Positions 1 to 24,603 of a DNA stretch of 24,603 nucleotides are shown piece after piece. The stretch spans positions 1 to 24,603 of the forward strand of contig CAZREA010000011.1 in NCBI GenBank assembly GCA_964599455.1. The letters are read 5' to 3'. Origin of the DNA: an uncultured Gammaproteobacteria bacterium. GTDB taxonomy: Bacteria; Patescibacteriota; Patescibacteriia; UBA9934. Made by a program: the position numbers and the translations under genes. How positions within the stretch are numbered: position 1 is the first letter of the stretch; each line of letters starts with the position of its first letter. Below the pieces are notes generated by a model. It ran no database searches. It saw only the letters and a program-made list of their open reading frames with translations, and had not been told where the DNA came from.

Positions 1-88
1 GATATGGTGAAGGTATTGAAAGCTAAATTACGAGAGATACTAGTCTAGGGCCATTTTATTTATTTCTTGAGAATTGGCCATAGCATTT

Positions 89-1228
89 CTATTCTCTCTC
101 TGTCATCGGTTTTTCGATGGTCTTCATTTCGATGAGTTCCTCAACTTCCCCCGCGGTGATGCGTGAAACATCTTTTGACATCTTTTTGAGCTCGTTGGTT
201 GAGAGATTGTATTGATTGACGGTGGTACCGAGATGATTCCCCATTTTTTCGTGGAATTCAGAAAAGGTTGCAAAGTGACGATGGAGTTCTTTGACACGTT
301 TCTTAATATCTTCTGCATTCTTTTCAATTTTCATTGCATTGAGTGCTTGTAAAATAGTTTGTAGATACGCGAGAAAATTTGTTGGTGACACAATAATGAC
401 GCGGTACTTCCCTGCTGCGCGCTGCAAAATATTCTCCGTTTCATCGCCAGAGCTTCCGATTTTATTTGTAAGCAAATCGTAATAGAGTGCTTCGTGCGGA
501 ATAAACATGAAAGCAAAATCCGTCGTATCTTGCTCGGGCTGAATGTATTTCGTTGTTTCTTGGACGCGGGTTTTGAGATCGTTGATAAAAGCTTTGTTAT
601 ATTTATCTTGATCGGCAGGATTTTCTGCTTCAACAAAACGATTGTAATTTTCCAAAGAAAATTTTGAATCAATAGGAACAACTTTTCCATTCACAAAAAC
701 AACGGCATCGGCGATAGTGCCATCGGGAAACGCATACTGCATTTTGTATGAATCGGTTGGCAAAATATTTCCGAGAAGTGTTTCGAGATAAAATTCACCA
801 AGGATGCCACGTTGTTTTGGATTTTTGAGAATGTCCTGCATCTTTTGTAATTGCGAGGAGAAATCGAGTACTTGTTTATTCGTATGGTCGAGTGTGGTGA
901 GACGTTGCGTCACCTCTTCGATGAGTTTCGACGTTTGAGAAAACTGCGTTTGCATGCTGCGATGAGAATCCGAGAGTCCGCGTCCGACTTGGTCGTTCAC
1001 CCGATCGAGACGCGTTTCTAATTCCTTGCGCGCATCCGTTTGTAATTTATAGAGCTCCTGTCGTTGGTCGGTAGAAAGTTGTTTGATGTCGGTTAATTCT
1101 TTTTGTAACAATGCGAACGATTGCGAGAGTGTATCTGATGAGATGTTGTTGTGCTTTTGAAAAAAGAGATACAGAAGAATTCCTCCAAAACCAAGGATAA
1201 GTATAATGGGAAAGATGAAAGAATCCAT
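89..1228 (-). CDS. rmuC: DNA recombination protein RmuC
   Basis: 379-aa ORF. It has an N-terminal TM helix (FIFPIILILGFGGILLYLFF), a long coiled-coil region, and an RmuC-like C-terminal core (GILGEFYLETLL, DAVVFVNGKVVPIDSKF, FMFIPHEALYYDL). Assigned from family recognition; not searched. Confidence 0.8.
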   Translation of the reverse strand: MDSFIFPIILILGFGGILLYLFFQKHNNISSDTLSQSFALLQKELTDIKQLSTDQRQELYKLQTDARKELETRLDRVNDQVGRGLSDSHRSMQTQFSQTSKLIEEVTQRLTTLDHTNKQVLDFSSQLQKMQDILKNPKQRGILGEFYLETLLGNILPTDSYKMQYAFPDGTIADAVVFVNGKVVPIDSKFSLENYNRFVEAENPADQDKYNKAFINDLKTRVQETTKYIQPEQDTTDFAFMFIPHEALYYDLLTNKIGSSGDETENILQRAAGKYRVIIVSPTNFLAYLQTILQALNAMKIEKNAEDIKKRVKELHRHFATFSEFHEKMGNHLGTTVNQYNLSTNELKKMSKDVSRITAGEVEELIEMKTIEKPMTERE

Positions 1229-1248
1229 AGAAAGTGATATTGGGTATA

Positions 1249-1680
1249 TTACCAGTTTTCAATACTATATTGTTCGTTCCTTTGTATGGCGCAAAGTACA
1301 TCGGTGATATAGGGAACGATGTGAGGCTGTGTTTCGGGGTTTGACCAGATGACTTCGCTGCATTTGTGTGGCTCTTGATTGACGATCTCACCTTCCCACG
1401 CCTTGCAAGTGAAGAAGAAGTCGAGATAATGACCGTCTGGCGCATTACGGTCGCGTACGTGGATGAGTATAAGATCTTCGCGCTTGATGTTGATACCAAT
1501 CTCTTCCTTGGCCTCACGCTGCATTGCGCTGATGATGGGTTCGTTCTCCTCGACGTGACCTGACGGCAGACCGTAGTAGTCATTATAATATTTCACGTTG
1601 TGTCGTTTTAGAAAGAGCACTTTTTCTTCTTTTTGTAAGACAAGATAAGCGGCAGCAATGGCTTTGTGGCGTTCCGACAT
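1249..1680 (-). CDS. NUDIX hydrolase
   Basis: The ORF track gives 1249..1728. I moved the start to Met17 (ATG at 1680-1678, MSERHKAIAAAYLVLQKEEKVLFLKR). It has a perfect Nudix box, GHVEENEPIISAMQREAKEEIGI (GX5EX7REUXEEXGU). It lies 20 nt upstream of rmuC on the same strand. Confidence 0.85.
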   Translation of the reverse strand: MSERHKAIAAAYLVLQKEEKVLFLKRHNVKYYNDYYGLPSGHVEENEPIISAMQREAKEEIGINIKREDLILIHVRDRNAPDGHYLDFFFTCKAWEGEIVNQEPHKCSEVIWSNPETQPHIVPYITDVLCAIQRNEQYSIENW

Positions 1681-1901
1681 AAGGAGATATTTCTTACAAT
1701 AATATTGACGATGAGTCTTTTGTCGCACTATACTCTGAATGTTTTGTAAAAATGAGTATCGTGCGAAAGTTGTAGAAGAAGTATACGCTAGTATACGAAC
1801 ATATTACGAACAGATGTGAATAAATGAGTAAACGTTTCATGTGGAACGTTGAATATTCCCTATCAAGATCCTTGCATACTGCTTTAAAGCGGCTTTCATA
1901 C

Positions 1902-1977
1902 GTCCCCATAGTTCAATTGGATAGAACACGGGCGTCCTAAGCCTGAAATCCTGGTTCGACCCCAGGTGGGGGCACCA
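1902..1977 (+). tRNA. tRNA-Arg (anticodon CCT)
   Basis: Hand-folded 76-nt cloverleaf. Acceptor GTCCCCA/TGGGGGC; D arm GTTC-AATTGGATA-GAAC; anticodon arm CGGGC-GTCCTAA-GCCTG; T arm CCTGG-TTCGACC-CCAGG; A73; encoded CCA. It closely resembles E. coli argW-type tRNA. Confidence 0.85.
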
Positions 1978-2249
1978 GAGATAAAGACCATGATGTGAGT
2001 CCACTCCGTTTAAAGGCTTCGTTGGACAACCCCGTAGCTTTAGCGGAGGGTGGAAGGGTCTAGCATCTTCCTTCGTTCGGATCGGCCTCGTCGGATGTCG
2101 CACGTAGGCCATAAGAATCTCAATGGGCCATGGCCGATGGCTTCATCGGTATTTAACTTGAGCTTAAGCCGACTCGTAATGGCTAATAATCCGTTCCTAT
2201 CCGTTGTTGATTCGTTTAAATCCATTCTCCATTCCACGTGAAACATTCC

Positions 2250-2325
2250 GGGCCTGTGGCTCAGTTGGTAGAGCGCCGCATTCGCATTGCGGAGGTCAGC
2301 GGTTCGAATCCGCTCAGGTCCACCA
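2250..2325 (+). tRNA. tRNA-Ala (anticodon CGC)
   Basis: Hand-folded 76-nt cloverleaf. Acceptor GGGCCTG/CAGGTCC with G3:U70; D arm GCTC-AGTTGGTA-GAGC; anticodon arm CCGCA-TTCGCAT-TGCGG; T arm AGCGG-TTCGAAT-CCGCT; A73; encoded CCA. Confidence 0.9.
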
Positions 2326-2371
2326 TCCCCCGTCGCTCCATTTTGTAGAAATACGATGGAGCTATGGGGGA
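2326..2371 (+). other. Hairpin starting 1 nt after tRNA-Ala
   Basis: TCCCCCGTCGCTCCAT (2326-2341) pairs with ATGGAGCTATGGGGGA (2356-2371). That is 16 positions with one mismatch and one G:U pair. Confidence 0.6.
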
Positions 2372-2394
2372 TGGGCCTCAAGTGCTTTGTAAGT

Positions 2395-2454
2395 AAAAAA
2401 AATCCCCCATAGCTCGTTTTGCTAGAATAATAACGAGCGTCGGGGGATTTTTTG
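2395..2454. terminator. Rho-independent-type, potentially bidirectional terminator
   Basis: ATCCCCC-ATA-GCTCGTT (2402-2418) pairs with AACGAGC-GTC-GGGGGAT (2432-2448), giving 7+7 bp around a 3-nt internal loop. An A8 run lies 5' and a T6 run lies 3'. Confidence 0.6.
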
Positions 2455-2462
2455 GTATCCTA

Positions 2463-2693
2463 ATGTATATGTATTATGTGTATATTCTTCAAAGCCATGC
2501 AAATCATACTTATTGCTATAGCTATACTCACAAGCATATCCAAGCTCATCTCCTGGAGCATAATGAAGGAAGTTCTCATTATACGAGTAAATATCGTCCC
2601 TGGAAACTCGTTTGGTATGCAGGATTTGCTACAGAAGAGCGAGCGTGTGAGTTTGAGAAATATTTAAAATCAGGTTCTGGGCATGCATTTTAG
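2463..2693 (+). CDS. GIY-YIG nuclease-family small protein (UPF0213-like), degenerate motifs
   Basis: 76 aa: YYVYILQS...LLEHNEG...YTSKYRPWKLVWYAGF...EERACEFEKYLKSGSGHAF. The layout matches stand-alone GIY-YIG mini-proteins. However, the YIG element reads YCYSY and the conserved Arg before EHN is missing. Confidence 0.65.
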   Translation: MYMYYVYILQSHANHTYCYSYTHKHIQAHLLEHNEGSSHYTSKYRPWKLVWYAGFATEERACEFEKYLKSGSGHAF

Positions 2694-2765
2694 AGAAAAA
2701 GATTTCTCTAAAATAATAATGTTTCACGTGAACCTATATTGAGATAAAATTGAAAGGTTTTAAAC

Positions 2766-2996
2766 TGTGGATAACATGTTGATAACTTTTTATAGGAAAT
2801 GTTTCACATGGAATATATATGAATTAGTATTTAATATTAGCCAAATATAAAGATACATTGAAAATATAAGAAAATATGAATCTGTGGATAAGTTGTGTAT
2901 ATATCTGTGGAAAAACTGTGAAGAATATAATGTCAAAGATAGCGTTGACAAATGTATGCACAAGTTATCCACCGACTTTTCCTCAGCTTATCCACA
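2766..2996. promoter_or_regulatory. DnaA-box cluster with an AT-rich core (oriC-like or DnaA-regulated promoter)
   Basis: Perfect TTATCCACA 9-mers: TGTGGATAA at 2766-2774, TGTGGATAA at 2883-2891, and TTATCCACA at 2988-2996. One-mismatch boxes: TGTTGATAA 2777-2785, TGTGGAAAA 2906-2914, and TTATCCACC 2965-2973. A roughly 70-nt, very AT-rich stretch lies between them (2810-2880). The left boxes are inverted relative to the right boxes. Confidence 0.6.
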
Positions 2997-3014
2997 ATCC
3001 TTTATACTCTCCTT

Positions 3015-3956
3015 ATGAGCATCGATTGGCATCGCTGTTTAGGTGTTTTTGTGATTCTCGGAGTTCTGCTGAGCGCTTTTGCTATTGGTCGGCCTTTATT
3101 CGCAGCGATGAGTTCGACAAGTTATCGCATCCAATGGGATGCGGTTACCACGGGCGGGAGTGATACCTCATCTTCATCGAGTTACTCATTGCGTGATCAA
3201 TTGAGTTCCGGTGCTGATACGAGCGGCTCCCTCTCGTCTACTTCCTATACCCTCGATCCTGGCTATCGAGGTGGCGTGTATGATCCGGTGGTCGGTTTTC
3301 GCATGTACACCCAAGATCGCTCAAGCCAAGTTGCAGCTACGGCAAGTACGTCTACAACGGTTACGGTAACGACGACATCACCTTTTTCTATTGGAACATA
3401 CATTGCCACTGTGCAAAATGAAGGCGCGTCACAAATGACGGCTTTTGGAAAAATTACGAGTATCGACGGTACGGTGCTAACCGTTGACGCATTTATCGGC
3501 GATTCGGTGGCTATCGACGGATCAAATGACTACGCATACGCTTTTACGCCTGACGGCACGTCTTTACCGTTAAATACCCTGTCCTCTTCGTCGGTCGTCA
3601 CTGGTCTTATTGCCTGGGAGGTTACTGCTGATGTGGCGAATGGATATGATGTTTATTTGTATGAAGACCATGATTTACAAACGGCGAGCGCACAATCAAT
3701 CACCGATGTTGTGGATGGAGCGGTAACGATAGGTGTTACCGAATATGGCGCGCGTTCATCGGACACGTCACTCTCTTCAACAACATTTGATACGCAAGAT
3801 ACAGCGATTACTTCAACTCCTCAGATCGTTGCATCACGTGCCTCCGCTCTTTTTGCTGCGCGTGATTTTGTGACGCTGAAGGTTGCGATGGCCGAAGGTC
3901 AGCCGGATGGATCGTATGGTCAAACGCTCAATGTTTTGTTTGCAGGAAACTATTAG
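3015..3956 (+). CDS. Secreted Ser/Thr-rich protein of unknown function (operon gene 1)
   Basis: The ORF track gives 2952..3956. The upstream part overlaps the DnaA boxes, so I started the CDS at ATG 3015 (MSIDWHRCLGVFVILGVLLSAFAIGRPLFAA, signal/TM-like). It carries three S-x-SY-x-L/I motifs (STSYRI, SSSYSL, STSYTL) and is beta-rich. The C terminus is ...GQPDGSYGQTLNVLFAGNY. No family recognised. Confidence 0.7.
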   Translation: MSIDWHRCLGVFVILGVLLSAFAIGRPLFAAMSSTSYRIQWDAVTTGGSDTSSSSSYSLRDQLSSGADTSGSLSSTSYTLDPGYRGGVYDPVVGFRMYTQDRSSQVAATASTSTTVTVTTTSPFSIGTYIATVQNEGASQMTAFGKITSIDGTVLTVDAFIGDSVAIDGSNDYAYAFTPDGTSLPLNTLSSSSVVTGLIAWEVTADVANGYDVYLYEDHDLQTASAQSITDVVDGAVTIGVTEYGARSSDTSLSSTTFDTQDTAITSTPQIVASRASALFAARDFVTLKVAMAEGQPDGSYGQTLNVLFAGNY

Positions 3957-3957
3957 T

Positions 3958-4836
3958 ATGCAGTTTTTTGCTCGAGTTTTTATCTTGCCGCTGCTTTTCT
4001 TCGGAGTGTTCACGTGGAGTCAATCAGCATTTGCTTTTACGATCGAACCTTCGGCGGCTGATGTGGTGTTGGTCGATCAAACTCCGGCAACGCACACGGT
4101 GTTTGTGCGTAATACCGACAAGGAAACGGCATCGTATGCAGTTTTGCTGCAAAATCTTTCTTTTGGAGAAAGGGGAGAGATTGCAAATATGGAGGTCATG
4201 GATGCATCGTGGATTGAGGTGACACCTTCCGCATTTATTTTACAGCCAGGGCAGGAACAGGAAGTGGTCATCAGTTTTTCTCCGCCATCGTATCTTCAGC
4301 CTATAGCTTTCCCCTTGGGAGTGATTGTTGAAGAACAGGGCGAAGAGGGGCGTTCAAACGTGCTCTCATCAGTATTATCTTATCTCTTTTTTTCTTATCA
4401 AGGAGAAAAACTGTCTCCCGCAGCAACGTTAACGGATTTTCAAATTCGTTTTATTGAACATACATGGATTGCCGCCGTCGCTGTGCAAAATAGCGGCGAA
4501 AAAACGATTACGCCGGCGGGTATCGTGACGTTGCGTGATATGTTTGGTCGTGAACTTGAAACATATGCGTTTAATGCTCAAGGGAATCGCGTTCCTCCGG
4601 GAGTTATTCGTACGATCGCGAGTCCATTAGCGATTAACCTGACTAGCCCGTGGTTTATTGGTGGCAAGATTACGGCTTCGGTTCAACTTTTGTATGCTAC
4701 GTCTACCGCGCCGCTTGTCGGCACCGTATCGTGGTATACATTTCCTGGCTGGGCTACGATGGTGTGTTTGGGAATCGGCTTGCTGGGCTTGATTGTTTTG
4801 TTCGTCATCTACAAAAAAAGATATCGTCGTCAGTGA
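3958..4836 (+). CDS. Signal-peptide protein with Ig/PapD-like repeats and a C-terminal TM anchor (operon gene 2)
   Basis: ATG at 3958 lies 1 nt after the gene 1 stop and in frame with track ORF 3883..4836. The signal peptide is MQFFARVFILPLLFFGVFTWSQSAFA. The pattern FTIEPSAADVVLVDQTPATHTVFVRNTDKETASYAV...VTPSAFILQPGQEQEVVISFSPP is typical of chaperone/DUF916-type beta-sandwiches. The C-terminal anchor is WATMVCLGIGLLGLIVLFVIYKKRYRRQ. Confidence 0.75.
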   Translation: MQFFARVFILPLLFFGVFTWSQSAFAFTIEPSAADVVLVDQTPATHTVFVRNTDKETASYAVLLQNLSFGERGEIANMEVMDASWIEVTPSAFILQPGQEQEVVISFSPPSYLQPIAFPLGVIVEEQGEEGRSNVLSSVLSYLFFSYQGEKLSPAATLTDFQIRFIEHTWIAAVAVQNSGEKTITPAGIVTLRDMFGRELETYAFNAQGNRVPPGVIRTIASPLAINLTSPWFIGGKITASVQLLYATSTAPLVGTVSWYTFPGWATMVCLGIGLLGLIVLFVIYKKRYRRQ

Positions 4837-4866
4837 GGTAAAAAGGAGAGGTTTTCGAGGTATACT

Positions 4867-7485
4867 GTGGGTGTGTTTATACGAAGGTTTTTTCAAACAT
4901 TTTTTTTGGTCATTTTTGCGGCTGTTAGTACAGGTTTGCCGATATTTTTTGCATATGCCGATACGCTGTCATCGGTCGAAGCGCAGCCGTCGTCGCTTGT
5001 TGTAAGTCAGGGTGCAAATCAAAAATTTCTTTTTACGACAGTTTCGGCCTGGACCGATGGCGAAACGCTTACCATCACGTTTCCGAGCGGATATACAACG
5101 ACGTCCATTACCGAAGATGATGTTGATATTGCTGATGATGGTGTTGATAAAACAACGGCCGCTACATGTACAGGAACCGAAGAGATGTCGGTGGCGATGG
5201 CGGCAAATGTTTTAACGTTAACGGTGTGTAGTGGTGATGGTGGTTCGGTTGGTGCAGGTTCGGCGGTGGTGATTGAAGTTGGTCGCAATGCGTCATCCTC
5301 CGGCAACGGCACGCAACAAATAACAAATCCCTCGAATCAAAGTTCTTATTTTATCGATATCGGCGGCACGTTCGGCGATGGCGGCTCGGTTATTGTTCCT
5401 ATCGTCGCTACTGATTCGTCGGGTGTTTCAACGACAGTGCCTTCATCAAGTTCGGGCGGAAGTGGCGGCGGCGGTGGAGGTGGCGGAACCGTTGGTGGAG
5501 GAGATGATAGTGATAGTGGTGATGAGGTTGATGAGGGAACGGATGAACCCGATCCGGGAACTGATGAAGGTACGGATGAAACGGATCCTACAGATCCGGG
5601 AATTGATGAGGAAACGCCGGGGGAAGATGGGACTCCAGAAGGAGATCCAGGATCAACGGATACGGGTTCGGACACGAGTGGTGATGCATCCGGAGATAGT
5701 TCATCGTCAGGTGAAGATTCGTCGAGCGGTGACGACGCTTCCTCGGGCACAGACTCAGAAGGCGGAGAGGATACGAGTGGCGGAGCCGGATCTCTTTCGG
5801 AGCAAGAGATTGATCTTGGTATTTATGCGTATGATTTGCCGTTGGCGGTTACTGATGATGGCGTGAGCGTGTTGCCGGGAACAACGGCGACCGTTGTTGT
5901 TTTTTTACCTAAAGAAGAGGATGCAGAAAAGATGGTTTTAGAAATCGGTCCGCGCTCATATGCTTTTGTAGAAGTGCCAGATGGCTCGTGGTCGATTGAT
6001 GTCGTGTTGCCGCAAGCTAATATTCCCGGTGTTATTCGCGTGACCGATACCGATGGCTCTACGCGTAGCGCACGAATATTGTTTGATGTGATTGGCGAAG
6101 GTGGCGTTTATGAAATTCTTGAAGGTTCAACGCAGGGTATTGAAGGTGCTGAGGTGACAGTTCTTTCGTCTAATGGTTTGATTTGGGATGGTGCAGCTTA
6201 TGAACAATCCCCAATTCTGCTAACTAATAATCAGGGAAATGGTATTGCGTGGTATGTACCGAATGGAATGTATCAAGTTCGAGTGACGAAACAGGGATAC
6301 GAAGAAACGACTGTTTTTGTTACGGTAACAAATACTATTCTCGCTCCGACGATTTTTCTCGAACGTACAGACGAAGTCGTGGTGCCGCCGGAAGAAGGTG
6401 AGCAGACGGGCACGGGAGAACTATCAGTAACAGACTCACCTGGCATCAGCGAACTCAAACAAGAAACGTTTTTCGAAAGTCTTCTTCCTGATTTTCTTTC
6501 TGAACTCCCTGTGCTTCCAGAAACATTCCTCCCTTTTCTCTCCGAGGAAGATGCACAGACTGTTCAGGATGTAGCCGTGCCGGCCGTGGCGGTTGCAACC
6601 GTAGCAGTGACAGCAGCTTCGGGAGCAACAAATCTAGGCTTGTTGTTGTATTCCTTTTTCACACAACCACTGCTTTTTCTCTCCCGTCGTCGGAATCGTC
6701 AGGTGAGCATTGCCTATAATAGTGCAACTAAGATGCCCCTTGATCTTGTTACTATTCGTGTTTTTGCATCCGAAACCGGACGATTAGTGAAGACATTGGT
6801 CACTAATGAAAAGGGAGAATTCTTTCTTTCACTTAATAAAATTGGGAAATATCGTCTTGAAGCGATGAAAACAGGATTTGTGTTTCCGAGCGAGCATTTT
6901 AAAGAGGTGAGAGAAGATGGAAAATATCAGGATGTCTATGCAGGACAGGAAATAGAAATAGGTGAAGGATCGCCGTTGATCGCGATATCCATGCCGCTTG
7001 ATCCTGAAGGGGTTGATATACCTATGAAGCAATTGCAGTGGCAGCGTTTCAAACGACGTTTTGCGACGGCACTTTCTCCGATGAGCGTACTAGTGGCGTT
7101 TATTGCCTTTTTGGCAACACCAGTTTTTTTTACGGGAATGCTCTTTTTTGCGCAGATTCTTTTTTGGGCAATCGCATGGCGCTTGACGCATAAAAAACGT
7201 CCAATGTCATGGGGTATTGTCTATGACGCACAAACGCGTAAGCCTGTGGGCAATACGGTCATCCGACTCTTTGAACCGCAGTATAATAAGCTGGTCGAAT
7301 CAACGTTGTCTGATGCGCAGGGACGATATGCATTTTTATTAGGACCCAATGCGTATTTTGCTACTTATCGCAAAGATGGCTACGTCGAGGCGACGGTTCG
7401 ACCTATCGACTATCGTGCAAAAACAGAACCGCAAATTTTCGGAGTTGCGGTTCCGTTAGGACGCGATCAACAGAAACATGGATAA
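4867..7485 (+). CDS. Large multi-TM surface protein with an acidic linker and CarboxypepD_reg-like domains (operon gene 3)
   Basis: 872-aa ORF with a GTG start at 4867. AAGGAGAGG lies at 4843-4851, so the exact start is uncertain. It has an N-terminal signal/TM followed by a beta domain. About 115 aa form a G/S/D/E/T low-complexity region. Three segments match the carboxypeptidase-regulatory-like fold pattern: GAEVTVLSSNG...NNQGNGIAWYVPNGMYQVRVTKQGYEE, VTIRVFASETGRLV...NEKGEFFLSLNKIGKYRLEAMKTGF, and NTVIRLFEP...DAQGRYAFLLGPNAYFATYRKDGY. Several hydrophobic helices lie between them. Confidence 0.8.
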   Translation: MGVFIRRFFQTFFLVIFAAVSTGLPIFFAYADTLSSVEAQPSSLVVSQGANQKFLFTTVSAWTDGETLTITFPSGYTTTSITEDDVDIADDGVDKTTAATCTGTEEMSVAMAANVLTLTVCSGDGGSVGAGSAVVIEVGRNASSSGNGTQQITNPSNQSSYFIDIGGTFGDGGSVIVPIVATDSSGVSTTVPSSSSGGSGGGGGGGGTVGGGDDSDSGDEVDEGTDEPDPGTDEGTDETDPTDPGIDEETPGEDGTPEGDPGSTDTGSDTSGDASGDSSSSGEDSSSGDDASSGTDSEGGEDTSGGAGSLSEQEIDLGIYAYDLPLAVTDDGVSVLPGTTATVVVFLPKEEDAEKMVLEIGPRSYAFVEVPDGSWSIDVVLPQANIPGVIRVTDTDGSTRSARILFDVIGEGGVYEILEGSTQGIEGAEVTVLSSNGLIWDGAAYEQSPILLTNNQGNGIAWYVPNGMYQVRVTKQGYEETTVFVTVTNTILAPTIFLERTDEVVVPPEEGEQTGTGELSVTDSPGISELKQETFFESLLPDFLSELPVLPETFLPFLSEEDAQTVQDVAVPAVAVATVAVTAASGATNLGLLLYSFFTQPLLFLSRRRNRQVSIAYNSATKMPLDLVTIRVFASETGRLVKTLVTNEKGEFFLSLNKIGKYRLEAMKTGFVFPSEHFKEVREDGKYQDVYAGQEIEIGEGSPLIAISMPLDPEGVDIPMKQLQWQRFKRRFATALSPMSVLVAFIAFLATPVFFTGMLFFAQILFWAIAWRLTHKKRPMSWGIVYDAQTRKPVGNTVIRLFEPQYNKLVESTLSDAQGRYAFLLGPNAYFATYRKDGYVEATVRPIDYRAKTEPQIFGVAVPLGRDQQKHG
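5449..5797 (+). repeat. Low-complexity acidic Gly/Ser/Asp/Glu/Thr linker (coding, inside gene 3)
   Basis: Translation reads SSSGGSGGGGGGGGTVGGGDDSDSGDEVDEGTDEPDPGTDEGTDETDP...SSGEDSSSGDDASSGTDSEGGEDTSGG. This region also produces the spurious antisense ORF 5346..5750. Confidence 0.8.
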
Positions 7486-10400
7486 AGGCGCAAACATGCG
7501 GGGTCTTTTTTCGTTGACGATGACAATCGTCAGTTCTTTTGTTATTTTTTTCGCTTCTTTTCTTACGTTCTCCCCTCTTCTTGCTCGTGCGGCATCGGCA
7601 CCAAATATTTTGATGTATCAAGGAAGACTTTTAAATGCAAGTCGCGTTCCGGTGTCATCTGCGTCGGTAAGCATGATTTTTGAACTATATACGGCGTCGT
7701 CCGGTGGAACATGCGTGTGGTCAAATTCTTCAGCTACGTGTGCGTCGGCAACGGCGCGCACAGTTACGTTAACTGACGGGCTTTTTAGCGAGGCATTGGG
7801 GGATACCGGTTCGTCATATGCTGCAATCTCTGACAGTATTTTTGCCGACAATGCCACGGTCTATCTCCAAATAACGATTGCTGGTGAAACCCTTTCTCCC
7901 CGTAAACAGATTCTCTCAGCTCCATACGCCTTAAATTCCGATACACTTGATGGCCTCGATGTCGATAATGATGGTGCTACGGCAGCAGCTGTGGTTGCGT
8001 ATAATTCTTCGGGAAATCTCGTCGTTACAGGTAATCCGTCCGGATCCGGCGTATCAAATGGATCGCTTTATATCAATCCCGGAAGTTCGGATACGGCGGC
8101 AAATGATACGATTTTTGGTGTTGCCGATGGTGGCACAGAGCTTTTCCGTATTGATAAAGAAGGTGATGTATCGCTTGCGACAACAAGTGGGTTTACATGT
8201 ACGGATTGTATTGATTGGTCGGATTTTTCTGACAGCGCCACACTTGATGCGGCAACAACGGTAACGCTTGGTTCGAGTAACTTTACTTTTTCCGTGGCGA
8301 GTTCCGGTTCGTATCTCATGACCAATTCTGCCGGAACATTTCTCACTATCGCTTCCACAGGGGCGTACACGTACACGCTCGATGCCACGAATAACCCCGC
8401 GTTTACCATTACCAACGCGGGCTCATCGAACATCATGAACAATCTTAGTGGTACTGGTGATTTTGTTCTGCAGGATAATGGTACGGAATTTCTTACGATT
8501 ACCGATGCTGGCGCATATCTTTTTGTGCAAGATTCCATTGATAACCCTCTTTATACTGTTCGTAATGACGGAACAAGCGATACCTATTTTGAATCGACCT
8601 CTTCCGGGGATATTGAAATGCGACTAACGGGTACCGGAGATTTTATTGTCAAAGATAACGGCTCTGCCTTTTTCACGCTGAGCGATGGAGGCGGATTTGA
8701 TCTTGCACTCGATGCCACCGATAATCCTGCCTATACCGTTACGAATGCTGGTTCTGCTGATGTTACTTACAATTTGAGCGGTACGGGTGATTTTTTGGTG
8801 CAAGACAACGGCTCGGCATTCTTTACGCTATCTGACGCAGGCGCGATCAGCTTTACGCTTGATGCAACGGACAATCCGGCCTTCACACTCACCAACGCGG
8901 GTTCATCGAACATTATTAACAATCTTAGTGGTACCGGTGATTTTGTTTTGCAAGATGCGGGTTCGACGTTTTTTACTTTTTCAGATACCGGAGGATTTGA
9001 TCTCACCCTTGATGGAACGGATAACCCTGCTTTTACGGTAACAAATGCCGGATCTTCTGACATCACCTATAATTTAAGTGGCACAGGCGATTTTTATCTC
9101 AAAGATAATGGTACAGAATTTTTGACTATTACTGATACAGGCGCATACCTCTTCGTTCAAGATTCGACGGATAACCCTCTTTATACTGTTCGTAATGACG
9201 GAACAAGCGATACCTATTTTGAATCGGCATCTTCGGGAGATATCGAAATGCGACTAACGGGTACCGGAGATTTTATTGTAAAAGATGGAACTACGGCGTT
9301 TTTTACGTTTGCTGATGACAGCGCGGTTACTTTTGATGCAGTTGCAACAACAGGAACAGCTTTTGCTTTAAGTACAGGTACTCTTACGACAGGAAAGGGA
9401 ATGAAGATCTCTCGTAATAGCGGTGGAGCCGATTTTGACGGTGTACTTTTTGAAGTAGAGCAAAATAATACAAGCGTTACCTCGGATGGATCAGCAATTC
9501 GTATTTCACAAAGTGGAGCAGGAAATGCAAGTGCTTTACAGATTGTACAAAATACCGTTGCCAACGCCACTACATCAATAACGTCACAAGCGGTTGCAAT
9601 TGATGTGAATGAAATACAAAATAATGATGAAGTGATTCTTATTCGTTCAGATGCCGATGGCACACCTGATGCGGAATTTCGTTTTGAAAATGATGGTGAT
9701 GCGTTTGCTGATGGGGCTTGGAATGGTACAGGTGCTGACTACGCGGAATATTTTCCTACAACCGATACCGGATTGTCGGACTATATGCTTGTTTGTCAGG
9801 ATCTGTCGCAATCGGAAAATGTGAAAACGTGTACAGCGGGAGAACAGCGTGTGATGGGTGTGATTTCTACGAATCCCGCGTTTATCGGAAATAATCAGGG
9901 AGCCGAGAAGAGTTTAGAAGACGATCGGCATTATCGATTAGTGGGTATGATGGGACAAATTGAAACGCTTGTCTCGACGGCAGATGGTGCCATTGCTATT
10001 GGTGATCCGTTGGCGGTTTCGTCTGTATACGATGGATATGCAGGAAAGGCATCAGGAAATACCTATATCATTGGTCGTGCACTTGAATCGTTAGCGTCAG
10101 GATCTGGAACGATTAAGGTACTTGTGCAGCCGATGTGGTATGGCGGAGATATACTGACGCTCGATGGTGATGTTTCGGTGCACGGAGCATCTATGACTTT
10201 GGCTTCGCTCGGAATGGCAACGATTGATGAGCAATCCTTTAACTCGGCTGGACTTACTTTTGCAGGATCAGCGTGGAATGGAATTACTGCAGAAGATCGA
10301 GCGATGACGCTCGTGAATGTAGTGTCTGATGTAGATGAATATGGATTGCGTTTGCGTGATACGAATGGAGAAGACCAATTCTCGTTCAGTAATACGGGTG

Positions 10401-11680
10401 ATTTTGCCTTATCGGGAAAATTGTATCCATCTGATAATGGCGTGATGCAGTATGGCGCATATCTCTATTACGACAGTATCGGTGCGGGGTATATGCGCAC
10501 AAATGCGGCCGGATGGGCATCGACGGCAGCAAACTACGCAACGCCATTTATTTCCTCTGATGCGCTGGTTACTGGTGAAATTGTAACCTTTAGTCAAACA
10601 AACGCAGGCGTTACCCGTTCGTCGGATGCGTATGATGATCGCATCGCCGGTGTGGTTTCGTCGGGAGCGGGATTTTTGGCAGGAACGCAAGTTGCGGGAT
10701 CCTACCCTATTATTTTGCTCGGCCGCGTATCGACACTGGTCAGTGCAGAAAATGGAGCGATTGTCGCAGGTGATCCACTTACCACATCTTCTCGTCCTGG
10801 CTATGCCATGAAGGCAACGCAAGCAGGACAAATTCTCGGCTATGCGCTGGAGGCATTTTCTGGTTCGGAAGGTTCGATCATGACGTTTGTTCGTCCAACA
10901 TTCTTTAATGGGGCATCATCGCAAGCGGGAGATACGCAAAATGGACTTTCGCAACTTGTTGATGTGGAGACATTGGATATTTCTGGTGCACTCAACATGA
11001 ATGGAGGCAGAATCTTGAGCGTGGGATCGATTTCCGGCATGAGCAATTGGGAGATCACGGAAAATGGCAATATCGTGACGCGTGGTCAGGTCACACAACT
11101 TGTTCGCTCGTTGCAAAACGAAGATGTTGCGACTTATGCCGTCACTGCTCCAGAAACGTACGTACAACTTTCCGGCACGTCCACATTGGAAAACGGTTTC
11201 GCGAGGATTCGTTTCGAGGATCTTGATCCTCAATTCAACGACATTATCGATCCCGCCTTGTCGTATCGTGTTTTTGTGACTCCTGCGGGCGTAACCGGAC
11301 AGCTCTATGTTACCGATCGTACGACTAATGGATTTATCGTGCATGACGCCGATGGTGGTTCAGGCGTGGCGGTTGATTGGCTCGTGATTGCGTATCGTCA
11401 CGACATTGCACCACTCACCGCACAAAATGGTGACATTAGCCCTGTTCCTGATGAAGACGATGAGATTTTAGAATCTGATCCAATTGAGGATGAAGAGGTG
11501 ATAATACCAGCGGAAGATGAAGAAGAGATTGGAGGTGAAGATGTATCTGACGTGATAGAATCTGTTGACGAAACGGTGACGTCAGAGACTGTATCAGATG
11601 ATGAAACGGATCAAGGCGATGACACGATTGTTGTTGATGACGTTTCATTGGGATCGGGTGATGCCGAAATTTCTTCGTAA
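7478..11680 (+). CDS. Giant (1400 aa) secreted repeat-containing fibre/adhesin-like protein (operon gene 4)
   Basis: ATG 7478 overlaps the gene 3 stop (ATGGATAA). An alternative start is ATG 7496 (MRGLFSLTMTIVSSFVIFFASF, signal-like). The N-terminal head is ILMYQGRLLNASRVPV...IFELYTASSGGTCVWS...LSPRKQILSAPYALNSDTLDG, a motif seen in many tail-fibre-like surface proteins. Six 50/60-aa tandem repeats follow. The C-terminal module is duplicated (...GVISTNPAFIGN...GMMGQIETLVSTADGAIAIGDPL... and ...GVVSSGAGFLAG...LLGRVSTLVSAENGAIVAGDPL...). The protein ends in a strongly acidic tail. Confidence 0.85.
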   Translation: MDKGANMRGLFSLTMTIVSSFVIFFASFLTFSPLLARAASAPNILMYQGRLLNASRVPVSSASVSMIFELYTASSGGTCVWSNSSATCASATARTVTLTDGLFSEALGDTGSSYAAISDSIFADNATVYLQITIAGETLSPRKQILSAPYALNSDTLDGLDVDNDGATAAAVVAYNSSGNLVVTGNPSGSGVSNGSLYINPGSSDTAANDTIFGVADGGTELFRIDKEGDVSLATTSGFTCTDCIDWSDFSDSATLDAATTVTLGSSNFTFSVASSGSYLMTNSAGTFLTIASTGAYTYTLDATNNPAFTITNAGSSNIMNNLSGTGDFVLQDNGTEFLTITDAGAYLFVQDSIDNPLYTVRNDGTSDTYFESTSSGDIEMRLTGTGDFIVKDNGSAFFTLSDGGGFDLALDATDNPAYTVTNAGSADVTYNLSGTGDFLVQDNGSAFFTLSDAGAISFTLDATDNPAFTLTNAGSSNIINNLSGTGDFVLQDAGSTFFTFSDTGGFDLTLDGTDNPAFTVTNAGSSDITYNLSGTGDFYLKDNGTEFLTITDTGAYLFVQDSTDNPLYTVRNDGTSDTYFESASSGDIEMRLTGTGDFIVKDGTTAFFTFADDSAVTFDAVATTGTAFALSTGTLTTGKGMKISRNSGGADFDGVLFEVEQNNTSVTSDGSAIRISQSGAGNASALQIVQNTVANATTSITSQAVAIDVNEIQNNDEVILIRSDADGTPDAEFRFENDGDAFADGAWNGTGADYAEYFPTTDTGLSDYMLVCQDLSQSENVKTCTAGEQRVMGVISTNPAFIGNNQGAEKSLEDDRHYRLVGMMGQIETLVSTADGAIAIGDPLAVSSVYDGYAGKASGNTYIIGRALESLASGSGTIKVLVQPMWYGGDILTLDGDVSVHGASMTLASLGMATIDEQSFNSAGLTFAGSAWNGITAEDRAMTLVNVVSDVDEYGLRLRDTNGEDQFSFSNTGDFALSGKLYPSDNGVMQYGAYLYYDSIGAGYMRTNAAGWASTAANYATPFISSDALVTGEIVTFSQTNAGVTRSSDAYDDRIAGVVSSGAGFLAGTQVAGSYPIILLGRVSTLVSAENGAIVAGDPLTTSSRPGYAMKATQAGQILGYALEAFSGSEGSIMTFVRPTFFNGASSQAGDTQNGLSQLVDVETLDISGALNMNGGRILSVGSISGMSNWEITENGNIVTRGQVTQLVRSLQNEDVATYAVTAPETYVQLSGTSTLENGFARIRFEDLDPQFNDIIDPALSYRVFVTPAGVTGQLYVTDRTTNGFIVHDADGGSGVAVDWLVIAYRHDIAPLTAQNGDISPVPDEDDEILESDPIEDEEVIIPAEDEEEIGGEDVSDVIESVDETVTSETVSDDETDQGDDTIVVDDVSLGSGDAEISS
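8327..9286 (+). repeat. Intragenic tandem repeat array: six units of 50, 60, 50, 50, 50 and 60 aa
   Basis: The unit consensus is NGSxFFTLSDxGxxxFTLDATDNPAFTVTNAGSSxIxxNLSGTGDFxLQD. The two 60-aa units (8477-8656 and 9107-9286) share exact 57-nt blocks (8540-8596 = 9170-9226) and exact 35-nt blocks. Confidence 0.9.
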
Positions 11681-11686
11681 TTTTTT

Positions 11687-14020
11687 ATGCGCCTTTCTTC
11701 CAACCGCCTATTTCTCAGACTCATGACCTGGCCCTTCTATCTCGTGGCGGTTTTGGTGCCAACCTTGATCGTTCCCTTTTTTGCTGATCCGCTCGAAATT
11801 CACAAGATGACCGTTTTTGTCGTACTGATCATGATCTCGGCTTTTGCCTGGTTATTTCAAGCCATGCGTCATCGACAAGTAACTGTTGTACGGACATGGA
11901 CATTTTTACCAGTCTGTCTTTTTTTTATTGCTACCTGCGTTTCAGCGTTGCTTTCTGTGGCGCCAGGAATGAGTTGGTTGGGGCTAGAAAAAACTGACGG
12001 AGCCAGTGTCGTCATGACGTTTGCGGGAATGTTATGTGTGCTCTTGATCCCGCATATTTATGCATTGTTTGGGAAGGTTTTTGTTCAGCGATTTTCATTC
12101 GCCACTCTGCTTGGCGGGGTATTGGTCGTGGTATTGATGCTGTTGTCGTGGTTTGGAATTCTTCCTTTGACATTAAGTGTTTCGTTGGGAGCGCCAAATG
12201 CGCTGGCATTTTATTTAGGAACTCTGGTGGTCATGTGGCTTGGTTCTCGTTTTTATGAGCAGGAAGGTGACAGAAAGATGATCTCTGTAGTCGGTTGGAT
12301 TCTTTATGTGGCTTTTCTCGGTGTTGCGTTTACGCTTGACGCTCCGGTTGTCTGGTTGGTGTTGGTGTTGTCTTTGGTTTGCATGCTGGCTGCGGTTTTT
12401 GTGCGACCGCCTGAAGGAGTTGGTGTTGAGAAAATTTTGCCACCTGTTCTTCTCATCGTTCTTGCGATATTTGCTTGGCTATTGCCGCCGTTGGTGCGCG
12501 GTGTTTTTCCGGCAGAAATCGTCCCTTCATTTTCGGCGAGTTGGTCAATGGTACAGTCGGTTTGGCACGGCATACCATTGTGGTTAGGAACCGGGCCGGG
12601 CACATATGCTATTTCCTATGCGCAGTCGTATCCGTTAGCCATGAACGCGACGCCATTTTGGAATGTGACTTTTCAATCGAGCTATGCCCATCTGCTCACC
12701 TTGGCTGTCACCCACGGTCTTTTTGGTCTCATCACCTTTTTGTTCTCGAGCTTTGTTGGGCTCGGCCTTTTTTTCCAGGCCTGGCTTCGTGCCTCGGCAA
12801 AAAATAAAAGCATACTCTTAGTCATTGGCTCTGGTTTCATTTTTCTTTTCTTTGCTTCATTCGTCTATTCATTTACGCTTTCTTTTGTTGCACTCTTTTT
12901 CCTCTTATTAGGCTTTGTCCATGCGCTGCGAGCACATCAAACAAAGGATTATGTGTTCGCTTCGTCTGCGCGCGCATCATTGCTTGCAACTGGAGGATTT
13001 GTGGTGGCGATGGTTGCGATGGTGACGGTGATGTTTGTGACCGTGGTGCGCTACACGGCGGAAATTTCCTATGCCCACGCGGTGTCATTACGGCGTGCGG
13101 AAGCATCAATTGATGAAGTAATTGTAGCGCTTGATAAAGCCGCCTCGCGTAATCAGTGGAATGATCGTTACTATCGTGAATTGAGCCTGGTGTTGTTAGA
13201 AAAAGTTGAACAATTGGTCCAACAGCAGGCTTCAAGTGAATCTGTACAATCCGTTTTGGCAGCGGCGGTAAATGCATCGGTCCGCGCAACGGACATTGGT
13301 CCGCAAAATGTGCAAAATTGGAAAGTACGCGGCAATGTGTATCGTGAGGTTGCTCCGGCTGTTGCCAATGCCGCTGATTTTTCCATTGGTTCTTTCCAGA
13401 CTGCACAACGATTGGCGCCAAATAATCCGGCGTATGCAGTTGGCTTGGCGCGTGCCTATCTCATGAAGGCGGACTTACTTCGTCAGCAAACAACAAGTGA
13501 CGACGCTGCGGTTGCCAAACAGGCACAAACGTTGCGTGACGAAGCACTTGCCAGTGCCGAAAAAGCGTTGCAACAGGCACTGACATTAAAAAAAGACTAT
13601 ACGGTTGCCCAGTATTTTTTAAGCATGGTGTATGAACGTCAGGGCAAACTGGGTGATGCGGTCAAAAGCATGGAAGCCGTGAAAGTTGCCAATATGCAAG
13701 ATGTGGGCGTCGGCATGCAATTATCCCTCCTTTATCTGCGTCAAGGAAAAAATGATCTCGCCAAAGCGGAGTTACAACGCATCGTTGCCTTGTCGCCTAC
13801 CTTTTCTAACGCCCATTGGTATCTTTCGGTAATTTATGAAGAAGAAGGGAAGACCGATGAGGCAATAAAAGAAGTAGAGGCGGTTTTGCAACAAAACCCT
13901 GAAAATCAAACCGTGAAACAGCGTCTTGAGCGTTTGCAAAGCGGTGTCACCTCCGATGATGCCGCCACAACCGTGCCACCGATTGAGGACGATTTCAAGG
14001 ATGTAGAGACGGGTCGCTGA
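11687..14020 (+). CDS. O-antigen-ligase-like (Wzy_C) polytopic membrane protein with C-terminal TPR repeats (operon gene 5)
   Basis: 777 aa, with roughly 12 TM helices. Wzy_C-like signatures are IPLWLGTGPGTYAISY and SSYAHLLTLAVTHGLFGLITFLF. The C-terminal ~300 aa have TPR-like periodicity (AQYFLSMVYERQGKLGDAVKSMEAV; LSLLYLRQGKNDLAKAELQRIVALSP; AHWYLSVIYEEEGKTDEAIKEVEAVLQQNPEN). The start lies 6 nt after the gene 4 stop. Confidence 0.75.
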   Translation: MRLSSNRLFLRLMTWPFYLVAVLVPTLIVPFFADPLEIHKMTVFVVLIMISAFAWLFQAMRHRQVTVVRTWTFLPVCLFFIATCVSALLSVAPGMSWLGLEKTDGASVVMTFAGMLCVLLIPHIYALFGKVFVQRFSFATLLGGVLVVVLMLLSWFGILPLTLSVSLGAPNALAFYLGTLVVMWLGSRFYEQEGDRKMISVVGWILYVAFLGVAFTLDAPVVWLVLVLSLVCMLAAVFVRPPEGVGVEKILPPVLLIVLAIFAWLLPPLVRGVFPAEIVPSFSASWSMVQSVWHGIPLWLGTGPGTYAISYAQSYPLAMNATPFWNVTFQSSYAHLLTLAVTHGLFGLITFLFSSFVGLGLFFQAWLRASAKNKSILLVIGSGFIFLFFASFVYSFTLSFVALFFLLLGFVHALRAHQTKDYVFASSARASLLATGGFVVAMVAMVTVMFVTVVRYTAEISYAHAVSLRRAEASIDEVIVALDKAASRNQWNDRYYRELSLVLLEKVEQLVQQQASSESVQSVLAAAVNASVRATDIGPQNVQNWKVRGNVYREVAPAVANAADFSIGSFQTAQRLAPNNPAYAVGLARAYLMKADLLRQQTTSDDAAVAKQAQTLRDEALASAEKALQQALTLKKDYTVAQYFLSMVYERQGKLGDAVKSMEAVKVANMQDVGVGMQLSLLYLRQGKNDLAKAELQRIVALSPTFSNAHWYLSVIYEEEGKTDEAIKEVEAVLQQNPENQTVKQRLERLQSGVTSDDAATTVPPIEDDFKDVETGR

Positions 14021-14032
14021 CCCGTCTTTTTG
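14008..14032 (+). terminator. Rho-independent terminator of the surface operon
   Basis: GACGGGTC-GCT-GACCCGTC followed by TTTTT. The hairpin overlaps the gene 5 stop codon. Confidence 0.75.
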
Positions 14033-14039
14033 TTCATCT

Positions 14040-14650
14040 CTAAACCCCCAGCGTAGCTGGGGTGTACGTTTGTAGGCAACGCATATACTAAAAGCCGCCT
14101 GGCAGGGCGGCTTTTAGTGTTGCATTGTCCTATGTATCACAAACGTACCATCCGTACCTTATCACATTGTTACTATGACCTAAAATATCATCTCGTATGG
14201 ACACCGAAGTATCGAGGAAAGGTATTAGGATCAGACAAGATCACACAGGAGCTTATTCGAATCTTTGAGAGTATCTGCAAGTGGAAACATTGGGAGATCA
14301 TCGAACTCAATATCCAAGAGGATCATATCCACATGTGTTTGCTTGCCACTCCTCGTGACTCAATCTCCTATGTCATGCAAAACCTCAAAGGCAAATCATC
14401 TGCATGGCTCAAGAAAAAGATCAAACGTACCCATGGACTCTACGAACGGCACTCCCTTTGGGCACGAGGCTACTTTGTCTCAACAATAGGAATCGATGAG
14501 TTCATCATCCGTCGCTACGTCAGACACCAACATCACCACAATGAGATCGACCAACCCTCTTTGTTTGAAAAACTCTTAACCTAACACCAGAGCGCCCTGC
14601 CAGCGCAGCTGGCAAACACAAAGCCACCGGACCTCAGTCCGGTGGTCTGG
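14040..14650 (+). mobile_element. IS200/IS605-family insertion sequence (tnpA only); boundaries approximate
   Basis: A Y1 transposase ORF is flanked by subterminal hairpins. On the left: CCCCAGC-GTA-GCTGGGG (14046-14062) and AAAAGCCGCC-TGGCAG-GGCGGCTTTT (14090-14115). On the right: TGCCAGC-GCA-GCTGGCA (14598-14614) and CCACCGGAC-CTCA-GTCCGGTGG (14624-14645). The left CTGGCAGGGCG is the reverse complement of the right CGCCCTGCCAG. No tnpB is present. Confidence 0.75.
14132..14584 (+). CDS. tnpA: IS200/IS605-family Y1 (HUH) transposase TnpA
   Basis: YDLKYHLVWTPKYRGKVL, the HUH motif EDHIHMCLLATP, KGKSSAWL, and the catalytic-Tyr region LWARGYFVSTIG. The layout is collinear with Salmonella IS200 TnpA. 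The start is ATG 14132 (MYHKRT) or 14117. Confidence 0.85.
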   Translation: MYHKRTIRTLSHCYYDLKYHLVWTPKYRGKVLGSDKITQELIRIFESICKWKHWEIIELNIQEDHIHMCLLATPRDSISYVMQNLKGKSSAWLKKKIKRTHGLYERHSLWARGYFVSTIGIDEFIIRRYVRHQHHHNEIDQPSLFEKLLT

Positions 14651-14709
14651 TTACTACTTTTTTATCGAAACTGGTTTTCTCACGGAACTTCCTTTACACT
14701 ACTTCCGCT

Positions 14710-15786
14710 ATGTTGAATGTTGGAATTGTTGGGTTGCCGAATGTGGGAAAGTCCACGCTTTTTACGGCTATTACCAAAAAACAGGTTGATTGTGCGAATT
14801 TCCCCTTTTGTACGATCGAGCCAAACGTGGGTGTTGTCGAAGTTCCGGATCCACGCTTGAAAGTCTTGACCGAGATGTCGAAGTCGGAAAAAACCATCCC
14901 GACCGCTATTGAATTTGTTGATATTGCCGGTCTTGTGAAGGGTGCACACGAAGGTGCGGGACTCGGAAATAAGTTTCTTGCGAATATTCGTGAAGTCGAC
15001 ATGATCGCTCATGTGGTTCGTTCGTTTTCAAGTAAAGATATCATTCACGTCGACGGTTCGGTTGATCCGATGCGCGATGTTGAAGTGATCGAGCTTGAGC
15101 TTGCGATGGCTGATTTGGTGACGGTCGAAAAGATGTTTGATGCGGTAAAGAGCAAGATGAAGTCAGGAAAGAATCCTGATCTTGTCGCACAAGCATCGGC
15201 TTTGGAAAAATGGTTTACTGCGCTATCTGCCGGCATATTGGCGCGAACGGTTGAGTTGACGGACGAAGAGCAAGAAGCGATGAAGGGCGTGCAGCTTTTA
15301 ACGAACAAACCGATTCTTTATGTGGTGAATGTCGACGAAGCTGATGCGAAGGATCCGAACTGGACATCGCCGCTTGGACCAGATCGTTTGGCGATTCCTA
15401 TTTCGGTAAAGATTGAAGCGGATCTTGCGGGTCTTCCCGAAGCTGAGGCAAAGGAGATGCTCGAGGCATTGGAGATGAAAGAATCTGGTCTCGATAAGGT
15501 GATTAAAAAGTGTTACGAGCTACTTCATTTGATTACGTTTTTGACGACCGGTGAGAAGGAGACGCGGGCATGGACCGTGACAAGAGGTGCCAAAGCCCCG
15601 CAAGCTGCTGGCGTGATCCATACTGATTTTGAAAAGAATTTCATCCGTGCCGAAGTGATTGCCTACGATGATTATGTTGCATGCAAAGGTGAATCAGGTG
15701 CACGTGATGCCGGAAAATTACGGATTGAAGGAAAGGAATATGTGATGCGTGATGGTGATGTGTGTCATTTTCGGGTGAATGCGTAA
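14710..15786 (+). CDS. ychF: Ribosome-binding ATPase YchF
   Basis: 358 aa. The N-terminal G1 motif is [15 protein letters not shown], followed by [14 protein letters not shown] and [27 protein letters not shown]. The C-terminal TGS-like end is [31 protein letters not shown]. Confidence 0.9.
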
Positions 15787-15792
15787 TTTAAG

Positions 15793-15818
15793 ACCCGACG
15801 CATACGAACGTCGGGTTT
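15793..15818. terminator. Hairpin terminator shared by ychF (+) and the micro-ORF cluster (-)
   Basis: ACCCGACG-CATACGAA-CGTCGGGT followed by a short T run. It lies 7 nt after the ychF stop and 16 nt after the last micro-ORF stop on the other strand. Confidence 0.5.
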
Positions 15819-15833
15819 GGACGGAGGACACGG

Positions 15834-15929
15834 TTACGATGAACCATGGATGACGGTTGCGATCAGTGCGACCGCGATGATAATGAGGAAGAGGCCAAGC
15901 CCGATGAGTCCAGCAGGAATTGAAACCAT
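15834..15929 (-). CDS. Micro-ORF 3: 31-aa hydrophobic TM peptide
   Basis: Hand-translated as MVSIPAGLIGLGLFLIIIAVALIATVIHGSS. GGAGGTG (15933-15939) lies 3 nt upstream of the ATG at 15929-15927. An in-frame upstream ATG at 15986 would give 50 aa but has no Shine-Dalgarno site. Confidence 0.6.
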   Translation of the reverse strand: MVSIPAGLIGLGLFLIIIAVALIATVIHGSS

Positions 15930-15993
15930 GAACACCTCCGAGCTCACTGAACGATAAGGGATTTTGTTGTGATGTTGCGCATTCATGCAGGCA

Positions 15994-16092
15994 CTACTCG
16001 TACCAGGGGTCCTCGCCGAGGATCCGGAGATAGTCGCGGTACCACTTGCCGAATGCTCCGATCAGAAGTACTGCTGAGATGAACCGCCACAT
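15994..16092 (-). CDS. Micro-ORF 2: 32-aa peptide
   Basis: Hand-translated as MWRFISAVLLIGAFGKWYRDYLRILGEDPWYE. GGAGGAG lies 7 nt upstream of the ATG, inside the end of micro-ORF 1. It shares 1 nt with the stop of micro-ORF 1, consistent with translational coupling. Confidence 0.55.
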   Translation of the reverse strand: MWRFISAVLLIGAFGKWYRDYLRILGEDPWYE

Positions 16093-16205
16093 CACTTTAC
16101 TCCTCCACAGCATAGGACAAAGATCACGATCATCACGATGACGATTGTGACGATGAGCTTGAACTCCTCCTTCTCGGGGTCTTTCTTTTTTTCTTCTGCA
16201 TTCAT
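16092..16205 (-). CDS. Micro-ORF 1: 37-aa single-TM peptide
   Basis: Hand-translated as MNAEEKKKDPEKEEFKLIVTIVIVMIVIFVLCCGGVK. GGAGGTG (16211-16217) lies 5 nt upstream of the ATG at 16205-16203. The stop TGA overlaps the next ATG (TGATG). Below the 60-aa ORF-track cutoff. Confidence 0.6.
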   Translation of the reverse strand: MNAEEKKKDPEKEEFKLIVTIVIVMIVIFVLCCGGVK

Positions 16206-16225
16206 GAAGACACCTCCTACCGAAT

Positions 16226-16252
16226 CTTATAGAAAACAGAGATCTTTTTCAA
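16226..16252 (-). promoter_or_regulatory. Possible sigma70-like promoter for the micro-ORF cluster
   Basis: On the minus strand: TTGAAA (16252-16247), a 15-nt spacer, then TATAAG (16231-16226), about 20 nt upstream of the micro-ORF 1 ATG. The spacer is short. Read-through from the methyltransferase gene is equally possible. Confidence 0.25.
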
Positions 16253-16263
16253 TACTCGCCGTA

Positions 16264-17436
16264 TTATTTCTTTTCAAATCTCAATAATTCCCGGCCCACA
16301 AATTGTCCCTCATGACGATAAAGAAGTGACGTTTCAAAGGGAAGATGTTTGTAGCCGACACGTTCAAGTGCGTCGATGGTATCCACGGCGTATGCTTCTT
16401 GATCAAGAAAATGGACCGGCGAGGCAATAATGACGCGGGCACCAGGTTTGAGAGTAGGGAAGAGTGCAGCAAAACTTTCCGAGTACAGATTTTCGAGATA
16501 ACGAACTGCTTCTTCGAGTTGTTCTCGCGTTTCCTGTCCTTGACGGGGTTTGCCGAGATACGGTTCGGTGACGAGGATATCGATACTTTCTGGGGCAAGA
16601 TGCTCAATGAGTTTTTCGGCGGGTACGGCAAACAGATCAAGCTCGTGATGCAGACCAAGTTCTTTTTCTGCCCACACAAGATTTGCCTTGGTGTCGGCAA
16701 TTGCTTGTGCACTAATATCGCCGCCCACAAGACGAGAGGCACCAAGAAGCGATGCTTCCATGAGCACGGTGCCGCTGCCGCAAAACGGATCGAGCACGGT
16801 GGTGTTTGCCAGATTGCGACCGGCAAGATTGAGCATGATGCGCGCAAGTTTTGGTGGCAACATGCCTTGCTTGGCATTGGTGCGTGGACGTTCGCGATCG
16901 CGTTTGGTCCAAGCGTCGATATTTTGGATCGCTTCGGTTTTACCAATAAACAGTTTTTCGAGTGTAGCGAGAATAATGAATTCCGCACCTTTTTCGATGA
17001 GATGATTGCTCAGAATGGTGGCTGCATTTAAAACCGGCGTTTTACTCATCACATAGCGAGCGGATTTTTCTTGGGCGCGTAAGCTTTGCTTGATCGCAAT
17101 ACCCAGGTGATGAATTTCCGGTCCAAGTTTTTGTACGATTTTTTGCTCGCCATACACGCTGATACCAAAGTGCACTTTGCTCTCTCGCAACGTGAGCAGC
17201 TCTTCGGTAAAAAGATCGGTCAGCTCGGTAGGGGTTGCGTTGGCAGGAAGTTCGGCAACCAGTGTGCCAATCTTTTGTGATCCGCCCAATTGCTCCATTA
17301 AGCGAGTGCTATTCCAAGACGTATCGTCATATATTGCGAATGTTGGCGAAGAAAGAGACGGACTATCTCCCGAAACCGCTTTAATTTCTTCAATGGAGAT
17401 ATCAGGATGGGCACCTAGAATGGCAAACGTTTGCAT
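16264..17436 (-). CDS. SAM-dependent methyltransferase, UPF0020/Trm11/RlmL-like (probable RNA N2-guanine type; a DNA target is not excluded)
   Basis: The ORF track gives 16264..17454. I moved the start to Met7 (MQTFAILGAHPDISIEEI). Motif I is VLDPFCGSGTVLMEASLLGA. The motif IV variant is ILVTEPYLGKP (NPPY-like). The N-terminal ~190 aa could be a THUMP-like RNA-binding domain. Confidence 0.6.
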   Translation of the reverse strand: MQTFAILGAHPDISIEEIKAVSGDSPSLSSPTFAIYDDTSWNSTRLMEQLGGSQKIGTLVAELPANATPTELTDLFTEELLTLRESKVHFGISVYGEQKIVQKLGPEIHHLGIAIKQSLRAQEKSARYVMSKTPVLNAATILSNHLIEKGAEFIILATLEKLFIGKTEAIQNIDAWTKRDRERPRTNAKQGMLPPKLARIMLNLAGRNLANTTVLDPFCGSGTVLMEASLLGASRLVGGDISAQAIADTKANLVWAEKELGLHHELDLFAVPAEKLIEHLAPESIDILVTEPYLGKPRQGQETREQLEEAVRYLENLYSESFAALFPTLKPGARVIIASPVHFLDQEAYAVDTIDALERVGYKHLPFETSLLYRHEGQFVGRELLRFEKK

Positions 17437-17529
17437 ATGGACGCTAGTGTACATGAAGTGGATATCTTCTCCTACTACCCCCTTTCAGAGGGTAATATTC
17501 TCCTTATTGTATCGGTTCGATGTCGACTT

Positions 17530-18600
17530 ATGAAAAATATTGAAGGATTTGTTTCCAGAGAACCTGTTTCGCGGGAAGATAAGGTGTATAGGGAGCATCT
17601 TCAACAGAAAAGAGAGAATCCTTCTGGGATAAAGAATCCGAAGAATGATATCTCTTTTGGATCAGCGGCATTGCGAGGATCAGAAGAATTCGAAAAGATA
17701 AAATCGCGTATTTCTTTAAGTATAAACGAAGGAATAATATCGGCAGATCAAGGAGAGTCTTCATTGCAGAGAGAACGGCAGATGCAAGCAAGAGAGCTTC
17801 GTGATGCTTTTGAGCACTTGCGCCTTGTTGAAGGTATGACCGATCTTTCCAAATCACAAGTTGAACTTTTGCTCGTGCGGGCGTTGTATGACAAAAATGT
17901 TCAAGCTACATGGGGCGAAGATATACAACCGGTACCGATGGAGCCGGAAGATTTTTGGAAATGTTTCGATGCCGGTCAGGTTTCCGAAACGGTACTCATC
18001 GCCATTCTTCGTCAGCGACAGGAATACATGCAGGAAGTGCAAAGAGAAAAGGAAACACTTTTTAATAAATACCGTGAGGAATTTCGAACTCGGCTACATG
18101 AGGAGATTGCTGTAGGATTCATTCCCGCAGACGATCGTTTTGATGAGTTAATTGATTCGGTACAATTTTTTGTTCTTGACGAAGTGAATGGTTGGAATCC
18201 CTATACAAGGTCAGTGAGAGGAGGTCGGTCACACGGAGCGGGCATTATTACTCTTGAAGTAGGAGAGGATGATAGTTTTATTCGTGATCTTGTTTTTCAC
18301 GAAATGATGCATGTCATGGCTGGGAAAATGACCGAACGCTACAATTTTATTGTTCAAGGCGTGAAGGGAGAGAGTTATCGTAAACGTAAAGGAGGCTTGA
18401 AGTTTTTTCGTGGAGATAAGAATGGTGCCTTGGGAAGATGGCTTGATGAAGGGATGACCGAAAGATATGGCTCTGGCTGGCTTAAGCTTTTTGAGGAAGA
18501 AGTACAGGGAAAAGAAAATCCCATTTTTGCAAAGAAAAAAGCAGATTTGGCAAAGGCTCGAGCTGAACTGCAAGAATCGTTTGATCCCTCGTCTCAGTAG
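17530..18600 (+). CDS. Hypothetical cytoplasmic protein with a gluzincin-like HExxH...WLxEG motif
   Basis: The ORF track gives 17431..18600. The start is taken at ATG 17530 (MKNIEGFV), divergent from the methyltransferase gene. It contains DLVFHEMMHVMAG and, 40-50 aa downstream, RWLDEGMTERYG. There is no signal peptide. The N-terminal half is charged and coiled-coil-like. Confidence 0.6.
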   Translation: MKNIEGFVSREPVSREDKVYREHLQQKRENPSGIKNPKNDISFGSAALRGSEEFEKIKSRISLSINEGIISADQGESSLQRERQMQARELRDAFEHLRLVEGMTDLSKSQVELLLVRALYDKNVQATWGEDIQPVPMEPEDFWKCFDAGQVSETVLIAILRQRQEYMQEVQREKETLFNKYREEFRTRLHEEIAVGFIPADDRFDELIDSVQFFVLDEVNGWNPYTRSVRGGRSHGAGIITLEVGEDDSFIRDLVFHEMMHVMAGKMTERYNFIVQGVKGESYRKRKGGLKFFRGDKNGALGRWLDEGMTERYGSGWLKLFEEEVQGKENPIFAKKKADLAKARAELQESFDPSSQ

Positions 18601-18679
18601 GAGATCTCCCTGAGTGTACCCGCTCTTCTTGCCTTTTTTGCTGACCTCAGCTACTCTTTTGCCACTTATTCTTGTCCGT

Positions 18680-18735
18680 GACCCTGAGCTTGGCGAAGGG
18701 TCGTCCCTCCTAAATGAAGAGGGACCAGGAGGCCG
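18680..18735 (+). promoter_or_regulatory. Two adjacent hairpins plus AGGAGG in the rpsF leader
   Basis: GACCCT-(11 nt)-AGGGTC (18680-18702) is followed by GTCCCTC-(9 nt)-GAGGGAC (18703-18725). AGGAGG (18727-18732) lies 3 nt before ATG 18736. Confidence 0.3.
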
Positions 18736-18780
18736 ATGTATTTGAGACGAGTTTCGTCAAATACGTCAGTCGACTTTACT

Positions 18781-19257
18781 ATGATGTATGAAATCATGAC
18801 GATCATCCCGTCCCGCATTAGCGATACGGAGATCGATACGGCTATCGCTACAATAGCAAAACTCGTGGAAAACGCGGGTGGTAAGGTAGAAAAGACACAA
18901 AATCTTGGCAAAATGAAACTCGCCTATCCCATCGAGCATCAGCGACATGGGACGTATGTGTTGGTATATGCCGACATTGCCGCCGAGGTTATGCCAAAGC
19001 TCGATCAAAATTTGCGCTTGACCGAAGAAGTGATTCGTCACCTCATCATTGCTCGCCCAAATGGTATTCCTACGGCCGACTTTAAATTGGTGTCGTACAC
19101 GGTGCCGCTTACACCCGAAGGTCGTCGCGCGAGTGAACGCGATGATCGTCCCGTGAAGCCTTCATCTGAAGCTCTTGCCGACAAAGCGTTATCCACGGTT
19201 GAAATTGAAGGGAAGCTCGATGCTATTTTAGATTCTGATATCATGAAAAATATCTAA
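18781..19257 (+). CDS. rpsF: 30S ribosomal protein S6 with a C-terminal extension
   Basis: MMYEIMTIIPSR...GKVEKTQNLGKMKLAYPIEHQRHGTYVLVYADI...LRLTEEVIRHLI matches S6. The conserved core starts at 18781/18784. The upstream in-frame ATG at 18736, preceded by AGGAGG, would add 15 aa and remains a possible start. Confidence 0.85.
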   Translation: MMYEIMTIIPSRISDTEIDTAIATIAKLVENAGGKVEKTQNLGKMKLAYPIEHQRHGTYVLVYADIAAEVMPKLDQNLRLTEEVIRHLIIARPNGIPTADFKLVSYTVPLTPEGRRASERDDRPVKPSSEALADKALSTVEIEGKLDAILDSDIMKNI

Positions 19258-19262
19258 TATCT

Positions 19263-19727
19263 ATGGCTGGATCTTTGAATCGTGCCATGCTCATTGGCAA
19301 CCTGACGCGCGACCCTGAATTGCGCAAAACGGCCGGTGGTCAGAGCGTTTGCTCATTCAGCATTGCCACGAACCGAAGCTATACCGATGCATCGGGTCAA
19401 AAAAAAGAACAGGTTGATTATCACAATATTGTCACCTGGGGAAAGTTGGCTGAGATTTGTGGTCAATATTTAGTGAAAGGCAAAAAGATTTACGTTGATG
19501 GTCGTTTGCAAACTCGTGAATGGGAGGCGCAGGATGGTCAAAAACGTTTCCGTACCGAAATTGTAGCGGAAAATATGATCATGCTTGATCGTCCTGGCCA
19601 AGGTGGTTCGGGTATGGGCGGGGGTATGAATAATGCTGGATTTGCTGCATCGATGCCGACCAGTGAAGTTGAAGCGCCCTCGACCAATCCTGATGATGAA
19701 ATTAAACTTGAAGATATTCCTTTTTAA
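19263..19727 (+). CDS. ssb: Single-stranded DNA-binding protein
   Basis: The OB fold reads LNRAMLIGNLTRDPELRKTAGGQSVCSFSIATNRSY...VDYHNIVTWGKLAEICGQYLVKGKKIYVDGRLQTREW. It has a Gly-rich linker and an acidic C-terminal tip DDEIKLEDIPF. Confidence 0.95.
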   Translation: MAGSLNRAMLIGNLTRDPELRKTAGGQSVCSFSIATNRSYTDASGQKKEQVDYHNIVTWGKLAEICGQYLVKGKKIYVDGRLQTREWEAQDGQKRFRTEIVAENMIMLDRPGQGGSGMGGGMNNAGFAASMPTSEVEAPSTNPDDEIKLEDIPF

Positions 19728-19736
19728 TCCATACGT

Positions 19737-19955
19737 ATGTTGCAACGAAATACTGAACGACACTGCTTCTTTTGTGTGAATAAAGATGTAGTTGTTGATT
19801 ACAAAAATACGGATATGCTAAAGCGCTTCATCTCTTCCTTTGGGAAGATTGTTTCACGCAAGCGCAGCGGTGTTTGTGCTAAGCATCAACGTGAAATTGC
19901 GCAAGAAATCAAGCGCTCACGTGTCATTGGGTTGTTGCCGTTTGTCGCACGATAA
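19737..19955 (+). CDS. rpsR: 30S ribosomal protein S18
   Basis: 72 aa: CFFCVNKDVVVDYKNTDMLKRFISSFGKIVSRKRSGVCAKHQREIAQEIKRSRVIGLLPF. It sits in the conserved rpsF-ssb-rpsR arrangement. Confidence 0.95.
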   Translation: MLQRNTERHCFFCVNKDVVVDYKNTDMLKRFISSFGKIVSRKRSGVCAKHQREIAQEIKRSRVIGLLPFVAR

Positions 19956-20018
19956 CGGATAATACGGATAAACGACGGATGGGACGGATCGCGGACGTCC
20001 CGTGGTCCCTCCGGATGT

Positions 20019-20046
20019 AGAGACGACCCGACGGGTCGTCTCTTTC
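20019..20046 (+). terminator. Rho-independent terminator after rpsR
   Basis: AGAGACGACC-CGACG-GGTCGTCTCT (10 bp) followed by TTT. Confidence 0.65.
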
Positions 20047-20078
20047 GTTCAATAATGTGTTACGCGCACCATGTATAT

Positions 20079-21122
20079 ATGATTTCCCGCGACGATATCC
20101 AATTCCGGGCACAATTATGGAATCGAGTATACGATTATCTCGATCATTTTTTTCGTTCACGTGGCTACATCGAAGTTCGAACGCCATTGTTGGTGCAATC
20201 GCCAGGCATGGAACCGAACCTAGACCCGATTGGTGTTGATATTCGGATTCTTGGATCAAATGGTTTCTTGGGACGAAACCAGAACGAAGGAAGCGTAGCT
20301 CGACCCTCCTCCTTCCAGGAGGGGGAATTAAAGGGGGAGGCTGATTGTTTGCGAGGCGGCCTCATCACCAGCCCCGAATACAGCATGAAAAAATTGCTTG
20401 GCACTGGCATGGAGGCGATTTATACGATTACGCCCGTGTTTCGTAACTGCGAAAAGCTTGGCGAGCGGTGGAGTGTGGAGTTTACGATGCTTGAATGGTA
20501 TCGTCAGCATGTGGATTATCGTGCGTGCATGGATGAAACCGAGGAGCTCGTCAATGGTCTTTTGGGATGGGAAGGGAAGTGGCAGCGGATTTCGTATGTC
20601 GACGAGTTTGAAAAGATTTGTGGCTTTGTTCCGCGTGAAGAGTCGCGAGATGAGTTGCTCCATCTCGGAAAAGAGCACGGGCTTACCATCAACGAGCAAG
20701 ATGCGGTTCATGAACTCATCGATCAACTTTTTTACGCCCTTGTCTGGCCACAGATAAAAAAAGAAGAACGATACATGCTGTGCGAATTCCCGATTCCCTG
20801 TGCCTCGTTGGCTCGAGTCGGTGCTGATGGCCGATACGCAGAGCGATTCGAGGCTTTCGTTGGCGAGATCGAACTTTGCAACGGTTTTACTGAACTTGTC
20901 GATGCAGATGAGCAGCGCCGTCGTTTTCTCCTGGAAGCCGAAGAACGTCGATCTTTGGATAAAGAGGTCTTTCCCATTGACGAAGAGCTCTTGTCTCGGC
21001 TATCCTCGATCGCGTCTCCCACATACGGCAATGCCCTCGGTGTCGACCGTTTGGTCATGCTAGCTGCCGGTATGAAAGATATTGATTCTATCCATTTATT
21101 TCCTCCTTCGCAGAGATTTTAA
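20079..21122 (+). CDS. epmA: EF-P--(R)-beta-lysine ligase EpmA (GenX/PoxA; truncated class II LysRS paralogue)
   Basis: The ORF track gives 20055..21122; the start is taken at Met9 (MISRDDIQFRAQLW). Class II motifs are collinear with E. coli EpmA: RGYIEVRTPLL, ITSPEYSMKKLL, VFRNCEKLGERWSVEFTMLEWY, ERFEAFVGEIELCNGFTEL, and GNALGVDRLVMLAAG. The stop lies 2 nt before efp. Confidence 0.8.
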   Translation: MISRDDIQFRAQLWNRVYDYLDHFFRSRGYIEVRTPLLVQSPGMEPNLDPIGVDIRILGSNGFLGRNQNEGSVARPSSFQEGELKGEADCLRGGLITSPEYSMKKLLGTGMEAIYTITPVFRNCEKLGERWSVEFTMLEWYRQHVDYRACMDETEELVNGLLGWEGKWQRISYVDEFEKICGFVPREESRDELLHLGKEHGLTINEQDAVHELIDQLFYALVWPQIKKEERYMLCEFPIPCASLARVGADGRYAERFEAFVGEIELCNGFTELVDADEQRRRFLLEAEERRSLDKEVFPIDEELLSRLSSIASPTYGNALGVDRLVMLAAGMKDIDSIHLFPPSQRF

Positions 21123-21124
21123 CT

Positions 21125-21688
21125 ATGTCTCCAAATGATATTCGCAAAGGTACGGTTATCAATTACGAAAACGATCTCTGGGTCGTTGTCAGTTTCCAGC
21201 GCGTGTCTCCTGGTAAAGGCAGTTCCTTTGTTCGCACAAAAATAAAATCACTTTCTAGCGGCAAGGTTGTAGAAAATAATTTTAAATCTTCCGAATCGCT
21301 TACGTTTGAACAGGTCGGTTTTAAAAAGATGCAATTTATTTTCGGTGACGAAAACACCCTCACCTTCATGGACGGCCAAACCTACGAGCAGGTAGCTATT
21401 GGTCGAGATACGATTGGAGATGACGCGAAATATTTGAAGGAAGGTCTTGATGTAACGGTGATTATGCACGGTGATCGCGCTATTTCGATGGAACTTCCGC
21501 TTAAGATCGAATATGTTGTTGCTGAAACTGAACCAGCGGTCAAAGGTGATACGGCTTCAGGTAACGTGTTGAAAGATGCCAAGATGGACAACGGTTTAAT
21601 GGTTCGTGTGCCGATTTTCATTAAAGAAGGCGATACGCTCATGATCTCGACCGAATCTGGTGATTACGTGGAACGCGTGAGTCGCTAG
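21125..21688 (+). CDS. efp: Translation elongation factor P
   Basis: 187 aa: NDIRKGTVINYENDLWVVVSFQRVSPGKGSSFVRTKIKSLSSGKVVE... The modifiable Lys sits in the PGKG loop, and the protein has typical EF-P length. Confidence 0.95.
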   Translation: MSPNDIRKGTVINYENDLWVVVSFQRVSPGKGSSFVRTKIKSLSSGKVVENNFKSSESLTFEQVGFKKMQFIFGDENTLTFMDGQTYEQVAIGRDTIGDDAKYLKEGLDVTVIMHGDRAISMELPLKIEYVVAETEPAVKGDTASGNVLKDAKMDNGLMVRVPIFIKEGDTLMISTESGDYVERVSR

Positions 21689-21770
21689 ATGTCATTGCGA
21701 AGAGATAGGTGATTCCCATGAATTGATTGTTCGGCACCTGCCCTGAATAATAGAGAGGGAAGCAAGTGAT

Positions 21771-21807
21771 AAAAAATCTGATCTCATCATGAGATCAGAT
21801 TTTTTTG
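21771..21807. terminator. Bidirectional rho-independent terminator
   Basis: A6-ATCTGATCTCAT-C-ATGAGATCAGAT-T7, a perfect 12-bp palindrome. It lies between the 3' end of efp (+) and the 3' end of the minus-strand tRNA. Confidence 0.8.
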
Positions 21808-21831
21808 GTCCCGGACCATAATTCGAGCTTT

Positions 21832-21907
21832 TGGTGGACCTAGGGAGAATCGAACTCCCGCTACTCGGTACCAACTCGAGTGTGCTGACCACATACACCA
21901 TAGGCCC
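21832..21907 (-). tRNA. Atypical tRNA: best fold gives anticodon UGG (Pro) on a tRNA-Ala-type acceptor stem
   Basis: Reverse complement: GGGCCTA TG GTGT ATGTGGTCA GCAC A CTCGA GTTGGTA CCGAG TAGC GGGAG TTCGATT CTCCC TAGGTCC A CCA (76 nt). The T arm and D arm are good. The anticodon stem has an A31/C39 mismatch; alternatively it forms 5 bp with a 9-nt loop. Position 37 is U. The acceptor carries G3:U70 and A73. Confidence 0.7.
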
Positions 21908-21920
21908 AAGTGGTCCGGGG

Positions 21921-21976
21921 TAAAGAAACAAAAGACTCCCCAAGTATTTCACTGAAGAAATACTTTTTGGGGAGTC
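21921..21976 (-). terminator. Hairpin plus T-tract downstream of the zinc-ribbon gene, 26 nt upstream of the tRNA
   Basis: On the minus strand: GACTCCCCAAAAAGTATTTC-TTCAGT-GAAATACTTGGGGAGTC (with a 3-nt bulge), followed by TTTTGTTTCTTT. Confidence 0.55.
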
Positions 21977-22081
21977 GAATTGTGGTACCGAGCGAAATGG
22001 CCAAAGCCACACTCGAGTACTTCTATATCATCATGACTTTTTGCTCGCGTCAAGTTATAATAGGGAATTTTATGGGGAAAA

Positions 22082-22783
22082 TTATTTTGTGATAGTGAAG
22101 GAGTTGATGAAGGTGTTGTAATCCGCTTCATTGGCGTTGTCGGCTTCGTAGACGGTCATCAACTGATAGAGTGTATTACCAACGAAGATGAATTTTCCTT
22201 GAAAATACACGGGTGTACCAGGAACAACATTCTCATTACGAATGAGAAAGTCGAGCGAAGTATTACCGGAAAACGTTCCAAAGCTTGACGACACGAGTTG
22301 TTGACCTGAATTCTGGGTAAAACCATTCAAAGAATTTTGTAACACTTCGCGAGGATTTGAAAGATCCAGATTAGAGGGGTATTGCGTGATGTTCAAGGAG
22401 TACACCGTTTCATTTGTCATACTACTTGAAAGTGATTGGATGGTGACGGTGGCATCCGTACCCTCAACGGGGATTGTCGAGGTGGTGGGGGTTGGCGCGT
22501 AAGGAAAAGCTGCAGCAAAAGTACCATTTGGATCGGTATAGGTATACCAATCTTGTTGGACGTTCGAAAGATCGGTTCCCTGGTGATAATCATCGAGATT
22601 GATGTCGTCATTCCTTGTCATGCTCCAAAGAAGCATGAGTAAAAAGAGAATACCAATGACAATGCCTATTTTTTTCGTTTTATCTAAGTTGGTAAAGAAA
22701 TCAGGAACGGAAAGCGCAGCTCCACAGGCTGGACAGTTTTTCGCGCCACTCGGTAAAGGCTTTTGACATTTGGGACAGTTCAT
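22082..22783 (-). CDS. Zinc-ribbon / single-TM membrane protein with an extracytoplasmic domain of unknown function
   Basis: 233 aa. The N-terminal CxxC-x10-CxxC ribbon is MNCPKCQKPLPSGAKNCPACG. The TM helix is IGIVIGILFLLMLLW. A ~170-aa Ser/Thr/Asn-rich domain follows. Confidence 0.75.
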   Translation of the reverse strand: MNCPKCQKPLPSGAKNCPACGAALSVPDFFTNLDKTKKIGIVIGILFLLMLLWSMTRNDDINLDDYHQGTDLSNVQQDWYTYTDPNGTFAAAFPYAPTPTTSTIPVEGTDATVTIQSLSSSMTNETVYSLNITQYPSNLDLSNPREVLQNSLNGFTQNSGQQLVSSSFGTFSGNTSLDFLIRNENVVPGTPVYFQGKFIFVGNTLYQLMTVYEADNANEADYNTFINSFTITK

Positions 22784-22861
22784 AAGAAAACAAAGAATGA
22801 TAGATCTAGTTTGCCTGGGTTTTCCCTCGTCGAAAATAGTAAGGTGTGAACAAGCGAAATC

Positions 22862-22897
22862 AGAAAACCGAGCCCGCCTAAACGAACTCGGTTTTCT
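22862..22897 (-). terminator. Hairpin terminator after the ABC ATPase gene
   Basis: AGAAAACCGAG-(14 nt)-CTCGGTTTTCT. It overlaps the TAG stop at 22896-22898. A moderately T-rich tract follows on the minus strand. Confidence 0.45.
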
Positions 22898-24074
22898 ATT
22901 CTTTTGCTTTCGTCAATGCAGTTGCAATCATTTTACTTACTTCCCACATCTCTTCAAAGAATCGTATATACGCTTCGGCAACGAATGAGTCGCGGATTTC
23001 GATGATCGTCGGTTTGTCACCAAAGATTTGCATGATGACCGTATCGTCCATGACGTTATAGTTGGCGGGATTCTGGAGTGTTCGCGGCATCAAGCGAAAT
23101 TCGTTAATGTCAGGATGACGCTTGAGGAGTTCTTGATCTTTTTCACCGAATTCATACATGCACATTCTCCACGTAATATTTTTCTCAACACGCATCCGTT
23201 CGTACTCTTCGTAAAATCTTCCCATTGGCACATACCAACGATCGCCAACTGCTCCGGCAACATGGATAGTCGAGTTTTTTGGCAATCGTTTGAGCAAACC
23301 CAGATGATACGCCTGAAATTGTTCAACGCCTTCGAATATTTCAACGGCATGATCGCGCTTGACGATCTCTTGAATGAACGAGAGGATTCGCGGATCGGTT
23401 TGTTCATGGAAGAATTGTGTTGCCGACACGTTCTGCACGATTTTTCCTTTTTCAAGAAACAGAATACGATCAGCGATCGCAAGCGCTAAAGAGATATGAT
23501 GCGTAACAACGATCATCGTATACCCGTCTTTCGCGAGTGATCGGATGTTATCAAGTACGCTTTTGGTGAGTTCTGGATCAAGTGCGGACGTAACCTCATC
23601 GAGGAGAAGAATCTTCGGCCGCATCATCATGGCGCGAATCAGTGCGATGCGTTGACGCTGTCCGCCGGAGAGTTCGTGTGGATACGTATTGAGATATGCT
23701 TCGAGATCGAATCGTGCAAGAAGATCTTTTGCTGTTTGTTCGATACTCTTCGAATCTCCATTTTTAACCACACGAGGAGCGAGTATGAGATTTTCTTTGA
23801 CGGTGAGATGTGGCCACAGAGTATAGTCTTGCGGCACGTAAACGATCTCACCAGGTTGATCAACTTCCTGATCAAGCACAAGATCTCCCGCATCTTTTTG
23901 TTCAAGACCGCATAACAGACGTAGAAGTGTACTTTTGCCGGCACCGCTTGGTCCGAGTACGCAAATTATCTCTCCTTTCTTCACTTCAAAAGAGATGTCA
24001 CTGACGCCGCGTTGCCCATCTTCCGTAAAAAGACGTGAAAGATTTTCTGCGGTAAGCGACACGTTAGACGACAT
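22896..24074 (-). CDS. ABC transporter ATP-binding protein (polar amino-acid type) fused to a ~150-aa C-terminal domain
   Basis: Walker A is LGPSGAGKSTLLRLL, the Q-loop is VPQDYTLWPHLTV, the signature is LSGGQRQRIALIRAMMMRP, Walker B is ILLLDEVTSALD, and the H-loop is VVTHH. About 150 further residues follow (AVEIFEGVEQFQAYH...IIEIRDSFVAEAYIRFFEEMWEVS). Canonical GlnQ/HisP-type ATPases lack this region. Confidence 0.85.
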   Translation of the reverse strand: MSSNVSLTAENLSRLFTEDGQRGVSDISFEVKKGEIICVLGPSGAGKSTLLRLLCGLEQKDAGDLVLDQEVDQPGEIVYVPQDYTLWPHLTVKENLILAPRVVKNGDSKSIEQTAKDLLARFDLEAYLNTYPHELSGGQRQRIALIRAMMMRPKILLLDEVTSALDPELTKSVLDNIRSLAKDGYTMIVVTHHISLALAIADRILFLEKGKIVQNVSATQFFHEQTDPRILSFIQEIVKRDHAVEIFEGVEQFQAYHLGLLKRLPKNSTIHVAGAVGDRWYVPMGRFYEEYERMRVEKNITWRMCMYEFGEKDQELLKRHPDINEFRLMPRTLQNPANYNVMDDTVIMQIFGDKPTIIEIRDSFVAEAYIRFFEEMWEVSKMIATALTKAKE

Positions 24075-24603
24075 AGCGTTTCTTAAGAATATGCACGATC
24101 AGGTGAAGGGGTCCAAGCAGGAGAAAGAAGAACAGAACGAGAAGTGAATAGATTTCTACGGGTTTATAGACAAGCGAGTTGATGTTTTGCGCAACGCGGA
24201 AGAGTTCGGGAACGGAAATTAAGCTGGCGAATAACGTGTATTCGAGCATCTTTGCTTGATTGGTAAGAAGTTGAGGAATCGTTCGTCGGGAAATAATCGG
24301 TAGCTCGATGTGACGGATGAGATTCATCGTTGACAAGCCAAGCGTCTTGCCGACGTCGCGATACGATTCAGGAAAATGTACCAGTTCGCGACCAATAAGA
24401 TCTGCAGTTGCCACTAGATTCATCAATCCTAACGCCAACACCGTTGTCCAAAAGGGATCAATGACGATATGCAAGAGTTGCTGCAGCGGATAATGAAGCC
24501 AGAAGAGGAGAACGAGTGCGGGAATCGTGTTTAAGAAGAATGAAAGCTTGGTTACGATTGAATACAGTACTTTCCAGAATCGAGTACCGATAATACCAAT
24601 CAA
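24064..24603 (-). CDS. ABC transporter permease (amino-acid type); N terminus lies beyond the window edge
   Basis: Multi-TM sequence with an EAA-like loop (SYRDVGKTLGLSTMNLIRHIELPIISRRTIPQLLTNQ). The 3' end overlaps the ATPase start by 11 nt. Confidence 0.75.
   Translation of the reverse strand: MIGIIGTRFWKVLYSIVTKLSFFLNTIPALVLLFWLHYPLQQLLHIVIDPFWTTVLALGLMNLVATADLIGRELVHFPESYRDVGKTLGLSTMNLIRHIELPIISRRTIPQLLTNQAKMLEYTLFASLISVPELFRVAQNINSLVYKPVEIYSLLVLFFFLLLGPLHLIVHILKKRYVV

What the first reader, a model, noticed from the sequence alone, without database searches (positions are those of the whole stretch)
3015..14020. Eleven-kb, five-gene envelope operon with no recognisable pilin, sortase or secretion-machine component
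Five same-strand genes are packed with gaps of 1, 30, -8 and 6 nt and end at a strong terminator. Every product carries a signal peptide or TM segments. In order they are: (1) a Ser/Thr-rich secreted protein with three SxSYxL motifs; (2) a signal-peptide protein with Ig/PapD-like sequence pattern and a C-terminal TM plus KKRYRR anchor; (3) an 872-aa multi-TM protein with an acidic disordered linker and three CarboxypepD_reg-like beta-sandwiches; (4) a 1400-aa tandem-repeat fibre-like protein; (5) a Wzy_C-TPR membrane protein. The pairing of genes 1 and 2 recalls Firmicute WxL-locus logic, in which a secreted beta-rich protein accompanies a DUF916/DUF3324-type anchored protein. I could find no WxL, LPxTG, type IV pilin or usher signatures. 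This looks like a self-contained surface-appendage or adhesin assembly module that is not an obvious member of a described system.
Basis: partly seen in the sequence, partly recalled or inferred. Interest (0 to 1): 0.72.

Follow-up and report, generated by a model that had tools for sequence, protein, structure and literature searches.

The report
Fibre-display surface operon of ultrasmall bacteria
This is a strictly conserved five-gene operon of Uhrbacteria-type ultrasmall (CPR) bacteria that most likely builds and anchors a long adhesive fibre on the cell surface, using a distant relative of the WxL-interacting protein of lactic acid bacteria, so it offers a testable candidate for how these symbionts attach to other cells.

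Summary
The five co-directional genes, their spacing and the terminator are real. The order g1-g2-g3-g4 holds in every one of the 75 species-level genomes whose contig reaches far enough, mostly Ca. Uhrbacteria/Patescibacteria.

- **g2** is a remote but clear homologue of the Firmicute WxL-interacting protein (DUF916/DUF3324 plus a TM helix). hhalign gives probability 99% over the full length. The AF2 model has pLDDT 95, and its best PDB match is E. faecium WxLIP, followed by PapD/CsuC/FimC pilus chaperones.
- **g1** is the best-conserved protein and belongs to no known family. It has a beta-sandwich core that weakly resembles chaperone-usher pilins, an inserted ~90-aa domain, and a conserved N-terminal arm of three SxSYx[LI] strands that AF2 cannot place.
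- **g3** is a membrane stalk protein.
- **g4** is a tail-fibre-like adhesin with a Bdellovibrio MAT-type N-terminal domain and two Peptidase_G2-like modules.
- **g5** is a roughly 11-TM protein with TPR repeats. The Wzy_C call for it is not supported.

No WxL domain, LPxTG motif, usher or type IV pilin signal is present. The best reading is a WxL/Csc-like, non-covalent surface-display module for an adhesive fibre, and a new variant of a known kind. Who binds whom is inferred, not shown. A donor-strand pilus remains possible.

The parts
2720..3014 (+). AT-rich upstream region carrying six DnaA-box-like TTATCCACA sites (three perfect, at 2766, 2883 and 2988). It is the probable promoter and regulatory region of the operon.
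   Evidence: 16 matches in the window against 6 expected, 6 of them within 2766-2996; perfect boxes occur at 1.49 per kb upstream of g1 in 67 orthologous loci against 0.008 per kb elsewhere. In many loci the box is followed by a GCTAAnnTTAGC palindrome and a TTGAC-N17-TATAAT-like promoter. Any regulatory role is inferred.
3015..3956 (+). g1: a 313-aa secreted protein and the best-conserved member of the module. It has a signal peptide (aa 1-31), an N-terminal arm with three SxSYx[LI] strand motifs (aa 32-90, nt 3108-3284), an inserted ~90-aa beta domain (aa 91-179, nt 3285-3551) and a ~135-aa beta-sandwich core ending in ...FAGNY (aa 180-313, nt 3552-3953).
   Evidence: at least 239 clusters, 45-60% identity, no Pfam hit; in the AF2 model residues 90-313 have pLDDT above 90 and residues 30-86 below 50; weak Foldseek matches to the CfaB, CsuA/B and FimA pilins; short forms lack the insert.
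3958..4836 (+). g2: a 292-aa homologue of the WxL-interacting protein (WxLIP, DUF916/DUF3324). It has a signal peptide (aa 1-26), two PapD-like Ig domains (aa 27-262), a C-terminal TM helix and a KKRYRRQ tail (aa 263-292).
   Evidence: pLDDT 95.2; 9i1y WxLIP at 1.7e-10, then CsuC, CfaA, PapD, Caf1M and FimC.
4867..7485 (+). g3: an 872-aa membrane stalk protein. It has a signal peptide, a conserved Cys-containing N-terminal ectodomain (aa 31-190), an acidic Gly/Asp/Glu/Ser linker (aa 191-310), an Ig/CarboxypepD_reg domain (to about aa 500), TM1 (aa 566-606), a second CarboxypepD_reg domain (aa 610-712), a TM hairpin (aa 738-778) and a third CarboxypepD_reg domain (aa 783-860).
   Evidence: The N-domain matches no Pfam or PDB family. 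By the positive-inside rule the last two beta-sandwiches would be cytoplasmic; this is an inference.
7478..11680 (+). g4: a 1400-aa tail-fibre-like adhesin. It has a signal peptide, a MAT_N-like N-terminal domain (aa 36-165, nt 7583-7972), six 50-60-aa repeats (aa 294-625, nt 8357-9352), a Peptidase_G2-like module 1 with DYAE at aa 754, a module 2 with degenerate NYAT at aa 1019, a C-terminal beta domain (about aa 1180-1335) and an acidic tail (aa 1336-1400).
   Evidence: PF11962 scores 28 bits against a cut-off of 25; both modules are detected. Bdello_MAT_N is hit by 22 of 22 orthologues, best E 7.5e-11, but below the curated cut-off..
11687..14020 (+). g5: a 777-aa polytopic membrane protein with about 11 TM segments (aa 1-460) and a C-terminal TPR domain (about aa 470-760). 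Its enzymatic or scaffold role is unknown.
   Evidence: It is linked to the module in two different gene orders.
14005..14029 (+). Intrinsic-terminator-like hairpin that closes the operon.
   Evidence: 11-pair stem with 6 GC pairs, followed by a T-run.

Best explanation
The operon encodes a surface-display and anchoring module for a long adhesive fibre in a Patescibacteria (Ca. Uhrbacteria-type) cell.

All five products are exported or inserted through Sec.
- g4 is the working part. It is a tail-fibre-like, probably trimeric adhesin with a conserved base (a MAT_N-like domain) and a variable shaft and distal region.
- g2 is a remote homologue of the Firmicute WxL-interacting protein. It sits in the cell's own membrane through its C-terminal helix. 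By analogy with WxLIP and with PapD-type chaperones, it holds a partner beta-sandwich by beta-strand complementation.
- g1 is that partner. It occupies the gene position of the small WxL protein, immediately upstream of g2 and translationally coupled to it. It has a small beta-sandwich core. Its strongly conserved, intrinsically unplaced N-terminal arm of three amphipathic strands is proposed to lock onto the equally conserved N-terminal domains of g4 and/or g3.
- g3 is a membrane-embedded stalk whose acidic linker could carry its N-domain across the wall.
- g5 is an accessory membrane/TPR factor, for assembly or modification.

Shown here: the homologies, the predicted folds, the topology signals and the conserved, reshuffled-but-linked gene neighbourhood.

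Inferred: which protein binds which, trimerisation and self-cleavage of g4, and the biological role in attachment to a host or partner cell.
For: 1. g2 is a WxLIP homologue. PF06030 is hit by 20 of 61 family members. The PDB profile hit to EfmWxLIP1 has E 1e-7. hhalign against 7 canonical WxLIPs gives probability 99.3-99.7 over both Ig domains and the TM helix, with negative controls. The AF2 model has pLDDT 95, and its top Foldseek hit is WxLIP 9i1y, with 9i25 (WxLIP bound to long WxL) at rank 9.
2. Canonical WxL loci run small WxL, then WxLIP, then large WxL. The window runs small g1, then g2, then (g3), then large g4.
3. The published WxLIP mechanism is completion of the partner's beta-sandwich by a WxLIP strand (PMC10599100).
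4. The order g1-g2-g3-g4 is invariant across the 75 loci and the window wherever the contig allows, and g5 follows g4 in the 16 complete loci.
5. In more distant metagenomic loci the same families stay linked in another order, g5-g1-g2-g3-g4. One contig carries a topologically consistent g2-g3 fusion. Some loci carry 2-3 g1-core paralogues with one g2, mirroring the '2 WxL + 1 WxLIP' rule.
6. Conservation pattern. g1 has a median 48% identity over its full length. The conserved parts of g3 and g4 include their N-terminal domains, while the shaft and linkers vary. g2 has only 26% identity.
7. The g1 arm contains invariant residues yet has pLDDT below 50 in the monomer model. This is expected for a segment that folds on a partner.
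8. All 22 tested g4 orthologues hit Bdello_MAT_N, and g4 hits Peptidase_G2. The MAT N-domain is thought to bind an unidentified cell-surface element (PMC10769870).
Against: - No protein-protein interaction was tested, because no multimer prediction was available.
- g1 shows no significant similarity to the WxL domain. hhalign gives probability 0.8-2.5%, and Pfam and PDB profile searches are negative.
- The g1 fold matches to pilins are weak: no PDB hit has E<=1e-3, and the TM-score relative to the pilin is about 0.45-0.5.
- The conserved WxLIP motif NQIDKxxxYFDLK is a gap in the g2 family alignment.
- g2 evolves much faster than its proposed client g1, which is unusual for a dedicated chaperone.
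- The Bdello_MAT_N hits lie below the curated cut-off (36 against 60 bits).
- Adhesion is inferred only from family resemblance and from the lifestyle of cultivated Patescibacteria.
- g5 has no assignable activity.
- The g2-g3 fusion rests on one short contig.
Confidence: 0.55

Rival explanations
1. A chaperone-usher-like donor-strand pilus of a bacterium without an outer membrane. g1 is a major pilin that polymerises by inserting one of its N-terminal strands into the next subunit. g2 is the membrane-tethered PapD-like chaperone that caps g1 before assembly. g3 is the membrane assembly platform and base. g4 is the tip fibre.
For: - The g2 model matches CsuC, CfaA, PapD, Caf1M, FimC and SafB at E 1e-9 to 1e-7, probability 1.0.
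- The best structured matches of the g1 core are the cognate pilins CfaB, CsuA/B, FimA and the PapG pilin domain, with probability up to 0.99.
- g1 has an N-terminal extension with alternating hydrophobic residues that AF2 leaves unplaced.
- g1 is the most conserved protein, as expected for a homopolymer subunit.
- The extreme C-terminus of g1 (G-x-Y-COOH) is conserved.
- Some loci carry several g1-core paralogues, like major and minor pilins.
Against: - No usher-like beta-barrel exists. g3 has only about 3 TM helices after its signal peptide.
- Pfam PapD_N/PapD_C did not appear among the g2 family hits, whereas WxLIP_PGBD did.
- The g1 matches are statistically weak.
- Three strand motifs are more than donor-strand exchange needs.
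- No filament evidence exists.
Confidence: 0.2
2. A general envelope-architecture complex rather than an adhesin. It could be a tether between the membrane and the wall or S-layer, or an S-layer-associated scaffold. In this reading g4 is a structural surface fibre with no partner-cell recognition role.
For: - The operon sits at a fixed housekeeping position, between RmuC and YchF, in most loci.
- It occurs once per locus examined and is strictly conserved.
- The upstream DnaA-box-like motif hints at cell-cycle-linked expression.
Against: - The shaft and distal regions of g4 and g3, and all of g2, diverge rapidly while the bases stay conserved. This is the pattern of exposed recognition proteins.
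- The g4 relatives that have been characterised are adhesins or receptor-binding fibres (PMC10769870).
Confidence: 0.15
3. A domesticated or remnant phage tail-fibre cassette, or a fortuitous adjacency of unrelated envelope genes.
For: - g4 carries phage-type modules: Peptidase_G2 and a possible Phage_cement_2 domain.
- The g1 insert resembles tailspike and tail-tube decoration domains.
- An IS200 transposase lies just downstream.
Against: - PHROGs gave no hit for g1-g4.
- There are no integrase, capsid or terminase genes.
- The flanks are housekeeping genes.
- The same chromosomal position and gene order recur in the 75 loci, one per species, wherever the contig is long enough to show them.
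- The IS is absent from the orthologous loci examined.
Confidence: 0.03

Closest known systems
WxL / Csc cell-surface-complex loci of Lactobacillales and Bacillales (small WxL + WxLIP [DUF916-DUF3324-TM] + large WxL, often with a small LPxTG protein)
   Same: - g2 is a full-length remote homologue of WxLIP, with the same architecture: signal peptide, two Ig domains, a TM helix and a basic tail.
- The gene order is the same: a small secreted protein, then WxLIP, then a large multi-domain surface protein.
- Distant variants carry 2-3 g1-core proteins per g2.
- The g1 core has co-linear counterparts of the three WxL landmarks: an L-x-F/L-G strand, G-Y-x-L for G-W-x-L, and a C-terminal Y-x3-[LV]-T-[LF]-x-[LF]-x3-[PFY] with the spacing of Y-x3-L-T-W-x-L-x3-P.
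   Different: - No WxL domain is detectable by Pfam or by profile-profile comparison.
- The tryptophans are replaced.
- The conserved WxLIP NQIDKxxxYFDLK motif is missing.
- g2 is about 50-70 residues shorter than canonical WxLIPs.
- There is no LPxTG protein.
- There are extra obligatory partners: the g3 stalk, a g4 that lacks any WxL-like C-terminal domain, and g5.
- The host phylum is Patescibacteria, whereas WxL is reported as over 91% Firmicutes (PMC9772566).
Chaperone-usher pili (PapD/FimC/CsuC/CfaA chaperones with FimA/CsuA/B/CfaB pilins)
   Same: - The g2 fold matches the two-domain chaperones nearly as well as it matches WxLIP.
- The g1 core weakly matches their pilins and has an N-terminal strand-bearing extension.
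   Different: - There is no usher and no outer membrane.
- The 'chaperone' is membrane-anchored.
- There are no PapD_N/PapD_C profile hits.
- The pilin similarity is not statistically significant.
Bdellovibrio MAT (mosaic adhesive trimer) fibres and phage tail fibres with self-cleaving chaperone modules
   Same: - The g4 N-terminal domain hits NCBIfam Bdello_MAT_N in 22 of 22 orthologues.
- g4 has a long repeat shaft.
- g4 carries Peptidase_G2 (IMC autoproteolytic) modules.
- It shows the same pattern of a conserved base with variable distal parts.
   Different: - The hits are below the curated cut-off and cover only profile positions 8-80 of 162.
- The modules are G2-type and internal, present in two copies with the second degenerate in this protein. 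They are not a terminal S74 domain.
- The host is not a diderm predator.
- The gene is embedded in a fixed operon with candidate anchoring proteins, which has not been described for MAT genes (PMC10769870).

Membership tests
WxL gene cluster (Hassan et al. 2023 definition) | At least one WxLIP protein (DUF916/PGBD + DUF3324/HBD + C-terminal TM helix) | tested here: met
   g2: hhalign probability 99.3-99.7 over the full length against 7 canonical WxLIPs; PF06030 hit by 20 of 61 family members; PDB EfmWxLIP1 at 1e-7; top Foldseek hit 9i1y. The window protein alone stays below Pfam thresholds.
WxL gene cluster (Hassan et al. 2023 definition) | At least two adjacent proteins with a WxL domain (dual Trp-x-Leu motif, PF13731) | tested here: not met
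   No WxL hit for any product. hhalign of the g1, g3 and g4 families against 11 WxL domains gives probability at or below 2.5%. Only one W-x-[LIV] occurs in g1.
WxL gene cluster (Hassan et al. 2023 definition) | Conserved PGBD motif NQIDKxxxYFDLK near the WxLIP N-terminus | tested here: not met
   This segment is an insertion in the WxLIP profile opposite a gap in the g2 family (alignment).
WxL gene cluster (Hassan et al. 2023 definition) | Small LPxTG protein in the cluster (frequent, not essential) | tested here: not met
   No LPxTG-like motif in any of the five products.
Chaperone-usher pilus system | Two-domain PapD-like chaperone | tested here: inconclusive
   The fold match is strong: CsuC, CfaA, PapD, FimC and others at E 1e-9 to 1e-7. 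The sequence profiles point to WxLIP, not to PapD_N/PapD_C.
Chaperone-usher pilus system | Outer-membrane usher beta-barrel | tested here: not met
   No usher family appears in the Pfam or NCBIfam scans. g3 has helical TM segments only.
Chaperone-usher pilus system | Pilin with an incomplete Ig fold and an N-terminal donor strand | tested here: inconclusive
   The g1 core matches CfaB, CsuA/B and FimA weakly (E 0.015-0.15, TM-score relative to the pilin 0.45-0.5). The N-terminal arm is unplaced by AF2. Groove occupancy could not be inspected.
MAT / tail-fibre adhesins | MAT N-terminal domain | tested here: inconclusive
   NF053851 is hit by 22 of 22 orthologues, best E 7.5e-11. The window protein scores 35.9 bits against a cut-off of 60, with partial profile coverage.
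MAT / tail-fibre adhesins | Self-cleaving intramolecular chaperone module (S74 or G2 type) | tested here: met
   PF11962 Peptidase_G2 scores 28 bits against a cut-off of 25. Two modules are present. The family-conserved D-[YF]-A-E motif is present at aa 754 and degenerate at aa 1019. Cleavage itself was not tested.
MAT / tail-fibre adhesins | Trimeric intertwined shaft | not testable with these tools
   No multimer prediction was available, and g4 exceeds the length limit for a single model.
O-antigen ligase / Wzy_C family (for g5) | Wzy_C domain (PF04932) or the NCBIfam O-antigen ligase models | tested here: not met
   No hit for the window protein or for the 17-18 orthologues tested, even at E<=10. 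PDB profile searches were negative. Only a G-x-G-x-G-x-F-type motif resemblance remains, recalled from memory.
Sortase-dependent or type IV pili | LPxTG sorting signal with a sortase, or a class III (prepilin) signal peptide | tested here: not met
   Regex search and Pfam scans.

The most novel reading that the evidence does not exclude
The module is a chaperone-assisted, donor-strand-exchange pilus that works on a single membrane. The WxLIP/PapD-like g2 is tethered to the cytoplasmic membrane and caps the pilin-like g1. g1 subunits then polymerise through their N-terminal strands on the g3 platform, with the MAT-like g4 trimer as the tip. This would make WxL/WxLIP loci of Firmicutes and this CPR system members of one ancient, usher-less branch of the chaperone-usher principle. 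It would also identify the long-sought anchor for MAT-type fibres.
Probability: 0.2. Interest if true: 0.85.

Novelty: new variant of a known kind. Interest (0 to 1): 0.66.

Why it matters
Patescibacteria/CPR make up a large share of bacterial diversity, and the cultivated ones live attached to other cells. Apart from type IV pili, the molecules that mediate attachment are largely unknown. This operon is a conserved, compact and previously undescribed candidate for that role in Uhrbacteria-type lineages.

It matters for three further reasons:
- It extends the WxLIP (DUF916/DUF3324) family beyond the Bacilli, where WxL loci are reported to be concentrated (over 91% of WxL sequences in Firmicutes, PMC9772566), and pairs it with a partner domain that has no family assignment.
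- The g2-g3 fusion and the positive-inside signals argue that the WxLIP-type TM helix sits in the bacterium's own membrane. This bears on a published proposal that it inserts into host membranes.
- It places a MAT/tail-fibre-type adhesin in a fixed operon with candidate anchoring proteins. That makes the open question of what holds such fibres on the cell directly testable.

Tried and rejected
- **g2 word-index search.** The search with g2 alone found only g2 itself. The exhaustive HMMER search was needed to find the family.
- **The search for related loci with the g2 alignment.** It failed because no stretch was conserved enough. The g1 alignment was used instead.
- **g1 as a WxL domain.** Rejected at the level of detectable homology. 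Pfam per-member scans, PDB profile searches and hhalign in local and global modes with reversed-sequence controls were all non-significant. A co-linear motif correspondence remains as a lead only.
- **g1 as TasA/camelysin, Ena or a sortase pilin.** No Pfam hits and no such Foldseek hits in the top 50.
- **WxL-like or g1-like domains in g3 or g4.** Not found.
- **g5 as Wzy_C.** Rejected.
- **g3 N-domain and g4 N-domain against the PDB.** Nothing.
- **Whole g4 against the PDB by sequence.** Nothing.
- **PHROGs.** Nothing relevant.
- **Viral fold library for g1.** Only 80-120-residue partial matches of the inserted domain to tailspike N-terminal domains.
- **Tandem Repeats Finder on g4 DNA.** No arrays. 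The repeats are visible only at the protein level.
- **Literature.** No paper in the library links WxL/DUF916 with Patescibacteria, chaperone-usher systems with this module, or WxL with donor strands beyond a 2013 review.

Full report
**Observation.** The window carries five tightly packed + strand genes: g1 3015-3956, g2 3958-4836, g3 4867-7485, g4 7478-11680 and g5 11687-14020. The gaps are 1, 30, -8 and 6 nt. The array ends at an 11-bp G+C-rich hairpin with a T-run at 14005-14029. The flanks are housekeeping genes: RmuC, a NUDIX protein, two tRNAs, YchF, S6, SSB and EF-P. This is chromosomal DNA, not a prophage. All five products have an N-terminal hydrophobic segment or TM helices. The exception is the Wzy_C label for g5. 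It found no support in Pfam, NCBIfam or PDB profile searches of the window protein or of 17-18 orthologues, even at E<=10.

**g2.** Alone, g2 gives only sub-threshold Ig-like hits of the PapD-like kind, such as Cep192 and HYDIN/VesB, and the word-indexed search found nothing. An exhaustive HMMER search found 508 representatives, almost all about 290 aa long and 20-30% identical. From a 61-sequence alignment, 20 members individually hit PF06030, WxLIP_PGBD (formerly DUF916). The family profile hits E. faecium WxLIP1 in the PDB at 1e-7. I fetched seven canonical WxL loci from Lactobacillales plasmids. hhalign of the g2 family against their WxLIPs gives probability 99.3-99.7, E 1e-20 to 1e-26, across both Ig domains and the TM helix. 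Cross-controls are negative. The AF2 model is excellent, with pLDDT 95.2. Its best PDB match is WxLIP entry 9i1y at 1.7e-10, followed closely by the chaperone-usher chaperones CsuC, CfaA, PapD, Caf1M, FimC and SafB; entry 9i25, WxLIP bound to long WxL, ranks ninth. g2 is therefore a shortened, divergent WxLIP. It lacks the NQIDKxxxYFDLK motif.

**g1.** The g1 family has at least 239 clusters at 90% identity, all about 300 aa. The few sources that name them call them Patescibacteria, apart from one evidently mislabelled record, and none has a Pfam assignment. Across 16 complete loci g1 is the most conserved of the five proteins. Median identities are 48% for g1, 26% for g2, 45% for g3 (only 38% of the length aligned), 45% for g4 (58% aligned) and 36% for g5. 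In the AF2 model, residues 90-313 have pLDDT above 90. Residues 30-86, which form the arm with the three strand motifs and contain many invariant residues, have pLDDT below 50. No PDB structure matches at E<=1e-3. The best structured matches to the core are chaperone-usher pilins: CfaB, CsuA/B, FimA and the PapG pilin domain, with probability up to 0.99 and a TM-score relative to the pilin of 0.45-0.5. An inserted ~90-residue domain resembles decoration domains of phage tail tubes and tailspikes. Short homologues of about 210 aa in more distant loci lack that insert. No significant similarity to the WxL domain was found. A global profile alignment does place three landmarks co-linearly, including a C-terminal Y-x3-[LV]-T-[LF]-x-[LF]-x3-[PFY] opposite Y-x3-L-T-W-x-L-x3-P. 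That alignment is not significant (P=0.12 against about 0.4 for reversed controls), so I treat it as a lead only.

**g3, g4 and g5.**
- *g3* has a signal peptide and a conserved Cys-containing N-domain with no known family. An acidic linker follows, then an Ig/CarboxypepD_reg region, and then a TM helix, a beta-sandwich, a TM hairpin and a final beta-sandwich. This C-terminal block is the most conserved part in distant lineages. By the positive-inside rule the last two sandwiches would be cytoplasmic; this is an inference.
- *g4* has more than 160 large homologues, named as Patescibacteria or Uhrbacteria wherever a source names them. Its N-terminal domain hits NCBIfam Bdello_MAT_N in 22 of 22 orthologues, best E 7.5e-11, though below the curated cut-off. 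Six 50-60-aa repeats follow. After them come two Peptidase_G2-like modules, with the family motif D-[YF]-A-E intact at aa 754 and degenerate at aa 1019. A C-terminal beta domain and an acidic tail complete the protein.
- *g5* has about 11 TM segments and a TPR domain. The odd TM count would place the TPR domain outside the cell; this is an inference.

**Synteny.** Neighbourhoods of g4 homologues show the same five genes next to RmuC. A scan of a collection holding one genome per species, using the g1 profile, returned 75 loci. Twenty-seven are titled Ca. Uhrbacteria and 16 Patescibacteria. The rest carry placeholder or evidently wrong labels. In every locus long enough, the order is g1-g2-g3-g4. 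g5 follows g4 in the 16 complete loci and in a further nine loci where it runs off the contig end. In one deeper Uhrbacteria lineage a g5-like gene lies about 9 kb downstream.

**Distant variants.** More distant relatives were found through g2 representatives and a metagenome scan, and they show informative variations:
- the order g5-g1-g2-g3-g4 in four loci;
- a single ORF fusing g2 to g3 with a consistent topology (out, TM, in, TM, out);
- loci with two or three g1-core paralogues and one g2;
- secreted proteins in which a g3-N-like domain is fused to a g1 core.

The families stay linked while their order and fusion state change. This is strong evidence for a functional unit. The 'several core-domain proteins plus one WxLIP' arrangement mirrors the published definition of a WxL cluster (PMC10599100).

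**Mechanism.** It is shown that g2 is a WxLIP homologue of the PapD-like fold, that g4 is a tail-fibre/MAT-type protein, and that the five families form a conserved unit. It is established for relatives that WxLIP is predicted to complete the beta-sandwich of its WxL partner with one of its own strands. A crystal structure of WxLIP bound to long WxL now exists as 9i25. MAT fibres sit on the cell surface through a conserved N-domain whose receptor is unknown. The rest is inference. g2, anchored in the cell's own membrane, holds the g1 core. The conserved arm of g1 engages the conserved N-domains of g4 and/or g3. g3 provides a stalk. g5 assists assembly or modification. The exposed, fast-evolving parts of g4 mediate attachment. 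I put this at 0.55. The main rival, at 0.2, is a true donor-strand pilus made of g1 with g2 as a tethered chaperone. A non-adhesive envelope scaffold gets 0.15, and a phage remnant or chance adjacency gets 0.03.

**Comparison and novelty.** The locus works like a WxL/Csc cluster and shares one homologous component with it. It fails the defining test of two WxL-domain proteins, lacks the WxLIP signature motif, adds three obligatory partners, and lives in a different phylum. It resembles chaperone-usher systems in fold only and has no usher. g4 resembles MAT fibres but is sub-threshold for that family. No paper in the searchable library connects WxL/DUF916 with Patescibacteria. I therefore class it as a new variant of a known kind. 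Two of its domain families, the g1 core with its arm and the g3 N-domain, have no Pfam, NCBIfam or PDB assignment.

**Side observations.**
- The 230 bp upstream of g1 hold six DnaA-box-like sites. Perfect TTATCCACA boxes are about 190-fold enriched upstream of g1 across 67 orthologous loci, usually at a fixed distance ahead of a palindrome and a sigma-70-like promoter.
- An IS200/IS605 TnpA gene has been inserted between the operon terminator and ychF. It is absent from the orthologous loci examined.

Noticed in passing
window 2766-2996; upstream of g1 in L017-L091: A cluster of six DnaA-box-like sites (three perfect TTATCCACA) lies directly upstream of g1. Perfect boxes occur at 1.49 per kb in the 680 bp around the g1 start in 67 orthologous loci, against 0.008 per kb in the rest of those loci. 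Most sit about 180-240 bp before the MSSTNY codon, ahead of a GCTAAnnTTAGC palindrome and a TTGAC-N17-TATAAT-like promoter. This could be DnaA-dependent regulation or the site of another factor. The GC skew shows no switch, so an origin of replication is unlikely.
   Followed up: partly
window 14117-14584 (+), hairpin 14624-14645 (-): An IS200/IS605-type TnpA gene (Y1_Tnp, E 4e-33) is inserted between the operon terminator and ychF. In the orthologous loci L002, L006, L008 and L009 no transposase is called between g5 and ychF, and in L002 and L006 ychF follows g5 directly.
   Followed up: partly
window about 2463-2693 (+): A small GIY-YIG domain ORF of 76 aa, called in L001, sits alone between tRNA-Ala and the operon's upstream region.
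   Followed up: no
window 10532-10543 (g4 aa 1019-1022): The second Peptidase_G2-like module of g4 has N-Y-A-T where the family consensus is D-F-A-E. The first module keeps D-Y-A-E at aa 754. The second module may be non-cleaving in this organism.
   Followed up: partly
L092:1311-4262: A single 983-aa ORF fuses a g2-like protein to a g3-like protein: the two Ig domains and TM helix of g2, a short basic loop, then the former signal peptide of g3 and the rest of g3. The topology is consistent with g2's helix sitting in the bacterium's own membrane. It rests on a single 4.3-kb contig, so an assembly or frameshift artefact cannot be excluded.
   Followed up: partly
L102:8621-9718, L103:8659-9750, L107:7446-8423, L108, L111, L112: These are secreted proteins of 320-365 aa in which a g3-N-like domain (or another N-terminal domain) is fused to a g1-type core, sometimes in 2-3 paralogous copies beside one g2. 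This parallels large WxL proteins, which combine variable N-terminal domains with a C-terminal WxL domain.
   Followed up: partly
L017, L019, L023, L026, L027, L036 and others (record titles): Twenty-seven of the 75 genomes carrying this module are titled 'uncultured Gammaproteobacteria bacterium', one 'Candidatus Kapaibacterium' and one 'Methylococcaceae'. All share the Uhrbacteria-type locus, and those checked share its flanks too. The public labels look like placeholders or binning errors.
   Followed up: no
window 20055-21122 and 21125-21688 (+): A truncated class II aminoacyl-tRNA-synthetase-like gene (355 aa, tRNA-synt_2) lies directly upstream of efp. This is the arrangement expected for an EpmA/PoxA-type EF-P modifying enzyme. 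The identification comes from general knowledge and was not tested here.
   Followed up: no
window 17431-18600 (+): A 389-aa ORF with a TTG start has no Pfam hit and overlaps the end of the divergent methyltransferase gene. It may not be a real gene.
   Followed up: no

What the first reader, a model, noticed from the sequence alone, without database searches (positions are those of the whole stretch)
15834..16205. Three tandem, translationally coupled micro-ORFs with consensus Shine-Dalgarno sites in an apparently empty gap
The 480-bp interval between ychF and the methyltransferase gene has no ORF in the supplied track. On the minus strand it nevertheless encodes three consecutive small ORFs. 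They are 37 aa (MNAEEKKKDPEKEEFKLIVTIVIVMIVIFVLCCGGVK), 32 aa (MWRFISAVLLIGAFGKWYRDYLRILGEDPWYE) and 31 aa (MVSIPAGLIGLGLFLIIIAVALIATVIHGSS). Each ATG follows GGAGGTG or GGAGGAG after a 3-7 nt gap. ORF1 and ORF2 overlap in a TGATG junction. ORF2 and ORF3 are separated by 64 nt, or by only 7 nt if the upstream ATG of ORF3 is used. Nearly every other gene in the window lacks any Shine-Dalgarno site (ychF, ssb, rpsR, efp, epmA, operon genes 2, 4 and 5), so three perfect ones in a row are conspicuous. The stretch also looks more GC-rich than its surroundings. Two of the peptides are essentially single TM helices. They could be a small membrane-protein complex, accessory subunits, or a toxin-like or bacteriocin-like set.
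Basis: seen in the sequence. Interest (0 to 1): 0.7.

Follow-up and report, generated by a model that had tools for sequence, protein, structure and literature searches.

The report
Orphan three-gene small membrane-protein operon
A 372-bp stretch in a Candidatus Uhrbacteria (Patescibacteria) genome very probably encodes a strain-specific, likely horizontally acquired mini-operon of three tiny proteins, two of them single membrane helices, sitting in a variable spot between two housekeeping genes; its function is unknown and it is a modest rather than surprising find.

Summary
Three consecutive minus-strand ORFs (37, 32 and 31 aa) lie in the 477-bp ychF–methyltransferase (MT) gap. Each follows GGAGG(T/A)G, and ORF1 and ORF2 overlap in TGATG.

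The pattern is not chance:
- The lineage rarely uses Shine-Dalgarno (SD) sites.
- Of 3,179 short ORFs in 1.1 Mb of related DNA, 0.06% had a TM segment as strong, 1.5% had an SD as strong, and none had both. ORF1 and ORF3 have both.
- All three ORFs show in-frame GC3>GC1>GC2, with GC3 above host genes.

The cassette lies between the MT stop codon and the hairpin that serves as the shared ychF/MT terminator in relatives, so MT read-through should transcribe it. ORF1 and the 50-aa long form of ORF3 look like diverged paralogues. The long form starts 7 nt after the ORF2 stop, which makes the unit almost fully coding.

No homologue was found in protein databases, 164 related loci, phages, plasmids or family libraries. 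In relatives the same gap holds R-M, MazF, sigma-factor and IS200-like cargo.

Best reading: a real, recently acquired accessory operon of small membrane proteins. Function is unassigned. Type I toxin and leaderless-bacteriocin membership is not supported. Public gene callers already call ORF1 and ORF3. Interest is modest.

The parts
16264..17454 (-). Upstream gene: conserved SAM-dependent methyltransferase (UPF0020/RMKL-like domain). It is the likely source of read-through transcription into the cassette.
   Evidence: Pfam PF01170, E=1.1e-12. It is syntenic in relatives. No terminator-like hairpin lies between its stop codon and ORF1.
16224..16252 (-). Sigma-70-like promoter candidate (TTGAAA-17 nt-TAAGAT) in the 58-nt MT–ORF1 spacer. 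The predicted start site falls at or just before the ORF1 SD.
   Evidence: Consensus scan, 9 of 12 matches. This is weak: 5 such sites were found in 2.6 kb against 2.5 expected.
16211..16217 (-). Shine-Dalgarno site of ORF1 (GGAGGTG, 5 nt before the ATG).
   Evidence: Anti-SD duplex energy is -11.5 kcal/mol.
16092..16205 (-). ORF1, 37 aa: MNAEEKKKDPEKEEFK, then the TM helix LIVTIVIVMIVIFVLCCGGV, then K. It is a tail-anchored type single-pass micro-protein.
   Evidence: Hessa dGapp sum is -5.8 over 17 residues. It is called as a gene in Logan assemblies. GC1/2/3 is 0.47/0.21/0.63.
16166..16170 (-). Internal GGAGG within ORF1 (codons K-E-E). It is not followed by a start codon. It is the paralogous counterpart of the ORF3 SD (GGAGGAGTTCAAG versus GGAGGTGTTCATG).
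16100..16106 (-). Shine-Dalgarno site of ORF2 (GGAGGAG, 7 nt before the ATG), lying inside the 3' end of ORF1.
   Evidence: Duplex energy is -9.3 kcal/mol.
15994..16092 (-). ORF2, 32 aa: MWRFISAVLLIGAFGKWYRDYLRILGEDPWYE. It has a 12-residue hydrophobic N-terminal stretch and an amphipathic, aromatic-rich C-terminal half. Its start overlaps the ORF1 stop (TGATG).
   Evidence: It is not a canonical TM helix, and muH is 0.76 for KWYRDYLRILG. AF2 single-sequence model gives one helix over residues 2–25, pLDDT 84. GC1/2/3 is 0.55/0.39/0.79. The host-codon score is non-coding-like at -0.08. Gene callers do not call it.
15834..15986 (-). ORF3 long form, 50 aa (MNAQHHNKIPYRSVSSEVF + the 31-aa form). 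It starts 7 nt after the ORF2 stop and has no SD. It is a probable paralogue of ORF1.
   Evidence: A 37-nt direct repeat with 26 of 37 identities runs in ATG-to-ATG register with ORF1. Shuffle p values are 0.006 for DNA and 0.035 for protein. The indel is in-frame at 12 nt. The N-terminal extension has GC1/2/3 of 0.47/0.32/0.58.
15933..15939 (-). Shine-Dalgarno site of ORF3 short form (GGAGGTG, 3 nt before the ATG). It is also codons S-E-V of the long form.
   Evidence: Duplex energy is -10.8 kcal/mol.
15834..15929 (-). ORF3 short form, 31 aa: MVSIPAGLIGLGLFLIIIAVALIATVIHGSS, essentially one TM helix.
   Evidence: dGapp sum is about -4.4 over 19 residues. Host-like codon score is 0.27, and only 1.3% of stop-free non-coding segments score higher. 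The exact sequence is present in NCBI and Logan gene calls as a singleton cluster.
15823..15827 (-). CCUCC (anti-SD-like) element in the 3' UTR, 6 nt after the ORF3 stop. It is predicted to pair with the ORF1 SD.
   Evidence: MFE and centroid fold. Pair probability is 0.58–0.98 depending on the transcript model. The whole-transcript fold is not better than shuffles (z = -0.55), so its significance is uncertain.
15791..15818 (.). GC-rich hairpin with a 9–10 bp stem (CCCGACG…CGTCGGG core) between the convergent ychF and ORF3 stops. It is the probable bidirectional terminator.
   Evidence: Folds give z = -2.3 on the minus strand and -2.85 on the plus strand. It is unique in the window. Relatives with a minimal gap have a single bidirectional terminator hairpin at the same place.
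14710..15786 (+). Convergent neighbour ychF (ribosome-binding ATPase/GTPase). It was the anchor used to fetch orthologous loci.
   Evidence: Pfam PF06071 and PF01926. 160 related loci were fetched with it.

Best explanation
This is a genuine, strain-specific micro-operon of three cistrons, most likely acquired horizontally. It sits in a hypervariable insertion spot between the convergent housekeeping genes ychF and a methyltransferase (MT).

Transcription (inferred). The cassette lies between the MT stop codon and the hairpin that acts as the shared ychF/MT terminator in relatives. MT transcripts should therefore read through it. A weak sigma-70-like promoter in the 58-nt spacer may add to this. 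Transcription should end at the 15791–15818 hairpin.

Translation (inferred from sequence signals). ORF1 starts at a strong SD. ORF2 starts at its own SD and is coupled to ORF1 through the TGATG overlap. ORF3 may be made in two forms. The 50-aa form would arise by re-initiation 7 nt after the ORF2 stop, and the 31-aa form from an internal SD-led ATG.

Products. ORF1 and ORF3 are diverged paralogues. Each has a short polar N-terminal tail followed by one very hydrophobic helix, giving a tail-anchored type, N-in topology (inferred). ORF2 is a single helix with a hydrophobic N-half and an amphipathic, aromatic-rich C-half, which probably lies at the membrane interface.

Function. The most likely role is a small hetero-oligomeric membrane assembly with an accessory, non-essential function. 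Cargo at the same spot in relatives (R-M, MazF, extra sigma factor, IS200-like) suggests a membrane-perturbing, exclusion or immunity-type role. That last step is speculation and nothing here shows it.
For: - Signals: three SDs of -9.3 to -11.5 kcal/mol sit at correct spacing. The lineage is SD-poor: only 5% of ORFs >=250 aa reach -9, and ychF, MT, ssb and rpsF in relatives almost never do.
- Clustering: three SD+ATG+ORF sites this close occurred in 1 of 300 simulations.
- Short-ORF null: in 1.1 Mb of related DNA, 2 of 3,179 short ORFs had an equally strong TM segment, 49 had an equally strong SD, and none had both. ORF1 and ORF3 have both.
- Coding periodicity: GC3>GC1>GC2 holds in the frame of each ORF and of the ORF3 N-terminal extension. 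GC3 is 0.56–0.79 against host 0.43±0.10, and ORF2's 0.79 exceeds all 202 host segments. This indicates coding sequence with non-host codon usage.
- Host-like score: ORF3 has a host-gene-like codon score.
- Layout: the architecture is compact, with a 1-nt overlap and a 7-nt gap if the long ORF3 is used.
- Paralogy: ORF1 and long ORF3 match in start-to-start register with an in-frame indel.
- Position: relatives with a minimal gap carry only a bidirectional terminator there, and no terminator separates MT from ORF1.
- Hotspot: the gap ranges from 0 to 3.5 kb and holds accessory cargo in relatives. Other, mutually homologous small TM ORFs occur there in L042 and L045.
- Independent calls: gene callers called ORF1 and ORF3.
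- Background: Patescibacteria are known to be rich in novel TM and secreted proteins (PMC10849945).
Against: - No homologue of any of the three peptides was found anywhere, so there is no comparative evidence of purifying selection.
- The only other copies are 100% identical contigs of the same strain.
- Host-codon scores are non-coding-like for ORF2 and ambiguous for ORF1.
- The ORF3 'SD' may simply be coding sequence of the long form. It is paralogous to the internal GGAGG of ORF1, which reduces the count of independent SDs from three to two.
- The promoter match is at chance level.
- It is not known whether ribosomes of this SD-poor lineage use SDs efficiently. The 16S rRNA is not in the window.
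- There are no expression data.
Confidence: 0.62

Rival explanations
1. Foreign-derived but functionless cargo. The sequence was shaped as coding DNA in a donor organism and was recently inserted here. It is transcribed passively as the MT 3' UTR, is not translated to a useful level or not selected in this host, and is on its way to decay.
For: - It is a singleton with no relatives.
- Its codon usage and SD style are non-host.
- It sits in a turnover hotspot whose content differs between all relatives.
- The lineage largely ignores SDs.
Against: All three frames are intact with start codon, SD and stop codon, and the coupling junctions are preserved. There are no frameshifts or internal stops. 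A decaying insert would be expected to lose these quickly, but with no second allele the age cannot be measured.
Confidence: 0.2
2. Type I toxin–antitoxin-like locus. ORF1 and/or ORF3 would be membrane-depolarising toxins. Their translation would be held in check by SD sequestration (the 3'-UTR CCUCC pairing with the ORF1 SD, as in hok fold-back inhibition) and by an antisense RNA from the plus strand.
For: - The peptides are under 60 aa, hydrophobic, and have one TM helix (family features from PMC8309996).
- The long and short ORF3 products recall SprG1 at 44 and 31 aa.
- The ORF1 SD is predicted to pair with the 3'-UTR CCUCC at P = 0.58–0.98.
- A plus-strand promoter-like site (15857–15884) and a terminator-like site (16163–16180) could delimit an antisense RNA.
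- The hotspot hosts a MazF toxin in a relative.
Against: - The antisense promoter and terminator matches are at chance frequency.
- The whole-transcript fold is no better than shuffles.
- The cationic C-terminal tail typical of these toxins is absent (ORF1 ends GGVK, ORF3 ends HGSS).
- There are three different co-translated cistrons rather than one toxin or tandem paralogous loci with their own antisense RNAs.
- Strong, apparently constitutive SDs on an mRNA read through from a housekeeping gene would be dangerous for a toxin.
- There are no hits to known toxin families.
Confidence: 0.08
3. Leaderless multi-peptide bacteriocin-like set (as in aureocin A70 and garvicin KS), or a bacteriocin with its immunity peptides, used by an episymbiotic CPR cell against competitors or its host.
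For: There are three tandem ORFs of 31–37 aa with their own SDs. This resembles the aurABCD and gakABC layouts, whose peptides are 30–34 aa (PMC6131525). ORF2 is Trp/Tyr-rich and amphipathic.
Against: - Known members are strongly cationic (+4 to +5, pI about 11), only moderately hydrophobic, and homologous to each other. Here the net charge is 0 for each peptide, ORF1 and ORF3 are full TM helices, and ORF2 is unrelated to them.
- There is no adjacent dedicated ABC exporter or immunity gene. The neighbours are ychF and MT.
- There is no sequence similarity to any family.
Confidence: 0.04
4. Chance ORFs or a non-coding RNA element. The GGAGG motifs would serve another purpose, or the region would be a structured RNA or plain 3' UTR.
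For: ORFs of about 30 codons are common by chance. There is no conservation. The ORF2 codon score is low.
Against: - The joint SD+TM property was absent from 3,179 short ORFs of related DNA.
- The clustering occurred in 1 of 300 simulations.
- In-frame GC3 periodicity is present.
- No Rfam family matches, and folding z-scores are -0.55 and -0.19.
Confidence: 0.04

Closest known systems
Bacterial small membrane proteins under 50 aa encoded in compact operons (for example AcrZ, CydX, KdpF, MgtS; recalled from general knowledge, not tested here)
   Same: The size (31–50 aa) and the single hydrophobic helix with a short polar tail match. So do SD-led starts and tight translational coupling.
   Different: The known examples are encoded next to, or act on, a large partner such as a pump, oxidase or transporter, and they are conserved across genera. 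Here there is no partner gene in the unit and no conservation beyond one strain.
Membrane-associated type I toxins (Hok, TisB, Fst, BsrG, SprG1; review PMC8309996)
   Same: The peptides are under 60 aa, hydrophobic, and have one predicted TM helix. ORF3 could yield a long and a short product from one frame, like SprG1 at 44 and 31 aa. SD–anti-SD pairing within the mRNA is possible.
   Different: There is no demonstrable antisense RNA and no cationic C-terminus. The unit has three heterologous cistrons, sits in the 3' region of a housekeeping transcript, and shows no family similarity.
Leaderless multi-peptide bacteriocins (aureocin A70 AurA–D, garvicin KS GakA–C; PMC6131525)
   Same: There are three tandem ORFs of about 30–37 aa, each apparently translated without a leader.
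   Different: Known peptides are cationic (+4 to +5), mutually homologous and amphipathic rather than membrane-spanning, and are linked to transporter or immunity genes. None of this holds here.
Uncharacterised small TM ORFs at the same ychF–MT junction in other Uhrbacteria (47-aa ORF in L042 and L045, 31-aa ORF in L045, 40-aa ORF in L073)
   Same: They share the genomic spot, the size class, the single TM helix, and in some cases an SD-like motif.
   Different: They lie on the opposite strand, downstream of ychF. They have no sequence similarity to ORF1–3 beyond TM composition.

Membership tests
Membrane-associated type I toxin–antitoxin systems | Toxin under 60 aa, hydrophobic, with one putative alpha-helical TM domain (PMC8309996) | tested here: met
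   ORF1 (37 aa) and ORF3 (31 or 50 aa) have dGapp sums of -4.4 to -5.8 over 17–19 residues.
Membrane-associated type I toxin–antitoxin systems | Cis- or trans-encoded antisense RNA antitoxin overlapping or pairing with the toxin mRNA | tested here: inconclusive
   One plus-strand promoter-like site and one terminator-like site flank the region, but such sites occur at chance frequency. There is no Rfam sRNA match. No RNA-seq data are available.
Membrane-associated type I toxin–antitoxin systems | Cis mRNA elements that sequester the ribosome-binding site | tested here: inconclusive
   The ORF1 SD pairs with the 3'-UTR CCUCC at P = 0.58–0.98. The overall fold has z = -0.55, and purine-rich/CU-rich pairing is expected from the coding content alone.
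Membrane-associated type I toxin–antitoxin systems | Cationic residues concentrated at the C-terminus | tested here: not met
   ORF1 ends ...CCGGVK, with a single Lys. ORF3 ends ...VIHGSS. Net charge is 0.
Membrane-associated type I toxin–antitoxin systems | Toxicity or membrane depolarisation on overexpression | not testable with these tools
   This needs an experiment.
Leaderless multi-peptide bacteriocins (aureocin A70 / garvicin KS group) | Three or four tandem peptides of about 26–34 aa that are homologous to one another | tested here: not met
   Tandem layout and size are met. However, ORF2 is unrelated to ORF1 and ORF3 (p = 0.47 and 0.45), and ORF1 versus ORF3L is only weakly similar (p = 0.035).
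Leaderless multi-peptide bacteriocins (aureocin A70 / garvicin KS group) | Strongly cationic (+2 to +5, pI about 10–11), moderately hydrophobic amphipathic peptides (PMC6131525, Table 2) | tested here: not met
   Net charge is 0 for ORF1, ORF2 and ORF3. ORF1 and ORF3 are full TM helices.
Leaderless multi-peptide bacteriocins (aureocin A70 / garvicin KS group) | Conserved adjacent genes for export and immunity | tested here: not met
   The neighbours are ychF and a methyltransferase. The only ABC transporter genes in the window are about 6.7 kb away and separated by housekeeping genes.
SecE / Sec61-gamma (PF00584) | Score at or above the Pfam gathering threshold (22.7 bits) | tested here: not met
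   ORF1 scores 18.3 bits (E = 0.0022) over its TM part only. This is a compositional match.
Any curated protein family (Pfam, NCBIfam, PHROGs, PADLOC, PDB sequences) | Significant profile or sequence match | tested here: not met
   Only sub-threshold hits driven by TM composition were found.

The most novel reading that the evidence does not exclude
The cassette could be a self-contained three-peptide membrane-active module. Two paralogous TM peptides would work with one amphipathic, possibly exported, Trp/Tyr-rich peptide. An ultra-small, probably host-dependent Patescibacteria cell would have acquired it and would use it for killing, exclusion or immunity at the cell-cell interface. Its expression would be set apart from the rest of the proteome by SD-dependent initiation in a lineage that otherwise barely uses SDs. 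That would be a new family of peptide effectors and a natural example of SD-selective translation in an SD-poor organism.
Probability: 0.08. Interest if true: 0.6.

Novelty: new member of a known kind. Interest (0 to 1): 0.3.

Why it matters
If the peptides are translated, they add three ORFan micro-proteins to the poorly charted small-protein complement of Patescibacteria. In that phylum, novel membrane and secreted proteins are thought to mediate the host-dependent lifestyle. The locus also shows that the convergent ychF/MT terminator region is a recurrent landing site for accessory cargo in Uhrbacteria. It offers a compact test case for whether SD-led genes are translated efficiently in an SD-poor lineage. 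Without a function or any conservation, the finding remains a candidate annotation (ORF2, and the long form of ORF3) rather than a discovery.

Tried and rejected
- **Homology searches.** The exact-sequence look-up found only ORF3, as a singleton. The word-indexed search of 5.8 billion proteins gave ORF3L matching itself only, and no candidates for ORF1 or ORF2, which had been extended upstream in-frame to reach the 40-aa minimum. Exhaustive phmmer of ORF2 against 1.84 billion representatives gave one hit, P0002. It is a spurious translation of a periodic repeat array, probably a CRISPR array, so I rejected it.
- **Apparent ORF2 conservation.** 'MWRF' hits in relatives turned out to fall at the C-terminal end of the MT gene, so I rejected them.
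- **Related loci.** tblastn, tblastx and blastn against 164 loci scored no better than shuffled peptides.
- **Closer strains.** The metagenome scan with MT found none. The scan with ychF found nothing closer than 85%. L001 and L002 are the identical strain, so no dN/dS is possible.
- **Other collections.** Phage and plasmid blastn gave short chance matches only. Degenerate-pattern and peptide scans of viral contigs gave only chance matches or no confirmed relative.
- **Remnant of a larger gene or of the nearby IS200-like element.** No similarity supports this.
- **REP-like repeated hairpin.** The hairpin is unique in the window.
- **Structured RNA.** No Rfam hit and no fold signal.
- **GC-rich island.** The excess is only +1.1 sd, so I rejected it as a signal.
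- **rpsF SD as a lineage feature.** It is not conserved in relatives.
- **Tool limits.** The search for related loci could not take ORF2 because it is too short.
Full report
**Context.** ychF relatives identify the window as a Candidatus Uhrbacteria (Patescibacteria/CPR) contig. The best matches are 85–86% identical at the amino-acid level. The local gene order is: TPR protein → IS200-like gene → ychF → [477-bp gap] ← methyltransferase (MT) → hypothetical gene → rpsF → ssb.

**1. Checking the observation.**
- The minus strand of the gap carries ORF1 (16205..16092, 37 aa) and ORF2 (16092..15994, 32 aa), which overlap in TGATG. It also carries ORF3 (15929..15834, 31 aa).
- An in-frame upstream ATG at 15986 gives a 50-aa ORF3 form that starts 7 nt after the ORF2 stop.
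- GGAGGTG or GGAGGAG precedes each ATG by 3–7 nt.
- Anti-SD duplex energies are -11.5, -9.3 and -10.8 kcal/mol. Most of the 17 large genes are weaker than -3; only rpsF reaches -9.7, and four others lie between -6.4 and -7.2. Only 16 of 919 ATGs in the window reach -9.
- SD poverty is a property of the lineage. Among ORFs >=250 aa in 1.1 Mb of related loci, only 5% reach -9. ychF, MT, ssb and rpsF almost never have an SD.
- Three SD+ATG+ORF(>=30 aa) sites within 400 nt on one strand arose in 1 of 300 Markov simulations.
- The 'GC-rich' remark is marginal: 0.503 against 0.461, which is +1.1 sd.
- The gap is not unannotated in public data. Gene callers called the 37-aa and 31-aa ORFs on two Logan contigs that are identical to the window, and the 31-aa product is also in NCBI. 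ORF2 was not called.

**2. Evidence that these are coding sequences.**
- ORF1 and ORF3 each contain a very hydrophobic helix, with Hessa dGapp sums of -4.4 to -5.8.
- I built a null from all 3,179 first-ATG ORFs of 28–55 aa in related DNA. Only 2 (0.06%) had such a helix, 49 (1.5%) had an SD this strong, and none had both. Chance is therefore effectively excluded for ORF1 and ORF3.
- A codon log-odds model trained on the window's own genes scores ORF3 as gene-like (0.27; 1.3% of stop-free non-coding segments score higher). ORF1 is ambiguous (0.08) and ORF2 looks non-coding (-0.08).
- However, all three ORFs, and the N-terminal extension of long ORF3, show GC3>GC1>GC2 in their own frames. GC3 is 0.56–0.79 against 0.43±0.10 in host genes. 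ORF2's 0.79 exceeds every one of 202 host-gene segments.
- So ORF2's poor host-codon score is better explained by foreign codon usage than by absence of coding.
- ORF2 also spans exactly from the ORF1 stop to 7 nt before the long ORF3 start. With the long ORF3, only 7 of the unit's 372 nt are non-coding.
- AlphaFold2 on the single ORF2 sequence gives one helix over residues 2–25 (pLDDT 84). It has a 12-residue hydrophobic N-half and an amphipathic C-half (muH 0.76).

**3. Internal paralogy.**
- A 37-nt direct repeat with 26 of 37 identities aligns the ORF1 start region with the long ORF3 start region, in ATG-to-ATG register: MNAEEKKKDP against MNAQHHNKIP.
- Shuffle p values are 0.006 for DNA and 0.035 for protein.
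- After an in-frame 12-nt indel, ORF1's internal GGAGGAGTTCAAG aligns with ORF3's GGAGGTGTTCATG.
- ORF1 and ORF3 thus look like diverged duplicates that kept their reading frame.
- A consequence is that the ORF3 'SD' may be inherited coding sequence that became an internal start through AAG→ATG. ORF3 could then be made in 50-aa and 31-aa forms, as described for SprG1 (PMC8309996).

**4. Genomic setting.**
- Synteny ychF→ ←MT is conserved in about 60 relatives, but the gap ranges from about 0 to 3.5 kb.
- Relatives with a minimal gap (L003, L005, L038, L055) have only a classical bidirectional terminator hairpin there.
- In the window, the equivalent hairpin (15791–15818; z = -2.3 and -2.85; unique in the window) abuts ychF.
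- The cassette sits between that hairpin and the MT stop, with no terminator after MT. It is therefore inside the MT transcription unit. A weak promoter-like site in the 58-nt spacer could add transcription.
- In other relatives the gap holds an extra sigma-70 factor, an IS200-like transposase, a PvuII-type R-M pair, a MazF/PemK toxin, a glycosyltransferase, and unrelated small TM ORFs.
- This is an accessory-gene hotspot. The cassette's atypical SDs and high GC3 fit recent horizontal acquisition.

**5. Homology.** I found none.
- Protein databases gave only ORF3 matching itself, plus one spurious repeat-array translation.
- The 164 related loci gave scores no better than shuffles.
- Phages, plasmids and viral contigs gave only chance matches.
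- Pfam, PHROGs, NCBIfam, PADLOC and PDB gave only sub-threshold compositional hits, for example SecE at 18.3 bits against a gathering score of 22.7.
- There is no evidence for a structured RNA.

**6. Mechanism and comparison with known systems.**
- The best-supported reading is a real, recently acquired tricistronic operon. It encodes two paralogous tail-anchored-type membrane micro-proteins and one interfacial amphipathic helix. It is co-transcribed with MT and translated through SDs and coupling.
- Function is inferred only by context: an accessory module acting at the membrane.
- Type I toxin membership: size, hydrophobicity and TM helix are met. The cationic C-terminus is not met. The antisense RNA and SD sequestration tests are inconclusive. 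The ORF1 SD does pair with a 3'-UTR CCUCC at P = 0.58–0.98, but the fold as a whole is not significant.
- Leaderless multi-peptide bacteriocin membership: only the tandem layout and size are met. Charge, mutual homology and linked export or immunity genes are not met.
- I therefore file the cassette under the general kind 'small bacterial membrane proteins', as new ORFan members.
- This fits the known richness of novel TM and secreted proteins in Patescibacteria (PMC10849945; PMC6744442).

**7. Verdict.** Novelty is 'new member of a known kind'. Interest is modest at 0.3. The statistics for ORF1 and ORF3 are strong, and the architecture and possible HGT signature are neat. Against that, there is no conservation, no expression evidence and no functional handle, and two of the three ORFs are already called by standard pipelines.

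Noticed in passing
window:14021-14709 (gene 14117-14584, +): An IS200-like Y1 transposase gene (PF01797, E=3.9e-33) sits between the TPR protein gene and ychF, which lie close together in many relatives (a few tens to about 100 bp apart). It is preceded by a GC-rich hairpin (GCCGCCTGGCAGGGCGGC). IS200-like genes also occupy the ychF–MT gap in L013 and L018, so the flanks of ychF appear to attract this element.
   Followed up: partly
window:17431-18600 (+; gene callers use a 356-aa form starting near 17530): A hypothetical protein with no Pfam domain lies between MT and rpsF. In the closest relatives (L003, L004) MT and rpsF are only about 120 bp apart. This is therefore a second lineage-specific insertion next to the same housekeeping genes.
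   Followed up: no
L042:5150-5293 (+) and L045:4530-4673 (+); L045:4435-4530 (+): A 47-aa TM ORF is conserved between two relatives at 49% identity (MxxLFIxQEAFAxGxAxxWPxER...). It lies just downstream of ychF in the same gap, and L045 has an additional SD-led 31-aa TM ORF. These are unannotated candidate small-protein genes, unrelated in sequence to ORF1–3.
   Followed up: partly
Lineage-wide: 160 ychF loci (L003–L164): Shine-Dalgarno usage is very low in this Uhrbacteria-like lineage. Only 5% of ORFs >=250 aa reach dG <= -9 kcal/mol, and ychF, MT, ssb and rpsF essentially never have an SD. In the window only rpsF has a strong one (AGGAGG, -9.7), and that SD is not conserved in relatives.
   Followed up: partly
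ychF–MT gap in L019 (5081-6826), L023 (5807-6136), L010 and L016 (about 5125-6033): The convergent ychF/MT terminator region is an accessory-gene hotspot. It holds a PvuII-type restriction endonuclease with an N6/N4 methylase (L019), a MazF/PemK toxin (L023), and extra sigma-70 factors (L010, L016).
   Followed up: partly
window:15823-15827 versus 16213-16217 (minus strand): A CCUCC element 6 nt after the ORF3 stop is predicted to pair with the ORF1 SD at P = 0.58–0.98. This 5'–3' interaction would resemble hok-type fold-back inhibition. The whole-transcript fold is not better than shuffles, so the pairing may be incidental.
   Followed up: partly
window:2952-14020 (+): A run of five large ORFs (334, 317, 872, 1400 and 777 aa) with overlapping or abutting ends carries CarboxypepD_reg, Peptidase_G2-like and TPR domains. 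It is probably a surface or secreted protein operon. The TPR gene is syntenic with ychF in relatives.
   Followed up: no
P0002 (647-aa database protein): The only phmmer hit for ORF2 is a periodic protein (GLSPRVRSG…IISACAERT…DYLRVCGAD, repeated about every 60 residues). It is evidently a spurious translation of a repeat array, probably a CRISPR array, and is an artefact in the protein collection.
   Followed up: yes

Follow-up and report, generated by a model that had tools for sequence, protein, structure and literature searches.

An alanine-type tRNA-like gene with a variable anticodon and a complementary leader: a candidate regulatory RNA unit in Ca. Uhrbacteria-type bacteria

We lean towards the view that the gene at 21832-21907 on the minus strand of the window (the whole 24,603-nt stretch of DNA analysed here) is not a proline tRNA and that it forms the alanine-type tRNA-like domain of a leader-paired non-coding RNA unit. 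The unit is regarded, with a similar leaning, as a self-contained non-coding RNA of about 280 nt (approximately 21771-22053, minus strand) which recurs in Ca. Uhrbacteria-type CPR bacteria. This RNA module is conserved and apparently undescribed, and its parts are listed in Table 1. More tentatively, the domain might be a dedicated, non-decoding and Ala-chargeable tRNA with a freely evolving anticodon address, where about 22 nt would be recognised by its own leader in an autoregulatory or charging-sensing circuit or as an antidote. It is with the same reserve that we suggest a new class of tRNA-centred regulatory RNA, which has no described counterpart and no Rfam match.

Table 1. Features of the RNA unit and of a comparator tRNA in the window.
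Feature	Position	Strand	Description
Promoter -35 box, TTGACG	22048..22053	(-)	TTGAC(A/G) in each of the 19 loci, at a fixed position some 36 nt ahead of block B
Promoter -10-like box, TGATAT	22025..22030	(-)	17 nt past the -35 box; block B begins 7 nt downstream
Leader block B, CTCGAGTGTGGC	22006..22017	(-)	Complements the D-stem 3' strand, position 26 and the anticodon-stem 5' strand
Leader block A, CTCGGTACCA	21983..21992	(-)	Reverse complement of tRNA positions 34-43 (UGGUACCGAG)
Hairpin 1 and flanks	21922..21982	(-)	A-rich spacer, stem CUCCCCAA...UUGGGGAG, U-rich tract UCUUUUGUUUCUUU; between leader and tRNA
Helix strand a, CCCGGACCA	21911..21919	(-)	Ends 3 nt before tRNA G1; pairs with a' (21810-21818)
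tRNA-like domain	21832..21907	(-)	76 nt, 7/5 cloverleaf, G3:U70, A73, encoded CCA; D loop 9 nt, variable loop 4 nt, anticodon loop GUUGGUA (UGG, U37)
Helix strand a', UGGUCCGGG	21810..21818	(-)	Begins 13 nt past the CCA end
ACCAAAAAAA motif and terminator 2	21771..21809	(-)	10-bp stem AUCUGAUCUC/GAGAUCAGAU, 5-nt loop, then U tract
Canonical tRNA-Ala(CGC)	2250..2325	(+)	Comparator, outside the module; G3:U70, A73, same acceptor pairs 1-6; 71.3 bits

The tRNA-like domain and its relatives

The domain reads GGGCCUA UG GUGU AUGUGGUCA GCAC A CUCGA GUUGGUA CCGAG, followed by UAGC GGGAG UUCGAUU CUCCC UAGGUCC A CCA. ARAGORN assigned it as tRNA-Pro(tgg), and the Rfam tRNA model (RF00005) gave 47.8 bits against a gathering threshold of 29, where the non-pair 31:39 was flagged. 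Both canonical tRNAs of the window outscore it with this model (Ala(CGC) at 71.3 bits and Arg(CCU) at 55.6 bits). Reading of the sequence confirmed that acceptor pairs 1-6 are identical to those of the tRNA-Ala(CGC) in the window (GGGCCUG/CAGGUCC), and that G3:U70, A73, U37, G32 and the A31.C39 mismatch are all present as the initial annotation had described. The canonical tRNA-Ala(CGC) carries G3:U70 and A73, which shows that the AlaRS of this organism uses the standard identity set. In CPR bacteria, AlaRS is about 590 amino acids long and lacks a C-Ala domain. AlaRS is the only synthetase whose recognition suits a variable anticodon in a tRNA with no long variable arm.

The minimum free energy (MFE) fold of the window tRNA has a 5-bp anticodon stem with a 9-nt loop, which had been offered earlier as an alternative to the mismatched arm. 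This fold exists in the window copy, but positions 26 and 44 were seen by eye to be pairable in only about half of the relatives, and it is therefore not a conserved feature. Reading the arm as a canonical Ala anticodon loop with 1 nt inserted, or in a register with an 8-nt loop, was rejected because the stems are unpaired in that register. A -35-like TTGACA inside the anticodon loop was also rejected as a promoter, as position 36 is variable and a -10 box is absent. The T stem of the window tRNA is predicted from a published T-stem table to bind EF-Tu tightly (-10.7 kcal/mol), and the predictions for the family range from -10.1 to -11.2 kcal/mol. Tight predicted binding suits a ribosome-delivered tRNA as well as a regulator.

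A total of nineteen distinct relatives were found in Ca. Uhrbacteria-type bacteria and metagenomes. They were taken from efp-linked loci and from a metagenome pattern scan in which positions 3, 70 and 34-36 were left free. G1-G3/U70-C72 and A73 are kept in all of them. The alanine identity set that the initial annotation had recognised (G3:U70 and A73, to which G2:C71 can be added) was observed to be invariant in 19/19 while acceptor pairs 4:69 to 7:66 covary, and so this set is under selection. Across the family, which has a 7/5 structure, pairing is 100% in the acceptor, D and T helices; over the whole tRNA 95.5% of cells are paired, and the covariation score is 0.526 versus 0.222 for shuffles. 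Twenty-nine columns are invariant among tRNA bodies in which up to about 20 of 69 positions vary. In addition, G51:C63 and G18 are present in 19/19 and G19 in 18/19, the T loop is TTCRATT, U34 occurs in 16/19, and U33 and the 7-nt loop are retained.

Features of the anticodon arm that serve decoding are disabled. The anticodon stem is only 81% paired across the family, and it was imperfect, with one mismatch, in 18/19 members compared with 3/26 canonical tRNAs from the same loci (Fisher p = 1.3e-8). A pyrimidine is present at position 37 in 19/19 members and in 0/26 of these canonical tRNAs, a count to be read with the fact that 13/19 sequences came from a pattern forcing U33, Y37 and A38, so that the unbiased copies number only seven. 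With the Rfam tRNA model the family scores 38-49 bits versus 68-73 for canonical neighbours, about 20-25 bits lower. Seven anticodon triplets were observed (UGA, CGA, UGU, UGG, UGC, UAA and UAG), and they switch between tRNA bodies that differ at only 5-8 positions. As an example, the copies syntenic at efp-ftsK have CGA in place of the UGG in the window. The Ala anticodon UGC occurs in only 2/19 distinct members, and the combination of NGC with a purine at 37 that is expected of a decoding Ala isoacceptor was not found. The "Pro-type" UGG is therefore present in the window, as ARAGORN also reports, but not conserved; comparison with orthologues, which had been suggested as a check, left the alanine identity set in place and replaced UGG with other triplets, in syntenic and close relatives alike.

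At two sites that are otherwise conserved, efp-ftsK and murJ-alaS, some loci carry the module and others do not, and some copies have decayed. A link to alanine is offered by the Uhrbacteria locus L093, in which 193 nt separate an intact copy from alaS downstream; at the same murJ-alaS site one copy has a T-loop interruption (L105) and another (L103) is a decayed remnant whose arm is truncated and whose leader match is gone. This truncated arm had been considered as proof that the arm is dispensable, a point which was withdrawn since the leader match is lost in the same copy. No gene other than alaS, and that in one lineage, is conserved downstream of the module, and no conserved protein partner was found by all-against-all neighbour clustering or by Pfam, NCBIfam and PDB sequence searches. 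Adjacency to efp is confined to a few Uhrbacteria and is a product of how the loci were fetched. Peptidoglycan genes occur less than 3 kb away in several loci: Mur ligases (L085, L090 and L094), MurJ (L093, L103 and L105) and PBP2 (L083). A search for closer relatives of the window copy found none; the zinc-ribbon protein encoded upstream is an orphan, and the four closest EpmA loci do not contain the tRNA. A phage or mobile origin was rejected, as no match was found in the phage collection, the family pattern was absent from viral contigs and the neighbours are housekeeping genes.

The leader and its complementarity to the anticodon arm

The leader of the unit is complementary to the anticodon arm of the tRNA-like domain. 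Block A, located 75 nt upstream of the tRNA, matches UGG, U37, A38 and the 3' strand of the anticodon stem base for base, where its 3' CCA (21983-21985) is opposite the UGG triplet and A21986 is opposite U37. The match is 10/10 in the window and 9-10/10 in 17/18 loci, and shuffled targets average about 7. The helix formed by block A and positions 34-43 is 97.2% paired, which is better than the tRNA's own anticodon stem (81%), and both sides have changed in 9/10 pairs including positions 34-37. At position 36 alone, five pair types with the leader partner were observed across the family. This base-for-base match covaries across the family and therefore argues that the UGG triplet is selected as a pairing address and not as a proline decoder.

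Block B was found to face tRNA positions 21-32 (tRNA columns 22-33), with a match of 10/12 in the window and 9.5-11.5/12 in 15/18 loci. Its helix is 89.8% paired and 10/12 pairs have changed on both sides. When block B, block A and the tRNA are aligned together, 93.2% of cells are paired and 19/22 pairs have changed on both sides; the covariation score is 0.633, whereas shuffles give 0.248 (0/500) and slid registers 0.08-0.14. Both blocks were found by a complementarity search, for which the controls were their fixed position near the conserved promoter, shuffling, sliding and the canonical tRNAs. An upstream complement like block A was absent from canonical tRNAs in the same loci (6-8/10 versus 8-10/10, p = 9e-9). 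Full pairing of both blocks would need the D and anticodon stems of the tRNA to be unfolded, and in cis would form a pseudoknot. A diversity-generating retroelement or gene conversion was considered as the source of the variability and rejected, because there is no reverse transcriptase nearby and the blocks are too short and in swapped order.

Upstream of the blocks, the -10-like boxes (TGAAAT, TAATAT, TATAAA and others) keep the same spacing in all loci, and transcription is likely to start near these promoter boxes. A simple promoter scanner did not flag the -35 box. In 18/18 loci the leader is separated from the tRNA by a long hairpin with a U tract behind it, where the arm sequences differ and the pairing is kept; in the window the MFE of this hairpin is -25.9 kcal/mol. 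This hairpin 1 looks like a terminator or attenuator, and it is not the terminator of a neighbour because the upstream gene is divergent in one of the loci (L083). The tRNA is bracketed by strands a and a', which form an ungapped helix of 7-11 bp in 14/18 loci with different sequences, such as CCCGGGTC/GACCCGGG, TGCCGAT/ATCGGCA and TGGGTGCC/GGCACCCA. An (A)CCAA(C) motif 3' of a' and then a hairpin are recurrent across the family. In the window, terminator 2 also serves, back-to-back, the convergent efp gene; the scanner did not flag it, and its region scored 33.5 bits with the terminator-type sRNA model SpF36, which is below the cut-off.

Possible roles of the unit

In the preferred reading, the acceptor, T and D parts would have been kept as an alanine acceptor (G3:U70, A73, G2:C71, a canonical elbow and an encoded CCA) which is most likely charged by AlaRS. 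The anticodon arm, with its pyrimidine at 37, one built-in stem mismatch and fast-changing triplet, would have been released from decoding to become the partner of the two blocks in the unit's own 5' leader, so that UGG in the window would be an address facing the leader CCA. In the mechanism that we favour, the mature Ala-type tRNA would pair in trans with the nascent leader following a T-box-like logic. First contact would be made between loop residues 34-38 and the exposed 3' half of block A, possibly followed by strand exchange, and the pairing would set whether there is a stop at hairpin 1 or read-through into the tRNA. Pairing between leader and tRNA may also report alanine charging. Charging by AlaRS, RNA-RNA pairing in vivo, action in trans rather than in cis and attenuation are steps which we infer from the sequences.

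The genome gives no sign that the meaning of the codon has changed. CCA codons in the window genome align to Pro at 74% and to Ala at 5% of homolog residues, and they fall on conserved prolines with the same frequency as other Pro codons. Alignment of codons to homolog residues thus refuted a reassignment of CCA to Ala, as well as one of TCG or TCA to Ala in the relatives. Targeting of rare codons was also rejected, since the cognate codons are in normal use. Low-level insertion of Ala at CCA by the window tRNA may nevertheless occur.

The initial annotation had proposed that an AlaRS-charged tRNA would insert Ala at Pro codons. As a main function this was not supported, as CCA keeps its Pro meaning and the triplet covaries with the leader. 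A weaker form, which we consider unlikely, is an attenuated Ala mistranslator with an RNA antidote: the tRNA would be charged by AlaRS and delivered by EF-Tu, and it would to a small extent read the codon of its triplet, here CCA/CCN. The leader (P1 and hairpin 1) would then be a separate antisense sRNA which masks the anticodon arm, in an RNA-RNA toxin-antitoxin or addiction-like arrangement that we also judge unlikely. A full Ala identity joined to sense anticodons, tight predicted EF-Tu binding, a canonical elbow and the retained U33 and 7-nt loop are consistent with such a decoder. Known natural mistranslators also bear attenuating loop features (G33/A33; PMC11415595), an sRNA of about 85-100 nt could terminate at hairpin 1 and its U tract, and patchy presence at the conserved sites efp-ftsK and murJ-alaS together with decayed copies is typical of dispensable or selfish modules. 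However, useful decoding is made less likely by the pyrimidine at 37 and the weakened stem, the target codons are common, with their standard meaning intact, and an ever-changing target codon brings no evident benefit.

Non-ribosomal donation of alanine is improbable. Here the tRNA, like the staphylococcal np-tRNA-Gly, would supply an aminoacyl-tRNA transferase of the Fem/MurM type or of another kind, for instance in the building of peptidoglycan bridges; just as improbably, the leader would be a processing or regulatory accessory. U34 with C37 is the loop signature reported for the staphylococcal np-tRNA-Gly (PMC6103715), and the peptidoglycan genes less than 3 kb away in several lineages would fit this role. 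The hallmarks of np-tRNAs outside the loop are absent, as G51:C63 (19/19), tight predicted EF-Tu binding, the UUC T loop and G18G19 are all kept. Furthermore, no Fem-like or other transferase was seen beside any of the copies, searches with the orphan neighbours gave no matches, and the covariation between loop and leader would be left unexplained.

A two-piece, tmRNA-like rescue RNA is highly improbable. RNase P cleavage would leave the leader bound to the tRNA-like domain through blocks A and B, and the Ala-charged RNA would enter the A site independently of a codon, with 22 nt of leader pairing possibly standing in for the anticodon arm. The tRNA part does resemble the tRNA-like domain of tmRNA, with G3:U70 and tight predicted EF-Tu binding, and permissive Rfam matches were observed to tmRNA (26-35 bits in L083, L096, L097 and L098) and to permuted tmRNA (16.4 bits in the window). 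All these scores are below the gathering value of 47 and cover only the tRNA ends, an ARAGORN tmRNA search of 16 metagenome loci was negative, neither a tag reading frame nor pseudoknots could be made out, and the tRNA part forms a complete cloverleaf.

ProRS identity elements are G35, G36 and A73, and all three are present in the window tRNA, which may therefore receive some charging by ProRS. That the gene is a true tRNA-Pro(UGG), with a ProRS that charges it and tolerates G3:U70, is nonetheless scarcely credible, although the initial annotation had raised it. The bacterial tRNA-Pro marks C1:G72 and G37 are absent from the window tRNA (G1:C72 and U37), whereas the canonical CPR tRNA-Pro(UGG) at L077 has C1:G72, A73 and G37. 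G35 with G36 is not conserved in the relatives, including syntenic ones, and the triplets that relatives carry at this locus are of the Ser, Thr, Leu or Ala type. In addition, the triplet covaries with the leader, and CCA encodes invariant prolines which would be corrupted if its sole decoder were Ala-chargeable. Least probable of all is a functionless, decaying duplicate of a tRNA-Ala gene, for which the low general tRNA score, the sporadic presence and the clearly degraded copies (L103 with its truncated arm and lost leader match, L105 with its T-loop insertion) might be cited, but 29 invariant columns, compensatory changes in every helix, in the leader blocks and in helix a/a', and a promoter and length conserved across bodies differing at up to about 20/69 positions argue against it.

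If the preferred reading is true, a tRNA anticodon has been selected for pairing with a regulatory RNA and not with codons. A natural tRNA would have been set aside from decoding, and recognition between tRNA and leader would extend beyond the T-box family. The RNA biology of CPR/Patescibacteria is almost unexplored. The pairing idea is directly testable because the partners are short and covarying. Annotation based on the anticodon, as given here by ARAGORN, labels such genes as tRNA-Pro, -Ser, -Thr, -Leu or -Ala. With such labels, CPR tRNA inventories are inflated or distorted, and codon reassignment or mistranslation could be claimed in error. Engineers of orthogonal or suppressor tRNAs may also take an interest in a scaffold that is charged by AlaRS, has a free anticodon and comes with its own antisense partner.

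Comparison with known tRNA-based systems

Several hybrid-identity tRNAs resemble the domain described here: tRNA-Ala(CAG) of CUG-Ala yeasts, the mitochondrial tRNA-Ala(UAG) of Ashbya, G3:U70 allo-tRNAs and Streptomyces tRNA-ProX. They combine the identity of one amino acid with the anticodon of another, depend on a synthetase that ignores the anticodon and carry unusual anticodon-loop bases which temper decoding (PMC11415595, PMC5389517, PMC7609411). However, their anticodons are fixed within a lineage, they have a purine at 37 and no leader complements their anticodon arm, whereas the family here has a pyrimidine at 37. The yeast and mitochondrial examples accompany codon reassignment, which was not observed here. 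Allo-tRNAs are defined by an 8/4 or 9/3 acceptor/T branch (PMC5389517), and the family, being 7/5, falls outside this definition.

The staphylococcal np-tRNA-Gly are also extra tRNA paralogs with a normal synthetase identity, and they share U34 (16/19 here) and a pyrimidine at 37 (19/19 here), which are thought to keep them from decoding (PMC6103715). They have weakened EF-Tu binding (A51-U63) and have lost the UUC T loop and G18G19 (PMC7826273), determinants that the family here retains. Their cognate UCC is kept, whereas in the family the triplet varies and a complementary leader is present. The pseudo-tRNA known as Bacillus cereus tRNA-Other is similarly tRNA-shaped and is reported to act as a regulator outside translation (PMC3399842), as the unit here might. 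It belongs to another lineage and has other identity features, and it is not known to pair with a leader from its own gene. The tRNA-like domain of tmRNA (RF00023) shares G3:U70, A73-CCA, a GGGUUCGAUUCCC-type T arm and charging by AlaRS, which is presumed here. In contrast to tmRNA, the unit has a complete cloverleaf with an anticodon arm, no mRNA-like domain and no pseudoknots.

The T-box riboswitch is a tRNA-sensing transcription attenuator of Gram-positive bacteria. Its leader (RF00230), like the one described here, is a 5' leader in which a stem comes first and the 3' side of that stem shows a codon-like sequence for the anticodon of one tRNA. As with a T-box specifier, the 3' triplet of block A complements and covaries with positions 34-36, and hairpin 1 with its U tract comes next. 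A hairpin resembling an intrinsic terminator and a U tract precede the controlled gene in both, where the attenuator role of hairpin 1 is our proposal. The T-box covariance model gave no match at the gathering threshold, at E <= 10 or at E <= 0.5, and on this failure even in permissive scans membership in the T-box family was rejected. No T-box sequence, no UGGN bulge reading the tRNA 3' end (searched for by eye) and no antiterminator were identified in the leader. T-boxes pair 3 nt with the anticodon, whereas the unit here pairs 10 nt (34-43) and has a second block of 12 nt (21-32). Finally, and unlike in a T-box, the downstream "gene" is the tRNA itself, and the ligand would be a dedicated tRNA which is probably non-decoding.

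The alanine-type tRNA-like gene and its family

The 76-nt tRNA-like gene folds into a cloverleaf, GGGCCUA UG GUGU AUGUGGUCA GCAC A CUCGA GUUGGUA CCGAG UAGC GGGAG UUCGAUU CUCCC UAGGUCC A CCA, and was labelled tRNA-Pro(tgg) by ARAGORN. The initial annotation had pointed to G3:U70, A73, U37, G32 and an A31.C39 mismatch, and to an acceptor stem identical to that of the local tRNA-Ala at pairs 1-6; all of these were confirmed from the sequence and fold. The Rfam tRNA model scored the gene at 47.8 bits, with 31:39 treated as a non-pair, and the canonical tRNA-Ala(CGC) and tRNA-Arg(CCU) of the window at 71.3 and 55.6 bits respectively.

Six similar 76-nt genes were found in efp loci with ARAGORN and nhmmer, and were labelled 'tRNA-Ser' (cga or tga) by ARAGORN. 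A fixed-length search pattern in which positions 3, 70 and 34-36 were unconstrained gave 16 loci in metagenomes and zero matches in viral contigs. The efp-linked and metagenome copies combined form a family of 19 distinct sequences, where the taxa covered are Uhrbacteria-type CPR. G1G2G3...U70C71C72, A73, the encoded CCA and U8, G9 and G10 are common to 19/19, and in every member the D loop is 9 nt and the variable loop 4 nt long. In the alignment of these 19 sequences, 95.5% of cells are paired, both-sided change occurs in 14/21 pairs and covariation scores 0.526, compared with 0.222 after shuffling (0/500). Pairing is complete (100%) in the acceptor, D and T helices, and G3:U70 was observed to be invariant while pairs 4:69-7:66 covary freely.

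We noticed that the triplet at positions 34-36 (UGA, CGA, UGU, UGG, UGC, UAA or UAG) changes between tRNA bodies that are only 5-8 positions apart, with position 36 as variable as any in the molecule. For example, the copies between efp and ftsK in loci L016 and L040 carry CGA whereas the efp-adjacent copy of the window carries UGG. The Pro-type reading in the initial annotation did not withstand the comparison of relatives, because same-family copies carry non-Pro triplets and neither C1:G72 nor G37, both present in the canonical CPR tRNA-Pro(UGG) of locus L077, occurs in the family. A canonical tRNA-Pro(UGG) presumably exists in the window's organism. Since the anticodon varies and a long variable arm is absent, no synthetase other than AlaRS appears, from established identity rules, to have known recognition requirements that suit the whole family. 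The tRNA-like domain thus carries alanine identity at the sequence level, and AlaRS would be expected to charge this RNA.

The AlaRS proteins of Uhrbacteria and other Patescibacteria (the L093 enzyme and 120 homologs) are uniformly ~580-640 aa, with a catalytic domain and a second additional (editing-associated) domain, and gave no Pfam match to the C-terminal C-Ala domain. Recognition by such a short enzyme may proceed almost wholly via the acceptor stem.

The anticodon arm sets the family apart from canonical tRNAs of the same loci. A pyrimidine is found at position 37 in 19/19 family members and 0/26 canonical tRNAs, and exactly one anticodon-stem non-pair in 18/19 and 3/26 respectively (Fisher p = 1.3e-8); 13/19 family sequences came from a pattern imposing U33, Y37 and A38, and the copies outside this bias (six efp-linked and L105) have the same anticodon-arm features. 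RF00005 scores are 38-49 bits for the family versus 68-73 bits for canonical neighbours.

Leader complementarity and architecture of the unit

A common order of elements was observed along the tRNA strand when the flanks of all copies were compared. A putative sigma-70-type promoter (TTGAC(A/G), ~17 nt, a -10-like box, ~7 nt; 19/19 loci) is followed by leader block B, a small apical hairpin, leader block A, an A-rich spacer with a long terminator-like hairpin (hairpin 1; fold energy -15 to -52 kcal/mol) and a U-rich tract, helix strand a, whose 3' end lies 2-4 nt ahead of G1, the tRNA, helix strand a' with (A)CCAA(C), and a second terminator. The unit is thus conserved with its own predicted promoter, and a terminator-like hairpin separates the leader from the tRNA.

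Helix a/a' pairs despite its lineage-specific sequence, being CCCGGACC/GGUCCGGG in the window and CCCGGGUC/GACCCGGG, UGCCGAU/AUCGGCA, UGGGUGCC/GGCACCCA or CCCAAGU/ACUUGGG in other loci. The conserved (A)CCAA(C) motif is at the equivalent place in relatives, and because it directly trails strand a', the outer helix together with the motif resembles a second acceptor end. In many loci the 3' arm of hairpin 1 contains GUUGG, the complement of CCAAC, so that an alternative pairing could form.

Block A is the reverse complement of tRNA positions 34-43, with CTCGGTACCA facing TGGTACCGAG in the window, TCCGGTGTCG facing CGACACCGGA in L040, TCCGGTGCTA facing TAGCACCGGA in L091, CTCGGTGGCA facing TGCCACCGAG in L098 and CTCGGTGTTA facing TAACACCGAG in L093. 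It matches at 9-10/10 in 17/18 loci, where shuffled targets average ~7. Block B is related in the same way to positions 21-32 (9.5-11.5/12 in 15/18 loci). When B, A and the tRNA are aligned together, 93.2% of cells are paired, 19/22 pairs show both-sided change and covariation scores 0.633, compared with 0.248 after shuffling (0/500), falling to 0.08-0.14 when the register is slid by 1-3 columns. The helix formed by A with 34-43 is 97.2% paired, which exceeds the tRNA's own anticodon stem (81%). Its leader:tRNA pairs are A:U (14) and G:C (2) at position 34, C:G (16) and U:A (2) at 35, five pair types at 36, G:C (16) and A:U (2) at 37, and U:A (18) at 38.

No such upstream complement was found for canonical tRNAs of the same loci, where the best matches reach 6-8/10 versus 8-10/10 in the family (Mann-Whitney p = 9e-9). 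Although both blocks were found by a complementarity search, these controls and their fixed place beside the conserved promoter make an artefact unlikely. The leader is therefore able, as judged from strong covariation, to pair with ~22 nt of the tRNA-like domain; this pairing presumably takes place in vivo and would have a regulatory effect. The triplet seems to drift because it co-evolves with the leader and not with codons. The pyrimidine at 37 would allow leader pairing to run on through the loop (U37 of the window faces a leader A), and with the built-in stem mismatch the 3' stem strand pairs better with the leader than with its own 5' strand.

Genomic setting, gain and loss

The window is chromosomal DNA encoding RmuC, YchF, ribosomal protein S6, SSB, S18, an EpmA/PoxA-like ligase and EF-P; no phage match to it was found, and the same DNA is present in two metagenome assemblies. 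Among 80 efp loci of species-representative genomes, EF-P identity of up to 89% places the host with Ca. Uhrbacteria and other Patescibacteria (CPR). The efp and tRNA-like genes are convergent.

Positions of features in the window and in fetched comparison loci (L-numbers)
Feature	Locus	Position	Strand	Remark
tRNA-like gene	window	21832-21907	-	
Promoter box TTGACG	window	22048-22053	-	
Promoter box TGATAT	window	22025-22030	-	
(A)CCAA(C) motif	window	21800-21809		directly after a'
S6 - SSB - S18 - EpmA/PoxA-like ligase - EF-P	window	18736-21688	+	kept in ~80 CPR genomes
Zinc-ribbon/membrane protein, 233 aa	window	22082-22783	-	directly upstream of unit
IS200/IS605-type Y1 transposase	window	14117-14584	+	between large secreted-protein genes and ychF
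Three successive very large genes	window	4867-14020	+	872, 1400, 777 aa
Leucyl-tRNA synthetase, 1146 aa	L089	2503-5943	-	
AlaRS	L093	2886-4676		
T-loop insertion	L105	4415-4467		identical in L106
Trailer hairpin	L064	~1906-1975		
Family remnant, 73 nt	L103	4780-4852		= L104:2202-2274

EF-P of the window cluster has a PGKG loop (lysine type), which together with the cluster suggests EF-P modification of the beta-lysylation type in Patescibacteria. The zinc-ribbon protein is an orphan, with only a self-match among 5.8 billion proteins. Carboxypeptidase-regulatory-like, peptidase G2-like and TPR domains were found in the three very large proteins, which the episymbiont probably secretes or displays on its surface.

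No protein neighbour conserved across the family was found when the neighbours of its loci were compared. They are housekeeping genes for translation (EF-P, LepA, IleRS-type and LeuRS), peptidoglycan (two Mur ligases flanking the L085/L090 copy, MurJ and PBP2), the chaperones GroEL and DnaJ, and others. The leucyl-tRNA synthetase of L089 has NUDIX and alpha/beta-hydrolase domains inserted after the editing domain.

In L093 (Uhrbacteria), alaS is preceded at a distance of 193 nt by an intact copy. At the murJ-alaS site of L105/L106, a ~52-nt hairpin is inserted in the T loop between UUC and AAUU, and L105 has perfect leader blocks (13 and 12 nt) despite the insertion. The L064a copy has a similar hairpin, CCACCUUCGC...GCUUCGGUGG, in its trailer; such a hairpin might represent a small insertion element or be intron-like. 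The remnant at the same site in L103/L104 retains an undamaged acceptor stem with G3:U70 and complete D and T arms. Its anticodon arm is truncated and the match to the leader has been lost, and it is probably a decaying gene. The unit is absent at murJ-alaS in eight other fetched loci (L107-L109, L111-L115), seven of which have murJ abutting or nearly abutting alaS; in L107 the gap is filled by other ORFs. Similarly, efp and ftsK abut in L102, with the unit between them in L016 and L040. Only 30-80 nt separate the flanking genes at empty sites. As empty and occupied sites occur at conserved gene junctions, the unit seems to be gained or lost as one block, which suggests frequent loss or some mobility.

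Decoding and comparison with known systems

In the window's conserved genes, 74% of homolog residues aligned to CCA codons are Pro and 5% Ala, with invariant prolines among these positions; the Pro share is 83% at CCG, 66% at CCU and 68% at CCC. TCG and TCA likewise keep their standard meaning in relatives with CGA or UGA copies. Recoding of CCA, TCG or TCA to Ala is ruled out by these codon-to-homolog alignments. The cognate codons are normally used (TCG 24-32% of Ser codons, UUA 27% of Leu codons), and since they are common and keep their meaning, efficient decoding by an Ala-tRNA would be very harmful. Decoding by the tRNA-like gene is thus likely to be either very poor or none.

EF-Tu binding, predicted with a published T-stem table (PMC3239215), is tight in the family (mean -10.7 kcal/mol; G51:C63 in 19/19), similar to canonical CPR tRNA-Gly and tighter than canonical tRNA-Ala. 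The staphylococcal non-proteinogenic tRNA-Gly shares U34 and C37 with the family (PMC6103715). However, its EF-Tu binding is weakened and its UUC T loop is lost (PMC7826273), whereas the family has predicted tight binding and a canonical elbow. The predicted signature of ribosomal use is therefore mixed.

We favour, by analogy, a circuit for feedback or sensing. The mature Ala-type tRNA would bind the nascent leader of its unit and, once bound, decide between termination and read-through at hairpin 1. Alternatively, the leader might exist as an independent antisense sRNA and mask a possibly mistranslating tRNA, forming an RNA toxin-antidote-like pair, and this would suit a unit that is gained or lost as one block. 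Another alternative is that the tRNA-like RNA acts as a non-ribosomal alanine donor. The leader and tRNA could also form a two-piece tmRNA-like particle: the acceptor and T arms of the L083, L096, L097 and L098 copies are closely tmRNA-like, and clan competition in permissive Rfam scans picks the tmRNA model over the tRNA model for these four, but that model matches the two tRNA ends alone, scoring 26-35 bits where the threshold is 47. A true tRNA-Pro and a pseudogene are both poorly supported readings of the window's gene.

Rfam 15 has no family matching the leader. In the literature compared, as far as its partial journal coverage extends, neither the family nor a tRNA gene whose upstream leader complements the gene's own anticodon arm is described; it comprised reviews of mistranslation (PMC11415595) and non-canonical tRNAs (PMC7609411), work on allo-tRNA (PMC5389517) and tRNA-Other (PMC3399842), a 4-bp anticodon-stem survey (PMC13092985), and the staphylococcal tRNA-Gly, wobble-decoding and EF-Tu T-stem papers cited above. 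Membership of the T-box family was rejected, as the T-box model gave zero matches to the unit, permissive scans included, and no UGGN box or antiterminator was found in it. The feedback or sensing circuit is favoured because the layout follows T-box logic: as in a T-box leader, a 5' stem whose 3' side carries a codon-like sequence precedes a terminator with a U tract and a putatively controlled gene. The difference is that the controlled 'gene' of this unit would be the very tRNA that matches the specifier.
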